Both the position numbers and the translations under genes were made by a program. 64,000 nucleotides of DNA from an uncultured Nannocystaceae bacterium (GTDB lineage Bacteria > Myxococcota_A > Polyangia > Nannocystales > Nannocystaceae). The notes beneath the pieces were generated by a model that saw only the letters and a program-made list of their open reading frames with translations, had not been told where the DNA came from and made no database searches. The stretch lies in the NCBI GenBank assembly GCA_964432695.1, contig CAYSPB010000001.1, positions 30,138 to 94,137 of the forward strand, read 5' to 3'. Shown piece after piece: positions 1 to 64,000 of this stretch (positions are counted from its first letter, which is position 1; each line of letters begins with the position of its first letter).

Positions 1-242
1 TTACGGCCAGGGCTGCAACGAGTCGTGAACGCGGAGCGAAGCGAGGGTGGCGAGCGCAGTACATCGTTCAAAACGATGTGTAGTTCGGGTCTTCCCCGGG
101 ATCCAATGATTGTCGGTCCCGATGCCGGCCAGTCGGTCGAATTATTGTAGGTGCAACAGGACGACGTGCGCCCCGAACGCAAGAACGCCAGCACCCGAAT
201 GGATGCTGGCGTCGTGAAGGGCTCCTGCGCAGAAAAGAGGGC

Positions 243-578
243 TCAGGCCGCCTTCGCGAGTGCGTCTTCAACCGAGTCGAAGATCGTGAAGACCTGGTCC
301 AGGCGCGTCAGCTCGAAGATTTTCTTCACCGCTGGACGCAAGCCAGCGAGCGTGACGTCGCCTTTTCCGACGCGAACCTGCTTGAACGTGCCGACCAGGA
401 CCCCCAGGCCCGAGCTGTCGACAAAGTCGACACCTTCGAGGTTGAAGAGGAAGTCGTTGTGGCCTTTCTCCAGAAGACCCGAGAGCTCTTTCTTGAGTGC
501 ACCCGAGCTGAACAGGTCGATGGAGCCCTGGACGGTAACGAGGACGTTGGTTTCTTTGATGTCGACTTCGACGCGCAT
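243..578 (-). CDS. STAS-domain anti-sigma-factor antagonist (SpoIIAA/RsbV/SypA-like)
   Basis: 111-aa ORF with the typical STAS layout and the phosphorylatable-serine motif VDFVDSSGLGVLVG. It is the last gene of the minus-strand operon, 12 nt after the preceding gene. Confidence 0.85.
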   Translation of the reverse strand: MRVEVDIKETNVLVTVQGSIDLFSSGALKKELSGLLEKGHNDFLFNLEGVDFVDSSGLGVLVGTFKQVRVGKGDVTLAGLRPAVKKIFELTRLDQVFTIFDSVEDALAKAA

Positions 579-590
579 TGTGGTGTTCCT

Positions 591-1418
591 TTACGGGTTG
601 GAGCCTCGGGTCATCGCAACGGCTGCGTCGACCAGGGGATAGAGTGACTCTGCGTGTTTGATGTGTTCGACGCTTTCCGCGAATTGCAAGTGGTGGCGGT
701 CGTTGACGCCCAGCGTCTCCAGAATGTCGTTTGTTTTGACCACCTCGACGGTTCCGCCCATGCTGCGGAGAATCTCGGGAACGTCGGTGAGGTAGTACTC
801 GCCCTGCGCGTTGTCGCAGTCGAGCAGTTCGAGGGCCGGGAGCAGCGTGTCGACGCGGAAGCAGTACATGCCCACGTTGATCTCCCGAATCTTCTTCTGC
901 TCGGCGGTGCAGTCCTGCTCTTCGATGACGCGCACGAACTTGCTCTCGTCATCTCGGATGATGCGGCCGGCCGCGGGCGGTGAGTCGAGCTCGATCGTGA
1001 GCAGCGAAGCATCGGCACCTCGCTCGAGCACCGCGGCTCCAAGGTTTCGGACCGACTCGGGGCTCATCATCGGCGCGTCTCCGTAGGCGACGATCACGGC
1101 ACCGCCCATCTCGGCCAGCGTGTCTTTGGCGACCATGACCGCGTGACCGGTTCCGCGCTGCTCGGTCTGGGTGACGTAGCGAAAACCGTCTCCGAGCTCG
1201 GCTTGAACCAGGTCGGCGCGGTAGCCTACGACGCAGCAGACTTCGTCGACGCCGCCATTGCGCAGCGCATCGATGGCGCGCCAGACCATGGGGCGGTCGT
1301 TGACGGGGTGGAGAACCTTCGGCAGGTCCGACTTCATGCGGGACCCTTTGCCGGCTGCCAATACGAGACCTGAAAGCTTCATCGTGTCCGTCGCTCCGAT
1401 ACGGTGTTCATCGGTCAT
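591..1418 (-). CDS. Sugar-1-phosphate nucleotidyltransferase, i.e. the GlmU N-terminal (UDP-GlcNAc pyrophosphorylase) domain only, with no LbH acetyltransferase domain
   Basis: Carries the signature LAAGKGSRMKSDLPKVLHPV, then GTGHAV and YGDAPM motifs. It is only about 275 aa, whereas full GlmU is about 450 aa. The ATG at 1418-1416 overlaps the upstream TGA (1417-1415) as ATGA. The rest of the 531-aa ORF upstream is Arg-rich shadow. An alternative start is the MKLSG ATG at 1382. Confidence 0.8.
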   Translation of the reverse strand: MTDEHRIGATDTMKLSGLVLAAGKGSRMKSDLPKVLHPVNDRPMVWRAIDALRNGGVDEVCCVVGYRADLVQAELGDGFRYVTQTEQRGTGHAVMVAKDTLAEMGGAVIVAYGDAPMMSPESVRNLGAAVLERGADASLLTIELDSPPAAGRIIRDDESKFVRVIEEQDCTAEQKKIREINVGMYCFRVDTLLPALELLDCDNAQGEYYLTDVPEILRSMGGTVEVVKTNDILETLGVNDRHHLQFAESVEHIKHAESLYPLVDAAVAMTRGSNP

Positions 1419-2803
1419 CCGTGGGCCAGCTTGAGCGCCCCGCGCTGGGTGGCCTGAAGCAGCATTTCGCCGACCGCGGCCCAGCTGTAGGGCTGTGCAA
1501 AGGCGCGGAGCGATCCACCCGCGGGACGAGCTTGGGCCGTTTCGAGTGCGGACACGACAGTCTGGGCCAGCTGGGTCACGACGCTGGCCGGGTGTGGGTC
1601 GACCAGCAGCGATCCGAGGGTTGCGTCGTGTTCCTGCACCTGGCGAAGCAGCCAACCCAGGCCCGAGGAGTCCGTGCCCACCGGGATGGCCGCGCAAGAC
1701 ACCGCCTCGAGGATCGAGAGCGGAAACGCCTCGGGCACGAGCGCTGGAAGTACGGCGACGTGGGCGGGGCCCAGGTGCTCGGCGCATCCGACTCGATCCA
1801 GGACACCGACGAAGCTGATCGAGCCGGCGGCCATTCGCGCGCGCTCGGCGTAGTCTCGAGGGGCACCGTTGATGAAGTGCTCCACCGGGTGGATCAAGGC
1901 ATGTCGTCCGGAGTCGACGCCCAGCGTTCTCAGCGGGTCGAGGAAGTCGCTCAGGCTGCCGCGGGTGAGGGCGTCGGCGGCGGCCTGAAGTGCTTCGCCG
2001 TCCTTGCCGCCGCCCGCGAGCCGCAGCTTCGCGTTGGGCACGCTGCGCCGGATCATCGGCCAGGCCGCCAGCAGCGCGTGGATGCCCTTGTCGAGGGTGA
2101 GGCGCCCGGCGTAGGCCACGGTGGGCTCGGCCGCCTTGGTCTGGGGAGAGAATAGCGAGAGGTCGACGCCGGGCGAGACTTCGCACAGCCGCGACTCGTG
2201 CTTGGGGAACAGCTCGACGATGCGCTCGCGAACGGCGTCGTTCAACGCGACCACGGCCGCGGCCGAGTACAGCGCCGCATCGACGCGGGCGGCCAAGGCC
2301 GGGATTCTACGAACGCCGTAGTGCAGTCCGGTGCCGTGGGAGATCACGGCCCAGGCGGTCCCCACCTGCCGCGCGAGGCGGTCCGCGACCTGACACAGCA
2401 GCGCGGTGTGGTTGACCAGGACCACGTCGACGTCGCGCAGCCGCACGATGTCGCGGGAGATCGAGGTCATTCGCGTCACGTAGTCATCCATCTCCTGGGC
2501 GGACCAATCCGCGATGACTCGGCCTCGGGAGAGTTCGGCTCGCGGATACATCACGGGAATCTCGCGGTCGGAGACCGCGTGGATCGTGAGTCGTCCGCCC
2601 GTTGAGCGGAGGTACGCGGTGCTGTTGGTGCCGTGGTTGTGGTGGATGATCGACGCGTTCGGATGCGAGGCGCGAAGGTCCTCGTCGTGGCAAAGCACGT
2701 CGACCGTGTGTCCGTTGCGGGCCAGGGCCTCGGCGAGGTCGCGCGTGTAGATCGCGCTGCCGGAACCGGTGAGGCCGTAGCCGTGAAGGATGAGAACGTT
2801 CAT
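1415..2803 (-). CDS. GT4-family (GT-B, retaining) glycosyltransferase
   Basis: Real start is MNVLILHGYG (ATG 2803-2801), which overlaps the upstream stop as ATGA. Has an EX7E motif (PEAFPLSILEAVSCAAIPVGTD) and an N-terminal glycine-rich GSGSAIY motif. Confidence 0.85.
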   Translation of the reverse strand: MNVLILHGYGLTGSGSAIYTRDLAEALARNGHTVDVLCHDEDLRASHPNASIIHHNHGTNSTAYLRSTGGRLTIHAVSDREIPVMYPRAELSRGRVIADWSAQEMDDYVTRMTSISRDIVRLRDVDVVLVNHTALLCQVADRLARQVGTAWAVISHGTGLHYGVRRIPALAARVDAALYSAAAVVALNDAVRERIVELFPKHESRLCEVSPGVDLSLFSPQTKAAEPTVAYAGRLTLDKGIHALLAAWPMIRRSVPNAKLRLAGGGKDGEALQAAADALTRGSLSDFLDPLRTLGVDSGRHALIHPVEHFINGAPRDYAERARMAAGSISFVGVLDRVGCAEHLGPAHVAVLPALVPEAFPLSILEAVSCAAIPVGTDSSGLGWLLRQVQEHDATLGSLLVDPHPASVVTQLAQTVVSALETAQARPAGGSLRAFAQPYSWAAVGEMLLQATQRGALKLAHG

Positions 2804-4086
2804 GAGGCGGCTCGTGAAGGCGTGGTGGGAAAGGCGTGGAGCAGGGAGAACTCGGTGCGCATGCGGGTCACGTCGAAGTGCCGCTGCACGCGAGTTCGGG
2901 CGGCGCGGCCCCAAACCGCGCGCTGCTGAGGGTTCGTGGCCAGCGTTCGCAGGGCCTCGAGAAGCGCATTGGGATTCCGGCTCACCACGCCACCGGGCGC
3001 GCCGAGGGCCGGATCGGACACCATGCGGCGGACGTCCCCGACGTCGGTCGCAAGGACGGGGATGCCCCGCGCCATGGCTTCGAGCACCGCCAAGGGCTGG
3101 GCCTCCAGATCGCTGGTGAGCACCAGGACCGATGCGTTTGCCAGCGCGTCGGGCATGGCACGTGGCCCCCGCCAGGTCACGGTCGGACTGCGATCGAGCC
3201 GGGCGCGCAGCCGCGCCTCTTCGCACGGCGGGCAGTCGAATGGACCGACTAGCTCACCGCGGATCGTCACATCGCTCGATGCCGCGTCGACGAGGTCCAC
3301 GAAGATGTCGGGACGCTTGATGGGGTTGAGTCGGCCGAGGAAGACGGCGGTGAACCGCTCGGGCGGTGGCGTGGTGCTCGACGGTACTTCCACCCCGTTG
3401 GCGATCACGCGGGCGCGTGCCGGGTCGAGGCCGCGCGCGACCTGGTCGGCCATGCGCTCGGGATACAGCGCCGTGACCATGTCGGCGCCCCGGTAGAGGT
3501 CGTGGCGAATCTGCTCGAAGGTGCCGAGCACGCCTTCGGCCTCGTCCCGCCGGACCATGCGGCCGGACTCGAGAAATGGGCTGCCTGCGCGAAGTTCCTC
3601 CACGTACGAGGCGTGCTCCGACACGATGAGGGGGCAGCCGCGGCGTTGGGCGGCGAGCCCAATCGCGGAAGCCAGGCCCGCACCGATCGCATGCACGACG
3701 CCGCCGGCGGGGATGCGCGCGGCAACGATGCGTGACCAGTCACGGACGCTCTCTTGGCTGAAGTCCGAGGGCTCGTCGACGCCCTCGAGAGACTCTACGG
3801 ACGAGGGGAGCGTGTAGGCCCATGTGTCTTCTGGTGGCAGGGCACCGATTCGAAGCACGCGGGCCGGCATCGAGCCTTGGAGGAGTAGGTCCATCCAGGT
3901 GGAGATGCCGCCCAGGGTCACCGGGTAGGTGCCCTCGAGGACGATCGTGGGTGTGGGTCGAACGAAGCTCACCGGCCACGATCCCTGTAGCGTCGGCTTT
4001 GGAGGCGACCACGGATCGCTGCGATCGAAAACGGGACGCCCCCGCGAGGTCAGGGACCAGGCGGGGGCGGATCGGTGCGTTTCCAT
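2800..4086 (-). CDS. GT4-family glycosyltransferase with a PelF-like N-terminal motif
   Basis: N-terminus has LEGTYPVTLGGISTWMDLL, matching the EGTYP..GG.S.W motif of PelF/DUF3492-type GT4 enzymes (family recalled from memory). Has an EX7E motif (DLEAQPLAVLEAMARGIPVLATDVGD). Start is uncertain: ATG at 4086, or an in-frame GTG at 3972 that would remove an odd R/P/W-rich leader. Confidence 0.8.
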   Translation of the reverse strand: METHRSAPAWSLTSRGRPVFDRSDPWSPPKPTLQGSWPVSFVRPTPTIVLEGTYPVTLGGISTWMDLLLQGSMPARVLRIGALPPEDTWAYTLPSSVESLEGVDEPSDFSQESVRDWSRIVAARIPAGGVVHAIGAGLASAIGLAAQRRGCPLIVSEHASYVEELRAGSPFLESGRMVRRDEAEGVLGTFEQIRHDLYRGADMVTALYPERMADQVARGLDPARARVIANGVEVPSSTTPPPERFTAVFLGRLNPIKRPDIFVDLVDAASSDVTIRGELVGPFDCPPCEEARLRARLDRSPTVTWRGPRAMPDALANASVLVLTSDLEAQPLAVLEAMARGIPVLATDVGDVRRMVSDPALGAPGGVVSRNPNALLEALRTLATNPQQRAVWGRAARTRVQRHFDVTRMRTEFSLLHAFPTTPSRAAS

Positions 4087-4119
4087 CGCGGGCCGCGATG
4101 GGCCAGCACTGAACGAATC

Positions 4120-5301
4120 TCATATCGCGACCGCGAGCAGCGAGAGGTCGTCGGGCGACTCGCGATCCTGCAGCAGCGTGCGTACCGTCAGGTCCACGAC
4201 GTTCTGCAGAGGTTCATCGAGATGGCTCGCAATGAGGTCCGCGAGCCGTGCTTCGCCGAACATCTCTCCATCGACCTCGAGCTCGGTGAGCCCATCGGTG
4301 AAGATGAACAAGCGGTCGCCCGGCTGAAGTGTGGTTTCGCCGTCCTCGAATGGCAGGCCGAGGCCCATGCCCACTGGAGGACCGCCACCGCCTGCAAGGC
4401 GGTCGAGGCTGCCGTCGGCGCGGAACAGCATCGGGGGTGGGTGTCCTCCACAGCAGTACCGCAGCACCCCGGTGCTCCGATCGAGGATGCAGTAGGCGAC
4501 GGTGAGATACGAATCCAGGCCGCGGCTCGAAATCTCATGATCGAGCATCGTGCAGACCTCGGCGGGCCCAGCGATGTCGAATATGTCGCCGACAGAGCGA
4601 CCTTCGAGCAGGGCCGATGCGATCGAGTAGGCCGGCGACAGCGACGTTGCGGCCCACGTCGCGACCAGTGACGCTGCGACCCCGTGTCCGCACACGTCGG
4701 CGACGAAGAAGGCGATCCTGTCGTCGTCGATACGCTGGACGTTGAGAAAGTCGCCTGCGAGTCCCTCGCAGGGTTGATAGGCATACGCTGCAGAAACGCG
4801 CGGAAGCTCGACGGGGTTGGGTGGCAGCAGACCCGCCTGAATCCGGCTCGCACACTCGATCTCTGCTCGCATGCGAGCGTTGGCGGTGAGAAGCTCGCGT
4901 TCGGCTTGCCGAAGACGCGCCAGTCGGCTCACGCGCGTACGGATCTCGGGGATGCGCAGGGGCTTGGGAATGTAGTCGTCGGCACCGCGGCGCAGGCCCG
5001 CTTGAATGTCCTGCGTCGAGCCGAGGGCGCTCGCGAGCAGAATGCGGGGGGCATCGGACCCGATGTTGTCTACGATGTGCGACACCAGGTCGAGTCCGCT
5101 GATGCCCGGCATCATGATGTCGAGCACCGCAACGTCGAACTCGGCGGCTCGTTCGTCGAGGATGGCCTTGGCTTCTTTGCCGTCTTTTGCGACTTCGACG
5201 TCGTAGCCGACCGAGGCCAGCGCCCGGGTGAGGATTTGACGAATGGTCGCCTCATCGTCGGCGATGAGCAGGCGACCGGCAGGCTTGGGGTCGTTGGGCA
5301 T
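4120..5301 (-). CDS. Response-regulator receiver fused to a PP2C/SpoIIE-type serine phosphatase (RsbU-like)
   Basis: N-terminal REC domain (LLIADDE..., VAVLDIMMPGISG, IPKP). C-terminal PP2C motifs are FFVADVCGHGVAASL, LFIFTDGLTE and DDLSLLAVAI. Confidence 0.9.
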   Translation of the reverse strand: MPNDPKPAGRLLIADDEATIRQILTRALASVGYDVEVAKDGKEAKAILDERAAEFDVAVLDIMMPGISGLDLVSHIVDNIGSDAPRILLASALGSTQDIQAGLRRGADDYIPKPLRIPEIRTRVSRLARLRQAERELLTANARMRAEIECASRIQAGLLPPNPVELPRVSAAYAYQPCEGLAGDFLNVQRIDDDRIAFFVADVCGHGVAASLVATWAATSLSPAYSIASALLEGRSVGDIFDIAGPAEVCTMLDHEISSRGLDSYLTVAYCILDRSTGVLRYCCGGHPPPMLFRADGSLDRLAGGGGPPVGMGLGLPFEDGETTLQPGDRLFIFTDGLTELEVDGEMFGEARLADLIASHLDEPLQNVVDLTVRTLLQDRESPDDLSLLAVAI

Positions 5302-5308
5302 GGCGCAC

Positions 5309-5758
5309 CTACGGAAGCGCCTTCTCGAGGATGACCACTTTTCCCAGCGGCTCGATGGTCTCGCGGTAGGAGATCGAGTCGGTCAAACTCTGCATCAAGA
5401 ACAACCCGCGCCCGGACTCCCCGTCCAGATCCGGGACGACGTTCTCGTCGGCCTGGCCGAACGCCTTGTCCGGGTTGGTGTCGTAGACGTAGATCCGCAC
5501 CATCGACTCGGCGCTCTCGAAGACGACCCGCGCGTCCCGTCCGTCCTGGTCGTGGGCGTGCCGAATGACGTTGGAAACGCATTCGGTCAGCGCGAGCATG
5601 AGCCCGAAGCCGACCTCGCCCTCCGCGTCGATGTCGAGCTGTTCCAAGAAGGCGCGGAACTTGTCCCGCACCATTGGGATCGATGCGTATTCGCTGGGGT
5701 ATTCGATCTCTACGCGAATCGCATCATATTCGGGGTCGACCGCACAGTTTGCTGCCAT
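5309..5758 (-). CDS. RsbW/SpoIIAB-like serine protein kinase (anti-sigma-type HATPase)
   Basis: 149 aa. Has an N-box-like ALTECVSNVIRHA and a G-box GESGRGLFLMQSLTD. Lies 7 nt upstream of the REC-PP2C gene. Confidence 0.8.
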   Translation of the reverse strand: MAANCAVDPEYDAIRVEIEYPSEYASIPMVRDKFRAFLEQLDIDAEGEVGFGLMLALTECVSNVIRHAHDQDGRDARVVFESAESMVRIYVYDTNPDKAFGQADENVVPDLDGESGRGLFLMQSLTDSISYRETIEPLGKVVILEKALP

Positions 5759-5818
5759 GAACGTTCCTTCGTGTCTCCTGGTTCTTCGGCCATCAGGACG
5801 CGGCGAACCAGGCTCAGA

Positions 5819-7807
5819 TCAGGCCGCTTCGCCATCTGTTTCGGGCTGCGGCAGGCTCCGCGACCGGCGGCGGATGTACCAAATGCCAGCGAGCACGAGC
5901 GACAGCACCCCGCCGAAGAACACGGGAAGGGGGACGGAACGCCATGCGGCCTGCGTTCTAGCGATCATGCGATCGAGCTCGGGCGTCGAACCGCTTGCGG
6001 AGGCGGCTTCGAGCCTGCCCTTCGCGTCGAACGCGAGCGAGAACCCCGGCGTTCCGAACACGGACACGAGGGCGCGGTGCGCAGCATCCCAATCGTCGGT
6101 GAGGACGACGAGCCCCGCCGCTCGCTCCTTGCTGAAGCGCCTCAGCCAAATGGCACCGACCGGTTCGAACGAGTCGGTCGGGGTGGGGACTTCGAGGGTG
6201 TCGTCGAGCCGCGCTGCGACCTGGGACCAGGCGACGCCGTCCTCCACCACGCCGAACATCATGAGGTGGCCTTCGGTGGGGGCGGGGTCGCTCGCGCTTG
6301 AAAGCTCGAACCGCGGCGCAGTCAGAGAGTCCGTACCGATGCGCATCGCCACGCTCGCCGCAAATCCGAGCGCGCCGTGGGGGCGGTCGTCGGCCAGCAC
6401 CACGTTCGTGGGGTGCTTGAGTCCCGAGCCGTTGAGGGGCGCCGGAAACGACTCGAGGTCGAGCACGGTGGGCTCGATCGGGGCGAGGTGCCAGCGGGAG
6501 CGCGGCTTGATCGTGATGAAGTCGGTTTCGCGCTCGGTGCATTCCTCATCGTCGTTGGAGCCGCCGCCGCCCTCGCTTTCGAACTTGAGCACGAAGTGAC
6601 GCAGAGGCCGGTTGGCGCCGTCTCGGTTGCCGGCTCGACCTCCAGGGAGCTCGAACACCGTCTCGTGAACACCTGGCTCCAGGCGAACGCGACCGAGCAC
6701 TTCGTCGCCGAGCGAGACCACCAGGACAGACCCTTCTGCGACGCCGGTCGGAACCGAGTAGGCGAGCGTGAGCGTGCTGTCCTCGTCGATGAGAATCGCG
6801 GGCGGTCGGTCGAAGTAGAACGTCTTCGGTACGCCCTTGACCAACGGGAAGAGGACATCCTGCAGGCCGAGGTCGGAGAAATGGACCGTCGTTGCAAGCC
6901 ACGGCGAGTTGCTTTCGGGCGGTGGCTCGCTGGCAAAGCGGCGCTGCGTCCCGACGCCGAGCTGGCTGCGACTGAAGATCCATCGCGCGACCAGGGCGGC
7001 AGCATCCGCGGAGTCGGCCTCGACGGTGAAGACCGACCAGGCGTCGTTCTCGGGGTGTGCCCGGACTGACAGCGAGGGGTTCGGGTCGGCGCTGGTGAGG
7101 TCGATGTCGACGAGGTGGCCCTTCGGCAGCGGAGCATCGGGGTCGAGCGGCTCGATGCGTACCGGGTTGGTGCCCGCATGCTTGCCGAGCGCGCCTGCGA
7201 GCTCCAAGAGCGCTCGCCTGTGCTCGTCGTCGGCGACGGCCATGCGCATGGCGACGCGCCGCAAGTCGCGTGCGCGCTGGGTGATGAGCGGGTAGGGGAA
7301 CTCGCCCAAGTTGTGCGCGGGCGGGCGCATGCTGTACTTCACCCGAATCGAAGAGTCTTCGTGCAACACCACGGTGCGCTCGTCGGGTTCGCAGTCCTCC
7401 TCGTGGGCCACGAACGCGACCTGGATGTGCAGGCCTTGCGGTGTAGGGGACTCGGGCGGAATTTCGACCATCAGCCGTCGAAACCGAGCATCTTCGCTTG
7501 GAAGCGCTTCGCGGTGTCGCTCCTTGCCATTGACCGTCACGACGAGTGCACCGGCGGTCTTGTTCGTGGCCTGCGCCAGCTTCGGCACGCTGTAGATCAC
7601 TTCTACCGACGAGCCGCGCTGCATCTCCCAGTCGCTCGGCAGCTCGTACCAGGCTTCGAACAGCGGCTCGTCGGCGGTCAGCATTGCCGCCGGGTACCCC
7701 AGGTCGCGGAAGATGCCGACGTCCTCGTACACGTCGCCTTCGGCGTGGGCCAGCCCGGCGCCAAAGAGCACCCAGACCCCCAGCATCCACGCGATGAGGC
7801 GGGTCAC
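5819..7807 (-). CDS. BcsB-like periplasmic polysaccharide-synthase accessory subunit (signal peptide, duplicated domain, C-terminal TM anchor)
   Basis: A GTG at 7807-7805 overlaps the upstream TGA as GTGA and gives the signal peptide VTRLIAWMLGVWVLFGAGLAHAEG. Two internal repeats share the pattern DLG ... YS.P ... V..NG/LG: FRDLGYP..VIYSVPKL..LVVTVNGKE and FSDLGLQ..LAYSVPTG..LVVSLGDEV. This is the pattern I associate with the two halves of BcsB. A single C-terminal TM (VPLPVFFGGVLSLVLAGIWYI) is followed by a basic tail. Family assignment is from memory only. Confidence 0.55.
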   Translation of the reverse strand: MTRLIAWMLGVWVLFGAGLAHAEGDVYEDVGIFRDLGYPAAMLTADEPLFEAWYELPSDWEMQRGSSVEVIYSVPKLAQATNKTAGALVVTVNGKERHREALPSEDARFRRLMVEIPPESPTPQGLHIQVAFVAHEEDCEPDERTVVLHEDSSIRVKYSMRPPAHNLGEFPYPLITQRARDLRRVAMRMAVADDEHRRALLELAGALGKHAGTNPVRIEPLDPDAPLPKGHLVDIDLTSADPNPSLSVRAHPENDAWSVFTVEADSADAAALVARWIFSRSQLGVGTQRRFASEPPPESNSPWLATTVHFSDLGLQDVLFPLVKGVPKTFYFDRPPAILIDEDSTLTLAYSVPTGVAEGSVLVVSLGDEVLGRVRLEPGVHETVFELPGGRAGNRDGANRPLRHFVLKFESEGGGGSNDDEECTERETDFITIKPRSRWHLAPIEPTVLDLESFPAPLNGSGLKHPTNVVLADDRPHGALGFAASVAMRIGTDSLTAPRFELSSASDPAPTEGHLMMFGVVEDGVAWSQVAARLDDTLEVPTPTDSFEPVGAIWLRRFSKERAAGLVVLTDDWDAAHRALVSVFGTPGFSLAFDAKGRLEAASASGSTPELDRMIARTQAAWRSVPLPVFFGGVLSLVLAGIWYIRRRSRSLPQPETDGEAA

Positions 7808-9795
7808 CGGCCCTTGCGCTTCTCTTCCCAAACCCGCGCCATGACCTCGCGCTCTTCTTCGACCGTACGGTGGATGTGGAACACCACGATCTCCTCGGTC
7901 TCGAAGTACACCGACATGTTGGTGTAGGTCTCCATGTACTCGCGACACCATGATTCCAGCGCAACGTTGTCATCGGCCCGAGCTTCAAAAGCCTGAACCG
8001 ATCGGTAGCGGACGTTGGGCGCGGTCTTCTCGACGAACAGGAACACATGCGCGGTTGGGACCGTCGTAGCGCTGTTCTGCGGGTCCCACTTGTACGACTC
8101 CACGTCGAACTTCTCGAGGAAGTCCCCACGCGGGATCGACCAGCCTTCGCCTTCGACGTGCGTGGACAGCTCGGGGTGCGCAACCATGGTCCACTCGCCT
8201 GCGACGAACTCCTCCTTGATCTGATAGGCGGCGCCCAGGGTCGTTTCGGGCTCCATGCGCGCGTCGACCTCGCTGAACGAGGGGGGCGCGAAGATCAACA
8301 CGCCGATGACACCCGCGATCCCCGGGAGCTGTCGAAGCGGGCGCAGCGTGAGCACCCGGAACATCCGTCCCATCGGCATCGAGACCATGTCGTACAGGAC
8401 GTCGAAACCAAGTCCGACCACGACGGAGGCCAACGGCACGAGCAGCGCCATCACCCCGTCGGTGGACAGCATGGGCAGCCCGGTTTTGGGCAGCGAGAAC
8501 AGGGACCACGCGAAGAGGAATGCGAGGCAGGGGACGTCGATGCGGAAGTCCCGGCCGGCTTTCATCTTCATCTGGCGCACGCGGAAGAGCGTGGCCAGGG
8601 CGAAGGCCCCTGCGGCGAGCATGAGGGGTGCCTGCGCGATCTTGGGATCGGGCGCGCGCGGAGCGAGCGTCTCTCGGACCACGTCGAGGGCACCGTGTCC
8701 GAGGCCGAACCCGAGCACTTCGGCGATGAGGCCCCAACCCAGCGGCACCAGCGTGGCGACGATGCCGTAGCCAGCACACCGCGCGAGCATGCCGACGCCG
8801 CCCTTGCGAAACGACAGTTCACCCGTGGCGGCTGCGGCGAGGGCTGCCAAGCCGAGCGCGAGGCTGAGCGGGTGCACCGAGGCGAGCAGGACCAGCAGGC
8901 CCAGCGAGATGCGCTTGGGCCACGGTCCCTCTTGGCTGCCACTGAGCGATGCGACGAGCATGATGAAGAAGGGCGCTGCGAACGTGTAGGCGTGCAGTGC
9001 GGCTTCGGACTCCAGCACTGGAAGCAGCGGTCCGGACGTCGCAAAAGCACACAGCGCCGCGGCGATGGTGGCCCCACCGCTCCTTCGCGTGGGTGCGCGC
9101 AGGCGCACCGACAGGGCGTACACGGCCGTGGTCGTCAGCAAGGACCACGTGGTTCCCAGCACGCCCCACAGCAACATCTGGTCGACGCGCGAGAGCGTGT
9201 AGACGACCAGCGCAAACGCATGTGCACCCAGCGGGTAATAGCCGGATGCGAGCACCTCACCAGCGCCCAAGCGTTTGAGCCGCATGATGTTCTCGTGTGC
9301 GCGGGAGGAGTCCGGGTACGGATAGTCCAAGAAGGCGCTGTAGCGAACGAACAGCAGCGCACCGAGGATGAGCAGGAACGGTGCGTGATCGATGAGCCCA
9401 CCGACGATGCCCGCGGTGCGGTCGCCCAGTTTGGACCGGATCTTCGCCAGCGCCGCGTCCCGGATGCGGACCAGCTCGGCGCGCCCGCCGTCCAGAAGGT
9501 CGTAAACGACGATCTGAAGGCGGTCGCTGCCACGGAGCTCTCCTTCGGCAGGCTTCTTTCTACGGCTCAGTCCGACGCCGATGATGATGAGCGAACCGAT
9601 GAGCGAAACCCCGTCGAAGAGGTTCAGCAGCGTCAGCACATGCACCAACGCCACCAAGACCAGTACCAGCCGTCCCGCTTGCTGCGGCAAGGTGGCTTTG
9701 GTCAGCTCGCGCTCTTTTCCGAGCACGATTCCGGGTACCACGAAGAGGAGCAGTCCTCCCCAAAGCAGTACGCGGATGATTCCGTTGGCGATCAC
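7804..9795 (-). CDS. Polytopic inner-membrane protein (about 13-15 TM) with a roughly 150-aa C-terminal soluble domain; function unknown
   Basis: 663-aa ORF with a GTG start. Hydrophobic throughout until about residue 500. G/C-rich third positions support this frame over the Arg-rich alternatives. It is the first gene of the minus-strand operon and is translationally coupled to the BcsB-like gene. Confidence 0.75.
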   Translation of the reverse strand: MIANGIIRVLLWGGLLLFVVPGIVLGKERELTKATLPQQAGRLVLVLVALVHVLTLLNLFDGVSLIGSLIIIGVGLSRRKKPAEGELRGSDRLQIVVYDLLDGGRAELVRIRDAALAKIRSKLGDRTAGIVGGLIDHAPFLLILGALLFVRYSAFLDYPYPDSSRAHENIMRLKRLGAGEVLASGYYPLGAHAFALVVYTLSRVDQMLLWGVLGTTWSLLTTTAVYALSVRLRAPTRRSGGATIAAALCAFATSGPLLPVLESEAALHAYTFAAPFFIMLVASLSGSQEGPWPKRISLGLLVLLASVHPLSLALGLAALAAAATGELSFRKGGVGMLARCAGYGIVATLVPLGWGLIAEVLGFGLGHGALDVVRETLAPRAPDPKIAQAPLMLAAGAFALATLFRVRQMKMKAGRDFRIDVPCLAFLFAWSLFSLPKTGLPMLSTDGVMALLVPLASVVVGLGFDVLYDMVSMPMGRMFRVLTLRPLRQLPGIAGVIGVLIFAPPSFSEVDARMEPETTLGAAYQIKEEFVAGEWTMVAHPELSTHVEGEGWSIPRGDFLEKFDVESYKWDPQNSATTVPTAHVFLFVEKTAPNVRYRSVQAFEARADDNVALESWCREYMETYTNMSVYFETEEIVVFHIHRTVEEEREVMARVWEEKRKGR

Positions 9796-9955
9796 GGACG
9801 AGGGTTCCGAATCGATCCATCGGCTTTTCCCGGGGGTACCGCGAGCCCAGATCTGAAACCTTCAAGACTCGAATCGGGCCGCGGGATCTCGAAACGACCC
9901 CTTGCCGGTCGGCTGTCCGATCCACACGAGAGGTTCTCCCCAGGAGGACACCACC

Positions 9956-11803
9956 ATGTGCGGCATCGTTGGATACATCGGATTTCGGAACGGCGTGACC
10001 GAGTGCCTCAAGGGCCTCGAGCGCCTCGAGTACCGCGGCTATGACTCGTCGGGCGTTGCGGCCATCGACATGAGCGGTCAGCTCGAGGTCAATCGAGCGG
10101 TCGGCGGCGTCGCAAACCTCACCGAGAAGGTCGAGCAAGCCCAGCAGCTCGGTCGCACGGCGATTGGCCACACCCGCTGGGCCACGCATGGCGAGCCGGC
10201 GGAGCACAACGCCCACCCTCATGTGGACTGCACCGGCCAGTTCGCGGTCGTGCATAACGGCATCATCGAGAACCACGCTGCGCTGCGCGCCGAGCTGAAG
10301 CTCAAGGGGCATCAGTTCCAATCCGACACCGACACCGAGGTCATCGCGCACCTCGTCGAGGAGAACTACGACGGGGACCTGCTTGAGGCGGTCAAGGTCT
10401 CGGCCGAGCGTCTGCGTGGGACCTACGGTTTTGCGGTCGTGCACGCCACCGACGACGACGAGTCGGAGATCGTCACCACTCGCCGTGGCAGTCCGCTCGT
10501 GGTTGGGCTCGGTGATGACGAGGCGTTCCTCGCTTCGGACGTGGTCGCGGTTCTCAACCGCACCCGTCAGGTCCTCTTCTTGGAGGATGGGGACTTCGCG
10601 GTGCTCAAGCGCAACTCGGTCGAGCTGTTCGACCAGAGCGGCGCAAAGGTTTCGCGCGAGATCACCGAGGTGGAATGGTCGGCCGAAGCGGCGGAGCGCG
10701 GGGGCTACGAGCACTTCATGCGCAAGGAGATCGGCGAGCAGCCCAGCACCCTCGAGCGGATCTGTACCGGCCGCGTCAGCACCGACGAAGCCGGTCGCCG
10801 GAGTGTCGACCTGCCCGAGATGAAGGCGCTGTTCGACGACGCCGAGCCGCCCACCCGCATGGCGGCGGCATCTTGCGGGACCTCGTATCACGCCAGCCTC
10901 GTGGCCAAGTGGTACATGGAGCGACTCGCGAAGATCCCGACGGACGTCTATATCGCCTCGGAGTTTCGGTACGAAGAACCGCTGCTCGAGCAGACCGACG
11001 CCTTCTTGTCGGTCAGCCAGTCCGGCGAAACCGCGGACACGCTCGCCTCGCTCGACCTCGCACGCGGGACCGAGCTCAAGTCGCTGGCGATCTGCAACGT
11101 CATCGGGAGCCGGCTTTGTCGCGAAGCCGATGCGACCATCTTGACGCAGGCGGGTCCGGAGGTTGGGGTCGCATCGACCAAGGCGTTCTCGTCGCAGGTC
11201 ATCGCCGGCCTGCTCGTTGCGCTCGACCTCGGCCTTCGCAAGGGCACCGTCACCCCGGATCAGGCGGACACGGTTCTCGCCGACCTCGAGAAGCTGCCCG
11301 ACTATGTCCGCGCGGTCCTCGACCAGGAGGCGCACATCGAAGCCATTGCCAAGAAGCACGCGAACGCCCGAGCGTTCCTGTTCCTCGGCCGCGGTGTGCA
11401 GGTGCCCGTTGCGCTGGAGGGTGCGCTCAAGCTCAAGGAAATCTCCTACACCCCGGCCGAAGGCGGGGCGGCCGGAGAGATCAAGCACGGGCCCATCGCC
11501 CTCATCGACCCTGAGGTGAGCACCATCTTCCTGGCCACGCCCTCGCCCACGCACGACAAGCTCATGGCGAACATATCGGCGATTGCTGCGCGCAAAGGTC
11601 CGATCATCGCCGTGGCCGTCGAGGGCACCCAAAACCTCGAAACGCTGGCTGAAGACGTCATTACTGTGCCGCACGCCAGCGCAGAGCTCCAGCCGGTCGT
11701 GAACACGGTCGCGCTGCAGCTGCTCAGCTATCACGTCGCGCGGGCACTCGACCGCGAGATCGACAAGCCTCGCAACCTCGCCAAGAGCGTCACGGTAGAG
11801 TAG
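9956..11803 (+). CDS. glmS: Glutamine--fructose-6-phosphate aminotransferase
   Basis: Starts MCGIVGYIG (Cys2 nucleophile) with the SD sequence CAGGAGGA 8 nt upstream. Has SIS-domain motifs (SQSGETADT) and the C-terminal KPRNLAKSVTVE. 615 aa. Confidence 0.97.
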   Translation: MCGIVGYIGFRNGVTECLKGLERLEYRGYDSSGVAAIDMSGQLEVNRAVGGVANLTEKVEQAQQLGRTAIGHTRWATHGEPAEHNAHPHVDCTGQFAVVHNGIIENHAALRAELKLKGHQFQSDTDTEVIAHLVEENYDGDLLEAVKVSAERLRGTYGFAVVHATDDDESEIVTTRRGSPLVVGLGDDEAFLASDVVAVLNRTRQVLFLEDGDFAVLKRNSVELFDQSGAKVSREITEVEWSAEAAERGGYEHFMRKEIGEQPSTLERICTGRVSTDEAGRRSVDLPEMKALFDDAEPPTRMAAASCGTSYHASLVAKWYMERLAKIPTDVYIASEFRYEEPLLEQTDAFLSVSQSGETADTLASLDLARGTELKSLAICNVIGSRLCREADATILTQAGPEVGVASTKAFSSQVIAGLLVALDLGLRKGTVTPDQADTVLADLEKLPDYVRAVLDQEAHIEAIAKKHANARAFLFLGRGVQVPVALEGALKLKEISYTPAEGGAAGEIKHGPIALIDPEVSTIFLATPSPTHDKLMANISAIAARKGPIIAVAVEGTQNLETLAEDVITVPHASAELQPVVNTVALQLLSYHVARALDREIDKPRNLAKSVTVE

Positions 11804-11808
11804 TCGCC

Positions 11809-12753
11809 ATGTACATCATCACAGGCGGCGCAGGCTTCATCGGTTCGCAGCTCGTCCGCGACTTGCTCGCGGAAGGCGAGCGAGTGGTGGTGCTGGACAA
11901 CTTTTCCACGGGGCAGCGGTCGAATCTCGCAGGGCTCGACACCGAGCGGCTCGCGACCATCGAGACGAACATTGCCGATGGCCTCTGGCCGGGCATGTCC
12001 CAAGTGGACCCCTCGTGGGGCAAGCCCAAAGCGATCGTGCACCTTGCGGCCCAGGTCGCGGTGGTGGCTTCGGTCGCCAACCCGCTCGACGATGTGCGGC
12101 TCAACTACGCCACCACGATGCACGTCCTCGAGTACGCGCGCTTCTCGGGGGCACCGCGCATCGTGTTCGCCTCTTCGGCGGCGACGTACGGCAACCTCGA
12201 TACCGTCCCGCTCACCGAAGAGATGGCGCGATGGCCCGTGAGCCCCTACGGCATCAACAAGTTCGGGTCGGAGATGTGCCTTCGGTACTACGCCGAAGTC
12301 CACGGCGTGCCCACGGCGTCGCTTCGATTCTTCAACGTCTACGGACCGCGTCAGGACCCCAGCAACCCATACTCGGGCGTCATCTCGATCTTCATGCAGC
12401 GCGCCCTCGACGGGGAGCGCATCACGATCTTCGGGGATGGCGAGCAGACCCGCGACTTCGTCTACGTCGGCGACGTGTCCCAGGCGATTCGGCGTGCGGC
12501 CTCCGAAGACTTCGGCGGCGACGTGTTCAACGTCGGGACTTCCACCGAAACCACGGTCAACCAGCTCGCGCAGACCATTGCGCGACAGTGCAACAGCACG
12601 TCCGAGATCCTCCACGCGCCTGCACGCAAGGGCGAGATTCTGCGTTCCAGCGCCAACATCTCCGCCGCCCGCGAAAAGCTCGGCTTCGATCCCAAGATGA
12701 GCCTCGAATCGGGCCTGCAGCACACGTTGGACTGGTTTCGCAGCACGCGCTGA
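11809..12753 (+). CDS. NAD-dependent SDR epimerase/dehydratase, probably a UDP-hexose/UDP-HexNAc 4-epimerase
   Basis: Has the Rossmann motif ITGGAGFIGS and a YGINK catalytic Y-x3-K. 314 aa, 5 nt after the glmS stop. Substrate is not determinable from sequence alone. Confidence 0.85.
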   Translation: MYIITGGAGFIGSQLVRDLLAEGERVVVLDNFSTGQRSNLAGLDTERLATIETNIADGLWPGMSQVDPSWGKPKAIVHLAAQVAVVASVANPLDDVRLNYATTMHVLEYARFSGAPRIVFASSAATYGNLDTVPLTEEMARWPVSPYGINKFGSEMCLRYYAEVHGVPTASLRFFNVYGPRQDPSNPYSGVISIFMQRALDGERITIFGDGEQTRDFVYVGDVSQAIRRAASEDFGGDVFNVGTSTETTVNQLAQTIARQCNSTSEILHAPARKGEILRSSANISAAREKLGFDPKMSLESGLQHTLDWFRSTR

Positions 12754-12768
12754 CCCAGATGATCTTCG

Positions 12769-14394
12769 ATGCCTCCCGACGGCACGATCGGCGAACTCGA
12801 TGAACGTCAGCGGGCGTTCGAAGAGCGGCGCGCAGAGACCCGGGAGAAGGTGATCGAAAAAGTCGGGTGGCCGCTCGATGCCTGGGCGGTCGCCGCGACG
12901 CTGGAGAGCTTCGGTCTGCGAGACGTCGATGCCGAGGAGCAGTTCGGCTCCGGGAGCATCTTCCACCTCGCAGAGACCATCTACGAGGAGATTTACAGCG
13001 GGCCTTCGGAGGCGACCGAGCTCAAGGCGATGGAGTCCCTCACGCCGTGGGCCCGCCTCAAGTCGTTCGTCGTGCACTACTGCAAGGGCACGTTGTTCGC
13101 GATGCCCATGGCGACGCAGATCGCCGCGGTACTCATTCTTCGCTACTCGCTGTGGGCGTGGCTCGACTTCTCGAACCTCGAAGCGACGCTGGTGGCGCTG
13201 GGCACGATCGCGAGTTTCGTCGTCACGGGGGGCTTCATTCAGGCGATCGGCCGCGAGGGCACCTTCTACTCCGGGCAGAAGAACTGGAAGCTGCTCGAGG
13301 AGGTCTGTCGTCTCATCATCCTGACGGGCACCGGATTGATGCTCGCGGTCGTGATCGGCTTCTGCGTGTTCAACCTGTTCGTGCCGGTGCTCGCGTGGCG
13401 CTACGCGGTGGTCTCGCTGACCTACTTCGTGCTGCTGTCACCGATGTGGTTGTTTCTCGGCGTGTTGTTCATGCTTCAGGACAACCTCGCGATCGTCATC
13501 ACGACGTCCGTCGGCACCGTCGCCGTGCACCTGATGATGACGTACACCTCGTTCGGGATCTACGCTGCGCACTGGGTCGGCTTGGCCGTGACGAACACGG
13601 TTGCCTGTGGCTACGGCGCGTTCCGCATTCGCAAGCGCCGCAAAGAGCTCGAGAAGCGCTTCGAGAAATCGCTGCTGCCTCGTTCTTCGGTGCTGCTGTA
13701 CATCGTGCTGCCGTTCCTCGTGTACGGGGTGCTGTACTTTACCTTCCTCAATGCCGACCGGATCATCGGCTGGTCGGCGGCGCGGGGGTACTTGCCGCTG
13801 GTGATCTGGTTTCGCACCCCGTACGAGCTGGGCATGGACTGGGCGCTGCTCAGCCTCGTGTTCACGATCGCCGTCCTCGAGTATTCGGTCAACGAGTTCA
13901 GCCGCACGATCATCCCGGTGCAAGAGTCGACGAAGGCTGCCGACTACAAGGAGCACAATCGACACTATCAGCGCTTCTACAACCGGCAGCGCATCATGCT
14001 GGCCGTTGTCGCGGTGATCAGCATCGCCATCACCTACTTTGGCGTGCGGTCGCTGGAGCGCTTCGATCACATCAAGGAGGTGCGTGACTTCTTCGCCAGC
14101 CCGATCACCTATGAGGTGTTCTGGTATGCGGCCATTTCGTACTCCTTGCTCGCGCTGGGCCTACTCAACTCACTGTTCTTTTTCTCGTTGGCCCGCCCGA
14201 ACGTCGTGGTGGCCTGCATTTGGCCGGCGTTGTTGACGAATGTGGTGGTCGGCTACGTCGCCAGTCGCATGATCTCTTTCGAGTACAGCGTGCTCGGCTT
14301 GCTCGCCGGGAGTCTGGTGTTCGCGATTCTCACCTCCCGCCGCGCCGCGACGCTCTTCCGCACGCTCGACTTCTACTACTACTCCGCTTTCTGA
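12769..14394 (+). CDS. Polytopic membrane protein (about 12 TM); candidate polysaccharide exporter from context (PelG/flippase-like role is a guess)
   Basis: 541 aa. A roughly 90-aa cytoplasmic N-terminus is followed by hydrophobic segments to the C-terminus. Sits between the epimerase and the GAF-HD-GYP gene. I recognised no catalytic motif. Confidence 0.6.
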   Translation: MPPDGTIGELDERQRAFEERRAETREKVIEKVGWPLDAWAVAATLESFGLRDVDAEEQFGSGSIFHLAETIYEEIYSGPSEATELKAMESLTPWARLKSFVVHYCKGTLFAMPMATQIAAVLILRYSLWAWLDFSNLEATLVALGTIASFVVTGGFIQAIGREGTFYSGQKNWKLLEEVCRLIILTGTGLMLAVVIGFCVFNLFVPVLAWRYAVVSLTYFVLLSPMWLFLGVLFMLQDNLAIVITTSVGTVAVHLMMTYTSFGIYAAHWVGLAVTNTVACGYGAFRIRKRRKELEKRFEKSLLPRSSVLLYIVLPFLVYGVLYFTFLNADRIIGWSAARGYLPLVIWFRTPYELGMDWALLSLVFTIAVLEYSVNEFSRTIIPVQESTKAADYKEHNRHYQRFYNRQRIMLAVVAVISIAITYFGVRSLERFDHIKEVRDFFASPITYEVFWYAAISYSLLALGLLNSLFFFSLARPNVVVACIWPALLTNVVVGYVASRMISFEYSVLGLLAGSLVFAILTSRRAATLFRTLDFYYYSAF

Positions 14395-14403
14395 GTTCCG
14401 CCA

Positions 14404-15942
14404 ATGAGCTTCTTCCAAGCCGTTGTTCCTCTGTCCGAGAGCGTCGCTCGCCTGCTGACCAAGCAGCGCGGCGAGCCTTCGTTCGAGGACGTGCTCGAAG
14501 CGTTTCGCAAGGAGCTCGACGTGCTCGCGATCGGTTGGTACCGACGCAACCGTGGCTCATATGAGCTGGTCGTCGGCCTGCAGCCCGAGCCTGAACCCGA
14601 GGAGGCCGGGCCGAAGGAAGTTCCCGGTGGGCGGTTCTTTGCCCGCCGAGAGCCGCCCCCGATGCACGAGGAGAACGACCAGCACCCGCTGATCGATGGC
14701 GATGCGGAGCTGCGGCTCCAGCTGCCGGGCAGCGACGACTATCTGGGTCTCAACCTCGTCGGCGCCCTTGCGCGACCGCACCTTGTCACCCCGTTTGCGG
14801 GTGGGCTGCTGGTGATGGGCAGCTTCGCCTCACGCTCGCTGGCCAAGAAGGCCAAGCAGCGCTGGGACGAGAGCGCCGCAACGCTGCAGATCATCGGCAG
14901 GAGTGCGCTCGACCGTGCCGACCACCAAAGTGAAGTGACTCGACTCGAGGGTCGACTGCGCACCGCGAATCGAACCATTGCCTCCGCGCTCGACATGGGC
15001 GCTCTGTTCAAAGCGTTGTTGTCTGTAGCCGCCCGGGCGAGCCGTCACCAAGGGGCCTTCATCGGACGACGCGATGGCGACGGTTTCGTGCTTCGGACCC
15101 AGTACGGCCTCGACGACGTCGTTGGTGGCCTGGTCGGGCAACGTGTCGACGGCACGCTGTTCGACCTCGAGATGGTGATGGACGAGCCGATCATCGTCCC
15201 CAAGGACCTCTCGGAGCTGACGGGGATGGGTGTGGATTCGCTGCTGGCCTTTCCCATCCTCAACGACGGAGAGCTGGCCGGCGTGCTCGGACTGGTGAAC
15301 TCCAAGCGCAAGGCGGGCGTGCAAGACGGCGACTACGGCCTATTGGCGTCGTTCACCGAGCAGATCTCACGGGTGATGGCCCGCGAGATCGAGGTCGTCG
15401 CGTTCGGGAACACCTACTTCGACACGCTGCAGGCGCTGTGTCGCGCCCTCGACTTGGCGCGCGGTTGTGAAGGGCACCACGAGCGCGTCTCCAACCTCGC
15501 GGCTCAGATGGCTGCCGCCGACGGTCTCGACGAACGCAGCGTCGATTTGCTGCGCCGCGCGGGTTTGGTGCACGACGTCGGACTCGTGCAAGCCGCCGGC
15601 GGTTCTCGCGACGTGCAGACCGAGTTCGGTCACCCCACGCTCGGCGCACTTCTGGCTGGCCCGCTGCGCGACGGGGCGGAGCTCGCAGCGCTCATTCGCG
15701 AGCACCACGAGACCGACGACGGCTTCGGGTTTCCCGACGCGCTCGAGCAAGACAACCTGGCGCCGCTCGGGCGGTACCTCGCTTTGTCCGAGTACATCGT
15801 CGAACGCATGACGGGCAACCAGATTTCCGAAGGGCTCGATGCCGACGCGATGCGGGCCGAGCTTCTGCGAGCCGATGCACGCTTCAGCAAGCATCTGCGC
15901 GAGGTGGCAGCCAAGCAGCTGCGTGCACTCAAGGTGGCCTGA
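14404..15942 (+). CDS. GAF-domain protein with a C-terminal variant HD-GYP domain (c-di-GMP phosphodiesterase or receptor)
   Basis: HD-GYP metal-ligand pattern is present: HHERV ... LVHDVGL ... GHPTLGALL ... EHHETDDGFGFPDAL. The usual HDxGK lysine is Leu and GYP reads GFP. A central GAF-like region is present (AFPILNDGELAGVLGLVN). Confidence 0.75.
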   Translation: MSFFQAVVPLSESVARLLTKQRGEPSFEDVLEAFRKELDVLAIGWYRRNRGSYELVVGLQPEPEPEEAGPKEVPGGRFFARREPPPMHEENDQHPLIDGDAELRLQLPGSDDYLGLNLVGALARPHLVTPFAGGLLVMGSFASRSLAKKAKQRWDESAATLQIIGRSALDRADHQSEVTRLEGRLRTANRTIASALDMGALFKALLSVAARASRHQGAFIGRRDGDGFVLRTQYGLDDVVGGLVGQRVDGTLFDLEMVMDEPIIVPKDLSELTGMGVDSLLAFPILNDGELAGVLGLVNSKRKAGVQDGDYGLLASFTEQISRVMAREIEVVAFGNTYFDTLQALCRALDLARGCEGHHERVSNLAAQMAAADGLDERSVDLLRRAGLVHDVGLVQAAGGSRDVQTEFGHPTLGALLAGPLRDGAELAALIREHHETDDGFGFPDALEQDNLAPLGRYLALSEYIVERMTGNQISEGLDADAMRAELLRADARFSKHLREVAAKQLRALKVA

Positions 15943-15945
15943 CCC

Positions 15946-17640
15946 ATGGCGGAGCCCGACCAGGAAAAGCTCTCCGTTCTGTTCACCACCGAGGGCACCT
16001 ACCCGTTCATGGGTGGCGGGGTGAGTACGTGGTGCCACATCCTGTGCGAGTTCCTGCCCGAGATCGACTGGGAGATCTTTGCGGTGGTCGCCGACCCGGG
16101 CGGCGAAGACAAGTACGCCACCCACGAGTTTCCCCAGATTCGCTCGATCATGAAGGTGCCGCTGTGGGGCGCTGAAGAGCAGGCCGAATACATCGACACG
16201 CGACCGTTTCGATTCTCTTTCCGCCGCAAGGTCACCACGACGCAACGGGTCATCAAGACCAAGTTCGTGCCGCTGTTCCAGGAGCTGCTCGAGGGCTTCG
16301 AAAACCCCGGCATCGACATGTGGAAGTACGGCAAGACCGTCCACGAGATCTACAAGTACTTTCAGGCCTACGACTACCGCGAAACCATGCGGTCCGAGGC
16401 TACGTGGAACTGCTGGCGGGACTTTCACAATAACGTTGCTGCCACCGACCCCACGTTTCGCGAATGTGATCGGCCGTGCCTGTTCGATCTCACGACGGCG
16501 CTGCGGTGGATGTTCAACATGTTCATGCCCATCGTCGCGACCATCCCCGAGACGGACGTCAGTCACGCGTCGATCGCCGCGTCCACGGCATTGGCAAACA
16601 TCGTCGCCAAGTTCGAGTACGGCACGCCGTTCTTGCTCACCGACCACGGTGTGTACATTCGCGAGCGTTACATCGCGTGCTCGGCCGCCGAGATGAGCTT
16701 CTTTTGCAAGCGCTTCTTGGTGAAGCTTGCCGGCTTCTACACCAAGCTTTGCTACTTATTCGCCGATCAGATCAGCCCGTGTGCGCACTTCAACGCGCGG
16801 TGGGAGCTGCCGTTCGGATGTGTCCGCGACCGCCCCGAGACCATCGACTTCAGTGATTGGGACGGCACCGGCATCGTGCCCAACATCGGCTCGTTTCCAT
16901 TCATCGAGCCCACGTACAAGGCGCTCGTCGACAAGGACCTCATGGGGGTCTACGAGCAGGAGACCGAGTTTCCCTGGGTGCGAACGATCTACAACGGGGT
17001 GGACTGCGAGAAGTTCAAGCCCGGAGAAAAGCCGGAGCACCTTCGCGGACGGCCGACGTGCGTCGCGCTGGCGCGCGTCTTTCCGCTCAAGGACGTGCTC
17101 ACGATGATCCGCTCGTGTGCCGTCGTGCGGAAGGAACTCGAGAACATCAAGTACATCGTCTACGGCTCGCTCAAGGCCGACCCGCCGTACGTCGAAAAGT
17201 GCAACAAGCTGATCGCCGAGCTCGGTCTCGAAGAGAACTTCGACCTTGCTGGCTATCACTCCAAGCCGGCCGAGGCGTTCTGGGAAGGTGACATCAGCGT
17301 GCTGTCGAGCATCTCGGAGGGTTTCCCGTTCACCGTCCTCGAGAGCATGGCCGCCGGGGTGCCTGTGGTCGGCACTGACGTGGGCGGATGCAAAGAGGCG
17401 ATCGGCACGGGCGCAGACTCGTGCGGCGTCGTGGTGCCGCCGCAGAACCCCGAAGCCTTCGGCCAGGGGGTTCTCAAGATGCTCACCAACGAAGATCTCC
17501 GCCTCGAGATGGCGCGGAAAGGTCGGGAGCGGGTGCTGCGACTCTTCCAGACCTCGACCTCGGTCGATGCCTACGCGGAAAGCTATCGCCGGTTGGCGCA
17601 GGTGAAGCGAGCCCGCAACGCCGCGACCGAAGCCGCCTGA
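15946..17640 (+). CDS. PelF-like GT4 glycosyltransferase (DUF3492-type N-terminal region plus Glycos_transf_1)
   Basis: N-terminus has LFTTEGTYPFMGGGVSTWCHIL. Has an EX7E motif (SISEGFPFTVLESMAAGVPVVGTDVGG). 564 aa. ATG lies 3 nt after the preceding stop. Confidence 0.85.
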   Translation: MAEPDQEKLSVLFTTEGTYPFMGGGVSTWCHILCEFLPEIDWEIFAVVADPGGEDKYATHEFPQIRSIMKVPLWGAEEQAEYIDTRPFRFSFRRKVTTTQRVIKTKFVPLFQELLEGFENPGIDMWKYGKTVHEIYKYFQAYDYRETMRSEATWNCWRDFHNNVAATDPTFRECDRPCLFDLTTALRWMFNMFMPIVATIPETDVSHASIAASTALANIVAKFEYGTPFLLTDHGVYIRERYIACSAAEMSFFCKRFLVKLAGFYTKLCYLFADQISPCAHFNARWELPFGCVRDRPETIDFSDWDGTGIVPNIGSFPFIEPTYKALVDKDLMGVYEQETEFPWVRTIYNGVDCEKFKPGEKPEHLRGRPTCVALARVFPLKDVLTMIRSCAVVRKELENIKYIVYGSLKADPPYVEKCNKLIAELGLEENFDLAGYHSKPAEAFWEGDISVLSSISEGFPFTVLESMAAGVPVVGTDVGGCKEAIGTGADSCGVVVPPQNPEAFGQGVLKMLTNEDLRLEMARKGRERVLRLFQTSTSVDAYAESYRRLAQVKRARNAATEAA

Positions 17641-17662
17641 CCCAGCCGCTTGGAATCCGGCC

Positions 17663-18058
17663 TTGCAGTTCGAAATGGACGGCGTCTCGACGTGGTACTT
17701 GCACTCGATGACACGTCCTTACGGTCCGATTCTGCTCAAGGCGCTCGTGGCCGCTGCGGTCTTCGGTGGCGTCTACGTCCTGCTCGCGCCCGCTTTCAAC
17801 GCGTCGCCGGAGTGGGTTTGCGAGGCGCCGCGTGAAGGCAGCGACGAACCGCGCAAGTGTTACCGAATGGCGGAGTACTGCGAGGGACCGTGCGTTCCAG
17901 CCACGTCTGTCCAGTGCTTCGAACACGGGTTCGTCGGTGCGCTCGACCGTCGACTTGGCCCAGACCGCGACTGCTTCGCGTCAGGCGAGGACTGCAAACG
18001 CGCCCAGGCCAAGAGCAACGAATCGAGCAAGACCGCGTGCGGACCGGCCTGGGAATGA
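17663..18058 (+). CDS. Small membrane-anchored Cys-rich hypothetical protein
   Basis: 131-aa ORF. One TM (ILLKALVAAAVFGGVYVLLAP) is followed by a domain with 8 Cys. An alternative start is MTRPYG at 17708. No family recognised. Confidence 0.5.
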   Translation: MQFEMDGVSTWYLHSMTRPYGPILLKALVAAAVFGGVYVLLAPAFNASPEWVCEAPREGSDEPRKCYRMAEYCEGPCVPATSVQCFEHGFVGALDRRLGPDRDCFASGEDCKRAQAKSNESSKTACGPAWE

Positions 18059-18076
18059 GCGTTTCGCAGCAGGCTG

Positions 18077-18262
18077 CTAGGTTCGGAGGGCCGGGTGTCC
18101 AAGCTCGACACCGAAGTGCGTGTTCACGCTTTGGTACCAAGCTTGCGCTCGCCCCTCGCTGAGGACAGTTCTCAGACGGGGGTAGTCGGAAAGGTCGAAG
18201 CCGATCGTATCGGCGGGATCGAGCGCTGAGCCGAGCGAAATGTCGGCGATGCCGCCGGCCAA
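18077..18262 (-). pseudogene. Possible glutathione-S-transferase C-terminal fragment
   Basis: The translation GGIADISLGSAL..DTIGFDLSDYPRLRTVL resembles the GST C-terminal helix pattern (..ADI.L......g.dl..yP.L). No N-terminal thioredoxin-like half exists upstream. It overlaps the LysR fragment by about 30 nt, so one of the two may be spurious in the overlap. Confidence 0.3.
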
Positions 18263-18655
18263 GCGCTCGTGGCTTCACCCAGGCTTCCTGGTGTCGATCG
18301 GCTGACGCACCCCCACGAGCTTCGGAAGATGCCCGGTCTCGTGCTCGGTGGCTCAGACCGTCTGGGTTGGATGCTGCAGTGCGGCAAGAACCGAGAGCTG
18401 ATCGAGCCGCAGGTCCGTCTGTGATGTCCGTCCGCGAGCGTGATTCTGGACGCGGCGCTGGCGGACCAGGGGATATGTCTGCTTCCTCAACACATCGCCG
18501 CGCCGTACCTCGCACGCGGAGCGTTGGTCCCGGTGCTCGAGAGCGCATGGCTGCCGCCACTGCCTCTGCATGCGGTCTTCCCGAGTCGCAGCGGTGGAAA
18601 CCCGACGCTCGCGGCCTTTCTGGCCGTCGTTCGAGAGGGGCTTCACATTTCGTAG
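18230..18655 (+). pseudogene. LysR-family regulator remnant: C-terminal effector domain only, interrupted by an in-frame TGA
   Basis: One reading frame gives ..ALVASPRLPGVDRLTHPHELRKMPGLVLGGSDRLGWMLQCGKNRELIEPQVRL-TGA(18422-18424)-CPSASVILDAALADQGICLLPQHIAAPYLARGALVPVLE..PLHAVFPSR...LAAFLAVV. This is a typical LysR substrate-binding-domain pattern. The N-terminal HTH (about 150 aa) is absent. Confidence 0.6.
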
Positions 18656-18738
18656 CCCCCGCCGCATCGCCGAGCGCGCGCACCCGGTGGTCGTGACGAG
18701 TGTCGCGAGCCGGCTGCACCTGCTTGCGTAGCGCTGCG

Positions 18739-19344
18739 TCAGCGACGACCGAGGGCGGTCTTCATCAGGAGCAGCGCTTCGCGCCCGGCGTTGGCCACGA
18801 GCTGGCTCTCCTCGGACTCGCCTTCGACCGGCTTCAGGCCGCTCTTGCCCATCGTGAAGTCCGAGTCGAGCGTGCGACCCTTGAGCTGGTCGAGGAAGGC
18901 GTCCTTGGTGAGGTCGAGGTTGCCGCGATAGTCGTACACGCGCACGCGGCTGATCTCGCCCTTGGTGTTCACGCCGATGCCGACCTCGAGGGTGAGGATG
19001 CCTCCGTTGAGCACCTTGGGCTTCGTTCGTGGGTCGATGAAGATCGCGACCCCGAGGAAGCGACCTTCGGCATCGTGGGCGAGGAAGAACTCGGGCGCCT
19101 TGTCCTCGGGGTACAGGTCGAAGCCGAGCTGCTTCTCGAGGAACTTCACTTCCTCTTCGGAGTACTGGTACCGCTTGATCTTCCAGCCGTTGGGGTCGGC
19201 TTCGGGGAAGAGCTTCATCAGGTTGCGGTGGGTGATCTCCCAGCTCCCCCACTTCGCCAGGTGCGCTTGGGCCGGCGCGGGCGGAGCGACGAACAGCCCG
19301 CCGAGGGCAACGGCGAGGACGAGGTGCTTGAGCGTTCGCAGCAT
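18739..19344 (-). CDS. Secreted hypothetical protein (possible FMN_bind-like fold without a flavinylation motif)
   Basis: 201 aa. Signal peptide is MLRTLKHLVLAVALGGLFVAPPAPAQA. The segment LTLEVGIGVNTKGEISRVRVYDY loosely resembles FMN-binding-domain proteins. Fold assignment is weak. Confidence 0.6.
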   Translation of the reverse strand: MLRTLKHLVLAVALGGLFVAPPAPAQAHLAKWGSWEITHRNLMKLFPEADPNGWKIKRYQYSEEEVKFLEKQLGFDLYPEDKAPEFFLAHDAEGRFLGVAIFIDPRTKPKVLNGGILTLEVGIGVNTKGEISRVRVYDYRGNLDLTKDAFLDQLKGRTLDSDFTMGKSGLKPVEGESEESQLVANAGREALLLMKTALGRR

Positions 19345-19457
19345 GATGAGCGGACCGATGGTCTCGGTCGTGGGCCTATGACGTCAACGGCCCGCGATCG
19401 CTTCAAATCCAGCGATGCCGGCTCCGGTGGGGACTAGTGCAACATCCGCGTGCGCGG

Positions 19458-19952
19458 CTACGTCGCGTACTTGATCTCGATGACGAGGTCGTTGTCGATT
19501 GCAACCTGCGTCTCGTCCGAGGTGCCATCGCAGTCGAGGTTGTTGCGGACGTACTTGCCCCGCTTTGGGCCGCTGGAGCATCGGATGTACGTGTGGATCA
19601 AGGCGTTGCGGCCGTTGCGGTCCCTCTTGAGCGTGTCGGCGGGCGGACCCCAGGCCATGAACAGCGCAAACTCGTGAAAGCCGACTTCGACTTCACCGCG
19701 CTCGGCCGCCTTGCGCTCTTCGGGCGGGAGGGCCGACCACTGGTCCCAGAGTCCGTTGCCCTCGAGATACGCCTGCCGGTTCTCCGCCACGAGGAACGCG
19801 GACTGGTCTTCTGGCGTCTCCATGACGTCATAAAAACGCCGGTCGAGGCTGGGCAGGCGGTCGGGCGTCATGGCGCAGGCCACCGCCATCAGACCGGCGA
19901 GCAGCGGCGCGTGGAGCAAGCGCAACTGGTCGTAAATGCTGCCGAATCGCAT
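19458..19952 (-). CDS. Hypothetical lipoprotein
   Basis: Starting at M44 of the ORF gives MRFGSIYDQLRLLHAPLLAGLMAVAC with a lipobox (MAVAC). The upstream part of the ORF is non-protein-like. Confidence 0.6.
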   Translation of the reverse strand: MRFGSIYDQLRLLHAPLLAGLMAVACAMTPDRLPSLDRRFYDVMETPEDQSAFLVAENRQAYLEGNGLWDQWSALPPEERKAAERGEVEVGFHEFALFMAWGPPADTLKRDRNGRNALIHTYIRCSSGPKRGKYVRNNLDCDGTSDETQVAIDNDLVIEIKYAT

Positions 19953-20239
19953 TGCGGCGGAGCCTAGCATGTCGATCGCCGATGCCCGCGATTCCGGTGG
20001 ATTGTCGGGTGCAAACCCGAACTGCGAACTCTGCGCAGCCCGCTGCGGCGCGAACGCTCGCAGGTGCAGTCGATTTGGCATCTGCTTCGGGGCCTCGGTC
20101 GGGCTACAATGTGGGGACGCCTCGCGCGTTTGCCCGCCCCCTCATGGTTTTGTTTTCGCGCACGCAGCCGCTCGCCGCCCCGGTGCAACCGGATGGTGAC
20201 TCGAACGATCGGCGCGGAAGACTCGGGCTCCACCGGGGA

Positions 20240-20268
20240 TTGACTGGAATCGCGGCCGCTGCTAAGAA
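20240..20268 (+). promoter_or_regulatory. Candidate sigma70-type promoter for cdnL
   Basis: TTGACT (20240-20245), a 17-nt spacer, then TAAGAA (20263-20268), about 100 nt upstream of the cdnL ATG. The -10 is weak. Confidence 0.25.
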
Positions 20269-20369
20269 CACGCCGCCTACGTTGCCGTTCGTGCGGCGTG
20301 ATTTGCGCGCTGCAGCGCGCACCAATCTGCGTTGGGTTCACAGGAGCCCCGCAAAGGAAGCGACTCGAC

Positions 20370-20861
20370 ATGGCCGATAACTCGTTCAATGTAGGCGAAA
20401 AGACGGTGTACCCCGGACACGGGGTTGCCGAGGTCGTCGGCCTCGAAGAGCAGGAGATCTCCGGACACGCGCTGGTCTTCTACGTGCTTCGCGTTCTCGA
20501 AAACAACATGACCGTCCGCGTACCCAAGCACAAAGCTGCGGCGGTCGGGTTGCGACGCCTCGTCAAAGACGAAGAGGTCGGCCAGGTCTACGAAGTGCTC
20601 AAGCACCGCGGCGACAAGATTTCCACCGCGACGTGGAACCGCCGCTACCGCGAGTACATGGAAAAGATCAAGACGGGCTCGCTCGTCGAGATCGCGACCG
20701 TGCTGCGCGACCTCTGCCTGCTTCGCAGCGACAAAGAGCTTTCGTTCGGCGAGCGCAAGATGCTCGACACGGCGCGCTCGCTGCTCGTGCAGGAGCTCGC
20801 CCTCGCCAAGGGTGAGGACGAGCCCACGGTGGCCAAAGAGCTCGACGAGCTCTTCGCCTAG
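20370..20861 (+). CDS. cdnL: CarD/CdnL-family RNA-polymerase-binding transcription factor
   Basis: Starts MADNSFNVGEKTVYPGHGVAEVVG (CarD_CdnL_TRCF N-domain) with the SD sequence AAAGGAAG upstream. 163 aa with no HMGA-like tail, so it is CdnL-type rather than CarD-type. Confidence 0.9.
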   Translation: MADNSFNVGEKTVYPGHGVAEVVGLEEQEISGHALVFYVLRVLENNMTVRVPKHKAAAVGLRRLVKDEEVGQVYEVLKHRGDKISTATWNRRYREYMEKIKTGSLVEIATVLRDLCLLRSDKELSFGERKMLDTARSLLVQELALAKGEDEPTVAKELDELFA

Positions 20862-20873
20862 CCCAAGCCGCCC

Positions 20874-22967
20874 TCAGGCGGGAAAGACACACAGCTGCTC
20901 CTGAAGGCAAACCATGCCCTCGGGACACTGCCCTTGTGCGTCACAGTCGACGACGCACTCGCCGACGCCGTCGGAGGTGAAGTCGCGGCAATCGAGGTCC
21001 ACGTCCGGTTCGCCGGGCAGGGCCGGGCAGTCGGAGTCCACGTGGCAACCCTGCGGCGCACACACCCCTGCGTCGAGGGCGGAGGACTGAAGGCAGATGT
21101 TGCCCTCGGCGCACACCGTCTGCGGGTCGCTCACGCAGTCGCCGTAGGGATCGATCTCTTCGGGCTCGACGGGTTCGTCGACGTCGTCTTCACCGGCGTC
21201 GTCCCCGGGCTGCACGGCGCACGCTGGGTCGTCGGTGATGCCGAGGTTGAGTGCGCATGTCGTCTCCGCGAATCGAGCGGTCCACGTGTCTCGCTTCACG
21301 CTGGTCGTTGCCAGCGGGGCGAGCACGGGATTGAGCGTACCGATGTTGGTGAGCAGCACGTCGGGTGAGAGGCCGAGTTCGGCCGCCGCCCGCTCGAGTG
21401 TCACGCTCTCTTCGAAGCGCGCGTTGCTCGTGGACACGGGTTCCAGCATGGAGGTCACGTCGACGCCCGCGAGCTGTTGGCTGCCCAAGAACGTCGCCGA
21501 GTCGTCGTCGACCAAGGCAGCGAACGCGGCCTGGTTCGGATACAGCGACTCGACGTGGTCCTTCGTTTGCGCGTCGAAGGCAACGCCCCCGAGTACGTAG
21601 TCCCGCACGTCGTCTTGGGCCCCGAGCACGTGCGAGTGGCAGCCGATGCATGAGGCGCCCGCACGCAGGCGTCCGTCCGGTTGAAGCGGGTCGCCGCTGA
21701 TGGCTGGGTCGCCCTCGTTGATGCGACCGCCGGCGCCGTCGAACAGCGCGTACGCCTGAAACCCGTTGGGCAGCGCGAAGATGACCGACCGCTGCGTCTC
21801 CTGAAAGTCGATGGGGCTCGTGAAGATGTTGCCCTCGGCGTTGCTGTCGTCGTTCACGTCGTACGCGATCCACAGCCCGCGGTCGGCACCGACGGCGGTC
21901 TCGTGACGCTCGATGATGCGGTTTTGCAGCGACGCTTCGGAGTCGAGCACGCCCGCGCGTGCGGCCTCCGCCGACGCGATGTTGTCGTTCACGTCGACAC
22001 CCAACCGGGCTTCGAGCTCTTGGAACGTGACGGGAATGTCGAGCAACTCGTAGTACGTGGGGGGGAGCAGCGCGACGTTGGCGAACGCGGTGTACATCAT
22101 CACCGGGACGTCGGATCCGGTCAGCTCGCGGAGCACGTCGCCGTCGTCGCCTGGCCGAATGAACGCGTACGGGTTGGCGTTGACCAGCAGCTCCCACTTG
22201 TTGGAGAGGTCTGCCACCGGTTGATCCCAGCCGTAGTCACGCAGGTCGACGCGGAAGACCGTCTCGGCTTCGTCGACGGCTTCGGGATTGGTGACACCCG
22301 GCTCGATCGACAGCGCGTTCACGGTCTTCCGCAGTGCCATCCGATGCAGCTCCAAGCTCTTCTGGCAGTCTGCATCGATGCCCAGCTCGACGAGCGTCAG
22401 GTAGCGGATGAAGGGTCGGTCATCGGCGTCGATTGCCAGCAGGTCGGCGGTCAGGGTCTTCAAGAGCGTGTCACCGCTCATGGCCACGCTCTCGGTACAG
22501 GTGGAATCGTCCCCAACGCACGCTTCGACGAACGACCCCAACCGTTCGGCGCTCCCCTCGGGGAGTGGTGCTGCCTCGGCTGGAGGCATCTCCCCAGCGA
22601 CGATGCGTTCCAGCAGAGGCGACGCATCAGGTGCGCCGGGGACGATCCACCCACCATCGACGAGACCCGCCACTCCACCACCCTCTGCGAGCGTCAGCTC
22701 CGCATGGCAGCCGCCGCAGTGGGTATCTAGGCTCGCAAGGGTCCAGGTGGCCTCCTGCGTGCAGTTCGTGGGTGGGGGCTCAGCATCGGGATCGGGTATC
22801 TCGGGATCGAGCGGGTCACCGGAGGAGTCTGCGTCCCCGGTGTCGGGTGTCGCACTCGTGGCTTCGTCATCGACGCCCGCGTAGGGAACGCCCGAGTAGC
22901 AGCCGGTCGAAAGTCCGGCGAGGACGAGCGTGGCGTGAAGGGGGCGTCGGAAGATCGAGTTGTGCAT
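20874..22967 (-). CDS. Lipoprotein with two CxxCH heme-binding motifs (N-terminal Planctomycete-cytochrome-c-like domain) and a Cys-rich C-terminal tail
   Basis: Starting at M15 gives MHNSIFRRPLHATLVLAGLSTGC (lipobox). HCGGCHAEL...GAPDASPLLERIVAGEMPP matches the PSCyt1-type pattern. A second site is SCIGCHSHV. The C-terminal roughly 90 aa hold 14 Cys. Paralog of 23058-24845. Confidence 0.75.
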   Translation of the reverse strand: MHNSIFRRPLHATLVLAGLSTGCYSGVPYAGVDDEATSATPDTGDADSSGDPLDPEIPDPDAEPPPTNCTQEATWTLASLDTHCGGCHAELTLAEGGGVAGLVDGGWIVPGAPDASPLLERIVAGEMPPAEAAPLPEGSAERLGSFVEACVGDDSTCTESVAMSGDTLLKTLTADLLAIDADDRPFIRYLTLVELGIDADCQKSLELHRMALRKTVNALSIEPGVTNPEAVDEAETVFRVDLRDYGWDQPVADLSNKWELLVNANPYAFIRPGDDGDVLRELTGSDVPVMMYTAFANVALLPPTYYELLDIPVTFQELEARLGVDVNDNIASAEAARAGVLDSEASLQNRIIERHETAVGADRGLWIAYDVNDDSNAEGNIFTSPIDFQETQRSVIFALPNGFQAYALFDGAGGRINEGDPAISGDPLQPDGRLRAGASCIGCHSHVLGAQDDVRDYVLGGVAFDAQTKDHVESLYPNQAAFAALVDDDSATFLGSQQLAGVDVTSMLEPVSTSNARFEESVTLERAAAELGLSPDVLLTNIGTLNPVLAPLATTSVKRDTWTARFAETTCALNLGITDDPACAVQPGDDAGEDDVDEPVEPEEIDPYGDCVSDPQTVCAEGNICLQSSALDAGVCAPQGCHVDSDCPALPGEPDVDLDCRDFTSDGVGECVVDCDAQGQCPEGMVCLQEQLCVFPA

Positions 22968-23057
22968 GGGTCGGATCCGAGAAATAGAGGGGACGTACGC
23001 TCGGACCATTCCGACCGCACGCCCCTCGGGGATGAGTGATGCTGGAAAAAGAAACTC

Positions 23058-24845
23058 CTATTCGCACTCGGGGTCGTCGGCGATCCCGAGGTTCAGCCGG
23101 CAGATTGTGTCGGCGAAGAGCGATGACCACGTGTTGCGTTTGACGCCGGTCGAAGCCAGAGGCGTGAGCGCCGGGTCGAGTGCGCCGAGCTGCGTGAGCA
23201 AGACCTCGGGCGCAATGCCCAGCTCCGCGGCCGCGACTTCGATGCTCACGTTGAACTGGAACCGCGCGAACGTATCCGAGACCGGTTCTTCCTCGAGACC
23301 CGGGTTGATGTCGAGCCCCGTGACCGCAGCCTGGTAGGTCTGCGTATCCGCAGCGACGACGTCGTCGAAGGAGGTCTGCGGCAGGTAGAGCGCCGCAACT
23401 GTGTCCTTCGTCTGTGCGTCGAACTCCACGCCGTTGAGCACGTAGTCACGCACCGAGTCCACTGCCGGGATGATGTGCGGGTGGCACCCGAAGCACGAGA
23501 CCCCGTTGCGGACGTTGTCGTCGTCCTGGGACGGATCGGTGACGATGGCGTCCGGAGCAACGTCGAGCCGATTGCCCGCCGCGTCGGTGAGCATGTACGC
23601 GTGCAACCCGTTGGGCAGCGAGAAGATGACCTCTCCGCCGGCCTCTTCGAAGTCGAGCGGGCTCGCGTAGATGTTCTCGGCCTCGTTGCTGTCGTCCTCG
23701 AAGTCGTAGCTGATCCAGAAGGCACGGTTCGACGCGAGCGGAATGTCGTGCCGCTCGATGATGCGGTTCTGGGTCGACACGCCCGAGTCGAGCACCCCTG
23801 CGCGGGCGACCTCTTCATCCTCGATGTTGTTGTTGATGTTCACGCCCAGCTGCGCCTGCAGCTCCTGCAGCGTCTCGGGAATGCCGACGAGGTCGTGGTA
23901 CAGGGGCGGCTGCGATGCAATGTCGATGAAAGCGTCTGCAGCGAGCATGGGGATGTTGGTACCCGAGAGCTGCTTGACCGTTTCCGCCTGGTCCTCGAGG
24001 CGTTCGACCGAGTAGGGACTCGCGTCGACGAGTGCTTCCCATTTGTCCGAGAAGCCCGCGACCGGAAGATCCCAGCCGTAGTCTCGAAGGTCGACCCGAA
24101 GGATCGTCGCGTCGGTGTCGATGGGGACGAGGCGGGCCAGCTGCGCTTCGTTGGAAAGCGCGTTGATGAGCTTCGTCGTCGCGTCGCGGTACGTCCGAAG
24201 GTCGTCTTCGCACAGACCGGCGTTGTAGAGGTGGGTCAGAGAGAGGTAGCGAATGAACTGTCGGTCGTCCGCATCGATCGTGGTGAGGTCCGCGATCATC
24301 AGCTCGAGGCTGTCGATGAGAGACAGCGACTGATCCGTGCAGTCGAGGTCCGGGCCAGACGGTCCGCATTCATCGATGTAGTCGCCGAGGCGGTCGATGG
24401 CAGTATCACTGGGCCGCGGCATCACGCCTGCGGGCGGCATCGTGCCCGCCTCTACGCGGGCGAACAGCGGCGAGCCGGCGGCGTCGCCGGGCACGATCAG
24501 TCCTAAGTCGATCAGGCTGTCGTAGTCGTCGATGTTGGCCAGACCGCCCTGGTCGGCCCCGTTGGCGTGGCAGTTCCCGCAATGCTCGATGACGAACTCT
24601 TCGAGCCACTCGGCTTCATCTTCACATGCCGCCTCGGGTGGGGGGTCGGAGTCCGGGGCGTCCGAGTCCGACGAGCCCGCGCTCACGCCCCCGCTCTCTT
24701 CGGCGCTGTCCGTCCCTTCGATGATTTCGCCATCGCCTTCGGTATCCGCAGAATCCGTGTCCGTCTCGAGCACGACGTACTCGATTGGGGCGCATGCGGT
24801 GAGCGCGGAGAGGGCAGCGATAGAAAAGCGTGAGGGGGTCGACAT
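23058..24845 (-). CDS. Lipoprotein with two CxxCH motifs; paralog of 20874-22967
   Basis: MSTPSRFSIAALSALTAC (lipobox). HCGNCHANGADQGGLANIDDYDSLIDLGLIVPGDAAGSPLFARVEAGTMPP and SCFGCHPHI are present. It aligns with its neighbour across the central region (DADDRQFIRYLSLTHL vs DADDRPFIRYLTLVEL; IIERHD vs IIERHE). It lacks the Cys-rich tail. Confidence 0.75.
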   Translation of the reverse strand: MSTPSRFSIAALSALTACAPIEYVVLETDTDSADTEGDGEIIEGTDSAEESGGVSAGSSDSDAPDSDPPPEAACEDEAEWLEEFVIEHCGNCHANGADQGGLANIDDYDSLIDLGLIVPGDAAGSPLFARVEAGTMPPAGVMPRPSDTAIDRLGDYIDECGPSGPDLDCTDQSLSLIDSLELMIADLTTIDADDRQFIRYLSLTHLYNAGLCEDDLRTYRDATTKLINALSNEAQLARLVPIDTDATILRVDLRDYGWDLPVAGFSDKWEALVDASPYSVERLEDQAETVKQLSGTNIPMLAADAFIDIASQPPLYHDLVGIPETLQELQAQLGVNINNNIEDEEVARAGVLDSGVSTQNRIIERHDIPLASNRAFWISYDFEDDSNEAENIYASPLDFEEAGGEVIFSLPNGLHAYMLTDAAGNRLDVAPDAIVTDPSQDDDNVRNGVSCFGCHPHIIPAVDSVRDYVLNGVEFDAQTKDTVAALYLPQTSFDDVVAADTQTYQAAVTGLDINPGLEEEPVSDTFARFQFNVSIEVAAAELGIAPEVLLTQLGALDPALTPLASTGVKRNTWSSLFADTICRLNLGIADDPECE

Positions 24846-24958
24846 CGTTCATCCCGTTCCTTCCAAGAGGCTTCCGGGTAGTCGCGATGGCGGCCCTGTT
24901 GTCAGCGGCTACTTCGATCTTTTTGGACGGATCGACCGTTCGGTCGCGCTCGCAAGCG

Positions 24959-26179
24959 TCAGCACGCTTCGGGCAAACCCCACGGCCCACGCAGGGTTTC
25001 GTCGAGTTCGTCGTTCGTTGCTGCATTGATCGCGTCGACCAGCCCACAAAGTGCAGTGGTCGGATCACGCGCGATCGGCTGTTCGGCAACCGCGTCGAAG
25101 ACCGAAACCACTGCGGTCGTGCCGTAGTCGGTCCGTACGCGCAGCAGCATCGCTGCAATGAGCTGGTCGGCGAAGAACCCCTCTGCGCTCCACCCCTCGG
25201 CGAACGTGGTTGCAAACCTCGATGGTGAACGTTCCCAGCGGGCGAGCTGTTCGAGCAACCGCCCCGGCTGATGGGCGTCGCTCGGCACGAGCAAAGCCGC
25301 GTCTGCGTCGGTCAGGCACATCGCGGAGATGGCGTGCGGTACCACCGAACGCCATGCATCGGTGGGCCAAACCGCCCGACCGTCGAGGGTGTCGGTCGAA
25401 AGACCTCGACCGATTCCAAAGAGAAGCGGCCAATGAGGCACGGGGCTGTCCGGATGCGCACGCATGTCGTCGCCGGAGGCCCGCGCGCCCTGAACGACGC
25501 CGCCTTCGGCACATATGCTCGCCGTACCCGTTTCGCAGTTCATCGGCTCGACATCCACGACGGCGAAGATGCGGCCCGAGCCGAGGTTCGAGTCTTCAGC
25601 GAGCGGGATCTCCTGTTGAAGCGTCATCGCGTAGGTGTCGACGCAGTCTGCGTACCACTGGCTCCACCGTGCGACCTCGTCGGGTGCAAGGTCGTCGACC
25701 CATGTGAAGAAGAGGACCTCGTCGTACCGCCACGCGTGCAGCGAGAGGTCGCCGTCGTACAGAGACGCGAAGGTCCGCACACCTTCGTAGGTGGCCGCAT
25801 CGCCCGTGGTGCTCGCTGTTGCGCTCGAACTCGAGCCGCCGCTCGCCTCGCCCGTCGACGTTTCGGAGCCCGTGGTGAGCGGCGGGGTTGGGGGGTCGTC
25901 CTCCGGGGGTACGCATCGTCCCGCGATGCTCATGGCCGCGTGGTTGCCGAACCGTCGTCCCGAGTCGCAGGTGTCGCTGGGGTAGCTGCAGTATGGAGGG
26001 CTAGCCTCACACCAGCCCTGCACACCACTGATGACGCACTGCGTGTCGTCGTCACAAGGGAAGAGGATGTGCTCGTTGCAACCGGTGAGTGGAAGGCACG
26101 CGACGGCAAGCCGCAGCGCGAGGTCTCGCAACCCCGCAGCGCCGCGGTTCCGGTGGCACCCTCTCGTGCGGTCGTTCAT
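24959..26179 (-). CDS. Hypothetical lipoprotein
   Basis: The ATG at 26179-26177 overlaps the upstream TGA as ATGA, giving MNDRTRG...LAVACLPLTGC (lipobox). This is followed by a Cys-rich segment, a Ser/Thr/Gly linker and a roughly 280-aa domain with no recognised family. Confidence 0.65.
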   Translation of the reverse strand: MNDRTRGCHRNRGAAGLRDLALRLAVACLPLTGCNEHILFPCDDDTQCVISGVQGWCEASPPYCSYPSDTCDSGRRFGNHAAMSIAGRCVPPEDDPPTPPLTTGSETSTGEASGGSSSSATASTTGDAATYEGVRTFASLYDGDLSLHAWRYDEVLFFTWVDDLAPDEVARWSQWYADCVDTYAMTLQQEIPLAEDSNLGSGRIFAVVDVEPMNCETGTASICAEGGVVQGARASGDDMRAHPDSPVPHWPLLFGIGRGLSTDTLDGRAVWPTDAWRSVVPHAISAMCLTDADAALLVPSDAHQPGRLLEQLARWERSPSRFATTFAEGWSAEGFFADQLIAAMLLRVRTDYGTTAVVSVFDAVAEQPIARDPTTALCGLVDAINAATNDELDETLRGPWGLPEAC

Positions 26180-26856
26180 CGTCGATGGCGTCGACGCCAA
26201 AGAGCTCGGGCGGTCGACGTGATGATGAGCGTACTGCCCACGGCGACGAACGTGGAGCCGATTGCGATCTCGGCTCGGCCTCGTCGAACTCGGCGGACGT
26301 AGTCGCTCTCGCTTTCGCCCCGCGGAGTTTGCTCCGCATCACGAAGGCCGACGGCCAGGAGCGGTGCGCCCACCGCCAGCGCTCCCACACCGCCCCCGAG
26401 CATGGCCCACGTTGCGCGGTCGGCGACGCGATCGGGACGGTCCGCCGTGCGCGTCGTGGCCGACGTCGGGGTCGGTTTCGGTCGCTCGACGATGGGGGGA
26501 GGAGGCTGCGGCTGCTCTTCGGGAGGCCGCTCTGGGTCTCCGCCGCAGCGCTCGATGTTCCGGGCTGCCTGAAAGCGATCGCGCTCGTCGAGCTCGGGCT
26601 CTTCGAGGAACTCGAAGTACGTTGGAATCGCGGCGTCGCAGTCGCCGGCAAGCCGGAGCGCCTGGGCCTCGTTGTACAGCGCCCAGCGGTCACCGGTGCG
26701 GTCGTGGAGCTCCGAGAACAGGGCCGCGGCCCGCTCGAACTGCTCGTCCTGCATGAAGGCGCTGGCTTTCTCGTAGATGGCCTCGTTCACCAGCTCGTCG
26801 GAGGCGTGCTCCGGCCCGGCGGAGCCGAGGAGGGCTGCAACGATCGCGGTGAGCAT
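26176..26856 (-). CDS. Membrane protein with a TPR-like N-terminal domain, a Pro-rich linker and two C-terminal TM segments
   Basis: 226 aa, starting 3 nt after the kinase stop. Contains a TPR-like helix pair (FERAAALFSELHDRTGDRWALYNEAQALRLAGDCDAAIPTYFEFL), PPEEQPQPPPP, then hydrophobic segments. Confidence 0.65.
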   Translation of the reverse strand: MLTAIVAALLGSAGPEHASDELVNEAIYEKASAFMQDEQFERAAALFSELHDRTGDRWALYNEAQALRLAGDCDAAIPTYFEFLEEPELDERDRFQAARNIERCGGDPERPPEEQPQPPPPIVERPKPTPTSATTRTADRPDRVADRATWAMLGGGVGALAVGAPLLAVGLRDAEQTPRGESESDYVRRVRRGRAEIAIGSTFVAVGSTLIITSTARALWRRRHRR

Positions 26857-26859
26857 CGC

Positions 26860-28407
26860 TCAGGCTCCCCCGCGGTAGGGCCGAACGCTGTCGAGGGTGG
26901 AGTCCCAACCCTTTCTGCGCTTCTTCGGCCGGCGTCTCTTTCGGCGGCGCTTGGGCTTCGAGGTCTTCGAAGCGGTGGCTCGTTTGGTTTCCGCATCGTC
27001 CTCGGACGGCGTAGACGACGTGTCGGGCGCGGGTTCCGGCGGCGACGGTGGGGCAACCTTGCCGACCGATGTCGGCTTGGTGCGCGCCGATGCGGGCGCC
27101 CGCTCCATGGGGGGCGGCGCACCGACGGACACCTCCGGGGCGACCGACGCGGGCCGGGTCTCGACCGGGATGTCGTCTGGCACCGCCCGTCGTTCGGGAC
27201 CTTTACTCGCGAGACTCAACCCGGCGGCGCAGACGAGGGACGCTGGGATGATCGCCCGGATCCACCAGTTGATTCGACCGCGGTGACGATAGACCGGCGG
27301 CCGACGAATCGGAAACTCGACCGTCTGCATTGCCGACAGACTGATCTCGTCCCCGTCGTCGTCCGCAATCCCCGGCTCGTACTCGGGCGGGAGAACTTCT
27401 GTGTCTCGCAGCTCGAGTGGATCGTGAGGCGCTGGGACTTCGTACGCAGCGATCCGCTCTTCGTCCGGGAACCATCGATGCAGGGCCCGTTGGATCGACG
27501 CTTCAGAGATCTCCAGGCCGGCGTCGTCGGCAAACGCCTCGAGCGCCTCGCAGATTTCCAAGGTGGTGCTGTAGCGGTCGCGTCGTTCGGTGGCCATTGC
27601 CCGCACGACGATGTCGTTGAGGCCGGCGGGGCATCGCGGATCGATGTCGCGGGGCGTGGGAATGTCGCCTCGGAGGATTCGCCCCATGGTGCGGAACTCG
27701 TCACTGCCGGGGAGCAGCCGTCGCCCGAGCATCATCTCGGCCATGACCACGCCCAGGCTGAAGATGTCCGCCCGGCGATCCATCGGCTCGCACCGGTACT
27801 GCTCCGGCGCCATGTAGCCGAACTTGCCCTTGATCGCGCCTCCGATGGTGGTGAGGGATCGGGCGGTCGCCTTGGCGATGCCGAAGTCGGCGAGCTTCAC
27901 CTGGCCATCGAATGTCAGGAGGATGTTCGATGGCGTGACGTCGCGATGCACCAGCCCCAGCGGGATGCCGTCGGAGTCCTTCGCTTCGTGGGCGAGATGG
28001 AGTGCCTGGCAAAGGTGGTACGCGATCGAGACCGTCGCCGCGAGCCCGGGCCCGCCCGACGATGCGCTGCGACGCAGGAGCTCGCGCAGGCCGGGGCCCG
28101 ACACGTATTCCATCGCGATGTAGCCCTCGATCTCCGAGAACCCCTCCACCCGCACGATGTTCGGATGGTCGAGCCCTTCGGCAACCGTGGCTTCGCGCCG
28201 CAGCATCGCCTCGAAGCCCGGCTCGTCCCGCAGCGACGGGTGCAGGACCTTGATGGCGAACAGTTTTCCGACCGCGTCGGGCGCGATCGAACGGGCCAGG
28301 TACACCTCGGCCATCCCGCCATGCCCGATCCGTCGCAGGAGACGGTACGGACCGATGTGGATAGGCTGGTTGGCGAGGCTGTCGAGATCTGCAAGCGGGC
28401 CGATCAT
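26860..28407 (-). CDS. Hanks-type Ser/Thr protein kinase with one TM and a Pro-rich, polybasic C-terminal tail
   Basis: The ATG at 28407-28405 overlaps the sigma-factor TGA as ATGA. Motifs are GHGGMAEVY, FAIKVL, HRDVTPSNILL, DFGIAKA and GYMAPEQ. TM is WWIRAIIPASLVCAAGLSLA. The tail ends KPKRRRKRRRPKKRRKG. Confidence 0.9.
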   Translation of the reverse strand: MIGPLADLDSLANQPIHIGPYRLLRRIGHGGMAEVYLARSIAPDAVGKLFAIKVLHPSLRDEPGFEAMLRREATVAEGLDHPNIVRVEGFSEIEGYIAMEYVSGPGLRELLRRSASSGGPGLAATVSIAYHLCQALHLAHEAKDSDGIPLGLVHRDVTPSNILLTFDGQVKLADFGIAKATARSLTTIGGAIKGKFGYMAPEQYRCEPMDRRADIFSLGVVMAEMMLGRRLLPGSDEFRTMGRILRGDIPTPRDIDPRCPAGLNDIVVRAMATERRDRYSTTLEICEALEAFADDAGLEISEASIQRALHRWFPDEERIAAYEVPAPHDPLELRDTEVLPPEYEPGIADDDGDEISLSAMQTVEFPIRRPPVYRHRGRINWWIRAIIPASLVCAAGLSLASKGPERRAVPDDIPVETRPASVAPEVSVGAPPPMERAPASARTKPTSVGKVAPPSPPEPAPDTSSTPSEDDAETKRATASKTSKPKRRRKRRRPKKRRKGWDSTLDSVRPYRGGA

Positions 28408-29102
28408 GACGTCGCGCCCGAAGCCAGCGCCCGGCTCCAGTCTTGCGTTGCGTGGATCGATCGCGTCCACGCGGTGAGGTCCTGCATCACGAGACTCGCC
28501 AGTTGATTCGACGGCCGCAGCTCATCCATGAAGGTGCGCAGCAGTACGCGCGTTCGGGCGAGCCGGGTCGTGACGGTGGTGACCGTGATGTTGAGTGCCT
28601 CGGCGATCTCTCGGCTGGACTTTCCGTCCGCGTAGTACAGCTCGAAGACGGCTCGCTGTGGTGCTGGCAGTTGGGAGATCGCGTAAAGCAGGAGCTGCTG
28701 CTCCTGGCGTCGGGCCACGAACCGACTCGGCGTCGTCATCGAGGGGGGCTCGTATTGGCTCTCGTCGAAGGCGTCCTGTGATGGGCCTCGGTATCGATCG
28801 CGTCGCTGCTGCGCGAGCTGGCGGCGTGCAATCGAGAACACCAGCGTTCGAAACGACGAACGTCCTTCGAACCCATCGAGCGCCTTCAGGCAGCCGATCA
28901 GAGTTTGCTGCGTGAGGTCGGCGGCGTTCTCGGGATCCCTCGCCTCGAAGTACCGCCGAACGGCCGCGTAGTGGCGTTCGAAGAGAACACCTCGCGCTCG
29001 TGCATCGCCTTGCTGAACTCGCCGTACGAGTTCAGCGTCCTTGACTGTGCCGGTGCCCCTCCCCGCACCGGTCCTACCCGGTTTGCAATCAGACTCGAAC
29101 AT
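28404..29102 (-). CDS. ECF-type sigma-70 family sigma factor with a roughly 45-aa C-terminal extension
   Basis: Region 2 (RRVQQGDARARGVLFERHYAAVRRYF ... DLTQQTL) and region 4 HTH (SSREIAEALNITVTTVTTRLARTR) are present. No anti-sigma ORF is adjacent. Start position is approximate. Confidence 0.85.
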   Translation of the reverse strand: MFESDCKPGRTGAGRGTGTVKDAELVRRVQQGDARARGVLFERHYAAVRRYFEARDPENAADLTQQTLIGCLKALDGFEGRSSFRTLVFSIARRQLAQQRRDRYRGPSQDAFDESQYEPPSMTTPSRFVARRQEQQLLLYAISQLPAPQRAVFELYYADGKSSREIAEALNITVTTVTTRLARTRVLLRTFMDELRPSNQLASLVMQDLTAWTRSIHATQDWSRALASGATS

Positions 29103-29416
29103 CCCCGCTACCCCAGCAAGGATGGTTACGCGCCGGGAGCAGCGGTGTCATCCTCCATTCGCGCAGATACGAAGAGATCCTCGGTTCTGTTCGAGCAGTA
29201 GTTGTGTCGCTCCTCGCGGGGAGATCAGTTCCGTCGATTTTCGAGCTATCTTCGGCCGACCTGGATCCGAACCTGCGGCCGCAACGCGAACGACCGGCCG
29301 GTGAAGATCGACCGCGACACCACGTGCATCGTGCCATCACGGCCGGAGGGTCGCCTGTCTCCCGAGGGCATGCCGCGGCGGGTCGATCCGGCCGCGGCAC
29401 GTCCTCGTCGTCGACG

Positions 29417-30910
29417 TCAGCCGAGCTGGATGTCCCCGAGCAGCATCTCGAGGATCGTGGCCACGGGGAAGCCGCTGCCGCCTGGCGTGGTCACGCCGTG
29501 GGCCTTGTTCGCCATCGCCGGGCCCGCGATGTCGACGTGCATCCATCGTTTACCTTCGATGAACTCGCTAAGGAACAGTCCGGCCGTGAGCGCGCCGCCA
29601 AACCGCTCTCCGGTGTTCTTCATGTCGGCGATCTTGCTTTGGAGCTGCTCCTTGAGCTTCGCCTGCAGTGGAAGGCGCCACATCAGCTCGCCGCTTCGGT
29701 CTGCTGCAGACATCCAATCGGCTGCCAGACGCTCGTCCTCGGTCATCACGCCCGCGATGTACGGCCCGAGCGCCACGATGCAGGCGCCGGTCAGCGTCGC
29801 GAAGTCGATCATCAGGTCCGGTTCCAGCTTGGAGCCGTAGACCAACGCGTCGGCCATGGTGAGTCGGCCCTCGGCGTCGGTGTTGTTGACCTCGACGGTC
29901 TTGCCGTTGGAGGCGGTGAGAACGTCGCCAAGCCGGTACGCATGGCCGCTCACCATGTTTTCGGTCGCTGCGACGAGGACGTGCACTTCGTACGAGACGC
30001 CGAGCTTCACCAGGCCCTGGAACGCACCGATCACCGCGGCCGAACCGGACATGTCCAGCTTCATGTCGAGCATGCCCGCGGTCGGCTTGATCGAGTAGCC
30101 GCCGGAGTCGAAGGTGACCCCCTTGCCGATCAGGACGATGCGCCCCTTGGAAGTGCCTTTTGGCGTATAGCTGAGGTGGATGAACTTGGGGGGTTCGGCG
30201 CTGCCTTTCGCGACCCCGAGGTAACAACCCATGTTCCGGGCTTCGCACTCGGCCTTGTCGAGCACGGTCAGCGAGACGTTCGCGTCACCGGCCGCGTCGA
30301 CGATTTCCTTGGCTGTGTCGGCGAGGAACGTCGGCGTCACGAGCTCGGCCGGACCGTTGGAAAGGTCGCGCGCGCGGGCAATCGCCGCTGCGATGACCTG
30401 TCCCGAATCCGTCCCTTCGGCGGGCGCTGTCGTCGAAGCCCACACGGTGACGGTCGCAACCGAGCTGGGCTTCGCTTCGCTCAGGAAGCGGTCGTACGCG
30501 TACGTGCCGAGCTCGAGGCCCTGCGCAAACAAGCGACCGTCACGCTGCGCATCGTCGCTCGGGCTCCAGTCGATGCTCGATGACTGCAGATCGAGCACAA
30601 CATGCGTGCCACCGGTCTTGGCGGCTTCTCGGACCGCGTCGTGTCCGACCTGACGCAGCGACTCGGCGTCGACGAGACCGTCACCCGTGCCGAGCAAAAG
30701 AACCCGCTCGAGCACGTCACCATGCGCACGGGTGAAGTCGAAGACCTCGGATGCTTTGCCTTTGAAACGTGCGGCTTCGATCGCAGCCCGCACGCCTGCC
30801 CCGAAACGGGCCTCGAGAACGGAAGGATCGAACTCGGCTCGCACGGGAACGGCGAGCACCTGACCTGCCGCAGGCTGCGGCTCTTCGGTGGTCCACTGAA
30901 TTTTGAGCAT
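29417..30910 (-). CDS. pepA: Leucyl aminopeptidase (M17 family)
   Basis: 497 aa. Has the NTDAEGRL signature, VLIGKGVTFDSGGYSIKP, and metal/bicarbonate site residues in the typical order. Confidence 0.93.
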   Translation of the reverse strand: MLKIQWTTEEPQPAAGQVLAVPVRAEFDPSVLEARFGAGVRAAIEAARFKGKASEVFDFTRAHGDVLERVLLLGTGDGLVDAESLRQVGHDAVREAAKTGGTHVVLDLQSSSIDWSPSDDAQRDGRLFAQGLELGTYAYDRFLSEAKPSSVATVTVWASTTAPAEGTDSGQVIAAAIARARDLSNGPAELVTPTFLADTAKEIVDAAGDANVSLTVLDKAECEARNMGCYLGVAKGSAEPPKFIHLSYTPKGTSKGRIVLIGKGVTFDSGGYSIKPTAGMLDMKLDMSGSAAVIGAFQGLVKLGVSYEVHVLVAATENMVSGHAYRLGDVLTASNGKTVEVNNTDAEGRLTMADALVYGSKLEPDLMIDFATLTGACIVALGPYIAGVMTEDERLAADWMSAADRSGELMWRLPLQAKLKEQLQSKIADMKNTGERFGGALTAGLFLSEFIEGKRWMHVDIAGPAMANKAHGVTTPGGSGFPVATILEMLLGDIQLG

Positions 30911-31176
30911 GGGAATCGTCGTCGACGGTCGGGATGAGAATCGCGCGCGTTTTTCGCACTGTGCGCGATGCGGGGGTCACTTTAGCGCACGGCGCTGCAT
31001 GTGCGAAACGCGCGTCAAGAGGAAAAAACTCAGCATCTTGGGCAGGTTGCGCGATTCCCGACGTTGTGCGCTGATGTGAGATATCAGTGATGCTTAACTC
31101 GCTATCACGATCACTCAACTTCCCACCACGATCCATTACCTTCGCCTAATTGCATGACAAAGATGGCTAATTATTA

Positions 31177-31205
31177 TTGACATGCGCTGATCCCGACCGT
31201 AAGGT
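31177..31205 (+). promoter_or_regulatory. Candidate sigma70-type promoter with an AT-rich UP-like tract for the H1-like gene
   Basis: TTGACA (31177-31182), a 17-nt spacer, then TAAGGT (31200-31205). It is preceded by the most AT-rich stretch in the window (ctaattattat), about 40 nt upstream of the ATG. Confidence 0.4.
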
Positions 31206-31246
31206 CCGGACGTACCGTTGCCCCTTTGAAGGAGGGCCAGATTTCT

Positions 31247-31645
31247 ATGTCCGCAGCAGCAACAGGGGCCAAAAAGGCCACCCGCCGAAAGACCACCAAG
31301 AAAAAAGCCGCCAAGAAGAAGGTGGCCAAGAAGGCCGCCAAGAAGAAGGTCGCCAAAAAAGCTACCAAGAAGAAGGTAGCTAAGAAGGCTGCCAAGAAGA
31401 AGGCCGCGAAGAAAAAGGTCGCCAAGAAAAAGGCCGCCAAGAAGAAGACCGCCAAGAAAAAGGTGGCCAAGAAGAAGGGCGCCAAGAAGAAGGTGACCAA
31501 GAAGAAGGCGGCAAAAAAGAAGGTGGCCAAGAAGAAGGTCGCCAAAAAGGCGGCGAAGAAGAAGGTGGCCAAGAAGAAGGTCGCCAAGAAGGCCGCCAAG
31601 AAGAAGGTCGCCAAGAAGACCGCAAAGCGCCGCACCAAGAAGTAG
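31247..31645 (+). CDS. Histone H1-like lysine/alanine-repeat nucleoid protein
   Basis: The ATG at 31247 has the SD sequence GAAGGAGG about 11 nt upstream; the track start at 31226 is a TTG inside the SD region. The 132-aa product is almost entirely KKAAKKKVAKK repeats. Confidence 0.8.
   Translation: MSAAATGAKKATRRKTTKKKAAKKKVAKKAAKKKVAKKATKKKVAKKAAKKKAAKKKVAKKKAAKKKTAKKKVAKKKGAKKKVTKKKAAKKKVAKKKVAKKAAKKKVAKKKVAKKAAKKKVAKKTAKRRTKK
31270..31630 (+). repeat. Coding short-period repeat (AAGAAGGyssCCAAG units encoding KK[AV]AKK)
   Basis: Direct reading of the sequence. The antisense frame yields the artefactual FFLAAFLATFF ORF. Confidence 0.85.
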
Positions 31646-31672
31646 GCCTCAGGCCTCGCATCTGTGCGAATC

Positions 31673-31715
31673 CCGCCGCCGCGCTCCGGTCTCCGGAACG
31701 GCGGCGGATGCTTTT
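31673..31715 (+). terminator. Rho-independent terminator downstream of the H1-like gene
   Basis: A 9-bp GC stem ccgccgccg (31673-31681) pairs with cggcggcgg (31699-31707). An inner 5-bp stem is tccgg/ccgga. It is followed by atgcTTTT. A second hairpin (agcgccc 31717-31723 with gggcgct 31744-31750, then TTTG) follows. Confidence 0.55.
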
Positions 31716-31822
31716 AAGCGCCCTCCCTTCACGCTGCGGACGGGGGCGCTTTTGCGTTGTTGGCTCGCTTGGCCTTGGGCCCGCTGGCGGTGTTCGCGGG
31801 AGCTAGGTTCCGGAGATGCGCT

Positions 31823-32581
31823 CTAGCCCAGCTCGAGGGCGTCGGCAGCGGCGCTGAGGTTGGAGAGCGCCTTGGGTCCAGCGAACACGAGCGTGGCAGC
31901 TCCGACCACATCGACATGGTCTGCCAGTGCGTCGAGCTGGTCGGCGGAGAGACGTGGACGGCGCCCCATCGCGTCAACGCGGAGCCATGCCTGCGGATGG
32001 TAGAGGACTTCGGGATCCGCACCCTCGTTGTTGGGCCGACCGGCCACGAACGCAGGCCCCATGGGCGTCACGCCGAGCGACCGCGCGAGCGCCGTCGTCT
32101 CGGTGGGGCCCCAAAGACCCTCGGGCTCCCAGACGAGCTCGAAGCCGTCGGCGCGGCGGGCCTCGGTGAACGCTTGCAGGCGTTTTCGCCCGATGGCGCC
32201 CGGGGTGATCGAGGTGGGCGTGCGAACGACGATGCGTTTGGCACCCAGCGCGTCGTAGCAGGGGCGCACGGCTTCCCAGGCGCGCGCGACCTCATCGGAG
32301 GCCTGAAGTCCACCGAACTTGCGCGGCTCGCCTTCGAGGGTGCGGGAACTGAGACCGCGGAGGCCGTCATCGGGGCCGTGCGAGAGCAAGTGCCACGCGT
32401 AGGGAATGACCTCGGCGTTGGGGAACAAGCGGCGGACCTGGGTGGCCCATCGCATGGCGGCGCTGGCTCGTGGGGGCTCGAACAGCGTGCGCTCGAGCAG
32501 GACGTGCGAGACGTCCGGCAGCGGTTTTCGCTGACGACGGGCGTTGTTGTCGGACAGCAGGACGGCGAGAGAAACGGCCAT
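31823..32581 (-). CDS. DUF72-like (UPF0759) protein
   Basis: 252 aa. The segment IVVRTPTSITPG..RLQAFTEARRADGFELVWEPEGLW resembles the DUF72 pattern (QlPpsf ... vEfRh.sW). Family assignment is tentative. Confidence 0.45.
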   Translation of the reverse strand: MAVSLAVLLSDNNARRQRKPLPDVSHVLLERTLFEPPRASAAMRWATQVRRLFPNAEVIPYAWHLLSHGPDDGLRGLSSRTLEGEPRKFGGLQASDEVARAWEAVRPCYDALGAKRIVVRTPTSITPGAIGRKRLQAFTEARRADGFELVWEPEGLWGPTETTALARSLGVTPMGPAFVAGRPNNEGADPEVLYHPQAWLRVDAMGRRPRLSADQLDALADHVDVVGAATLVFAGPKALSNLSAAADALELG

Positions 32582-32667
32582 GCGGAGCCGGGCACGCTAG
32601 CAGCCTCGGATGCGACCCGCCACGCCGACGCACCGGTTTTTTTCCCCGGCGAGGAAGCCCGTAGACG

Positions 32668-34230
32668 TCAGTTTCCGGGCTTGTAGCGGGGGACCCACAC
32701 GGTGACGACGGTGCCGCAGTCCCCGTTCTTGTCCAGCGTCACGCGGCCCTTGAGGCTGCGCACGATGTCGTGGACTACGGGTAGACCCAAGCCGGTGCCG
32801 CCCGAGCCCTTCGTGGTGAAGAACGGCTCGAAGACCCGCGCTCGCAACTCGTCGTCGATTCCTGCGCCGTCGTCTCGAACTTCGAGCACCCCCCAGTCGT
32901 GCTCGTACCAGGTGGAGACTTGGATCGACCCGCGCTCTCCTCCGTCGCCATCACCCAGGGCGTCGATGGCGTTGGTCAGGAGGTTCAACGCGATCTGGTG
33001 CACCTCGTCCTTGTCGGCGTGCACGATCACGTCGTCGTCACCGCGCTGTTCGAAGGTGAGCTTGATGCGCCGCAGCCGACCTGCTCGACGAAGCAGGACG
33101 AGGATGCCGTCGATCGAGTCCGCCAGCACCACGGCGCCCCGCGTACGCACCCGAGGCCGCAGAGGTTCGAGGATCTGCTCGACGTGCTCGTGCACCCGCC
33201 GAACGCTCTCCCGCATGATGCCGATCATGCCCGAGCCGACCGGATCGGCTTTGCCCTTCTCGATCATCGTCAGGTAGCCGATGAGGGGGCCCAGCTCGTT
33301 CTTGATCTCATGGGCTGCGCTGCCTGCGAGCAGCCCGATCGTCGCGAGACGGTCGGCTTGCTGCAGCTGCCGGCTGAGCTGCTCGTACGCCGTCTCGTAG
33401 TAGAGCAGCGCGATGACGTAGCGCGTTCGCGTCTCGCCATCGACGGCCGGCGTCTCGCAGACCGAGAGGCTCATCTTCGCGGGCAGGTGCCGGCCGCGTC
33501 CGGCGTGCACCGTAATCTCGCCCCGCCAGTGCCCATTGCCCAAGGGGCCGCGCGCCAGCTCGATGACGCGGTCCTGAATGTCGCCCTCGGTCGGGTGGGG
33601 CTCGAACAGCACCCGGATGTCGATGTCGAGTAGCTCGTACAGCGGTTCTCCGACCAGCGCGACGAAGCTCTCCGAGGCGTCAACGAGCCGACCGTGTTCG
33701 TCGAGCACCAAGATGCCCTCGACCGCCCGGTTGTAGAGCACCGAGAGCAGCATCGCGGTTCGCTGGTGGCGAATGGCGAGCTGGCGGTGCTCCTCTTGAA
33801 GCCGCTGCTGCGCGTGACGTTCGACCGCAGACTCGACCCGCTTCGCGGCCGCCCGCGCGACCGTCTCCAGCAGCTGTGCCCGCGAGACAGGCTTGGTCAG
33901 GTAGTCGAACGCGTGCTCCCGTACGGCTTCGGCAGCCGCCTGCACGCTCTGGTCTGCAGTCACAATGATGACCGGGAGATCGGGATCCTGCGCTTCGATG
34001 TGCTTGAGCAGATCGAGTCCCGTGCCGCCGGGCATGAGCAGGTCGGTGACGACGACGTCGAAGCCCTCGGCCTCTGCGAACTTCTCCTTCGCTTGATCGA
34101 GATCCCGCGCGACCGTGACCTCGTAGTCCGCCTTGCGCAACGACAGCGCCAGGGCGTGTACGACGAGCTGGTCGTCTTCGACCAGGAGGACCGAGCCGAT
34201 GGCTTTGGGCGCGTCGATCAGTTCATTCAC
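32668..34230 (-). CDS. Hybrid sensor: N-terminal receiver, PAS, HisKA and HATPase_c histidine kinase
   Basis: The GTG at 34230-34228 overlaps the upstream TGA as GTGA. REC motifs are VLLVEDD, VVVTDLLMPGGTG and LTKP. A PAS-like middle region is present. H-box is SAAHEIKNELGPL, N-box LNLLTNAIDA, G-boxes RDDGAGI and GTGLGLP. Confidence 0.9.
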   Translation of the reverse strand: MNELIDAPKAIGSVLLVEDDQLVVHALALSLRKADYEVTVARDLDQAKEKFAEAEGFDVVVTDLLMPGGTGLDLLKHIEAQDPDLPVIIVTADQSVQAAAEAVREHAFDYLTKPVSRAQLLETVARAAAKRVESAVERHAQQRLQEEHRQLAIRHQRTAMLLSVLYNRAVEGILVLDEHGRLVDASESFVALVGEPLYELLDIDIRVLFEPHPTEGDIQDRVIELARGPLGNGHWRGEITVHAGRGRHLPAKMSLSVCETPAVDGETRTRYVIALLYYETAYEQLSRQLQQADRLATIGLLAGSAAHEIKNELGPLIGYLTMIEKGKADPVGSGMIGIMRESVRRVHEHVEQILEPLRPRVRTRGAVVLADSIDGILVLLRRAGRLRRIKLTFEQRGDDDVIVHADKDEVHQIALNLLTNAIDALGDGDGGERGSIQVSTWYEHDWGVLEVRDDGAGIDDELRARVFEPFFTTKGSGGTGLGLPVVHDIVRSLKGRVTLDKNGDCGTVVTVWVPRYKPGN

Positions 34231-34832
34231 GGTGTCATGCCCTCGTACTTGATCGTCAGGGTGTCGCCGTTGACGACACACGCGCCCTCGGTGTCGAGGA
34301 TGGCCGCGATGTTGTCGAGTGCGGGCGCGGGCCATTCGACCAGCTCGCCGCCGGGTCGGTGTAGCTGTAGCGTGATCGCAGGGGAGATGATGACCACGCG
34401 GGCGGTGCAGGGGCCGGGGCCGTTCGTGCCCACCGCTTCGATCATGCCCAAGAACAGCGCGACCAGCGAGAACTCGAGGCAGCCGGGTCCCTCGAAGTCG
34501 ACCTCGACATGCGTCCCGAGCTCAATGCGATGTCGCTCGAGTCGGCGACCGAACATCGGCGTAATCCGGCCGAGCGATGCCGACACCTTGCCGGTTCGTC
34601 CCACGTTGCGGACGACCGACGCGTACGAGTGGAGCAGCGTTCGCATGCGCTCGGTGGCCTCCAAGCACTGGCGCGCGCGCCGGGGCCCTTCCTCGGGATC
34701 GTCGTCATCGAGCCCGAGCTCACACAGGACCGTGATCGACTGAAGCGGATTGCTCAGGTCGTGCGTGAGGATCGCGGCGAGGCCGAGCAGGGCACTCCGT
34801 TCCGCGCTTGCTTTCCGTCCGTCCCCGTCCAC
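34227..34832 (-). CDS. DHp (HisKA) protein with a degenerate CA-like domain; candidate ChpT/Spo0B-type histidine phosphotransferase
   Basis: An in-frame GTG at 34832 gives a roughly 201-aa product. The rest of the 344-aa ORF overlaps trmB antisense and is non-protein-like. H-box is AAILTHDLSNPLQSI. I find no N-box Asn and no G1/G2 glycine motifs in the C-terminal half. Start position is uncertain. Confidence 0.55.
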   Translation of the reverse strand: MDGDGRKASAERSALLGLAAILTHDLSNPLQSITVLCELGLDDDDPEEGPRRARQCLEATERMRTLLHSYASVVRNVGRTGKVSASLGRITPMFGRRLERHRIELGTHVEVDFEGPGCLEFSLVALFLGMIEAVGTNGPGPCTARVVIISPAITLQLHRPGGELVEWPAPALDNIAAILDTEGACVVNGDTLTIKYEGMTP

Positions 34833-34893
34833 CGCCGAACTGTATCGGAGGCCCCCTCGTCGGCACCAGCGGGTGTATGGTCGCTGGCCGACA

Positions 34894-35541
34894 ATGGGCC
34901 GCCGCGTTCGACAACACGTGAACCCGCTGGGGATCAAGTACAGCACCCCGCGCGCGGTTGCCGTGGATCGTCCGGCCCACCTTGGTCCCGACTGCGAGGT
35001 CGATGTCGAGCTGGGATGCGCAGACGGCCAGTTCAGTTTCCAGCTAGCAGAGGCCGATCCCACGCGGTTCGTGGTCGGACTGGAAATTCGCGACAAGGTC
35101 GTCGAGATCAACCGCCGCAAAGTCGCCGCGGCCGGTTTGCGCAACCTCGAGTTCGCGTACGTGAACATGGGCGTCGATCTGGATCGCGTCTTCGGCCCTA
35201 CGAGCGTCGACCGATTCCACATTCTGTTTCCCGACCCCTGGTTCAAAGCCCGGCACCACAAGCGGCGGGTTGTGGAGCTGGGACTCTGCGAGACGATGGC
35301 GACGCAGCTGCGCCCAGGAGGTGAGCTGCACTTCGCATCCGACGTGTACGAGGTGGCTCTCGAAGCGCTCTACGAGCTCGAAGCGCCCGAGGTCGCGGCG
35401 ATGGGCTTCGACAACATGGCCGGGCCGTGGAGCTTCTGGCGCGGCAACCCGTATCCGGCGGCGTCCAAGCGCGAAGACACCACCCACAAACGCGGGCAGC
35501 GAGTGTGGAGAATCCGGTATCGCTACACCCCGCCGGCTTGA
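34894..35541 (+). CDS. trmB: tRNA (guanine-N7)-methyltransferase
   Basis: Starts MGRRVRQHVNPL. SAM motif is VELGCADGQF. Has the hallmark HILFPDPWFKARHHKRR. Confidence 0.9.
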   Translation: MGRRVRQHVNPLGIKYSTPRAVAVDRPAHLGPDCEVDVELGCADGQFSFQLAEADPTRFVVGLEIRDKVVEINRRKVAAAGLRNLEFAYVNMGVDLDRVFGPTSVDRFHILFPDPWFKARHHKRRVVELGLCETMATQLRPGGELHFASDVYEVALEALYELEAPEVAAMGFDNMAGPWSFWRGNPYPAASKREDTTHKRGQRVWRIRYRYTPPA

Positions 35542-35547
35542 GTTCGG

Positions 35548-36066
35548 CTACTCGTACGGTGGCGCGAGCGTAGACGCGGGCGGAAGCTCGAACGCATCGG
35601 GAAGTGCTTCGCAGTTCTCGTATGCGTTCGCGGCGCTGCGAACGGCCGCCACGTCGTCGCCGGCGGCCGCCATCTTGTCGCCGATCGCGTCGACGCAGGT
35701 GCAGTACGACAGCGAGGCCTTGCGCGTGTCCTCATCGCCGCAGGGCACCGCCTGCACGTCCGCGGCCCAGGCATTGAAGTGGGGCCGACAGTCCAGGCTG
35801 GGGAACTCGACGCCGATGACGCAGCCGCACAGCCCCTCGTCTCGGTCCATGTCAATTTGGCCAGCGCACAGCTCCTTCATGTAGCCGTCCGTGGCGCGCA
35901 GGCGCGCGTCGAGGTCCTTCGCGCCTCCGAGGATGACGCCGACGAAGGTCGGGATGACGAAGTAGGCGATGACACCCACCAGCGGCAGGGCCAGCACGGC
36001 ACCCAAAATCAGCCCGGGCACCCGCGACCGCGGCGGATCCTCGATGTCGGCCAGCATCGGCATCAT
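35548..36066 (-). CDS. Membrane-anchored Cys-rich hypothetical protein
   Basis: 172 aa. One TM (GLILGAVLALPLVGVIAYFVIPTFVGVILGG) is followed by a domain with 9 Cys. No family recognised. Confidence 0.55.
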   Translation of the reverse strand: MMPMLADIEDPPRSRVPGLILGAVLALPLVGVIAYFVIPTFVGVILGGAKDLDARLRATDGYMKELCAGQIDMDRDEGLCGCVIGVEFPSLDCRPHFNAWAADVQAVPCGDEDTRKASLSYCTCVDAIGDKMAAAGDDVAAVRSAANAYENCEALPDAFELPPASTLAPPYE

Positions 36067-36194
36067 GGGCAGTCTAACGGGCGAGCCGGTCCTTCGCTTT
36101 CTGTGTGCAGATCGCGCAGCTGGGGAATGGTCCCTCGAATGTGGAAGCTGACCACCCCCGCGACGTTCGTGTGACAGCTGCGCCCCGCACCCCC

Positions 36195-36223
36195 TTGTTT
36201 ACGCAAGGGCCGCGTACGATACT
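36195..36223 (+). promoter_or_regulatory. Candidate sigma70-type promoter for 36259-36996
   Basis: TTGTTT (36195-36200), a 17-nt spacer, then GATACT (36218-36223), about 35 nt before the ATG. A 6-bp inverted repeat cccttg/caaggg overlaps the -35. Confidence 0.25.
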
Positions 36224-36258
36224 CCGCCACCAGCTTCGGCGCCGAGGCTTCCAGACCC

Positions 36259-36996
36259 ATGCGTACCCACGCCCTCATCGCGAATCTGACGTCTCCTACC
36301 CTCTCTTTGGCCCTTGCTCTGGCGCCCAGCGCCGCGATGGCGGCGCCGGCCGAGGGTGAAGCCGCCGCGCCGGCCGAGGGTGAAGCTGCTCCCGCCGAGG
36401 CCGAAGCTGCTCCCGCCGAGGGCGATGCCGCAGCTGCGGACGCGCCGACCGAGGGTGAAGCCGCGCCAGCCGAGGGCGATGCCGCTCCGCCGGCCGAAGG
36501 CGAGGTTCTCCCCGATCCTCCGCCCGAAGAGCCCGAGCCCGAGCCGGAACCGGAACCGGAACCGGTCGCGGAACAGCCGCCCCCACCGGAGGTTGCGGAA
36601 CCCGAGTACGACCCCGAAGAGGACCGTCCGGACGAGCCGACCATCAATGGCAAGCCGCGCACCGGCAAGGGCATGATGATCGCTGGCGGTGCCGTGATGG
36701 CCGCAGGCATTGGTGCGACCGCGGGCTTCGCCGCGATGACCCGCGGCTGCAGCCTCGATGGGCCGCTGCAGTGTCGTTACGAGTCGCAGGACCAGTTCCT
36801 GATCCCGCTCGGCGTGGCGGTGCTGCTCACGGGCACCATCCTCCTGTCTGTCGGCGTCGGCTACCACTTCAACTACAAGAAGTGGAAGGCATGGACGCCC
36901 GAGGCCGACAAGAAGAAGAAGCGACGTCGTGCAACCGTCGTCGCGCCGACCTTGGTCAAGGGCGGTGCGGGCCTCGGCTGGGCCGGGCGCTTCTAG
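36259..36996 (+). CDS. Secreted/membrane protein with acidic APAEGEA and EP repeats and two C-terminal TM segments
   Basis: 245 aa. Has a signal-like N-terminus (LSLALALAPSAAMA), repeats of AEGEAAP, (EP)n, then a TM pair and a KKKKRRR stop-transfer. Confidence 0.65.
   Translation: MRTHALIANLTSPTLSLALALAPSAAMAAPAEGEAAAPAEGEAAPAEAEAAPAEGDAAAADAPTEGEAAPAEGDAAPPAEGEVLPDPPPEEPEPEPEPEPEPVAEQPPPPEVAEPEYDPEEDRPDEPTINGKPRTGKGMMIAGGAVMAAGIGATAGFAAMTRGCSLDGPLQCRYESQDQFLIPLGVAVLLTGTILLSVGVGYHFNYKKWKAWTPEADKKKKRRRATVVAPTLVKGGAGLGWAGRF
36343..36570 (+). repeat. Coding imperfect tandem repeats (about 21-nt GCCGAGGGTGAAGCYGC units, then GAGCCS/GAACCG hexamers)
   Basis: Read directly from the sequence. Encodes the APAEGEA and EPEPEP tracts. 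Confidence 0.7.
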
Positions 36997-37015
36997 GTCC
37001 GATCGCGCGTCGACC

Positions 37016-37053
37016 AAAAACGGCCAGTCTCCGCCCGGATTCTGGCCGTTTTT
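37016..37053 (+). terminator. Rho-independent (potentially bidirectional) terminator
   Basis: Perfect 12-bp stem aaaaacggccag (37016-37027) with ctggccgttttt (37042-37053), and a 14-nt loop. It lies 20 nt after the stop at 36996. Confidence 0.7.
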
Positions 37054-37105
37054 GCGTGGTTTGCCGCGGCCTACGGCCGTCCGGTACACCAAGGTCGTGG
37101 CTTGG

Positions 37106-38569
37106 ATGAATCGGGCGTGGAGGATGGGAGTTGCGGCGCTGGTGCTGTCCGGCGGTTGCTTTGCCGAGCCCTCCGAGATCGACCCTGAAGGCTCGACGTC
37201 CCAAGCGGATACCGGGTCCGCGACGCAGGTGAACCCCAGCACGACGTCGGTCGGCGACGGCGAGCCTGACTCGAGCAGCACGACGCTCGCAACGGAGACG
37301 ACCGGCACTGGCTCAACCGGCTCGACCGGCGATGACGCGACGGGCGGAGGGCCGCCGGTGCCCTCGATGCTTCGATTCACGCCCGAGCCCGAGGTTCTCT
37401 TCAACGATGCCGCCCGGGTCGGCTCTCGACTCATCGCCGTCGGAACGTCCCTGAACGACGGCCAGGACTTCGGCCAGTCGGTCATCGCATACATCGACGG
37501 CCCCGGGACTGCCCGTTTCGACGAGCCGCTCGAGGACGACGTTGCGGACGAACTCTACGCGATCGCCACCAACGACGACGCGACGAGCTATGCCGCGGTC
37601 GGGCGGGCTGGCGACGCGCAAACCTTCGGTGCATCCGTGATTCTCGGGGATGAAGGCGGCGAGGACTTCGTCATCGACATCCGGACGCAGTTTGGCGAAG
37701 ACCTGTCCTTGGAGGCCACCGCGGTAGCACGCGGGGAGAATCACTGGCTCGTGGCGGGTACCGTTCAAGACGGCTCCATGTTTCTCGCCCAGGTCGACGA
37801 TGAGGGTGGGGTCCCGACCATCGATCAGTACACCAGCGTGGACGCAGATGCGATGTTGCGCCCACTGGCGATCGCGGTCGGCGAGAACGACTTTGTCCTC
37901 TCGGCCGTCGAGGTCGGCGTTGCAGGACGCCGCGCGGTGGTCGCTCGAGGCAATGCCGCGACGTCGGCGCTGACGAATGCGTTCGTCCTGTCGGGAACGA
38001 CCTCGATGCGGATCTTCGACATCGTGCCCAGCCCGTGGCGCATGGACGAGTGGCTGCTCGTCGGCGAGTACGACGACGGCATGCTCGTCGGCGGCTTCGA
38101 TCCCAACAACGAACCGATGTTCTCGTTCGTCTCGAACGCGTCGCTGCCTCCGGCACGGGCGGCAGAAATGGACGCTGGCACCGTTTGGATCGCCGGCGAG
38201 AGTGTCGAGGGCGCTGGCGGTGCCGTGTTCGTCGGCACGGTCACCGACAGGGGAGCCGTCACCGCGCTCGAGCTGTCGGGTCTGACGCTGAATCCGGGCG
38301 GCCGTGCTCCGTTGGAAGCCGGGGCGGGCCGGGCAACGCTCGTCGCCGCAGGTCCAAGCGGGAGTGCCACCGTCGTCCCGGTGTCCGGCATGCTGAGCAC
38401 GTCCTGCGAAGGCGAGCCGTTCGGGGAGGCCGAGCGTGGCGCACTGGCGGAGGTGAGCCCAGTGGTCCTGGGCTACCCGTTCAGCGCTGGAACGGTTCCC
38501 GTCATCGGCTTCCCCCTGGTCCCCCGGAGCATGTCGACTCCCCAGGACCCCGAAGATCTTTGTCCGTGA
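37106..38569 (+). CDS. Hypothetical lipoprotein (repetitive beta-rich body, possibly propeller-like)
   Basis: The ATG at 37106 gives MNRAWRMGVAALVLSGGC (lipobox). An acidic S/T/G/D linker follows, then about 400 aa with no recognised family. Confidence 0.65.
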   Translation: MNRAWRMGVAALVLSGGCFAEPSEIDPEGSTSQADTGSATQVNPSTTSVGDGEPDSSSTTLATETTGTGSTGSTGDDATGGGPPVPSMLRFTPEPEVLFNDAARVGSRLIAVGTSLNDGQDFGQSVIAYIDGPGTARFDEPLEDDVADELYAIATNDDATSYAAVGRAGDAQTFGASVILGDEGGEDFVIDIRTQFGEDLSLEATAVARGENHWLVAGTVQDGSMFLAQVDDEGGVPTIDQYTSVDADAMLRPLAIAVGENDFVLSAVEVGVAGRRAVVARGNAATSALTNAFVLSGTTSMRIFDIVPSPWRMDEWLLVGEYDDGMLVGGFDPNNEPMFSFVSNASLPPARAAEMDAGTVWIAGESVEGAGGAVFVGTVTDRGAVTALELSGLTLNPGGRAPLEAGAGRATLVAAGPSGSATVVPVSGMLSTSCEGEPFGEAERGALAEVSPVVLGYPFSAGTVPVIGFPLVPRSMSTPQDPEDLCP

Positions 38570-38588
38570 TGGATATCCGCGGCGTCTA

Positions 38589-39005
38589 TCACCGGCGCCG
38601 ATTGACGACCGAGTTCGCAATGTCGGCGAGCAGCTCGAGGTCTTCGAGACGAGCTCGGTGCACCACCGTGCTGAGTTTCGCGCGGGCGATACCCTCCGGC
38701 GTGGCTTGGCTGACCTCATGCGCTTCGGGCAGCATCGCGCCGACGGAGATGCCCATCCCGTCCGCGATCCGAAGCAGCGTACGGAGCCCCGGACTGCTGT
38801 AGTGACCGTTTTCGAGCCGAGAGACCATGTCCGTCGCGATGCCAGCCGACTTTGCGAGCGCGTTTTGGGTCAGGCCACGTTCTTCTCGGAGCGAACGCAC
38901 GCGCTGCCCGAGTTCGAACATGTATGTGCGTTCGTGGTGACGCCGGCTGAACCCTTCGTCCGTTTCGTCCGCGGGGGGTTCGCCAAATTTCGGCTGCTCC
39001 GCCAT
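38589..39005 (-). CDS. XRE-family helix-turn-helix transcriptional regulator
   Basis: Starting at MAEQPKF (39005). HTH is LGQRVRSLREERGLTQNALAKSAGIATDMVSRLENG. 138 aa. Confidence 0.8.
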   Translation of the reverse strand: MAEQPKFGEPPADETDEGFSRRHHERTYMFELGQRVRSLREERGLTQNALAKSAGIATDMVSRLENGHYSSPGLRTLLRIADGMGISVGAMLPEAHEVSQATPEGIARAKLSTVVHRARLEDLELLADIANSVVNRRR

Positions 39006-39073
39006 GAGCCGCGCAGGATGCCATACCTCAACCGGCGGAGGGCCCGCGGGCCGGTGTGTCGGCACGCGCTAGA

Positions 39074-40039
39074 TCACTGGAACAAAAACAATGTGGCCTC
39101 ACCGGTGACCGCCCATCTTCCGCGCACCTTGCAGTCCAGACCTCGGTCGAGCCCGTAGTTGTAGACCGACACGGCCTGCGTATCGACCTGACCTCCATTG
39201 ACGGCCAGCGGGACGAACGTTTCGACCGGCACGCCGTCTGGGAGCGCGAGGTCTTGGCCGATCCCGAACCGGACGCCCAGTGAGCCGGGGTCGAGGCAGC
39301 CGTTGTCCTCACCGCAGGGCGATGGGGCCACGGGCTCGGTCTCGTTGAGCACCGGCCCGGCGGGGGAGGGGACCGGCGGAAGCGCTTCCCCGGGAATGTT
39401 GCTCAGCCCGAACCACAGTTCGCCCTCGTCTCCCCAGAACATCATCGCGTCCCAGTAGCAGGCGTCACCGCCGGAGGCGTACCCGTAGAGCCACATTTCG
39501 CCGCAAACCGAAGTCGCGTCATCCTCGAACAGCGCGGGGAGCGGCAGCTGAGGAATGAACAGTCGGACGGAAGGCGCGTCGTTGGCCGACGTGCATTCCA
39601 CGCCCGGGTCGTCGCAGCCTTCGGCGAGGGTCACGATGACGTCGCCGTCATCGCTTGGCCCGATGCGCACGCATGCCGCGGGATTCACGGGGGTGCCCCG
39701 CGGCTGGCCGCACGCATCGAGAAACGCCGGAAAGTCGATGAACCACTGTTCGTCCTCGCATGAGGGCGGAGGCTCGTTGCCGGTTTCATCAACACCATCA
39801 ACGCCGGTCGCCGAAGGGGGGGCCGCCGTCGTGCCGTCCTCGGCACTCGTCTTTGCGTCCCCCGAGGCGCCCGTGCCTGTGGCGACCGCGCTGGACGTGC
39901 TGGGCGCGGCGCTGCTCACGGATGCGGGCGGGGACCCGGTCTCGCCCGACCTCTCGGTGTCACCGAACGCCGCGTTCTCGCGCACGCAGCCGGTCACCAT
40001 GCCCGCGACCAGCACCCCCAACCCCCAGCGCTCCATCAC
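39074..40039 (-). CDS. Hypothetical lipoprotein
   Basis: MMERWGLGVLVAGMVTGC (lipobox), then a Ser/Thr/Ala/Gly-rich linker and a Cys-containing roughly 220-aa domain. No family recognised. Confidence 0.65.
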   Translation of the reverse strand: MMERWGLGVLVAGMVTGCVRENAAFGDTERSGETGSPPASVSSAAPSTSSAVATGTGASGDAKTSAEDGTTAAPPSATGVDGVDETGNEPPPSCEDEQWFIDFPAFLDACGQPRGTPVNPAACVRIGPSDDGDVIVTLAEGCDDPGVECTSANDAPSVRLFIPQLPLPALFEDDATSVCGEMWLYGYASGGDACYWDAMMFWGDEGELWFGLSNIPGEALPPVPSPAGPVLNETEPVAPSPCGEDNGCLDPGSLGVRFGIGQDLALPDGVPVETFVPLAVNGGQVDTQAVSVYNYGLDRGLDCKVRGRWAVTGEATLFLFQ

Positions 40040-40060
40040 GCTCAGTATGCCGCGACGGGC

Positions 40061-42214
40061 TCAGGCATCAAACTCCAGCGTCCGCGCCTCGAGCACGTGA
40101 ATCCGATCGCGGATGCGCGCGGCTTCTTCGTAGCGGAGGTCCTTCGCCAGCGCCGCCATTTGCTCCTTGAGCTCTTTGACCCGCTCCGCGATTTCGCTGG
40201 GCAGCAGATCCTCGTCGCGGATCTCACCGACGCCCACAGGCATCGCATCCGCGTCCTTCTTCTTGCCGCGACCCTTCCCGCGTCCGCGACCCTTGGCGGC
40301 CGGGACGTTCGCGGGTTCGTCCGATTTTTCGTTCGAAACCCTCGAGATGGACCGCTTCACCGTCGTAGGCGTGATGCCGTGCTCGGCGTTGTATTCCTCC
40401 TGCACGGCGCGACGCCGATCGGTCTCGTCCATCGCCTGCTGCATGCTGTCGGTGATGCGATCCGCGTACATGATTACGCGGCCGTCGGCATTTCGCGCAG
40501 CGCGGCCGATGGTCTGAATCAGGCTGCGTGCCGATCGCAAGAAGCCTTCTTTGTCGGCGTCGAGAATCGCGACGAGGCTGACCTCGGGAATGTCGAGGCC
40601 CTCGCGCAGCAGGTTGATGCCGACGAGGACGTCATACTCGCCTTGGCGCAGCGCTCGGATCAGCTCGATGCGCTCGAGGGTATCGATGTCGGAGTGCAGG
40701 TACCGAACGCGGATGCCGAGGTCCGCGTAGTACTCCGTGAGGTCCTCGGCCATGCGCTTGGTCAGCGTCGTCACGAGGATTCGCTCTTCGCGATCGATCC
40801 GGATCTTGATCTCGTCGAGCAGGTCGTCGATCTGCCCTTGGATGGGTCGCACCTCGATCGGTGGGTCGAGCAGACCGGTTGGGCGGATGATCTGTTCCAC
40901 GACTGCGCCACCGGTCTTCTCGAGCTCGTAGTCACCCGGCGTTGCGCTCATGAACACGGCTTGGCCGATGCGGTCTTCCCACTCGCCGAACTTGAGCGGG
41001 CGGTTGTCCATGGCGCTGGGCAGACGGAAGCCGTGGTCGACGAGCGTCTCCTTGCGGCTGCGGTCGCCGCGGAACATGGCGCCGATCTGCGAGATGGTCT
41101 GGTGCGACTCGTCCACGACCATGAGAAAGTCGTCGGGGAAGTAGTCGATGAGGGTTGGCGGTGCCTCGCCCTGTTTGCGACCCGTGAGATGGCGCGAGTA
41201 GTTCTCGATGCCGGAGCATCGGCCCATCTCCTGCATCATTTCGATGTCGAACATCGTGCGCTGCTCGAGACGCTGGGCTTCGAGCAGTTTCTCGCCGCCG
41301 CGAAGCTCGGTCAGCCGCACCTGGAGCTCCTCTTGAATGCCTTTGACCGCGCGGCGTAGACGGGCTCCGGGCGTGACGTAGTGGCTTGCGGGGAACAGGG
41401 TGACCCGAGGTAGCGACTGCTTCGGATGGCCGCGTAGCGGGTCGATCTCTCGAATGGCCTCGACGTCATCGCCGAAGAACTCGATGCGAATGGCCGTGTC
41501 GTCTTCGTACGCGGGGAACACCTCGACCACGTCACCCCGCACGCGGAACGTCCCGCGGTGAAAGTCGATGTCGTTCCGCTCGTACTGCATCTGCACGAGG
41601 CGCCGCAGCAGCTGGTCACGGTCGAGCTCGTCACCCACGGTGATCTGCGCGACCATGCCCAGGTACGCCTCGGCGGCACCGATGCCGTAGATGCACGACA
41701 CCGAGGCGACGATCAGCACGTCGCGACGACTCAGCAGCGAGTACGTCGCGGCGTGGCGCATGCGATCGATCTGCTCGTTGATCGTCGAGTCCTTCTCGAT
41801 ATACGTGTCCGTCGACGCGACGTACGCCTCGGGCTGGTAGTAGTCGTAGTAGCTGACGAAGTACTCGACCGCGTTGTTGGGAAACAGCGAGCAGAACTCG
41901 GAGTACAGCTGAGCGGCGAGGGTCTTGTTGTGCGCGAGCACCAGCGTCGGTCGCTGAATCTTCTCGACCACGTTCGCGATGGTGAACGTCTTGCCGCTTC
42001 CCGTGATGCCCAGCAGCTGCTGGTACGCCTCGCCTCCCTCGATGCCCTGCACGAGCGCGTCGATGGCGGCGGGTTGACCGCCCGCAGGCTTGAACTCCGA
42101 GACCAACTCGAACGGGCGGTCGAGCGGTTCGGGCAGCTCGACGAGGTTGGCGTCCCAATCGTCGACGTTGGGGTCTACGGCGGCGGGGGCCGCGAGGCGC
42201 TGGCGGGGCGGCAT
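40061..42214 (-). CDS. uvrB: Excinuclease ABC subunit B
   Basis: 717 aa. Has Walker [11 protein letters not shown], helicase motifs (DESH, TATPG-like SATPGDYE) and the C-terminal UVR domain ([13 protein letters not shown]). Confidence 0.97.
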
Positions 42215-42350
42215 GGCCCGGGCAGTCTACGGTGCGTCGCTCGTCGGCGCTCGACCGCACAGCACGTCTTCTGACAGCAGGTTGTCAGGTATGTCCGTGG
42301 GAACGGCCACCCCAACACCGCGGCGCGTCGAACCCGTCAAATGACCTGGG

Positions 42351-42944
42351 TCAGCCGATCAGGTCGGCGGCTTCGCCGAGCGCCCAGAGCGTTTTTCGCA
42401 CGGGCCACGTCACGACGCTGGCAACGTCGCTGATGGGGATCATCACGGCATCGACGACGTCGTGAGCGACGGTTCGCTGCGGAACCGGGTCGGCCTGGCG
42501 CCGGGTGTCGATCCGGGGGAGCCGACTCGGCGGGGGCGGCGTCCACATGCCGGCGGTCGCCGGAGCTCGTGGGACCGACGTCGGTTGAGGGTTCACCGCG
42601 GTGAGCGTCTCGGGTACCGGCTTGCCGAGGGCTTCGGCCACCGCCGTCAGCAGCCGGGGCAGGTCGCCGGCGTCGAACCAGACACCGTGCGCCTTGCAGG
42701 TCTCGGCCTGGACCGGACCCGCCATGACGCTTCGCAGGGCCTGTCGGCATACCGGGCAGCGAGGGCCTTCCCCTCGCCTGCGGGCGCCGACCTCCGGGCG
42801 CAGGGCTGCAAGCAGGCGTAGACCGAAGCCGGACCCCACGAATGCCCCGGCACAACTGGGGCAGGTGAGGACGGTGTGCTCGCCGAGTGTGCTCGGCTCG
42901 AGGACGGCGTCGGCGCATCGAGGACAGCGGCAGCCGGCGAACAT
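42351..42944 (-). CDS. Tandem zinc-ribbon (zf-TFIIB-type) protein with a Pro-rich linker
   Basis: The ATG at 42944 gives MFAGCRCPRCADAV...LTCPSCAGAFV and CPVCRQAL...CKAHGVWFDAGDLPRLL. The second matches the C..C...C...G.W.D..EL pattern. 197 aa. Confidence 0.65.
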   Translation of the reverse strand: MFAGCRCPRCADAVLEPSTLGEHTVLTCPSCAGAFVGSGFGLRLLAALRPEVGARRRGEGPRCPVCRQALRSVMAGPVQAETCKAHGVWFDAGDLPRLLTAVAEALGKPVPETLTAVNPQPTSVPRAPATAGMWTPPPPSRLPRIDTRRQADPVPQRTVAHDVVDAVMIPISDVASVVTWPVRKTLWALGEAADLIG

Positions 42945-43105
42945 GCAGGTACAGCGTAGGTTGCATGGCCGCCGCCGGCCACGGCGCAACGCTCGGCGGT
43001 GTTTCGATGGCGATGCAACGGCGTTCCCGGCCCGCAGCATCCCGAGAAGGCCGAACAGCTTGCCCAGGCCGTCCCCATATGGTTCCTTTGCCCCGCGTTT
43101 GCTCC

Positions 43106-46100
43106 ATGAGCTCGACGCCGCACTCTCTCCGCCTCGACGCCTTGCTCCCTTTTGGGAGTTCGTCCGCGTTCGACTCCAGCGTGCCGCCGTCGCGCACGGC
43201 CACCGAGTCCGCGCCGGCGCTTCCGGGCGTTCCACAGCCCATCCCGGACGGCGCCACGCCCTCGCGTCCCAACGTTCCCCTGAAGGTCGGTCGCTATCGC
43301 GTACTTCGCTTCCTCGGGGCCGGTGGCATGGGCGAGGTGTACTCGGCCTGGGACCCGCACCTCGAACGACGTGTTGCGGTGAAGTGGCTCAACCGTCCTC
43401 CGAAGGACCGCGAGGCCGCGCATCCGCTGCTGCGGGAAGCCCAGGCGATGGCCCGTGTCTCTCACCCGAACGTGGTCGCGGTCTATGACGTCGGAGAGGC
43501 CGATGGTCGCGTCTTCATTGCAATGGAGTACGTATCGGGCAGCACCCTGCGTCGCTCGCTGTCGGGGCTTTCGACGGAAGCCATCGTTGCGGCCTACGTC
43601 GACGCAGGATGCGGTTTGGCCGCGGTGCACGAAGGGGGCCTCGTGCATCGGGACTTCAAGCCCGAGAACGTCTTGCGCGGCAAGGACGGACGCGTTCGCG
43701 TGCTGGACTTCGGCATCACCGTGCATGCGTCGATCTGCGGCATCACTTCGGCGGGCACGCTGGAGTACATGGCGCCCGAGCAGTTTTCGTCGAAGACCTC
43801 CGACGCTCGCTCGGACCAGTTCTCCTTCTGCGTCGCGCTGTACGAAGCACTCGAGGGCAAGCGACCGTTCACCGGAGCCTCTGCGCCCACGATCATCGCG
43901 TCGGTTTGCAAGGACCCGCCTCGACCCTTCAACCGGGTCAGCGCACCCCACGTGCGAGCCGCGATCGAGCGCGGGTTGTCCAAGGCGCCCGATGACCGGT
44001 TTCCCTCGATGCGCGCGTTGGTGGAGGCGCTGCAGACGCCCGATCTCGCGCCGCCCGAGCCCAAGCACTGGCTGTGGCTGGGCGGCGTTGGGTTGGTGAT
44101 GGGGGGCGTGGTCCTGGCGGCCACTCGCTCTGCCGGGCCGTGCGATCCGTCCAACGCGCCTTCCACGGAGACCTGGACCTCGCAGCGCGCGGAGGCGGTG
44201 CGCGAGGCGTTCGCCAAGACTCGTCTGCCGTTCGCGAGGCGATCCGCCGACGATGTCATCGGCTCGCTGGACGCGTACGCCTCGTCATGGAGCGGCGAGT
44301 GGGCAGCGGTCTGCGAGGCGACGCGAAACGCCGTCGGTACCGAACGCATGCTCGACCGCAGTCGGGTGTGCTTGGAGCGTGGTCGCTCGCACCTCGCATC
44401 TCTGGTTGCGGAGCTGGTGCAGCCCGAGCCCATGACGGTCGAACGCGCCGGTCGTGCTGCGGCCGCGTTGCCCGACGTGGCGCGGTGTCGGAACGTCGCT
44501 GCTCTCGACGAGCTTGCGCCGCTGCCTCCACGCGAGTCCGACCGAGCCGACGTTGCCCGGGCGATGTCTGCCGTCGACGAAGCGACCACGCTGATCGAGC
44601 TCGGGCGCCCACAGGACGCGGATGAACTCTTGCGCACCGCGGCGTCTGTTGTCGACCACGTCAGTCATGGGCCGCTGCACGCCGAGCTGGCGCGCGCTCG
44701 GGGCCGAGCCGCGCGGGTTGATCACGACCTGCACCGCGCGCGGACCTGGCTCGAAGAGGCCTACTACGCGGCCTACGCAGCACAGGACCGCGGTCTCGAG
44801 GCCGACGTTGCCGTGCGCCTGGCCACGCTCATCGGCCGCGACCTCGACGAGCCGACCCATGGCCGGGCGTGGCTCCGGCATGCCGAGGCTGCGGTGGCGG
44901 TCGTGGGCACGCCGCGGCGTGAACGGGTCGAGCTCGCCCTGGCTTCCGCGATCCTCGACGATGCACATGGGCAGACCACGCGCGGTCTCGAGACGGTCGA
45001 GCGTGCGCTCTCGACCATGCAACCCGACGAGGACCAGCGCGACCGTCTGCTCCGTTCGCGCGGCTCGATGCTCCGCCGCGCGGGCCGCTTTGGTGAGGCG
45101 CTCTCCGTGCAGCAAGAGCGCCTTCGGCACGCGAGCCAACGCCTGGGTCCCGAGCACCCCGAAGCCGTCCGTCTGCTGGTCGAGATCGCGGCGATTCACT
45201 ACGGAACGCGTGCGCTCGACGATGCGCGAACGCTGCTGGACGAGGCGATGGAGCTGCACCTTCGTGCGGGGGGAGAGCGCTCGTTGGACCTCGCGAACGC
45301 GCGACAGCTGCTCGCGGCCATCGAAGTCGAACACGGCAACTTCGAAGAGGCGACCCGACTGATTCGTCGCGTGGTTTCGGTGCGCCGTCGTCGACTCGGT
45401 GAAGCGCACGACGGCACCTTGGGCGCGCTGAACACCCTGGGAGCGCTGTACACGATGCGTGGAGAGCCCGAACGGGCCATCGAGATCCACACGCGCGCGC
45501 TCAAGCTTCACGAGGAGACCGACGGTGCTGACTCGCTCGGGGCCGCCGAGATGCTGATCAATCTCGCGAACGCCCTCGACGAGGTCGACAGGCTCGACGA
45601 AGCGATCGTCTCGCTCGAGCGAGCGTGTGAAGTCTTCGCGACGCGACGAGGCGGGGAGCATCCGCAGACCGCGATGTGTCGTCACAACCTGGGCAACCAG
45701 CTCGCGCGCGCCGGTCGGCCGAGCGAAGCGTTGGTGGAACTCGACGCTGCCCTCCACGTTTGGTCCGAGACGTTCGATGCCGGCGACCCACGCTCGTGCT
45801 CGACCTCGCGGGTTCGGGCTTCAACCCTGCTCGCGCTCGAGCGGGTCGAGGAAGCCGGAGCCGCGGCCGATTTCTCGTGGACCTGCGATCTGCGACAGCC
45901 GCGGCCGTCTAGTGTTGCGCTCATGGCCGACGCCGAGCTTCAGATCGAAGCGCACCTTCGCCGCGACGATGCTTCCGCAGCATGGGCGCATCTCGAGACG
46001 ATGCAGGCCCACGCCACCCCGGAGCAGGCCCTCGAGCTGCAGCTGATGCGCGTCCGGATTCACGCCCGGTCCGGCCACGTGCCCGACGCGGCACGAACGC

Positions 46101-46174
46101 TCGACGCCATGACCCCGCAGAGCGACGACGAGCGCGCTCGAATCTCGCAGACCCGCGACGCGCTCGGCCTATAG
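43106..46174 (+). CDS. Hanks-type Ser/Thr protein kinase, one TM, long C-terminal TPR region
   Basis: Starts at ATG 43106 (alternative 43079). Motifs are GAGGMGEVY, VAVKWL, HRDFKPENVL, DFGI and LEYMAPEQ. TM is WLWLGGVGLVMGGVVLAA. About 700 aa of TPR-like repeats follow (e.g. LNTLGALYTMRGEPERAIEIHTRAL). The first 73 aa of the track ORF overlap the divergent gene and are rejected. Confidence 0.9.
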   Translation: MSSTPHSLRLDALLPFGSSSAFDSSVPPSRTATESAPALPGVPQPIPDGATPSRPNVPLKVGRYRVLRFLGAGGMGEVYSAWDPHLERRVAVKWLNRPPKDREAAHPLLREAQAMARVSHPNVVAVYDVGEADGRVFIAMEYVSGSTLRRSLSGLSTEAIVAAYVDAGCGLAAVHEGGLVHRDFKPENVLRGKDGRVRVLDFGITVHASICGITSAGTLEYMAPEQFSSKTSDARSDQFSFCVALYEALEGKRPFTGASAPTIIASVCKDPPRPFNRVSAPHVRAAIERGLSKAPDDRFPSMRALVEALQTPDLAPPEPKHWLWLGGVGLVMGGVVLAATRSAGPCDPSNAPSTETWTSQRAEAVREAFAKTRLPFARRSADDVIGSLDAYASSWSGEWAAVCEATRNAVGTERMLDRSRVCLERGRSHLASLVAELVQPEPMTVERAGRAAAALPDVARCRNVAALDELAPLPPRESDRADVARAMSAVDEATTLIELGRPQDADELLRTAASVVDHVSHGPLHAELARARGRAARVDHDLHRARTWLEEAYYAAYAAQDRGLEADVAVRLATLIGRDLDEPTHGRAWLRHAEAAVAVVGTPRRERVELALASAILDDAHGQTTRGLETVERALSTMQPDEDQRDRLLRSRGSMLRRAGRFGEALSVQQERLRHASQRLGPEHPEAVRLLVEIAAIHYGTRALDDARTLLDEAMELHLRAGGERSLDLANARQLLAAIEVEHGNFEEATRLIRRVVSVRRRRLGEAHDGTLGALNTLGALYTMRGEPERAIEIHTRALKLHEETDGADSLGAAEMLINLANALDEVDRLDEAIVSLERACEVFATRRGGEHPQTAMCRHNLGNQLARAGRPSEALVELDAALHVWSETFDAGDPRSCSTSRVRASTLLALERVEEAGAAADFSWTCDLRQPRPSSVALMADAELQIEAHLRRDDASAAWAHLETMQAHATPEQALELQLMRVRIHARSGHVPDAARTLDAMTPQSDDERARISQTRDALGL

Positions 46175-46672
46175 CTTGGCGGCGATGGTCTCAGCCAGCG
46201 TGCGCCGGGTTTCGGCCTTCGCCGCCGAACCATCGGCGTTCAGTACGTTGAGCGTGACGAGTCGATCGTTGACGTTCCAGACGATGGACCCGTCGGATTG
46301 CGCGACCGCGTAGTTGCCTCGAACGTCGTCGGTGTTCACCACGGCGGCATGCTCCGCGAGTCGTGGCCCCGCGCGTGACATCGAGTCTGCGCGAACTTTG
46401 AGCCGACGGAAGGCGCGGGCTCCGACATCGGGAATGAGGGTCAGGGTGACCCGGTTCCGACCCTCGACCTGCCACGCGCACTGCGACTCCACGTTGCCGA
46501 ACACTTCGAGCGCGTCGGTCTTGGCTTCGACTGCGCCTTGGACCTCGAGCACGGTGGCGACCCGCTCGGCGTCGAGCAAGGTGCAGGCCTCGATGCGCGG
46601 CCCATTCGTTCCTGCCATCGCACCGTCGCAGCCGAGAACGCCGAGTAGTCCCGCCAGTGCAAGTCGCCGCAT
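46169..46672 (-). CDS. Hypothetical lipoprotein
   Basis: MRRLALAGLLGVLGC (lipobox). 167 aa. No family recognised. Confidence 0.65.
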   Translation of the reverse strand: MRRLALAGLLGVLGCDGAMAGTNGPRIEACTLLDAERVATVLEVQGAVEAKTDALEVFGNVESQCAWQVEGRNRVTLTLIPDVGARAFRRLKVRADSMSRAGPRLAEHAAVVNTDDVRGNYAVAQSDGSIVWNVNDRLVTLNVLNADGSAAKAETRRTLAETIAAKL

Positions 46673-46742
46673 GAAAGGTCCGTATCACAGATGGGGGAAT
46701 CCCGGTGCGCGGTTGCAGTCGCGCCTACGGTAGCCTTCCGCC

Positions 46743-47234
46743 GTGTCCATCGAACGCTTGTCGTCGAACGCGTGGCAGCGACTGCGAGCCGTTCGGCTTG
46801 CTGCCCTCACGGACGCGCCAGAGGCATTCTGTTCCACCTTGGAACAGTGTCGCGGTTGGGAGGAAGCGCGGTGGCGGGTGCAGCTCGATGAGCTCGCCAC
46901 GTTCGTCGCGACGCACGAGGGCAGCGACGTCGGCCTCGTTCGCGGTGCTCATCATGAGGCTCATCCGTCGGTCGCCTGGTTGTTGTCGATGTGGGTCGCG
47001 CCCCAGGCCCGTCGCCTCGGGCTGGGACGCGCGCTCATCGAAGCCGTGGCTGACTGGGCCGAGAGTGTCGGCAAGACGGAACTCTGGCTCGACGTGCGAG
47101 AAGGAAACGACCGGGCGGCGGTTTTGTACCGCGCGGAGGGCTTCGTCCAGGACCCCAAGCCGGTTGGGTCGACGCGTGGTGGAGTCCCCGAATTCCGGTA
47201 CCGCCGCTCGCTCACCGCAACTCGAGCGCGATAG
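46743..47234 (+). CDS. GNAT-family N-acetyltransferase
   Basis: GTG start. Acetyl-CoA motif is WVAPQARRLGLGRALIEAV. 163 aa. Confidence 0.8.
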   Translation: MSIERLSSNAWQRLRAVRLAALTDAPEAFCSTLEQCRGWEEARWRVQLDELATFVATHEGSDVGLVRGAHHEAHPSVAWLLSMWVAPQARRLGLGRALIEAVADWAESVGKTELWLDVREGNDRAAVLYRAEGFVQDPKPVGSTRGGVPEFRYRRSLTATRAR

Positions 47235-47244
47235 CTCGCGTCCT

Positions 47245-47706
47245 TCAGCCGCCGGACATCATTGCCGCGAAGCGCCGCTGAAGCTCCTCGGGGCTGACTT
47301 CTTCGAGCTGCTGGTGAATGAACCACCGGTGGCCGAACGGGTCGGTCACCTTTGCGCTGCGGTCACCGAAGAACTCATCCTTCGTTTCGCCCTGTTGGGT
47401 GCCGCCGGCTTCGACCACCTTGGCGACGATGGTGTCGACATCCTCGACGTACAGCATGAGTGCCATCGTCGAGTGCCCTGCGGTCTTGGGTCCGACGATT
47501 CCCATGTCGGGGAACTCGGAGGACAGGTACAGGTGGTCGTTTCCCAGTGCGACTTCTGCGTGGACGATGCTGCCGTCAGGCATGGCGAGCCGAGCGACCT
47601 CGGTCATGCCGAACACCGACGTGTAGAAGTCGATCGCCGCGGCCGCGTCGTGACACGCGAGGTAGGGACGAAGACGTGGGCCGGGGGGAATCGGAGGCAC
47701 GCTCAC
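47245..47706 (-). CDS. VOC-family (glyoxalase/bleomycin-resistance, PhnB-like) protein
   Basis: 153 aa. The pattern PYLACHDAAAAIDFYTSVFG ... HAEVALGNDHLYLS ... FGDRSAKVTDPFGHRWFI is typical of PhnB-like VOC proteins. Confidence 0.8.
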   Translation of the reverse strand: MSVPPIPPGPRLRPYLACHDAAAAIDFYTSVFGMTEVARLAMPDGSIVHAEVALGNDHLYLSSEFPDMGIVGPKTAGHSTMALMLYVEDVDTIVAKVVEAGGTQQGETKDEFFGDRSAKVTDPFGHRWFIHQQLEEVSPEELQRRFAAMMSGG

Positions 47707-47836
47707 ACCGACATGGTCTCCGTCCGCACTGCGAGGAGCAACTGGGCGCGGAGCCAGCCCTACAGCCGGGTTGATTGCCGAAAAAAACTACGCGGCGTCG
47801 GATCGAAAGGTCTCCAAACGGCACTGCGCCTTCGAC

Positions 47837-48775
47837 ATGACCCAACACAATGACTGCAACTGTGCTGCACCGTCCTCGCGGCTGGAAACCATCCTCGTGC
47901 AGGAGCTCGTCCGTGTCGACGCGATCGAGGCGTCGGACGCGTTCGAGGTCTTTCTGGCGCTCAACGGGTCCGCAATCGCGTCGCGGATTGGAAAGCTCGT
48001 ATGGCCACCCGACTTCAACCACCCCTGCCTTTCGAAGAATCCCCCTCGTTGGTGCTGGGCCGCCTCCGACGGGTGGGTGGACCTTGTGTCCCGCCAGATT
48101 CTGATCGAGTCCCTCATCGGAGCCGAGCTGCTCGATCGCCATGACGCGTTTCACACTCAGGCACGCGCGGTCGACCTTGCTACGGTCGTCGTCCGTCGCG
48201 CGATTCGAACCGAGCGTCTGTCCATCGAGCAGGGCTACGCCATGCTCGACTTCGTGGCCTCCGTCGGTTCTCCGTGCGGCAAGATCGTCGAAGGCAGCCC
48301 GCTCGCCGCGTTCTGTCGGAAGTACCCCACCGCCAAGATCTGCATGCTGGCGAGTGCACCCTTGCATCCGATCCTGCGTGATGGGCTCGCCTGGCTCGCC
48401 TTCGTGCAGCAGTCCGTACATCACGCCCTGATGGGAATCGAAACCGGCAACGCCGTGCTCGCTGCGACGCTCGACGAGGCGGCGCGGGACGCTGCGCTCA
48501 CGGTTCGGCTGGACGATGCGTCCGTCATCCTTCGCGGCGCCGGTGTCGACTCGAAGCTGCTGACGGAGAACCACCGGGCTGTGGTGGGGATGTACGGCCC
48601 CGGCGGCTTTTGGGGGAAGATCTGTGCCCTTCGGCCAATCCCCGAGATTTGCAAGTACATCCGCGGCGGATTTGGGGGACCGTTGATCGACATCCTCTCC
48701 CAGAAGACGGCGCTGGATCTCGAGACCCTGGCCCCGGCGCTCGATCACCGCTTGGGTGGCGTTGGCTGGGAATAG
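47837..48775 (+). CDS. Hypothetical protein, no recognised domain
   Basis: The plus frame has G/C-rich third positions, while the competing 390-aa minus ORF is Arg-rich shadow. Start is taken at MTQHNDCNC; the track start is 47771. 312 aa with 9 Cys. Confidence 0.55.
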   Translation: MTQHNDCNCAAPSSRLETILVQELVRVDAIEASDAFEVFLALNGSAIASRIGKLVWPPDFNHPCLSKNPPRWCWAASDGWVDLVSRQILIESLIGAELLDRHDAFHTQARAVDLATVVVRRAIRTERLSIEQGYAMLDFVASVGSPCGKIVEGSPLAAFCRKYPTAKICMLASAPLHPILRDGLAWLAFVQQSVHHALMGIETGNAVLAATLDEAARDAALTVRLDDASVILRGAGVDSKLLTENHRAVVGMYGPGGFWGKICALRPIPEICKYIRGGFGGPLIDILSQKTALDLETLAPALDHRLGGVGWE

Positions 48776-48804
48776 CGCGCCATGCTCCAGGTTACCCTCC
48801 CCAC

Positions 48805-50616
48805 GTGGAGGGACTACGGCTCGGTGAGGAGCTCGGCGCAGGTGCGGTCGCGGCCGTCCGTCGTGTGACCGATGCAGCCGGGAACGCGTTTGCGGGGAAG
48901 ATCCTGCACGCGTCTCGGCAAGGAGAGGCAGCTGCGGCGGAGCGGTTCGCTCGCGAGGCAGAGCTGGTGCGGGGCGTGGACCACCCCAACGTAGTTCGCG
49001 TGTACGGGCGCCGTGAGGTCGAAGGGCACGACGTCCTGTTGATGGAGCTCGTCGACGGACCGACGCTCGAGACCCACATCGCGCGTGAAGCTCCGCTGTC
49101 TTCGGCGGCCATCGTCACGATTGGACGTGGCATCGCACACGGGCTCGCGGCGGCGCACGAGGAGGGCGTCGTGCATCGGGATCTCAAGCCTGCCAACATC
49201 CTCGTCGCTCCCGACGGCACGCCGAAAATCGCCGACTTCGGGATGGCACGCGCGTCTTCGCTGGCAGGGGTCGATCGCGACGCGATGACCGTACTCGGGA
49301 CGCCGGACTACATGGCGCCGGAGAGCATCGAGCCGCTCGATGTCGACGCCCGCTCCGACCTCTACGCGCTGGGTTGCATCCTCTTCGAGATGGCGACGGG
49401 GCGGCCACCCTACGACGGTGCGACTTCGTTTGCCGTGCTCGAGCAGCACCGCACTGCGCCGATCCCCTCGCTCGAGCATTCCGGTTTGCCCAATGGCCTC
49501 CGGGCGACCATCGAGCGACTCTTGGAAAAGACCCCGGCCGACCGCATTCAGAGCGCGTCCGCCGTTGCCGAGGCGCTCGAGCAGGCCGACGCTCCGGGGG
49601 CGCTTGCGCTTCCTGAGAGTGCGGTTGCAACGGTCGGCCGCTGCGCATCGTGCAACGCACCCCTGGTCGAAGGCCTGAGCATCTGCTTGTCGTGTCAGGC
49701 GACCGTGCCGCGGCTCGCGGCTGGGGACCATACGGTGTTCGTGACCGGGCCTGGTGAGGTTGCAGCCAAGATGGACAGCCAGGTTCGCGGCAGGCTCGTC
49801 GACTGGCTGCGTTCGAACCCCACCCTGGGCATCGATCCTGCATCGCTGGAGAAGAAAATCCCGCGGCTTCCTTTTGCGCTGTTGGGCAATGTCGACGCCG
49901 AAGGCGCCAGCCAGCTCGTGACGTCCTTGGGCTCGTTGGGGTTGCAGGCGAAGGCCGTTCGCGGAGGTGCATTGGCTTTGCCGGAGGCCCGCAAGAAGGC
50001 GCAGGTCCTGGGCGTGCGAACGCTTGCGATCGTCGGCGTCTCGATGGCCAGCGTGCTGGGCAACCTGCTCAACGGGATCTGGCCCCTGGGTCTGGCGCTC
50101 GGGGCTGCCGTCATCGTGCCCACGGCCGTCGCCCTGCAGTCGACCCGCCCCAAGTCGAAGCTGGCAGGTGCACGATCTTCGCTGCCGCCGGCGCTGGGCG
50201 AACGCATGAAGTCCGTTGCGATCGTCGGTGCCGGCATGCAATCCAAGCGGCACCGCGAATCACTTCGTGGCGTGGTGTCTCGAGCGCTCGCGCTGCGATC
50301 GGCGGTCGGTTCAGATGCAAGCCTCGACGCAGAGGTCGCCGAAGCGATCGACCATGCCGTCGTGGCCACGGGTCGACTCGACACGATCGACCACGCCCTT
50401 GCCCACGCCGACCTGCAGCGGCCCACCGACGCGCAACACGCACTGATGCACGAACGAGACACCTGGACCGCGCGCCTGCACGACCTCGTCGGCACGCTCG
50501 AGTCTCTGCGGACGCGCTTGGCCGCCGCGGACGGTGCCGCGGGTGAGTCGCAGGCCGTCCTGGACCGACTACGGGCCAAGGTAGAGGCACTCGAGGAGGT
50601 CCAAGCCGATGTCTGA
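48805..50616 (+). CDS. Hanks-type Ser/Thr protein kinase with zinc ribbon, TM segments and a helical C-terminal domain
   Basis: Motifs are LGAGAVAAV, AGKIL, HRDLKPANILV, DFGMARA and DYMAPE. The ribbon is CASCNAPLVEGLSICLSCQ. Start is uncertain. An in-frame GTG at 48805 has no SD. An ATG at 48782 lies in another frame that would join after ...WRDY if one base were restored. Confidence 0.8.
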   Translation: MEGLRLGEELGAGAVAAVRRVTDAAGNAFAGKILHASRQGEAAAAERFAREAELVRGVDHPNVVRVYGRREVEGHDVLLMELVDGPTLETHIAREAPLSSAAIVTIGRGIAHGLAAAHEEGVVHRDLKPANILVAPDGTPKIADFGMARASSLAGVDRDAMTVLGTPDYMAPESIEPLDVDARSDLYALGCILFEMATGRPPYDGATSFAVLEQHRTAPIPSLEHSGLPNGLRATIERLLEKTPADRIQSASAVAEALEQADAPGALALPESAVATVGRCASCNAPLVEGLSICLSCQATVPRLAAGDHTVFVTGPGEVAAKMDSQVRGRLVDWLRSNPTLGIDPASLEKKIPRLPFALLGNVDAEGASQLVTSLGSLGLQAKAVRGGALALPEARKKAQVLGVRTLAIVGVSMASVLGNLLNGIWPLGLALGAAVIVPTAVALQSTRPKSKLAGARSSLPPALGERMKSVAIVGAGMQSKRHRESLRGVVSRALALRSAVGSDASLDAEVAEAIDHAVVATGRLDTIDHALAHADLQRPTDAQHALMHERDTWTARLHDLVGTLESLRTRLAAADGAAGESQAVLDRLRAKVEALEEVQADV

Positions 50617-52513
50617 ACCGACGCAGAGCTCTCATGTGGCCGAAGTTCTGGGCGCGCCCGAGCGTGTTGGATCCGAACAGCGGTGGCAGGTTCGCTTGAG
50701 CGACGGCCGCCGCGGTTGCTTCGCCCAGCTCCTTCCCGAACTCGCACGCGATGAAGCGGTGCGGCAGCGATACGTCGGAGACCTCCGGCGACTGCGAGGG
50801 GTTCAAGGTCCGGGGCTGGCGGCACTGCTCGATACGTCGGGCGACGACGCTGCGCAGCCGTGGCGGCTCCGGGTTGAACCGGAGGGCGAGACGCTCGAAG
50901 TGTGGATCGAGCGCCGCGCACCGGCTCCGGTTGCCGAGGTCTCGCGTTGGGGAGCTCAGCTAGCCGATGCCTTGGGGCGGCTGCACCGGCGCGGCGTGGT
51001 CGTGCGAGACCTGCATCCGCAGGTGATCGTGCTGACGGAGGCGGGACCGGTGCTCACCGATGTCGGTCTTGCGCGCGTCGACCTGTTGTCCACGCGGACG
51101 GCTGCCAGTCTCGTGCTCGAGGGCTCCCCCTTCGCGTCGCCCGAGCAGCTGCGCAAGACGGTGCTCGACCAGCGCTCCGATCTGTACGGGTTCGGCGTCC
51201 TGCTGTGGTTCGCGCTCACGCAGACCAAGCCTTTCGGCGACGACATCGCCTTGCTCGCCGACCCCGACCGCAGGCCCGCGTTGCGAAGTCTTCGCGCCGA
51301 GCTTCCCGCCGCCCTCGCTGCGTGCCTGGAGCGATGCGTCGATCACGATCCGGAGCGACGCCCGGAGTCTGCGTCCGCCGTTGCGGCCGTGCTCCGCGGA
51401 GAGGCCGAGGATTTCGCTGGGGTGGCCCGCGTCGCGTGCCAGAACTGCGGGGCGTCTCTTCTACAGGGGCAGCGGATCTGCTTGTCTTGCGGAAAAGAAG
51501 CCGTCGCCTTCACCAGTGATGCCGGGTTGGGTGCCAGGAGCTACCGCGTAATGCTGCGCAAGGTGGAGGAGACGGTCGAGACACATGCCCGGCTGCGGGA
51601 GAAGCTGGAGCTGTTCTCTGCCGGGCCCGTGCGGCCGTTGAACTTCATCAGCGGTGACATGCGCATGTACTCCAAAGAAGAGCGCGAGCGCAGCATCCCG
51701 CTGCCGAAGGCGATGTTCGCTGGACTGAGCGCGGAGACGGCCAACCGTCTTGCCACCGAGTTGGCGGTGCCGGGGGTCAAAGCGGTCGTACGCAAGGAGC
51801 GGCCGTCGTGGATGCCGGGTCTCATCGTCGCATCGGTCGTCCTTGCGTCGCTGGGCATCGTCATGCTCGCGGCCGGAGGTGCGGCGGCGATCGTGCCCAT
51901 CTTCGGCATGCTGGTCATCGCGTTCGGCGTCGGCTTCGCCGTGCACAAGAAGAAAAAGAAGAAGGTCGATGCTCGAAAGGCACCGCTGCTGAAGCTGCGT
52001 GCTGGGCCCGCGGCGCTGCCGGCCTCCAACCCTCTGGTGGCTCGGCTGGCGGACCTCAGCGCAACCGCAGCACCCGACGTTCGCGAGCGGCTCGGTCACG
52101 TCGCGCTCACGCTGCAGCAGCTCATCGACCACCGCGCCACCCTTCCGGCCGTGGAACGCAAGGAGGTCGACCTCGTCACGGAGCCTGTCGCTGCGCTGGT
52201 CGATCTTCTCGAGGCCGAAGTGGCTCGCATTGCGGGCATCGACGCTGCGTTGCCCACGCTGGACGAAGGGGTGCTGGTCCGCTCGCTCGCCTCGGCCCGG
52301 GCGCGGGGGGCGACCTCGGCCGAACGCAACGAACTGCTTGCGGGTCTACAGCGCTTGCGTGACCTCGAAGAGTCCCGGGCGGCAGCGCTGCATCGTCTGC
52401 TCGAGGCCACGGTGCTGCTGCGGCGTGCTGCTGAACTCGGCCTTTCGGTTCGGGACGAGCAGTCCGCGGCCGACGCCCAGGTCAAACAGGCGTTGGCGGC
52501 TCTGGGGGGCTGA
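50609..52513 (+). CDS. Predicted pseudokinase paralog of the preceding kinase (same zinc-ribbon/TM/helical architecture)
   Basis: The ATG overlaps the upstream stop by 8 nt (ATGTCTGA) and has a strong SD (GAGGAGG) 8 nt upstream. The catalytic loop reads VVRDLHPQVIVL (HRDLKPxN lost), DFG reads DVG, and there is no Gly-loop or beta3 Lys. The ribbon is CQNCGASLLQGQRICLSCG. TM segments are followed by KKKKKKV. Confidence 0.8.
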   Translation: MSEPTQSSHVAEVLGAPERVGSEQRWQVRLSDGRRGCFAQLLPELARDEAVRQRYVGDLRRLRGVQGPGLAALLDTSGDDAAQPWRLRVEPEGETLEVWIERRAPAPVAEVSRWGAQLADALGRLHRRGVVVRDLHPQVIVLTEAGPVLTDVGLARVDLLSTRTAASLVLEGSPFASPEQLRKTVLDQRSDLYGFGVLLWFALTQTKPFGDDIALLADPDRRPALRSLRAELPAALAACLERCVDHDPERRPESASAVAAVLRGEAEDFAGVARVACQNCGASLLQGQRICLSCGKEAVAFTSDAGLGARSYRVMLRKVEETVETHARLREKLELFSAGPVRPLNFISGDMRMYSKEERERSIPLPKAMFAGLSAETANRLATELAVPGVKAVVRKERPSWMPGLIVASVVLASLGIVMLAAGGAAAIVPIFGMLVIAFGVGFAVHKKKKKKVDARKAPLLKLRAGPAALPASNPLVARLADLSATAAPDVRERLGHVALTLQQLIDHRATLPAVERKEVDLVTEPVAALVDLLEAEVARIAGIDAALPTLDEGVLVRSLASARARGATSAERNELLAGLQRLRDLEESRAAALHRLLEATVLLRRAAELGLSVRDEQSAADAQVKQALAALGG

Positions 52514-52560
52514 GCAACAACCGAACGCTCGGACTCGGCCGGTGTCGAGCGACGTCGGCC

Positions 52561-53898
52561 CTACGAAGGGGGCTTCGGAAGGAGGCGGACCGCGAGGACC
52601 CAGACGGACAGGCCCGTGACGACGTTTGCGATGGCGATGCCGACGAATGCGACCCGGACGTCGTCGAACAACAGGCTGACGCTCGCGAGGGGGACATAGA
52701 GGACGCCGCTCCGCAGCAGCGTGAGCCCGAGACCGCGAACGGCATGGTCGATCGCGTTGTACGTTGCCGAGGCGACGATGAGGATGCCGTAGCCTGCGAG
52801 CGTGCCCGTCACGATGCGCAGGTACAGCGCGCCGGTTTCGAAGACGACCGGATCGTCCGTGAACAGACCCATCACCGGTTCGGCTGCGAACGCGAGGACG
52901 CCGAAGCCGAGTGCCGAATAGCCCAGGCAGAACGAAAAGGAGGTCCGCATGGCAAGCCGGGTGCGGTCGGGCGCGCCGCAGCCCCAGTTTTGTCCTGCGA
53001 TCGGTCCAATGGCCGAGGATAGGGCCAGCATCGGGATCGCGGCGAACGATTCGATCCGCGTCGCGACACCGAACGCCGCGACGGTGTCCTTGCCGAACGT
53101 GGCGAGGATTGCCGTCACGAGCGTGATGGCGGCGGGGTTGATCATGTTGCTGACCGCCGCCGGGACGCCGACGGCGAGCAGCTGGCCCCACGAAGCCCGA
53201 AGCGTGCTCCATGACGGGATCGTGAACGCCAGCAGCTTCTCTCGGACGACGAGCAGTGCGGCCGTGGCCACGAGCGTGAGGGCTCGCGATGCGAGACTTG
53301 CCCACGCGGCGCCTGCAACCCCGAGCTCGGGTATTGGGCCACCCCCGTGAATGAAGATCGGGTCGAGGATCACGTTCGTGATCGCTGCGAACACCATGAT
53401 CAAGCTCGGTGCGACGCTGTCCCCGTTGGCGCGAATCAGGCCACCGCCGACCATCGGCACGACCAGGAACGGCATGCCGAGAAACCAGATGTGCATGTAC
53501 TCGACGACCACGTCGAGCACGCGACCGTCGGCCCCGAGGGCACCGAACAGTGGCCGAACGGTGAGGAACCCGAGGGCGCATGCGATCGCGACGACGAGCA
53601 ACGCCAGCGCGAGGCTGTCGGTCGCCAGCCGCTTGGCCCCCTCGTCATCGCCGCGCCCGATCGCCCGGCTGACGATCGAGCTCGAGCCCGCCGAGAGGCC
53701 GATGCTCAGACTCGTAATGGTCAAGACGACAGGGAACGTGAAACTCAGTGCCGCAAGCTCATCGGTGCCGAGCTGGCCGACGAAGTAGGCGTCGGCCAGG
53801 TTGATCGACAGGACTGCGAGCACGCCGAGCACCATCGGTGCGCTGAGCCGGAGCAGATGGGCGGGTACGGAACCGTGGGTCAGATCGCGGGCGGACAT
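52561..53898 (-). CDS. MATE-family efflux transporter
   Basis: Starts at MSARDLTHGSVPAHLLRLSAPMVLGVL (53898). About 12 TM with the typical MATE N-terminal motif. 445 aa. Confidence 0.85.
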   Translation of the reverse strand: MSARDLTHGSVPAHLLRLSAPMVLGVLAVLSINLADAYFVGQLGTDELAALSFTFPVVLTITSLSIGLSAGSSSIVSRAIGRGDDEGAKRLATDSLALALLVVAIACALGFLTVRPLFGALGADGRVLDVVVEYMHIWFLGMPFLVVPMVGGGLIRANGDSVAPSLIMVFAAITNVILDPIFIHGGGPIPELGVAGAAWASLASRALTLVATAALLVVREKLLAFTIPSWSTLRASWGQLLAVGVPAAVSNMINPAAITLVTAILATFGKDTVAAFGVATRIESFAAIPMLALSSAIGPIAGQNWGCGAPDRTRLAMRTSFSFCLGYSALGFGVLAFAAEPVMGLFTDDPVVFETGALYLRIVTGTLAGYGILIVASATYNAIDHAVRGLGLTLLRSGVLYVPLASVSLLFDDVRVAFVGIAIANVVTGLSVWVLAVRLLPKPPS

Positions 53899-54096
53899 GG
53901 CCTTCGCTGGCGGGTGTCCCCGTCGCGCGGAGCCGTCGTACCCCACCTGCGGCGGACCGTCCCGACCCAGGGTCTGTTTCCCCCGTCGCAACGCTCACGG
54001 CGCGAGTGACCCGCGGTCTGCCCGCTTGGATCCAAAATGCGACCCTGGGTCGCGGGACTCATGGTTCTAGGACCGATCCGGCCACACGATGAATGT

Positions 54097-55461
54097 ATGG
54101 ATTGGTCGAAACGGGTGCATGCCAAGGAATGGCTCCTGCTGTGCTTCCTTGGAGCAGGGTGTGGGCGAGGTGGGTGTTGCGACCCCTTCGGCGAACCGGA
54201 CGAATCCGAGCCGGTCGGATGTGGGTACGGCGATCCTTGCGATGAGCTGACCGGCGAAGGCTGCGACGAAGAGGTGGAGCCCGAACCTGAACCGGAGCCG
54301 CTGCCCGATCCGTCTCAGTTCGGATGCGAACAGTACGGCGCAGCGACGCTCGACCGAGCCACGGAGGTGCTCGAGACGGTTCATGCCGCGGTGCAGGGGA
54401 TTCGGAGCGCGGGAAACTGGCGCGAGCGGCTGGCGTGGGAGGCGATGGCACGAACACGCCAAGCCCTCATCACCCCGCCGAGGGACGGCGATGCGGACCC
54501 AGGGTCCGACACGGACACGGGGGCAACGGACCCAGGGACGACGGACCCAGGGTCCGATACGGACGCGGGGGCAACGGACCCAGGGACGACGGACCCAGGG
54601 TCCGACACGGATCCGGGTGAAACGGACCCAGGGACGGCGGACCCAGGGCTCGATACAGACACTGGCACGACGGACTCAGGGTCCGGCACGGACGGCGGCG
54701 ATACCGACGGAGATCCGGAGCCTCCCCAGGCTCCGCCCGAATGGACCTTCGACGCGGGGAACTACGCGCTGACGGATGGCGGCCTGACGATCGAAGCCCG
54801 CTGGCGCACGACGGAGCCCACCGACTTCGGGATCCCGAGCGAGCCGCTGCAGGCTGATCTCCGCCAGCCGGCCACATACTTCGTCGACCACGCGTTCGTC
54901 GTCACCGAAGACGGGATGCCACCGCTGCTGCCTCGGGCCGGGGAAATCACCTTCTCCGAGCCCACGGCCTACGCGGTGCTCCTCGGCCTGCCCGAACCGC
55001 TCCCCAACCCGTACGCGATCATGCGCGCCGAGTTCTTGGACCTCTCGGGCGTATTCGACGACGCCGCCTTTGCGCCAACGAAGCTGATCGAGGACGAAAC
55101 GCAGATCTCGGTGAGCGCGCTCGGCGAGGACGCGGCCTGGATTTCACTGGAGGCCGCACCCGACGAGCCATCGACCCTGTGGCAGCTCTTGGTGGGGACG
55201 TTGAGCCGCTGGACCGTGTCGTCCCTCGAGGGGGGCTCGCCATCCCGGGGCCAGACCGTCGCGTTCAAGGACGCACGCATCTTCTATCAGGGCGTCGGAG
55301 GCGACCAGCTGCCGTACCCCAACGAGCCGAACTACGCCGTCAGCGGCCAATTTTATGGGTGGTTCGAAGTCGCGGTCGATGGCGGCGACGTGAACTACGA
55401 CGCGCGACTCGAATACGTCATCGGCGCCGAGCGTCCCGCGGTTTCGATCGAGTGCCGCTGA
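54097..55461 (+). CDS. Hypothetical lipoprotein with a DPGSDTDxGATDPGTT tandem-repeat linker
   Basis: The ATG at 54097 gives MDWSKRVHAKEWLLLCFLGAGC (lipobox). A Cys-rich segment and an acidic repeat follow, then a roughly 250-aa domain with no recognised family. Confidence 0.65.
   Translation: MDWSKRVHAKEWLLLCFLGAGCGRGGCCDPFGEPDESEPVGCGYGDPCDELTGEGCDEEVEPEPEPEPLPDPSQFGCEQYGAATLDRATEVLETVHAAVQGIRSAGNWRERLAWEAMARTRQALITPPRDGDADPGSDTDTGATDPGTTDPGSDTDAGATDPGTTDPGSDTDPGETDPGTADPGLDTDTGTTDSGSGTDGGDTDGDPEPPQAPPEWTFDAGNYALTDGGLTIEARWRTTEPTDFGIPSEPLQADLRQPATYFVDHAFVVTEDGMPPLLPRAGEITFSEPTAYAVLLGLPEPLPNPYAIMRAEFLDLSGVFDDAAFAPTKLIEDETQISVSALGEDAAWISLEAAPDEPSTLWQLLVGTLSRWTVSSLEGGSPSRGQTVAFKDARIFYQGVGGDQLPYPNEPNYAVSGQFYGWFEVAVDGGDVNYDARLEYVIGAERPAVSIECR
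54496..54690 (+). repeat. 48-nt in-frame tandem repeat, about 4 copies
   Basis: Units start at 54496, 54544, 54592 and 54640 (GACCCAGGGTCCGAYACGGA...). The first three units are near-identical and the fourth is degenerate. Confidence 0.85.
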
Positions 55462-55486
55462 GTCCACGCTCGGGTACAACCGCCGC

Positions 55487-56428
55487 ATGCAGGGCCTCTA
55501 CGCGATCGTCAACGTTCCCGAGCCCCACGGCCACGGCGTCGCCGAGTTGACGCGTGCCGTCTTGGCCGGCAAGGGGCGAGGCGGTCCGGGAGCGTCAGTC
55601 GTCCAGCTGCGGGCCAAGCATGCTTCGACGGCCGAGCGCATCGCGATGCTCGAGGCGATGGCGCCCATTTGTGCGGGCGCAGGCGCGCAGCTTTACGTCA
55701 ACGACGACCTCGATGCAGCGCTGGCTTCGGCAGCGAACGGGCTTCACGTCGGGCAGGGCGATCCAGGGGCGGACGAGCTTCTGGCTCTGCGAAGGCGCGC
55801 AGCCGAGGCTGGCAAGCCGACGCTGCGTCTGGGTCTGTCGACCCACGACAGTGCCCAGCTGGTGGCCGGCTGTCGACAGCGCCCGGATTACGTCGCGCTC
55901 GGACCGATCGCGCCGACGGTGTCCAAAGCCAACCCCGACCCCGTCGTTGGCTTCCCCGGACTTCTCGAAGGCTGCCGCCTCGCGACTCGACCTCTGGTCG
56001 CCATCGGTGGACTCGATCGCGAGACCGGTGCGGAGGCGATCTCTCTCGGAGCGACGGCCGTTGCCATGATCGGCGCGCTGCAGCACGCCGACCTGCGGGA
56101 GATCGAGGCCCGTGCTGCTTCGCTGGCGGAGGCGTTCGATCGCGCGGCAGCGCCGCTCCCGTTCGACCGGGTCTGTTCCGAGGTTCCGATCTTGGCACCC
56201 GATCAGCTCCTCGAGATCGCCAAATGGTCGGACGACCTGAGCGTGCACATCGGTCTCGGGCTGCCCGCCCGTTTTCGGCCCCGGTTCGAAGGCGGCGCGG
56301 CTCACTATCGGCCCTGCGACTTGCTCGATCTGTTGTATGTACTCGATAAGCGAGCGGATGAAACCTGGGCTGAGTGGACAGAGCGCGGTGGCGACGTCCC
56401 GACCGGGCTCGTTCAGCTTCGTCGGTAA
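55487..56428 (+). CDS. thiE: Thiamine-phosphate synthase with a roughly 100-aa C-terminal extension
   Basis: ThiE-like pattern: LYAIVN ... VVQLRAK ... LYVNDDLDAALASAANGLHVGQGD ... GLSTHD ... DYVALGPIAPTVSK ... LVAIGGL. 313 aa, whereas ThiE is usually about 210 aa. Confidence 0.75.
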   Translation: MQGLYAIVNVPEPHGHGVAELTRAVLAGKGRGGPGASVVQLRAKHASTAERIAMLEAMAPICAGAGAQLYVNDDLDAALASAANGLHVGQGDPGADELLALRRRAAEAGKPTLRLGLSTHDSAQLVAGCRQRPDYVALGPIAPTVSKANPDPVVGFPGLLEGCRLATRPLVAIGGLDRETGAEAISLGATAVAMIGALQHADLREIEARAASLAEAFDRAAAPLPFDRVCSEVPILAPDQLLEIAKWSDDLSVHIGLGLPARFRPRFEGGAAHYRPCDLLDLLYVLDKRADETWAEWTERGGDVPTGLVQLRR

Positions 56429-57201
56429 AAAGAACGAAGCGCGATGATCGTCTCGCGCGAGGCGGGCACTCATGAGGCGTGACGCGTCGCGCTACCAGCT
56501 TCGTCGTGCCCGACTCGAGGCGCCCGAGTCCGGACGTTCCCGGTCGCCTGCGGCGCCGATTCCCGCATGTTTCCGTCGCGAGGAACGTCGAGGCCGCCTC
56601 TCGAACCCTCGGCTGGCCCGAACCCGGCCGCGTTCGGAACGGCAGTGCGGGCGCCTCGAACTGAACCGCAGACGATCGACGTGCGTTCGGTGTCACGTCG
56701 ACTTCAATGCGAGGACGACATCGACGTCGCGGTGGGGCGGGATGCCTCGGAAACGCCTCGGACAGGGATGTCGGGGGCGTCGTGCCCCGACGCAAGAAGG
56801 CGTCCCGATCTGCGAACTTTTTTTGCGTCGGGCTCCGACATCCGTCACGCTGAATTTGTCGGTAGGGGAATGAGACGTTCAAACGCAGGCATTGCACGCG
56901 CGAAGCGAGTGACCACCGGTCCACTCCCCCGCGTGCCGGTGGCCGCGATGCGACGCGCTCAGACTCTCGAATCACGCATGCCGTTGATGTTCGCGTCGGC
57001 CTTCTTGGGGCTGATTGCGATTCAGGCATGGCTCGCGATGGGCTGAACCGCCGTTCTCGTGGGGCCGGTGGCCGGGCTCGCCGGCTGATGGCGGGTCCGC
57101 TTTCGTTTTTTTGCCACTCCGGTGCGCCCGGTAGCGCCGCCGCCGAGCCGAGCCGTATCATCTGAAGGCCTGCGGAACGCGGGCGACCGGAGAGATCTCT
57201 T

Positions 57202-60200
57202 TTGGCCGCAAACGACGACGCGCCGCCCAAGCCTCCTTCGCCTCGTCTTCCGCCGCCGCCGCCGAAGCGGCGCACCGGAAACACGCCCGCCGCGAGCGGA
57301 AAGCTGCCGCCGCCGCCGCGAAAGCGGTCGACGGGTGAGACCACCAAAGCGGGTGCGAAAGCCAAGCGCAGCAGCGGAGAGACGCCGAAGGCGGGAGGTT
57401 CCACCTCCAAGCCGAGAACTCGGCCGTTGCCCGAGCTGAAGCAGCGGATCGCAAAGGGGCGCAACGAATCGCCCAAGCCCGAACAAAAGGCACAGCCGCT
57501 CAAGGCCACGCCCAAGCCACGTCGCCTCGGTGCCGAGGCGCGCGGCAACGTGGTCGCCCCCGTCGCTGGCGAGATGCTGATCGGTCCCGGCGATGAAGAC
57601 CGAACCAAGCTGCACCGAATCCCACCTGGTCTCGGAGCGGCCGACGTCGGAGAAGAGAGCCGAACGCTCGCAATGCACCGACCGGGATCCGGCGGGACGA
57701 TGCCGGCCACGGGTTCGGCCAGCGTTCTCGAAGACTACGCCGACGAGGCCCGCCTCGCGATTCAAGACTACGAGCGCAAGCTCGACGGAGAGACGGACTC
57801 CGAACGTGTCGGTCGACTCCACTACGAGATCGCTCGTCTGGCCGAAACGGTGCTCGGAGATCTCGACCGTGCCTCCAAGCATTACGCACGGGCCCTCGAA
57901 GCCACGCCGGAGCGCTTGCCTGTCATCACGGGGGCCCGTCGCGTCATGCTGGCGCGCGACGAAAACGGCAATGCGCTCGAGCTCTTCGATCGAGAGCTTC
58001 GCGTCACGGCAGATCGCGGGACCCGTGCGTCACTGATGTTCGCCAAGGCACGGGTGCTCGAGCACCACCTCGGTCGCGCGAAGGAAGCTCGCGAGCTGTA
58101 CGAAGCCGCCTCCAATCTGGTGCCCAGCGACCCAGTGCTGATCAAGGCCGCCGAGCAGGCCGATTGGACGCTCCGGGACTGGGAACACTTGGCCGAAGCC
58201 TACGCCCGGCACGCGAACGCCGTCGGCGGGGACGCGAAGCACCGCGCTGCCTTGGTCGTGCGCAGGGCTCGACAGATCGAAGTCCATCGCGACGACGCGG
58301 ACGCGGCGGCACAGCTGTACGAAGACGCACTCGATATCGACCATCGTACGCCGGGAGCACTCGAGTCCCTCAAACGCCTGCACTACGACCGCCGTCGGTG
58401 GCGCGAGCTCATCCGCGTGCTCGAAACCGAGGGCGAGATGTCGAAAGATGCAGCGGGTCGCGTCGCGGCTCGCTATCGCGTGGGCCAGATTCACGCGGAG
58501 CGGCTCGGCAACCGCAAGGAGGGCATTGCGGCGTTCGAATCCGCTGCCCGAGAAGCGCCCGAGGAACCCTTCGTGCTCGACGCGCTGGCCCGCCTGTACG
58601 AGCGTGCCGGGGCCCATCCGGCGCTGGCCAACACGCTGACGCGGCTCGTCGACATCGCCACGGACGCCCGGGAGCGGCTGGGCTATCTGCACCGCATTGG
58701 TGAACTCTGTCGCGACGAGCTGCACGACGATGACGCGGCAATTCAGGCGTACGAAGCCGCGTTGGAAATCGACGCGACCTACGTCCCGGCGCTTCGGTCT
58801 CTCGCCCCGATGTATGCTCATCGGGAGAAGTGGGACCTGCTCGTGCAGATGCATGAGCACGAAGCCCAGGCCACGCATGAGCCGGGTCGGCGCGCCGTCG
58901 CCCACGCTCGCGCGGCCGAGATCCTCGAGCGCGCGGGTCGTCGCATCGAGTCGATCGGCCACCACGAACACGCGCTCGCCCTGGATCCCGGCCTCGCGTC
59001 GTCATTCCGCGCGCTGCTGCGTCTATACGCGCAGACCGACGAGCATCACAAGCTCGTCGAGCTGTACGAGCGCGCGCTCGACCATGTCGACACGCCGCGC
59101 CGGGTCGAATACCTGTTTTCGATCGGCGACCTGCATCGCGGTCCGCTCGATGACCCCGAGCAAGCCGAATCCGCGTACAAGCGGATCCTCAAGGTCGAGC
59201 CGAAGCATCTCGGTGCCGTGCACGCGCTGCAACGGACGGCCGAGCAAGCGTCCCGGTGGCGGCAGCTCGTCGACGCACTCGAGCTCGAGTCGCGCATCGT
59301 CAAAGATCGCAAAGAGATCGTTGCGCTGCTCTATCGCGCCGGCTGCGTTCTGCACGAACAGCTCAAGTCGCGAAACGAAGCGGTGGCGCGGTTCAAGCGG
59401 GTCTTGGAGATCGACCCGGTTCACAAGCAGACCCTGGCCAGCCTCGGGCGCATCCACCACGGCGAAGGCCATTGGGCAGACCTGGTCGATGTCTACGCGC
59501 GCGAACTCAACATCTGTGAGCCCGCCAGCAAGGTGGCGCTGCTGCACAAGATGGGGGAGGTCTACAGTCGGTACCTCTCCAACCCTACCAAGGCGGTCGA
59601 TTGCTTCCGCAAGGCGCTGGCCATCGAGCCGCGTCACGTACCTTCGTCGCATGCGCTCGCGCGCATCTTTTCGGATCGGAGCGAATGGACCGACCTGGTG
59701 CAGTTGGTCGAGCGCGAGGAGAAGCAGGCCAAGGATCCCAAGTCCGAGGCAACGGCGGCATTTCGCGTCGGGGAAATCTACGAGGAGCGGCTCGACGACC
59801 CCGCCAAAGCCGAGGCGGCTTTCGTACGGGCGGTTCGACTGCGGCCCCACGACGACGCCGCTGCCGAAGCGCTCGCGCGAGTTCGAACGCGGCTGTCGCA
59901 CTGGAAGGCGCTTGCTGAAGAACTCGAAGCTCGGGCATCGCGGACCGACGACCTCACCCGCCGCCTGGCGCTGCTGCTGCGGGCTGCCGAGGTCTGGTTC
60001 GACCGCGTCACCTCGGTGGACAAGGCCACGGCCTGCTACGAGCGAGTGCTGGAGGCGCAAGCAGACCACGTTGGGGCGCTTCTGAGTATCGAGCCGCTGT
60101 ACCGCAAGGCGGAGCGTTGGGAAGACCTCGCGGAGATGTACGCCCGGCAGGTGCAGGTTTTCTCGGACCCTGGCGCCAAGGCGGCCGCGCTCACCGAACG

Positions 60201-62691
60201 CGCGCGCGTGCTCGAACTGCACGCGCTCGGTACGCCCGCAGACCTCGTCGACTGCTACATGGCGGTCCTCGCGTTCCGACCCGCAGACCGAGGCGTGCTC
60301 GAGGGCCTCGAGCGGGTGGCGATGGGTACCGGCGACGCACGCATTCTCGTCGACGTGTACGCCCGGCTCGCCGACGCGGTGTCCGACGCCGAACTCAAGT
60401 CCGCGTACCTCACACGGCAAGCCGAGGCGATGGAAACCGCCGGGCAGCCTCAGGCGCTCGACGTCTATCGCAAGGCGCTGCGCCAAGATGCGGGCAACCG
60501 CGGCGCGGTGCGGGGCTTGGCTCGGGTCGCCGACCTGATCGGTCACGGGCCCGCAACGGTCGAGGCCTCGGCCGCGATGGCGAATCTCGCGAAGGATCCC
60601 GCGGTCGCGGCTGGCCACTGGGTGCGCGCTGGCGTGGTGAAGCTCGACCAGCTCGACGACCGCGATGGCGCGGTACAGGCGTTCGAAACGGCGCTGTCAC
60701 TGTGGCCGGATCACGTGGCCGCTGCCGACCGACTCAGTGCCGTGCTCACGCACAACGGCACGTTCGAAGTCCTGGTCGAGCGACTCAGCCGAGCCGCGAG
60801 CGAGGCGAACGAGCCCGAGCGTCAGCACATTCTCTGGGTCGAGGCTGCGCGGATCCATCAGCGCGAGCTTGCGAACCTCGGCGCGGCGCTTTCTGCCCTG
60901 CGCAAGCTCGTCGACCTGCAGCCCAACAACGGCGCCGCGTTGTTCGAGCTGGGCGCGCTCCTGCATTCGGACCGCCGCTTCGAGGAGGCCGTCGACCTGC
61001 TCAACGGCAGTCTCGAGACCGACCCCGATAGCGAGACCGCACAACAGGCCCACGCGCTCCTGGCTGCCAGCCACGAGGCGCTCGGGGACAGCGCCCGAGC
61101 GTACCGTCACTACGAGATGGCGCTCGAGCTCGCGCCCGATGACCACGAGCTGCTCCAGCGCGTCGTCAACCTTCAGATGGCGGATGAGGCCTACGACCGT
61201 GCCACTGCCACGGCGACACGGCTCGTGCAGGTGGCTCGCAACGATGGTGAGCGGTGCCGCAGCTTGGTGCTGCTGGCACGGGCCAAGCAGAACAACGATG
61301 CGCTGCCGGACGCGATCGGCCATCTCGCAGAGGCGGTGGCAATCGAGGGGCCCAGCGGGCGCGCCCGGGCCGAACTGGCCAGGGTGATCGAGGATGCCGA
61401 GGGGTGGCAAGCCTACGTCGACGCGCTTCGGTCTCAGCTTCGCCGGTTGTCTCTCGAGAAGGATGAGGCCACGCCGCTCCACCTCGAGATCGCGCGGATC
61501 CAGCGAGAGCGCCTCGAAGACGAGGCGGCTGCCATGAAGACGCTCTCCGACGGCCTGCGTGAGTGTGGCTCTGCGCCGCCGTTGCGCTTTGCTCTGGCGC
61601 AGAGCCTTCGTCGGGCGAATCGCAATAGCGAGGCGATCGAGCAGTTCCAGTATCTGCTGATGGAGGAAGTCGACCGCGCGGATGCCTGGCGCGCGCTCTC
61701 GGAGACCTACGGCGTCGTCGGTCAGGAGCGGCAGCAGAAGATGGCGATGGCATCGGTTGCGGTGCTCGGGGCAACCGGGTCCGACGAGCAAGCGCTGCTT
61801 CGGTCGTGGTCGCCGCTTACCGGCGCGGTCGGTGCAGAGATGCTCCGCGATGACGTGCTGGCGGAACTCTTGGTGGCGCGGGAGCAACAAGCCCCCGCGG
61901 CCGCCCTCATCGGTGCGATGTCCGAAGGCCTTGGTCGCATTCGCACGCCCGACCTCAGCATGTACGGGGTGTCCTCGCGGGATAAACTCTCGCCACGGTC
62001 TGAGCACCCGATGCGTTCCTTGGTGGATCGCTTGGCGCTCTCGTTTGGCGTCGAAGAGTTCGATCTGTACCTGCACAGCATGGTCGACCGTCCTGCGGTG
62101 GTCGAGAACACGCCTCGACCCTCGCTGATCCTCCCGAACTGGATGATCGAACTGCCGCGGGCCGGACAGGTCTTCATCATCGCGCACTCCCTCTTTCTGT
62201 TGTCGCGCGGGCTGTACCCGATCACGTTGTTCACTGCGCGTGAGCTGGAGATCATGCTCGCCGCAGCGGCACGGCACGTCTCTCCCAGCTACGGTCGCGA
62301 CGTCGCGCCGCGAGACGTTCTCGACGAGAACCTCCGGCTCCTTCTCAAGGGCCTACCTCGGCGTCGGCGTCGTGGCTTCGAAGCGGCGGCCGAGGTGTAT
62401 GCACGAGCTCGCCCGCTCGATGTGAACACTGCAGTGCAGTGGACGCGGCAGACCGCACGCCGCGTCGCCCTCCTCGTTGCTGACGATCTTCATGCCTCGC
62501 TCACCGCGCTCGGGCGCATCGAGGACCTCGGCCTGCCGATGGGTGCCGAGCTGGCGCGTAGCAATCCCGTGGTCGGCGACCTCATGAAGGTTTGGGTCTC
62601 GAAGCCGGCTATGACCGTGCGTCGGCGCTTGGGGTTGTTGCCCAACGCCTCGCCACGTACGGGACCGCCACGGCCGCCGGGTTCACGATGA
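57202..62691 (+). CDS. Giant (1829-aa) TPR-repeat protein with a Pro/Lys/Arg-rich N-terminus and a non-TPR C-terminal domain
   Basis: TTG start with the SD sequence GGAGAG 7 nt upstream. There are more than 30 TPR-like helix pairs (recurring ...A...YE.AL..DP....AL..L..LY). The last roughly 350 aa are non-repetitive. The opposite-strand ORFs are Arg-rich shadows. Confidence 0.85.
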   Translation: MAANDDAPPKPPSPRLPPPPPKRRTGNTPAASGKLPPPPRKRSTGETTKAGAKAKRSSGETPKAGGSTSKPRTRPLPELKQRIAKGRNESPKPEQKAQPLKATPKPRRLGAEARGNVVAPVAGEMLIGPGDEDRTKLHRIPPGLGAADVGEESRTLAMHRPGSGGTMPATGSASVLEDYADEARLAIQDYERKLDGETDSERVGRLHYEIARLAETVLGDLDRASKHYARALEATPERLPVITGARRVMLARDENGNALELFDRELRVTADRGTRASLMFAKARVLEHHLGRAKEARELYEAASNLVPSDPVLIKAAEQADWTLRDWEHLAEAYARHANAVGGDAKHRAALVVRRARQIEVHRDDADAAAQLYEDALDIDHRTPGALESLKRLHYDRRRWRELIRVLETEGEMSKDAAGRVAARYRVGQIHAERLGNRKEGIAAFESAAREAPEEPFVLDALARLYERAGAHPALANTLTRLVDIATDARERLGYLHRIGELCRDELHDDDAAIQAYEAALEIDATYVPALRSLAPMYAHREKWDLLVQMHEHEAQATHEPGRRAVAHARAAEILERAGRRIESIGHHEHALALDPGLASSFRALLRLYAQTDEHHKLVELYERALDHVDTPRRVEYLFSIGDLHRGPLDDPEQAESAYKRILKVEPKHLGAVHALQRTAEQASRWRQLVDALELESRIVKDRKEIVALLYRAGCVLHEQLKSRNEAVARFKRVLEIDPVHKQTLASLGRIHHGEGHWADLVDVYARELNICEPASKVALLHKMGEVYSRYLSNPTKAVDCFRKALAIEPRHVPSSHALARIFSDRSEWTDLVQLVEREEKQAKDPKSEATAAFRVGEIYEERLDDPAKAEAAFVRAVRLRPHDDAAAEALARVRTRLSHWKALAEELEARASRTDDLTRRLALLLRAAEVWFDRVTSVDKATACYERVLEAQADHVGALLSIEPLYRKAERWEDLAEMYARQVQVFSDPGAKAAALTERARVLELHALGTPADLVDCYMAVLAFRPADRGVLEGLERVAMGTGDARILVDVYARLADAVSDAELKSAYLTRQAEAMETAGQPQALDVYRKALRQDAGNRGAVRGLARVADLIGHGPATVEASAAMANLAKDPAVAAGHWVRAGVVKLDQLDDRDGAVQAFETALSLWPDHVAAADRLSAVLTHNGTFEVLVERLSRAASEANEPERQHILWVEAARIHQRELANLGAALSALRKLVDLQPNNGAALFELGALLHSDRRFEEAVDLLNGSLETDPDSETAQQAHALLAASHEALGDSARAYRHYEMALELAPDDHELLQRVVNLQMADEAYDRATATATRLVQVARNDGERCRSLVLLARAKQNNDALPDAIGHLAEAVAIEGPSGRARAELARVIEDAEGWQAYVDALRSQLRRLSLEKDEATPLHLEIARIQRERLEDEAAAMKTLSDGLRECGSAPPLRFALAQSLRRANRNSEAIEQFQYLLMEEVDRADAWRALSETYGVVGQERQQKMAMASVAVLGATGSDEQALLRSWSPLTGAVGAEMLRDDVLAELLVAREQQAPAAALIGAMSEGLGRIRTPDLSMYGVSSRDKLSPRSEHPMRSLVDRLALSFGVEEFDLYLHSMVDRPAVVENTPRPSLILPNWMIELPRAGQVFIIAHSLFLLSRGLYPITLFTARELEIMLAAAARHVSPSYGRDVAPRDVLDENLRLLLKGLPRRRRRGFEAAAEVYARARPLDVNTAVQWTRQTARRVALLVADDLHASLTALGRIEDLGLPMGAELARSNPVVGDLMKVWVSKPAMTVRRRLGLLPNASPRTGPPRPPGSR

Positions 62692-63770
62692 CGCGTGTAG
62701 AACTGGTCGCGCTGTGTCTCGCCCTCGGCTGTGCGCCGGAGGCGTCGGACGCGATCGAGCCGGAACCGGTCGATCTCGACATCGATGCGTACCCTTTCGA
62801 GACGCTGTCCGAGTACGGTTTCTTTGCGGGGTCGATGGTCGATCTCGTGCCTAGTCCAGGCGTTGTGGGCTACACCGTCGCGTCGCCGCTGTGGGCCGAT
62901 GCGGCGGAGAAGGGCCGATTCTTCGCCATGCCCGAGGGCGCCGCGATCGAGCGTACGGACGAGGGCGCATGGGAGTTCCCCACCGGTTCGGTTTTCATCA
63001 AGACCTTCTACTTCGACCAAGACCGCGGCGAGGCTGAAGACCTGCGCATCGTCGAGACGCGCCTGCTCGTGCGTGAAGACGACGGGCACTGGCAGAGCTA
63101 TGGCTACCTTTGGAACGACGAGCAGACCGATGCCGTGCGCACCAAGGCCGGTGCCGACGTCGTCCTGGACGTTCTCGACGAAGGCGGGACGCCGGGATCG
63201 CAGCTGTACTTGGTGCCCGACCAGCTCGCGTGCGAGACGTGCCACGACCGCGATGACGTGGCGGTGCTGCTGGGGCCGTCCACACGGCAAATGAACACGA
63301 CCTGGCCAATCGGTGGCGCAGAGGAAGCGGTCAACCAGATCGACTGGCTCGCCGAGCATGGGTACTTTGCGGCCGACGTTCCGGCCGCTGAGACGTTGCC
63401 CGCGCTCGCGCGCCCGACCTCGGACGCGTCGCTGAATGACCGAGCGCGTTCCTACCTGCACGGAAACTGCTCGCATTGCCATCGGCGCGGTGGCCTGGCT
63501 GGGGGCACAGGCTTACGGCTATCGGCGTACATCGACGACCCGCCCCAGTACGGGGTCTGCAATGGACTGGGTCCGTTGTCGCCCTCGGGCCAGGGCCGGA
63601 CATACGGCATCTGGCCGGGCCGGCCCGACAAGAGCTTTGTGCCGTTCCGCATGGCCAGCACCGACCCCGCGGTGAAGATGCCCGAGCTGCCGAATCTGCG
63701 CCCGGACGACTTCGGGGTGTCGCTGATCGAGGCGTGGATCACCGAGCTGCCCGGTCCGGCTTGTGAATAG
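62688..63770 (+). CDS. Diheme c-type cytochrome lipoprotein (SO_2930/HNE_0200-like family, from memory)
   Basis: The ATG at 62688 overlaps the TPR gene TGA as ATGA. MTRVELVALCLALGC (lipobox). Has two CxxCH motifs (CETCH, CSHCH). LSEYGFF...SPLWADAAEKGRFFAMP...FPTGSVFIKTFYF...IVETRLLVREDDGHWQSYGYLWNDEQTDA matches my recollection of that family. Confidence 0.7.
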   Translation: MTRVELVALCLALGCAPEASDAIEPEPVDLDIDAYPFETLSEYGFFAGSMVDLVPSPGVVGYTVASPLWADAAEKGRFFAMPEGAAIERTDEGAWEFPTGSVFIKTFYFDQDRGEAEDLRIVETRLLVREDDGHWQSYGYLWNDEQTDAVRTKAGADVVLDVLDEGGTPGSQLYLVPDQLACETCHDRDDVAVLLGPSTRQMNTTWPIGGAEEAVNQIDWLAEHGYFAADVPAAETLPALARPTSDASLNDRARSYLHGNCSHCHRRGGLAGGTGLRLSAYIDDPPQYGVCNGLGPLSPSGQGRTYGIWPGRPDKSFVPFRMASTDPAVKMPELPNLRPDDFGVSLIEAWITELPGPACE

Positions 63771-63824
63771 GCCGATTCGAGGCCTGCATGACGGGTGTGG
63801 GGCGTACCGGCCATAGCACCGGGT

Positions 63825-64000
63825 ATGCTTAACCTACGAAATGCTCCCGTTGGGTTGATGGTCTTCGCACTCGGCGCCTGTGGTCCCGAGGTCGGGGAGG
63901 CGACGAGCCGGGGAGAGGGTGCAGGACAGAGCGAGACCGCGGACGACGATTCGCGCGGTACCGAGGACGACGGCGAAACGGAAGCCGACGAGGCCGAATC
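63825..64000 (+). CDS. Hypothetical lipoprotein, 5' partial (runs off the window)
   Basis: The ATG at 63825 gives MLNLRNAPVGLMVFALGAC (lipobox), followed by an acidic D/E/T/G linker. There is no stop before 64000. Confidence 0.5.
   Translation, partial: MLNLRNAPVGLMVFALGACGPEVGEATSRGEGAGQSETADDDSRGTEDDGETEADEAE

Follow-up and report, generated by a model that had tools for sequence, protein, structure and literature searches.

The 64,000-nt stretch of DNA analysed here (the window) comes from an uncultured, marine-type myxobacterium and encodes an ECF sigma factor whose gene runs directly into that of a Hanks-type Ser/Thr kinase, with no anti-sigma gene found beside them. The question raised by this locus is how the activity of such a sigma factor is controlled. 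An earlier note had taken the arrangement for a four-gene version of the EcfP/PknT system of Vibrio, in which threonine phosphorylation activates the sigma factor, and had assigned to it an autoregulated promoter and a regulon of downstream heme lipoproteins. The present analysis upheld the pairing without an anti-sigma factor and the heme output, whereas the EcfP/PknT mechanism, the proposed promoter and the four-gene unit were not supported. The explanation that we favor, with a probability of roughly 55%, is that the kinase controls the sigma factor through a switch other than that of ECF43 and that the heme genes are the output.

Organization of the locus

The sigma factor was assigned to the ECF group (group 4) of the sigma-70 family by its Pfam domains (Sigma70_r2, residues 43-105; r4_2, residues 136-186), by TIGR02937 (98 bits against a cut-off of 43, with the match ending at residue 190 of 232) and by its predicted fold. 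The AF2 model had a pLDDT of 86, and its top fold matches were RpoE and AlgU (ECF02), which were also the closest matches by sequence. A search of NCBIfam for an ECF43-type assignment gave no model at its cut-off. An ortholog was found in one of 19 related genomes, with 49% identity. The contig search with a six-sequence alignment returned matches that were all MAGs. No RNA runs containing the locus sequence were found, and the sequence was present only in DNA runs, from a biofilm metagenome. The coordinates of the features are given in Table 1.

Table 1. Features of the sigma-kinase locus and its surroundings, in window positions
Feature	Position	Strand	Basis
ECF sigma factor, 232 aa; Myxococcota family expanded in the lineage	28404-29102	-	Pfam, TIGR02937, AF2
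Sigma region 2.2, residues 59-67, N-A-A-D-L-T-Q-Q-T	28902-28928	-	HMMER alignment, column statistics
Linker/sigma-4 N-cap motif T123-T124-P125-S126; candidate phosphosite cluster	28725-28736	-	Column statistics
C-terminal sigma extension, residues about 191-232, near-invariant Trp212	28407-28532	-	Alignments, AF2
Hanks Ser/Thr kinase, 515 aa	26860-28407	-	Pkinase, 123 bits
Kinase domain, residues 21-297	27517-28347	-	Pfam Pkinase
Single kinase TM helix, residues about 381-403	27199-27267	-	Hydropathy
Polybasic block KPKRRRKRRRPKKRRK, near the end of the extracytoplasmic kinase tail	26911-26958	-	Ortholog comparison
TPR protein, two TM helices at the C terminus; probable partner of the kinase	26176-26856	-	Pfam, TM windows
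Lipoprotein, 406 aa, lipobox LTGC	24959-26179	-	No family match
Heme lipoprotein 1, 595 aa, two CxxCH, PSCyt1; probable output	23058-24845	-	Pfam, synteny
Heme lipoprotein 2, 711 aa, PSCyt1, paralog of heme lipoprotein 1	20874-23009	-	Pfam, synteny
Candidate sigma-dependent promoter of the heme genes, CTGACA-N17-ACTACC	24877-24905	-	Motif conservation
Degenerate motif copy upstream of the sigma gene, ATGACA-N17-TAACCA	29123-29151	-	Weak evidence
GAAC-N17-CGTA element of the earlier note	29168-29192	-	Present, chance frequency, not conserved

As had been described, the sigma stop and the kinase start overlap, the ATGA at 28407-28404 containing the kinase ATG. This ATG was preferred over the upstream GTG at 28470 as the kinase start because orthologous kinases show M-x-G N-termini, which it fits better. 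The translational coupling is peculiar to the window; the sigma and kinase genes of relatives are separated by 25, 48, 66, 142 or 267 nt. The 3-nt gap between the kinase and the TPR/2-TM gene and the second ATGA overlap, at 26179-26176 into the lipoprotein gene, were likewise confirmed. The four genes do not form a conserved unit, however, as the lipoprotein, which matched no Pfam or NCBIfam family, is missing from the orthologous locus L001, and the TPR/2-TM gene tracks kinases with or without a sigma gene.

The reported lack of an anti-sigma ORF also held, since Pfam and NCBIfam detected no anti-sigma domain in the four proteins. The ZAS motif HxxxCxxC was not found in any frame of positions 24800-29450. 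The locus is not a canonical ECF/anti-sigma pair: the +1 gene encodes the kinase, and the four downstream proteins carry no anti-sigma domain. An unrecognised or distant anti-sigma factor may exist.

Past region 4.2 the sigma factor continues for 42-46 residues (r4_2 ends at residue 186 and the TIGR02937 match at 190), in agreement with the extension of about 45 residues noted before. AF2 predicted two helices in it, at residues 199-207 and 209-229 (pLDDT 80-90), and sequence alignments revealed the family motif LxxWAxxLR around Trp212. The family members of genome G016 carry the extension, whereas ECFs outside the family do not.

A sigma family linked to Hanks kinases

The sigma factor is a member of a Myxococcota-specific ECF family that dozens of duplications have expanded in this lineage, along with Hanks kinases. 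Forty-three paralogs were counted in this genome at a membership threshold of at least 160 bits, with a clear gap to the remaining ECFs (below 140 bits); genomes of the genus hold about 40-76 copies. A kinase was encoded within 1.5 kb of 32 of the 43 family sigmas, compared with 7 of 94 other ECFs (Fisher p = 2e-15), and the same distance held for 12 of 15 family sigmas in a second genus. In the window's own sigma clade, a kinase follows in all five members with readable downstream sequence. Among metagenomic homolog loci, a kinase was adjacent in seven of the first eight examined and in loci L030 and L032 as well. The pairing of sigma factor and kinase without an anti-sigma gene, as pointed out in the earlier note, is thus real and conserved.

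The pairs occur in all four relative orientations, so the link exceeds co-transcription. The distances between sigma factors and between kinase domains were correlated (r = 0.44, Mantel p = 4e-4), a co-divergence that co-duplication alone can produce. The duplications gave many modules of one sigma factor and one kinase, without an anti-sigma factor, and the host of the window has about 40 of them.

The kinase and the TPR/2-TM protein

The top PDB matches of the kinase were PknE, StkP and PknB. Lys53, Glu72, HRD154-156, Asn161, DFG174-176 and the APE motif (P201-E202) were invariant across five kinase orthologs, and with all motifs in place the protein is, as judged from its sequence, a catalytically intact Hanks-type kinase. 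Its tail is rich in Pro, Ala and Ser and disordered, with no folded sensor domain. A basic block comparable to that of the window was present in all four full-length orthologous kinases. A sigma-docking motif was sought in the approximately 55 residues past the kinase domain with a profile from the five orthologs; it occurred in 2 of 35 sigma-paired kinases versus 5 of 175 kinases, and the candidate was dropped for want of enrichment.

The TPR/2-TM protein gave weak matches to TPR_12 and TPR_16 and showed TM windows at residues of about 150 and 195. Its homologs come after the kinase in loci L002 and L005. Three jackhmmer rounds found 80 paralogous matches in the genome, of which about 30 were strong. 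Of the best 40 of the 80, 17 had a kinase ORF no more than about 0.6 kb away and only 4 had a family sigma nearby. The idea that this protein is the missing anti-sigma factor was reduced to a rival explanation, its paralogs tracking kinases and not sigmas.

Region 2.2 and the linker of the sigma factor

In the HMMER alignment, the sigma factor retains Asp62 alone of the canonical DxxDxxQE acids of region 2.2, where RpoE reads DVPDVVQEA and AlgU reads EAQDVAQEA; Gln65 is still present as well. The position of the ECF43 phospho-threonine is occupied by Ala61 (N59-A-A61-D62). Across the family, the third position of the motif is D/E in 73% and the fourth in 100% of the members, and the change of DAED to a QTTA-type sequence with a third-position Thr, which marks ECF43, was found neither in the window sigma nor in its family. 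The EcfP/PknT mechanism as such fits neither the Ala here nor the Glu/Asp-Asp of the wider family; because Ala takes the position, the switch is not the sigma-2.2 threonine of ECF43. The retention of Glu/Asp-Asp means that the family sigmas may bind core RNA polymerase unmodified.

The glutamate of the 'QE' pair is part of the core-binding face of region 2.2. Its column is acidic in 82% of non-family ECFs versus 13% of the family, and Thr64 and Thr67, which lie beside the lost Glu, are candidate phosphosites.

A further candidate lies at the linker motif, which has the family consensus [ST]-P-[ST] and is retained in the second genus. At the Ser126 column, 83% of the family have S/T, whereas 57% of the other ECFs of the genome have D/E, and in the comparison of family with non-family columns it was the only one to show such a swap of acid for S/T. 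The AF2 helix begins at residue 125, and Ser126, at the helix N-cap, may be purely structural. In the alignment to RpoE, the acidic mid-linker stretch precedes Ser126 by about 12-15 residues. That stretch, which is taken as the counterpart of EcfK T106 from its spacing to the sigma-2.2 motif, remains acidic in the window sigma (D111, D114, E115, E119).

Heme lipoprotein genes and candidate promoters

The suggestion that the heme lipoproteins are the likely regulon drew support from synteny and from a conserved promoter-like motif. In L001, an ortholog of heme lipoprotein 1 (61% identical) comes after the kinase and one of heme lipoprotein 2 (44% identical) keeps its position; heme-gene orthologs also come after the kinase in a JGI contig. 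The heme lipoprotein family has only two members in the genome, both in the window locus. A heme lipoprotein model (pLDDT 87, pTM 0.80) had no PDB fold match with E below 1.

The motif TGACAA-N16-ACWAY matched once in the 8.34-Mb genome, upstream of the heme genes. In the genome that carries L001 there were three matches, two of which lie upstream of the sigma gene and of the orthologous heme gene, and the motif precedes the sigma gene in L030 as well. Six same-genus genomes without the window's sigma clade gave zero matches. The total count did not exceed that of a reversed-pattern control, so that only the placement of the motif is telling. From this placement we infer that the TGACAA-N16-ACTAC promoter depends on the window sigma. 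Upstream of the window's own sigma gene, the -35 half of the degenerate copy fits the motif and the -10 half does not.

The GAAC-N17-CGTA element, read in the earlier note as an autoregulated promoter, is present at 29192-29168. GAAC-N16-18-CGTA occurred six times in the window versus 2.6 expected, and 6 of 100 shuffles reached six. It was not enriched upstream of the 43 paralogs (8 of 43 versus a background of 13%) and was absent upstream of two readable orthologous sigma genes. On these grounds its role as a promoter was rejected. Among the earlier observations, the gene layout, the extension and the missing anti-sigma factor stood, and a promoter element beyond chance did not.

Control of the sigma factor

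In the favored explanation, the single-pass membrane kinase, with a tail ending in the polybasic block, and the TPR/2-TM partner would form the input side. The kinase would control the activity of the sigma factor, most likely via direct phosphorylation, which is plausible. The switch might be the [ST]-P-[ST] motif (T123/T124/S126), where other ECFs carry an acid, or Thr64 and Thr67 beside the lost 'QE' Glu. The active sigma factor would then transcribe both heme lipoprotein genes from the TGACAA-N16-ACTAC promoter and probably its own operon as well. Since the family does not have the phosphorylation switch of the known cases, it probably works somewhat differently from them.

The kinase could instead act indirectly, by phosphorylating an inhibitor, either the TPR/2-TM protein as a tether or an anti-sigma factor encoded elsewhere. 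In the window, L002 and L005, the TPR/2-TM gene is a close neighbor of the kinase gene, and the positive-inside rule suggests that the TPR domain of its product may lie in the cytoplasm. There are also precedents: ECF267 reportedly combines a kinase with a TPR-containing putative anti-sigma factor (PMC7826278), and PknB of Mycobacterium tuberculosis phosphorylates the anti-sigma factors RshA and RseA (PMC8999054). We nevertheless consider this route unlikely, because the TPR/2-TM paralogs mostly lie beside kinases with no sigma gene, the long kinases with which most family sigmas are paired lack a partner of this kind, and L001 keeps the sigma, kinase and heme genes without the TPR/2-TM gene. 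In addition, Pfam and NCBIfam detected no anti-sigma or FecR domain in the window proteins.

Less probable again is that the C-terminal Trp helix is the switch, acting in cis as an autoinhibitor or by binding a partner, after the pattern of ECF41, ECF42 or ECF238, with the kinase as a modulator or a co-regulated neighbor. The helix is a hallmark of the family that other ECFs do not have, its helical structure is predicted with good scores, and short C-terminal extensions have been proposed as regulators in ECF groups without anti-sigma factors (PMC7826278). However, this would leave the strong, orientation-independent kinase linkage and the co-divergence unexplained, and the extension has no cofactor-binding motif. 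The least probable of the alternatives is control of the sigma factor by its own transcription alone, so that it is active once made and the kinase is a regulon member with other targets. The retention of Asp62 and Gln65 here and of Glu/Asp-Asp family-wide would agree with this, as would the co-transcription of sigma and kinase genes in the window through the ATGA overlap. Divergent and convergent pairs are nevertheless common, so co-transcription is not what maintains the pairing. It would also be difficult to see why a sigma factor that is always active should have lost the 'QE' glutamate across its family.

An extended form of the phosphorylation model can be offered only tentatively, as we consider it more doubtful than not. 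The family might be an independently evolved, phosphorylation-gated ECF class, in which the 'QE' Glu was lost, the [ST]-P-[ST] acceptor took the place of an acid at the boundary of linker and sigma-4 and the Trp helix possibly serves in kinase docking or autoinhibition. The family would then have radiated into about 40-70 insulated pairs per genome and, if so, would pose with kinases the same problem of paralog specificity that two-component systems present. In the subfamily of the window sigma, a sensorless kinase and a TPR/2-TM partner would control exported 'planctomycete-type' cytochrome proteins.

The locus is a real kinase-linked ECF module, of a kind of pairing that is already known, and another such pair without an anti-sigma factor is unsurprising by itself. 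Kinase-linked ECF groups other than ECF43 keep the acidic sigma-2.2 residues, so that their activation may differ, in a mode that is still unknown (PMC8999054). The family provides a concrete case of this problem, with a sequence signature of two charge-loss positions, one of them now Ser/Thr, and a conserved C-terminal helix. Its dozens of natural pairs per genome are material for specificity studies, and for a reporter assay the window module supplies a defined candidate promoter together with output genes.

Comparison with known systems

EcfP and EcfK have been demonstrated to be phosphorylated directly, in part at linker sites where other ECFs have acids (PMC13147305). As in these ECF43 systems (EcfP/PknT of Vibrio parahaemolyticus and EcfK/PknS of Xanthomonas citri), the window sigma gene adjoins that of a membrane Hanks kinase, no co-encoded anti-sigma factor was detected, and the acidic residues that contact RNA polymerase are partly replaced. 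Ser/Thr sites in the linker in place of the acids of other ECFs are a likeness to EcfK in particular (PMC13147305; PMC8999054). In contrast, where ECF43 has changed DAED to QTTA, STTA or QATE, with Thr in 88% of its members, the window sigma has N-A-A-D and its family [ED]-D. The family has also lost the 'QE' Glu, carries its S/T motif at the sigma-4 N-cap and not in mid-linker, possesses the conserved C-terminal Trp helix and reaches about 40-76 copies per genome. PknS has periplasmic TPRs, whereas the window kinase has no folded sensor domain.

ECF267 was compared by its description (Casas-Pastor et al. 2021, PMC7826278), which treats it as proteobacterial (in the old sense) and puts it next to the RpoE-like groups ECF02 and ECF32. 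Its neighborhood resembles the window in combining a protein kinase with a TPR-containing putative regulator, but that TPR protein is described as FecR-like and no FecR domain was detected in the window proteins. ECF267 comprises only 28 proteins, which is hard to reconcile with dozens of copies per Nannocystaceae genome.

In M. tuberculosis, the Hanks kinase PknB likewise acts on ECF pathways, those of SigH/RshA and SigE/RseA, and phosphorylation also occurs on linker threonines of SigH itself. Unlike the window sigma, SigH and SigE have ZAS anti-sigma factors, which are functional targets of the kinase, and the kinase is not encoded beside the sigma gene.

The planctomycete groups ECF59-62 and ECF217, also compared by description, are linked to kinases and lack anti-sigma factors, like the window sigma, and belong to another phylum. 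To our knowledge, none of them has been characterised experimentally. PSCyt/PSD 'planctomycete cytochrome' proteins abound in their hosts and are also found repeatedly beside the window's sigma subfamily. The window module also ties its regulators to abundant PSCyt/PSD protein families of unknown function.

Organization of the gene block

The block comprises six closely packed genes, with a leucyl aminopeptidase gene as its upstream neighbour, and the third-position GC content of 0.74-0.84 supported all six reading frames. Except for the promoter, the observation reported in the earlier note is real. The sigma factor and kinase genes overlap by an ATGA at 28407-28404, 3 nt separate the kinase gene from the TPR gene, and the TPR and lipoprotein genes share an ATGA at 26179-26176; the first heme gene is preceded by a 113-nt gap. 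The M-x-G N-termini of orthologous kinases supported a kinase start at the sigma-kinase ATGA. The coupling of sigma factor and kinase by ATGA was not kept in relatives, where gaps of 25 to 267 nt were found. The claim that the block lacks an anti-sigma factor was likewise borne out, as Pfam and NCBIfam gave no anti-sigma domain in any block protein; the HxxxCxxC motif was absent from every frame of 24800-29450, and the coding strand of the block lacks space for another gene. No family match was found for the 406-aa lipoprotein, which is not conserved at the orthologous locus, only its N-terminal ~80 residues resembling a protein of L005, one of the loci around metagenomic homologs.

Features of the block and its upstream motifs
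Feature	Coordinates	Strand	Remarks
ECF sigma factor	28404-29102	-	232 aa
Hanks kinase	26860-28407	-	515 aa
TPR protein	26176-26856	-	two C-terminal TM helices
Lipoprotein	24959-26179	-	406 aa; Cys-rich N-terminal segment
Heme lipoprotein 1 (heme595)	23058-24845	-	PSCyt1 domain
Heme lipoprotein 2	20874-23009	-	PSCyt1 domain; paralog of heme lipoprotein 1
(G/C)TGACA-N17-AC(T/A)A(C/T)	24905-24877	-	upstream of heme595
Degenerate motif copy	29151-29123	-	only copy 5' of the window's own sigma gene

Distribution of the sigma factor family and its linkage to kinases

A public protein search returned only 17 relatives of the window's sigma factor, all in MAGs and metagenomes of Nannocystales or Myxococcota. 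With a profile of these relatives, 43 family paralogs scoring 160-280 bits were found in the window's own genome, G000 (8.34 Mb, 72% complete), with a clean gap to its other ECF sigma factors (<140 bits); in all, G000 encodes at least 150 ECF sigma factors and has about 210 Hanks-kinase ORFs. The family has about 40-76 copies per genome within the genus, 3-64 in other genera of the same GTDB family, and 1-4 beyond it, there in only 15 of the 249 other Myxococcota genomes sampled. The window's sigma factor is therefore part of a large lineage-specific family, in which its own clade (with P0001-P0005) is rare, having an ortholog in only one of 19 related genomes, at 49% identity.

A kinase ORF lay within 1.5 kb of 32 of the 43 family sigma genes in G000, versus 7 of 94 other ECF genes (Fisher p = 2e-15). 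The gene orders included sigma-then-kinase, kinase-then-sigma, divergent and convergent, and the partner kinases were 485-1195 aa long. Another genus, represented by a nearly complete genome, had a kinase gene inside this distance for 12 of 15 family sigma genes. Among metagenomic homologs, an adjacent kinase was found at seven of the eight loci examined first (one of these kinases had earlier been labelled 'no Pfam'), and sigma was followed by kinase at L030 and L032. Pairwise distances of sigma factors and neighbouring kinase domains correlated (r = 0.44, Mantel p = 4e-4), indicating that the pairs duplicate and diverge as units.

The kinase and the TPR protein

The kinase retains all catalytic motifs and has a single TM helix, after which no folded domain follows. 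Its extracytoplasmic tail (26863-27198) is disordered and Pro/Ala/Ser-rich and contains an acidic patch as well as a terminal Arg/Lys block (26911-26958). All four full-length orthologs share this design, although their sequence identity is low. It is unusual for a polybasic segment to lie outside the membrane, where it could interact with anionic envelope polymers.

The TPR protein might tether the sigma factor and so act in place of an anti-sigma factor, or it might serve the kinase. Its homologs lie directly 3' of the kinase gene at L002 and L005, and its paralog family in G000 is large (80 jackhmmer matches), with members often directly after kinase genes. Of the best 40 of these 80 matches, 17 had a kinase ORF within ~0.6 kb and only 4 had a family sigma gene nearby; the TPR gene is missing from the orthologous locus L001 (genome G005). 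This distribution points to a partner of the kinase more than to an anti-sigma factor, with tethering kept as the rival reading.

Heme lipoproteins and upstream motifs

At L001, orthologs of both heme proteins (61% and 44-46% identity) follow the kinase, and a PSCyt1 protein does so on a JGI contig. The two heme proteins of the window are the sole members of their family in G000. In another Nannocystaceae MAG (L033:5933-10689), the same pair lies after the gene of a canonical ECF (HVED...QD) and a 65-aa ORF; the pair is therefore a recurrent, probably ECF-controlled cargo, in this MAG with an ECF system of another type. This 65-aa ORF resembles a short anti-sigma factor. The AF2 model of heme595 was confident (pLDDT 87, pTM 0.80) and matched no PDB fold at E <1. 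A total of 118 homologs of the heme lipoproteins were found, spread over Myxococcota, Planctomycetota, Bdellovibrionota and Verrucomicrobiota and often fused to WD40, TPR, LRR or DUF4384 domains; JGI labels many of them 'serine/threonine-protein kinase', with a kinase-domain Pfam in none among the matches listed.

The GAAC-N17-CGTA element proposed earlier as a promoter found no support. Comparison of upstream regions yielded another bipartite motif, (G/C)TGACA-N17-AC(T/A)A(C/T), which lies 5' of heme595 in the window. At L001 it precedes both the sigma gene and the heme ortholog, and at L030 the sigma gene. The form TGACAA-N16-ACWAY had a single match in the 8.34 Mb of G000, at the heme595 upstream site, and three in G005, two of them at L001; six same-genus genomes without the window's sigma clade had none. 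Its total count did not exceed that of a reversed-pattern control, so it is the placement that carries evidence.

Paralogous modules of sigma factor, short kinase and TPR protein, in G000 and at metagenomic loci, adjoin other planctomycete-type proteins: a PSD3/5/4-PSCyt3-PSD2 protein and DUF1552 at C19:28578-36638 (L035), a PSD/PSCyt3 protein at C4:29778-37073 (L036), and PSD/PSCyt3 proteins with DUF1552 or DUF1501 at L005 and L002. An RCC1-repeat protein and a bestrophin-like channel are further neighbours of modules of the L035/L036 type. 'Planctomycete-specific' protein families are recurrent neighbours of regulators in this sigma subfamily.

Comparison with the ECF43 switch

ECF43 sigma factors carry QTTA (STTA in EcfP, QATE in EcfK) in place of the acidic sigma-2.2 motif DAED, and phosphorylation of the third-position Thr restores beta' binding; EcfK also requires the linker site T106, which is acidic in other ECFs (PMC13147305; PMC8999054). 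Alignment to RpoE and AlgU placed N59-A-A61-D62-L-T64-Q-Q66-T67 in sigma-2.2 of the window's protein. The EcfP/PknT mechanism as such, suggested in the earlier note, does not fit: the phospho-Thr position is occupied by Ala61, so the EcfP switch cannot work here in its published form. Taken as a whole, the family also departs from the ECF43 definition, keeping Glu/Asp at position 3 (73%) and position 4 (100%).

The family differs from other ECFs of G000 elsewhere. The position of the Glu of 'QE' is acidic in 82% of the latter versus 13% of the family, in which it is often Arg/Lys, and the following Thr position is S/T in 97% of the family versus 32% of other ECFs. A [ST]-P-[ST] motif opens the first sigma-4 helix, and the Ser126 column, S/T in 83% of the family where 57% of other ECFs have D/E, is the only one with such an acid-to-S/T swap. 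A C-terminal extension of ~40 residues, predicted to form two helices, carries a near-invariant Trp (LxxWAxxLR). The loss of the 'QE' Glu and the [ST]-P-[ST] motif may be parts of a different phospho-switch; Ser126, being at a helix N-cap, can have a purely structural role. [quoted passage not shown] Ser126 does not correspond in position to EcfK T106, as the mid-linker here is still acidic. In summary, the module belongs to an already known kind, the kinase-linked ECF sigma factors without an anti-sigma factor, and its family, which is without the ECF43 switch, carries a signature of its own.

Follow-up and report, generated by a model that had tools for sequence, protein, structure and literature searches.

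Gene Organization of the Locus

A window of 64,000 nucleotides, i.e., the whole stretch of DNA analyzed here, was obtained from an uncultured Nannocystaceae bacterium. Two adjacent genes, A and B, were recognized on its forward strand (Table 1). In the ORF list gene A starts with GTG and gene B with ATG, and the public gene call for the identical contig gave the same products of 603 and 634 aa. Both proteins share one order of domains, i.e., a kinase domain, a CxxC-x10-CxxC zinc ribbon, an alpha/beta domain of ~90 aa, a two-helix membrane hairpin, and a helical bundle.

Table 1. Features of the A-B gene pair, in positions of the window.
Feature	Start	End	Strand	Evidence
Gene A, 603-aa membrane-anchored Hanks-type Ser/Thr kinase, predicted active	48805	50616	+	ORF, Pfam, orthologues, AF2, Foldseek
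A kinase domain, residues 6-254	48820	49566	+	Pfam Pkinase, orthologue residue counts
A zinc ribbon, C280-x2-C283-x10-C294-x2-C297	49642	49695	+	Four Cys invariant in 65/65 orthologues
A alpha/beta domain, about residues 305-390; motifs TVFVTGPG, IPRLPF	49717	49974	+	AF2
A membrane hairpin, about residues 400-446, with basic residues on either side	50002	50142	+	Hydropathy, AF2
A C-terminal helical domain, residues 460-603	50182	50613	+	AF2 helices 462-602, conserved motifs
GAGGAGG, Shine-Dalgarno-like, for gene B	50593	50599	+	9 nt before B ATG
A/B overlap, 8 nt, ATGTCTGA (B start codon and A stop codon)	50609	50616	+	Junction sequence
Gene B, 634-aa membrane-anchored predicted pseudokinase, A paralogue over most of its length	50609	52513	+	ORF, Pfam, hhalign, AF2, Foldseek
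B pseudokinase domain, about residues 10-262	50636	51394	+	PknB alignment, family-wide residue counts
B activation segment, DVGLARVDLLSTRTAASLVLEGSPFASPE	51059	51145	+	PknB alignment, orthologue alignment
B zinc ribbon, C277-x2-C280-x10-C291-x2-C294	51437	51490	+	Invariant in 78/78 orthologues
B alpha/beta domain, about residues 310-398; GDxRMYSKxE motif	51536	51802	+	AF2
B membrane hairpin, residues 399-447, then HKKKKKK	51803	51949	+	Hydropathy, AF2
B C-terminal helical bundle, residues 460-634	51986	52510	+	AF2 pLDDT 85-96

The sequence across the A/B junction reads ...ctcGAGGAGGtccaagccgATGTCTGA. The first-pass annotation had described a translationally coupled pair with an 8-nt overlap and a strong GAGGAGG Shine-Dalgarno motif within the first gene. 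The overlap was confirmed by the ATG of gene B (50609-50611) and the TGA of gene A (50614-50616), and the motif was found 9 nt before the ATG. It is formed by the Glu-Glu-Val codons within the conserved C-terminal LEEV of A, and the same ctcgaggagg string was present at most orthologous junctions. Overlaps were found in 60 of 69 orthologous A/B junctions, i.e., of 4 nt (n=52), 8 nt (n=7), or 1 nt (n=1). These features suggest translational coupling of A and B, but the coupled arrangement is not universal; all nine Nannocystis loci have lost the overlap and show apparent gaps of 52-277 nt.

Gene A, an Active-Type Kinase

Gene A matched Pfam Pkinase (E 2.6e-49), its AF2 model reached pLDDT 83.7 and pTM 0.80, and Foldseek aligned it to Stk1, PknA, and PknE at TM 0.82-0.89. 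The catalytic motifs AGK, HRDLKPAN, DFG, and APE, which had been read from the letters, were all found. The corresponding residues are G11xG13, K32, E51, H124-R-D126-L-K128..N131, D144-F-G, and A171-P-E. The Gly-loop glycines, K32, E51, HRD, K128, N131, DFG, and T166 were kept in 65/65 orthologues; in APE, Pro and Glu were kept in 65/65 and Ala in 64/65. Gene A encodes a canonical Hanks Ser/Thr kinase that is predicted to be active.

The alpha/beta domain of A was modeled by AF2 as strand-helix-strand-helix-strand with pLDDT of about 90, and no match was found in the Pfam search. The hairpin helices were placed at 393-418 and 426-447. The C-terminal helical domain carries the conserved motifs RHRExLR, ERDxW, and ALEEVQ, and gave no significant match in Pfam. 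A PknB-style back-to-back dimer was also considered. By eye on alignments, the residues R10, L33, and D76 of the N-lobe dimer in PknB have no counterparts in A, so this dimer is unsupported.

Gene B, a Predicted Pseudokinase

Gene B matched Pfam Pkinase only in the C-lobe (E 2.7e-13). Its AF2 model reached pLDDT 83.3 and pTM 0.73, with Foldseek TM up to 0.76 against PknB. The degenerate motifs VRDLHPQV, DVG, and SPE were found as first annotated, and the reported lack of a Gly-loop and a beta3 lysine also held; the kinase fold has no GxGxxG motif. In the PknB alignment, the beta3 Lys is replaced by A39 and the alphaC Glu by D58. HRD becomes V132-R-D134, the catalytic-loop Lys becomes H136 and Asn becomes V139, and DFG becomes D151-V-G.

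The same pattern was seen across the family. A beta3 Lys was present in 0/78 B orthologues, and L, V, or I stood in place of the HRD His throughout. At the catalytic-loop Lys, H, R, D, A, N, or S was seen, and at the catalytic-loop Asn, Q, V, L, N, D, or S; such free variation means that catalysis does not constrain these positions. From its sequence, B is probably catalytically inactive. It does retain the two catalytic Asp, D134 and D151; D151 was kept in 78/78 orthologues and D134 in 69/78, with Asn instead in seven.

The most conserved stretch of B is the activation segment, with a mean pairwise identity of 0.76. Here S161, T164, and S167 do not vary, and only S or T occurs at position 162. 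T164 is aligned with PknB T171, the activation-loop phosphosite of PknB.

The zinc ribbon of B scored 19.5 bits against Pfam Zn_Ribbon_1, under the cut-off of 25, and its alpha/beta domain had no match in the Pfam search. The hairpin helices were modeled at 402-422 and 425-457. The helical bundle, with the motifs PAALPASDPLV, LDEGxxVRAL, and GLxRLRxLE, had no sequence relative in Pfam or PDB. For the C-terminal half that includes this bundle, only 123 relatives were found among 1.84 billion representative proteins. All full-length matches were of 539-718 aa, most of 610-720 aa, and the matched region was always C-terminal to a kinase-sized N-terminus, i.e., only this architecture was seen.

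Paralogy and Conservation of the Pair

The shared layout proposed by the first-pass annotation was upheld and partly refined. Pairwise alignment of A with B gave 29% identity across 386 aa (E 2e-27). Their family profiles were matched by hhalign with a probability of 100% (E 1e-42) over 498 columns, from the kinase domain to the start of the helical domain, and the AF2 models have an identical domain order. Such similarity greatly exceeds chance, and it was found again in about 70 independent genomes. The profile match shows A and B to be paralogues over the larger part of their sequence, reaching into the beginning of the helical bundle. The CxxC pairs stood as described, with the spacing of 10-12 narrowed to x10 in both proteins. 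The transmembrane helices proved to be one hydrophobic stretch of ~47 residues, modeled as two helices with basic residues on both flanks, which fits a hairpin with both ends cytoplasmic.

Per-domain mean pairwise identity of A and B was compared in the same 64 genomes. The values for A and B were 0.49 and 0.49 in the N-lobe, 0.75 and 0.76 in the activation segment, 0.47 and 0.63 in the zinc ribbon, and 0.44 and 0.54 in the helical domain. Because the degenerate motifs of B are conserved and its evolution is about as slow as that of A, B is a selected pseudokinase and not a decaying copy. The split between an active and a degenerate partner is likewise real and conserved, with catalytic residues intact in every A orthologue and the beta3 Lys absent from every B orthologue.

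Linkage was surveyed in Nannocystales and Haliangiales genomes, where 74 loci had enough upstream sequence to be informative. An A orthologue lay directly upstream of B at 67 of them, so the pair is kept as neighbors, and a B-type gene was directly downstream in 4/4 A-anchored loci. No A was beside B at seven Enhygromyxa-type B genes. Given these seven genes and the nine gapped Nannocystis loci, the pairing is strong but not absolute. The A-B pair has also been duplicated as a unit, since at least 12 genomes carry two pairs, which are 40-48% identical in both A and B.

The pair here is surrounded by genes for UvrB, a GNAT acetyltransferase, a glyoxalase, a MATE transporter, and ThiE, and no FHA, phosphatase, or other partner gene was found near it. 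In 80 related loci, no conserved neighbors were detected besides A and B themselves. The A and B distance matrices were closely correlated (Mantel r = 0.94; 0/2000 permutations reach r), a value that is no proof of interaction because it is expected for any two linked genes with shared phylogeny. A domain-by-domain partial Mantel analysis of A against B gave no positive signal toward an interface.

Proposed Function and Alternatives

A and B form a self-contained unit derived from one duplicated gene, and we consider it somewhat better than an even chance that they act as a kinase and its dedicated pseudokinase partner in a heteromer. The ancestor already carried all five of the modules that the two proteins share. 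After duplication, A retained catalysis, and B lost the residues positioning ATP and Mg while strong selection continued. Ribosomes ending A may re-initiate on B through the stop/start overlap and the internal Shine-Dalgarno motif. This would yield comparable amounts of the two proteins, lying next to each other in the inner membrane with all globular domains cytoplasmic. The gene linkage suggests a heteromer, perhaps an obligate heterodimer with the 1:1 co-assembly put forward by the first-pass annotation; it may be assembled through the homologous non-kinase modules. In it, B could be an allosteric regulator of A, a phospho-acceptor scaffold, or both. A may phosphorylate the PknB-like S161, S/T162, T164, and S167 in the activation segment of B, which would give rise to an output surface or switch one.

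Alternatively, A and B may be co-expressed tandem paralogues that act separately, with B as a decoy or competitor for the substrates or docking partners of A, or as an independent scaffold. Adjacency could be a mere relic of tandem duplication, and the orphan Enhygromyxa-type B genes and the uncoupled Nannocystis pairs agree with this; domain-level covariation did not separate this reading from a complex. However, adjacency, order, and overlap persisted as the proteins drifted apart to about 40% identity, and again after whole-pair duplication, and the shared non-kinase modules were found nowhere else. Myxobacterial kinase genes otherwise show poor local synteny, according to PMC2887360, which cites Perez 2008. 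Separate action is unlikely.

Also unlikely is the view that B is not inactive, and that A and B are enzymes in series. B might bind nucleotide without the canonical Lys, as is proposed for WNK, ULK4, or the DLHK family, or catalyze another reaction on the kinase fold, as in SelO and SidJ. The retained D134 and D151 would suit this. R52, R54, R86, R88, and R133 are invariant or nearly so in the alignments, and the degenerate Gly-loop region has a nearly invariant R25. Lys-less bacterial families were modeled to bind ATP through arginines (PMC12599244). The pseudokinase domain is also about as conserved as the kinase domain of A. Yet the catalytic-loop Lys and Asn positions are free to vary, Asn replaces D134 in seven members, and neither an invariant Lys in the kinase domain nor a GxGxxG motif is present. 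Conservation also peaks in the activation segment and not in the nucleotide pocket.

An anti-phage defense module is very improbable. It was raised by PADLOC kinase models (PD-T4-6, mad6, PglW), with matches to E 1.9e-73 for A and 8.9e-33 for B, and by MAD6 and PglW among the NCBIfam matches, but these cover the generic kinase domain only, far under curated full-length cut-offs. No defense-type effector or methylase lies nearby, and no third gene is conserved around the pair in the 80 related loci. Decay of B toward a pseudogene, suggested by its lost catalytic residues, is refuted by the conservation data, as 78 genomes carry an intact, full-length B, its conservation matches that of A in every domain, and the same degenerate motifs are fixed in relatives down to 38-42% identity.

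Comparison with Known Systems

Kinase and pseudokinase partnerships are established in eukaryotes, e.g., HER2-HER3, JAK JH1-JH2, LKB1-STRAD, RAF-KSR, and plant tandem kinase-pseudokinase proteins. In these, an active kinase is regulated or scaffolded by a degenerate paralogue under purifying selection, an association that we infer for A and B. The eukaryotic partners are separate genes or one fused chain, whereas A and B form an overlapping bacterial operon, and the eukaryotic non-kinase domains have no relationship to the ones in A and B.

In Actinobacteria, PknA and PknB are adjacent, co-transcribed, membrane-anchored Hanks paralogues that cooperate and phosphorylate each other. They resemble A-B in being two adjacent membrane-anchored kinase paralogues. 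However, both are catalytically active, unlike the predicted-inactive B, they differ in extracellular and C-terminal regions (PASTA domains in PknB), and they lie within a larger cell-division operon. EssB/YukC of type VIIb secretion is, like B, a bacterial membrane protein whose cytoplasmic part has a pseudokinase fold, and it serves as a structural hub. It lacks a partner kinase, has diverged strongly from Hanks kinases, and belongs to a secretion machine, whereas no secretion genes were found near the A-B pair.

Seven bacterial Ser/Thr pseudokinase families, i.e., ActPs1-3, GLW, CP1, DYD, and DLHK, were catalogued in a 2025 review and atlas. Like B, they are conserved Hanks-fold proteins without the VAIK Lys, but B fits none of them. 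B has [LVI]RD instead of GLW and keeps the DFG Asp, which is absent in 100% of GLW members. Unlike DLHK, it is membrane-anchored and has no helicase domains. B is a Myxococcota protein, and the atlas has only two Myxococcota families (Myxo1, Myxo2), neither among its seven pseudokinase families. Zinc-ribbon, alpha/beta, or helical modules and a same-operon partner kinase are not mentioned in the review and atlas, which agrees with the earlier view that such pairs are little explored in bacteria. The pair is a good test case for the role of bacterial pseudokinases.

In Mycobacterium tuberculosis, the Hanks kinase PknB phosphorylates the membrane-anchored cytoplasmic pseudokinase domain of MviN (MurJ), and the phosphorylated domain becomes a docking scaffold that recruits FhaA (PMC12599244). 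The MviN pseudokinase (ActPs3) is fused to a lipid II flippase, unlike B, shares no operon with PknB, and is no paralogue of it along its length. All three catalytic motifs are gone from ActPs3 members, at least half of which also lack most of the activation loop, whereas B has both catalytic Asp and an invariant activation segment. For the proposed phosphorylation of B by A, PknB-MviN is the closest functional analogy.

Gene Pair and Junction

Two adjacent genes were analyzed, gene A for an intact Hanks-type kinase and gene B, directly downstream, for a predicted pseudokinase. The G+C content of the window is approximately 66%. Gene A was read from a GTG inside a longer ORF. Both genes were also called, as 603 and 634 aa, on a public contig with identical sequence. 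The coordinates of all features are listed in the table.

The junction of the two genes is ctcGAGGAGGtccaagccgATGTCTGA. The ATG of gene B lies 8 nt inside gene A (overlap string ATGTCTGA), and GAGGAGG stands 9 nt 5' of this ATG; the 8-nt overlap and the GAGGAGG inside gene A that the first-pass annotation had reported are therefore both present. The junction bears the signature of translational coupling, i.e., the stop and start codons overlap and the ribosome-binding site of B lies within A, and the two genes are predicted to be coupled. No sigma-70-like promoter was found at 47500-52800, and terminator-like matches in the same region were no commoner than in shuffled sequence. The tRNA and Rfam scans across the window gave no match.

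Features of the window and of related loci (L-numbers denote loci of related genomes that hold B-type genes)
Feature	Sequence	Position (nt)	Strand	Remark
Ser/Thr kinase gene	window	~26860-28470	-	
Ser/Thr kinase gene	window	43265-46174	+	
Hypothetical gene	window	47771/47837-48775	+	312-334 aa; ends 29 nt before A start
ORF holding gene A	window	48610-50616	+	
Gene A	window	48805-50616	+	GTG start; 603 aa; stop TGA ends 50616
Gene B	window	50609-52513	+	ATG start at 50609; 634 aa
Lysine-rich patch of B	window	~51950-51973	+	HKKKKKKV, residues 448-455
Repeat-containing gene	window	54037-55461	+	
48-nt tandem repeat	window	54494-54681		about four copies
Divergently transcribed gene at orphan B	L029	5053-5607	-	184 aa
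Gene downstream of orphan B	L029	8038-8592	+	166-184 aa
Frameshifted part of A	L061	~5500-6060		Kofleriaceae/Myxococcales MAG
Frameshifted part of A	L077	~5400-6010		Kofleriaceae/Myxococcales MAG
B orthologue	L083	5395-7272		Haliangiales MAG

Domain Architecture

The structures were modeled by AF2 with good confidence from 31-sequence alignments (A, pLDDT 83.7 and pTM 0.80; B, pLDDT 83.3 and pTM 0.73). The same order of parts was found in both models, i.e., bilobal kinase, short linker, zinc ribbon, alpha/beta domain, two hydrophobic helices, and helix bundle. The alpha/beta domain has approximately 90 residues arranged as strand-helix-strand-helix-strand, and the bundle has four or five long helices. 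The common layout described in the first-pass annotation was thus reproduced. Its zinc ribbon is also present in both proteins, and the spacing, given there as x10-12, was refined to x10. The motif CxxC-x10-CxxC is shared without exception by the 65 A and 78 B sequences. By this conserved two-CxxC criterion both proteins carry a zinc ribbon, with metal binding predicted; the Pfam Zn_Ribbon_1 match of B (residues 277-297) was below threshold, i.e., 19.5 bits versus 25.

A hydrophobic stretch of approximately 47 residues was found at residues 400-446 of A and 399-447 of B, with basic residues on both flanks. It agrees with a helical hairpin, on both sides of which the chain (kinase side and helical bundle) lies in the cytoplasm, and therefore no extracytoplasmic sensor domain is expected. 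In B, six lysines follow directly after the second membrane helix. Across the family, the basic character of this patch is kept and its sequence is not.

In BLASTP, A and B showed 29% identity over 386 residues (E 2e-27), in a match that spans kinase domain and zinc ribbon and continues into the segment after them. The relation of the two was also evident when the family profiles were compared with each other (probability 100%, E 1e-42). The profile match begins in the N-lobe, covers 498 columns, and reaches the beginning of the C-terminal helical domain; A and B are therefore paralogues for the greater part of their sequence.

The C-terminal and alpha/beta segments of both proteins had no significant match in Pfam, and the profile of the B helical domain reached a best E of 0.14 against PDB. 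In Foldseek searches of the full-length models against PDB and BFVD, the lists were filled by kinase-domain matches and so gave no information on the alpha/beta and helical domains. A phmmer search of 1.84 billion representative proteins with the last 335 residues of B gave only 123 matches. The full-length ones are 539-718 aa, most of them 610-720 aa, and match at approximately residues 305-650. From these matches, the modules occur only in this architecture. The pair defines three uncharacterised cytoplasmic modules.

Conservation of the Pair

Full-length homologues of B were found down to 42% identity, and all named ones belong to Myxococcota (Nannocystaceae, Nannocystis exedens, Enhygromyxa salina, and 'Myxococcales' metagenome-assembled genomes). 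Homologues of A showed a similar spread, with Haliangiales, Kofleriaceae, and Paraliomyxa in addition. A scan with one genome per species gave 80 loci, all of Nannocystales, Haliangiales, or Polyangia lineages, in which adjacency and junctions were read by tblastn and ORF tracing.

A full A orthologue lies directly upstream of B on the same strand in 67 of the 74 loci with at least 1.9 kb upstream, and at two further loci A is truncated by the contig end. Adjacency, on which the first-pass annotation had let the pairing stand or fall, is therefore conserved. In the reverse direction, four loci were taken from diverse A homologues. All four have a B-type gene with the degenerate motifs directly downstream, and three of them show a 4-nt overlap. 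The exceptions to co-occurrence are seven orphan B genes. In total, the pair is conserved in approximately 70 genomes, including the cultured Nannocystis exedens, N. punicea, Enhygromyxa salina, and Paraliomyxa miuraensis.

The genes overlap at 60 of 69 junctions, by 4 nt (52 junctions, ATGA or GTGA), 8 nt (7), or 1 nt (1). The 8-nt junctions are those of the closest relatives of the window, including L004. Apparent gaps of 52-277 nt were found at the remaining nine junctions, all in the genus Nannocystis. At most overlapping junctions the string ctcgaggagg is present, and it encodes a conserved LEEV near the C-terminus of A. Because LEEV persists in Nannocystis A proteins without overlap, it is a protein feature that doubles as the ribosome-binding site.

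An apparent A-B fusion at loci L061 and L077 was rejected. A frameshift inside A, near residue 500, mimics a fusion ORF of 1250 aa, and both the GTGA junction and, in another frame, the normal C-terminus of A are intact; the two loci are counted among the 4-nt overlaps. There are two explanations for the frameshift, assembly error or recent inactivation.

The seven orphan B genes (L029, L040, L041, L046, L047, L051, and L054) belong to an Enhygromyxa-type clade and have no A upstream. Instead, these loci share a conserved 184-aa gene that is transcribed divergently (MQVTGHVIRSRY...). At L029, L040, and L054 another conserved gene of 166-184 aa lies downstream of the orphan B (MSETAVRVDLRQATL...). 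The products of these genes may be alternative partners of B.

Evolution as a Unit

At least 12 genomes hold two complete A-B pairs (L002/L053, L005/L042, L003/L048, L004/L049, L008/L044, L001/L043, L016/L036, L027/L067, L038/L056, L039/L062, L045/L055, and L064/L072), with 39-48% identity between the two copies of A and likewise between those of B. The duplication is therefore old and comprised the pair as a whole, and each copy has remained a pair. The closest relative of the window, L004, is among the two-pair genomes, and a second pair is therefore probably present elsewhere in the genome of the window.

The pairwise distance matrices of A and B were strongly correlated (Mantel r = 0.94, with 0 of 2000 permutations as high), a correlation that shared descent alone also gives. 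No interface signal was obtained from a domain-by-domain partial Mantel test. The co-evolution data thus indicate linkage of A and B and are no proof of contact, and the two proteins might be co-expressed without interaction, which we consider rather unlikely. A heterodimer is plausible and agrees with all data.

Gene A, Kinase

Gene A matched Pfam Pkinase (PF00069) at residues 6-254 with 168.5 bits (cut-off 31.7, 2.6e-49). The catalytic set is G11xG13, K32, E51, H124-R-D-L-K-P-A-N131, D144-F-G, and A171-P-E, and includes every motif first reported for A (AGK, HRDLKPAN, DFG, and APE). The Gly-loop glycines, K32, E51, H-R-D, K128, N131, D-F-G, and T166 are invariant in 65 of 65 orthologues, as are the Pro and Glu of APE; its Ala is found in 64. 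The AF2 model is bilobal, with Foldseek TM of 0.82-0.89 to Stk1, PknA, and PknE. By profile, residues, and fold, A is assigned as a Hanks-type (eukaryote-like) Ser/Thr kinase and is predicted to be active. A PknB-type N-lobe dimer model for A was set aside on inspection by eye, since R10, L33, and D76 are not conserved.

Gene B, Predicted Pseudokinase

Gene B matched PF00069 only at residues 92-258 (50.4 bits versus cut-off 31.7, 2.7e-13). The AF2 model showed Foldseek TM of up to 0.76 to PknB, the Ser/Thr kinase of M. tuberculosis. In the HMMER alignment with PknB, the beta3 Lys is replaced by Ala39, the alphaC Glu by Asp58, the HRD by V-R-D134, the catalytic-loop Lys by His136, the Asn by Val139, and the DFG by D151-V-G. 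The Gly-loop is lost. The initial description of B (VRDLHPQV, DVG, and SPE, with neither Gly-loop nor beta3 Lys) was correct, and the degeneration holds among orthologues: none of 78 has Lys at the beta3 position, where 76 have Ala or Gly, and the HRD His is replaced by Leu, Val, or Ile. H, R, D, A, N, or S occurs in place of the catalytic-loop Lys, and Q, V, L, N, D, or S at the Asn position (n = 78), i.e., both positions are unconstrained. The orthologue at L083 keeps the catalytic-loop Lys (VVRDLKPAQ). It lies 88 nt 3' of A without overlap, and the pseudokinase may here be in a less degenerate state.

At the sequence level, the fold and the conserved loss of one residue of the catalytic triad (VAIK Lys, HRD Asp, and DFG Asp), the Lys, support well the assignment of B as a pseudokinase. 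The first-pass prediction of a catalytically dead protein agrees with the absence of the beta3 Lys and Gly-loop and was refined, as both catalytic Asp are kept, D134 in 69 of 78 orthologues (Asn in 7) and D151 in 78 of 78. These Asp residues, together with many conserved Arg, would suit an atypical enzyme or nucleotide binder; the unconstrained catalytic loop speaks against such a function, and we judge it unlikely.

The evolution of B was no faster than that of A in the same 64 genomes. The mean pairwise identities of A and B were 0.49 and 0.49 in the N-lobe, 0.62 and 0.54 in the C-lobe, 0.75 and 0.76 in the activation segment, 0.47 and 0.63 in the zinc ribbon, and 0.44 and 0.54 in the helical domain. 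On these values, B is an old pseudokinase under purifying selection, and its interpretation as a decaying duplicate was refuted by the conservation. The activation segment is the most conserved stretch of B, i.e., D-[VI]-G-L-A-R-V-D-x-L-S-[ST]-R-T-A-[AS]-S...P-E, with S161, T164, and S167 invariant. T164 is aligned with T171 of PknB, an activation-loop phosphosite.

Genomic Neighbourhood

ORF clustering of the 80 loci and the window found no third gene conserved around the pair. The neighbours in the window are UvrB, an STK-TPR kinase, a GNAT acetyltransferase, a glyoxalase, a lineage-specific hypothetical protein, a MATE transporter, and ThiE. The hypothetical gene 5' of A had no Pfam match and no homologue in the 80 related loci, and its possible co-transcription with A and B would be confined to this lineage. 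The window holds two more Ser/Thr kinase genes, one with a long TPR region; kinase genes are typically as dense as this in myxobacteria. The repeat-containing gene encodes an acidic D/T/G/P-rich repeat (DPGSDTDTGATDPGTT...) and had no Pfam match. The proposal that the pair is an anti-phage defence system is very improbable and was dropped, since the PADLOC and NCBIfam matches were to the generic kinase domain only, far below the full-length cut-offs.

Proposed Mechanism

With modest confidence, we favour a two-gene operon in which a kinase and its pseudokinase paralogue are coupled and associate in the membrane, with B as regulatory partner or scaffold. The overlapping stop and start and the internal Shine-Dalgarno would give coupled, roughly equimolar synthesis of A and B. 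Each protein would be anchored in the inner membrane by its hairpin, with all domains cytoplasmic, and the homologous modules of the two (zinc ribbon, alpha/beta, hairpin, and helical) might mediate their association. A would then phosphorylate B, with S161, S/T162, T164, or S167 as predicted sites. Through its invariant Ser/Thr-rich activation segment, B could serve as the dedicated regulatory partner of A, as a phospho-acceptor scaffold, or as both.

A wider proposal is made more tentatively and with some doubt, i.e., that the myxobacteria of Nannocystales and Haliangiales came independently to a dedicated kinase:pseudokinase heteromer. In this proposal, two paralogues alike over nearly their whole length would be made from a coupled operon and assembled in the inner membrane, with B as both allosteric partner and phospho-acceptor hub, and would signal through cytoplasmic zinc-ribbon, alpha/beta, and helical-bundle modules unique to the family. 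The pair would allow tests of allosteric regulation of a cognate kinase by a bacterial pseudokinase and of the B activation loop as a substrate of A. The ancient two-pair duplication is a natural experiment in partner specificity.

Comparison with Known Systems

The cataloguing of bacterial Ser/Thr pseudokinases is recent, and for almost none of them is a partner or function known (PMC12599244). The B family comes with a likely partner attached, the predicted active paralogue in the same, apparently coupled operon. In a 2025 atlas and a 2025 review, approximately 300,000 bacterial Ser/Thr kinases were grouped in 42 families, with seven pseudokinase families, i.e., ActPs1-3, GLW, CP1, DYD, and DLHK (review PMC12599244). 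For Myxococcota only Myxo1 and Myxo2 are listed there, neither of which is among the seven, and these two sources make no mention of zinc-ribbon modules or kinase/pseudokinase operons.

In the GLW family, a GLW motif replaces HRD and the DFG Asp is missing, whereas B has [LVI]-R-D and an invariant D151. The DLHK family has no membrane segment and carries helicase or DNA2 domains at the C-terminus, whereas B has a membrane hairpin and no helicase. In ActPs3 (MviN-type), which is actinobacterial, all three catalytic motifs are diverged and the activation loop is often deleted; B, of Myxococcota, retains D134 and D151, and its activation segment is invariant and of full length. Set apart from the nearest candidates by their own definitions, B appears to represent a previously uncatalogued family of bacterial pseudokinases. 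Its new features are that it is locked to a cognate kinase and carries new accessory domains.

Eleven pseudokinases are reported among the 99 Ser/Thr kinases of M. xanthus (PMC6791715). Local synteny of myxobacterial kinomes is described as poor (PMC2887360), and the strict conservation of the A-B pair therefore stands out. In a literature search of incomplete coverage, no paper was found on the A-B family or on an operonic Hanks kinase-pseudokinase pair in bacteria. The finding is noteworthy and experimentally attractive for bacterial signalling; a shift of paradigm would have to wait until interaction and function are shown. A bacterial precedent for the A-B model is the phosphorylation of the MviN pseudokinase domain by PknB, by which FhaA is recruited (PMC12599244). 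If the model is upheld, kinase-pseudokinase pairing would have an independent origin in bacteria. A and B would then match HER2-HER3 or JAK-type regulation on the prokaryotic side, with a pseudokinase family beyond the seven described.
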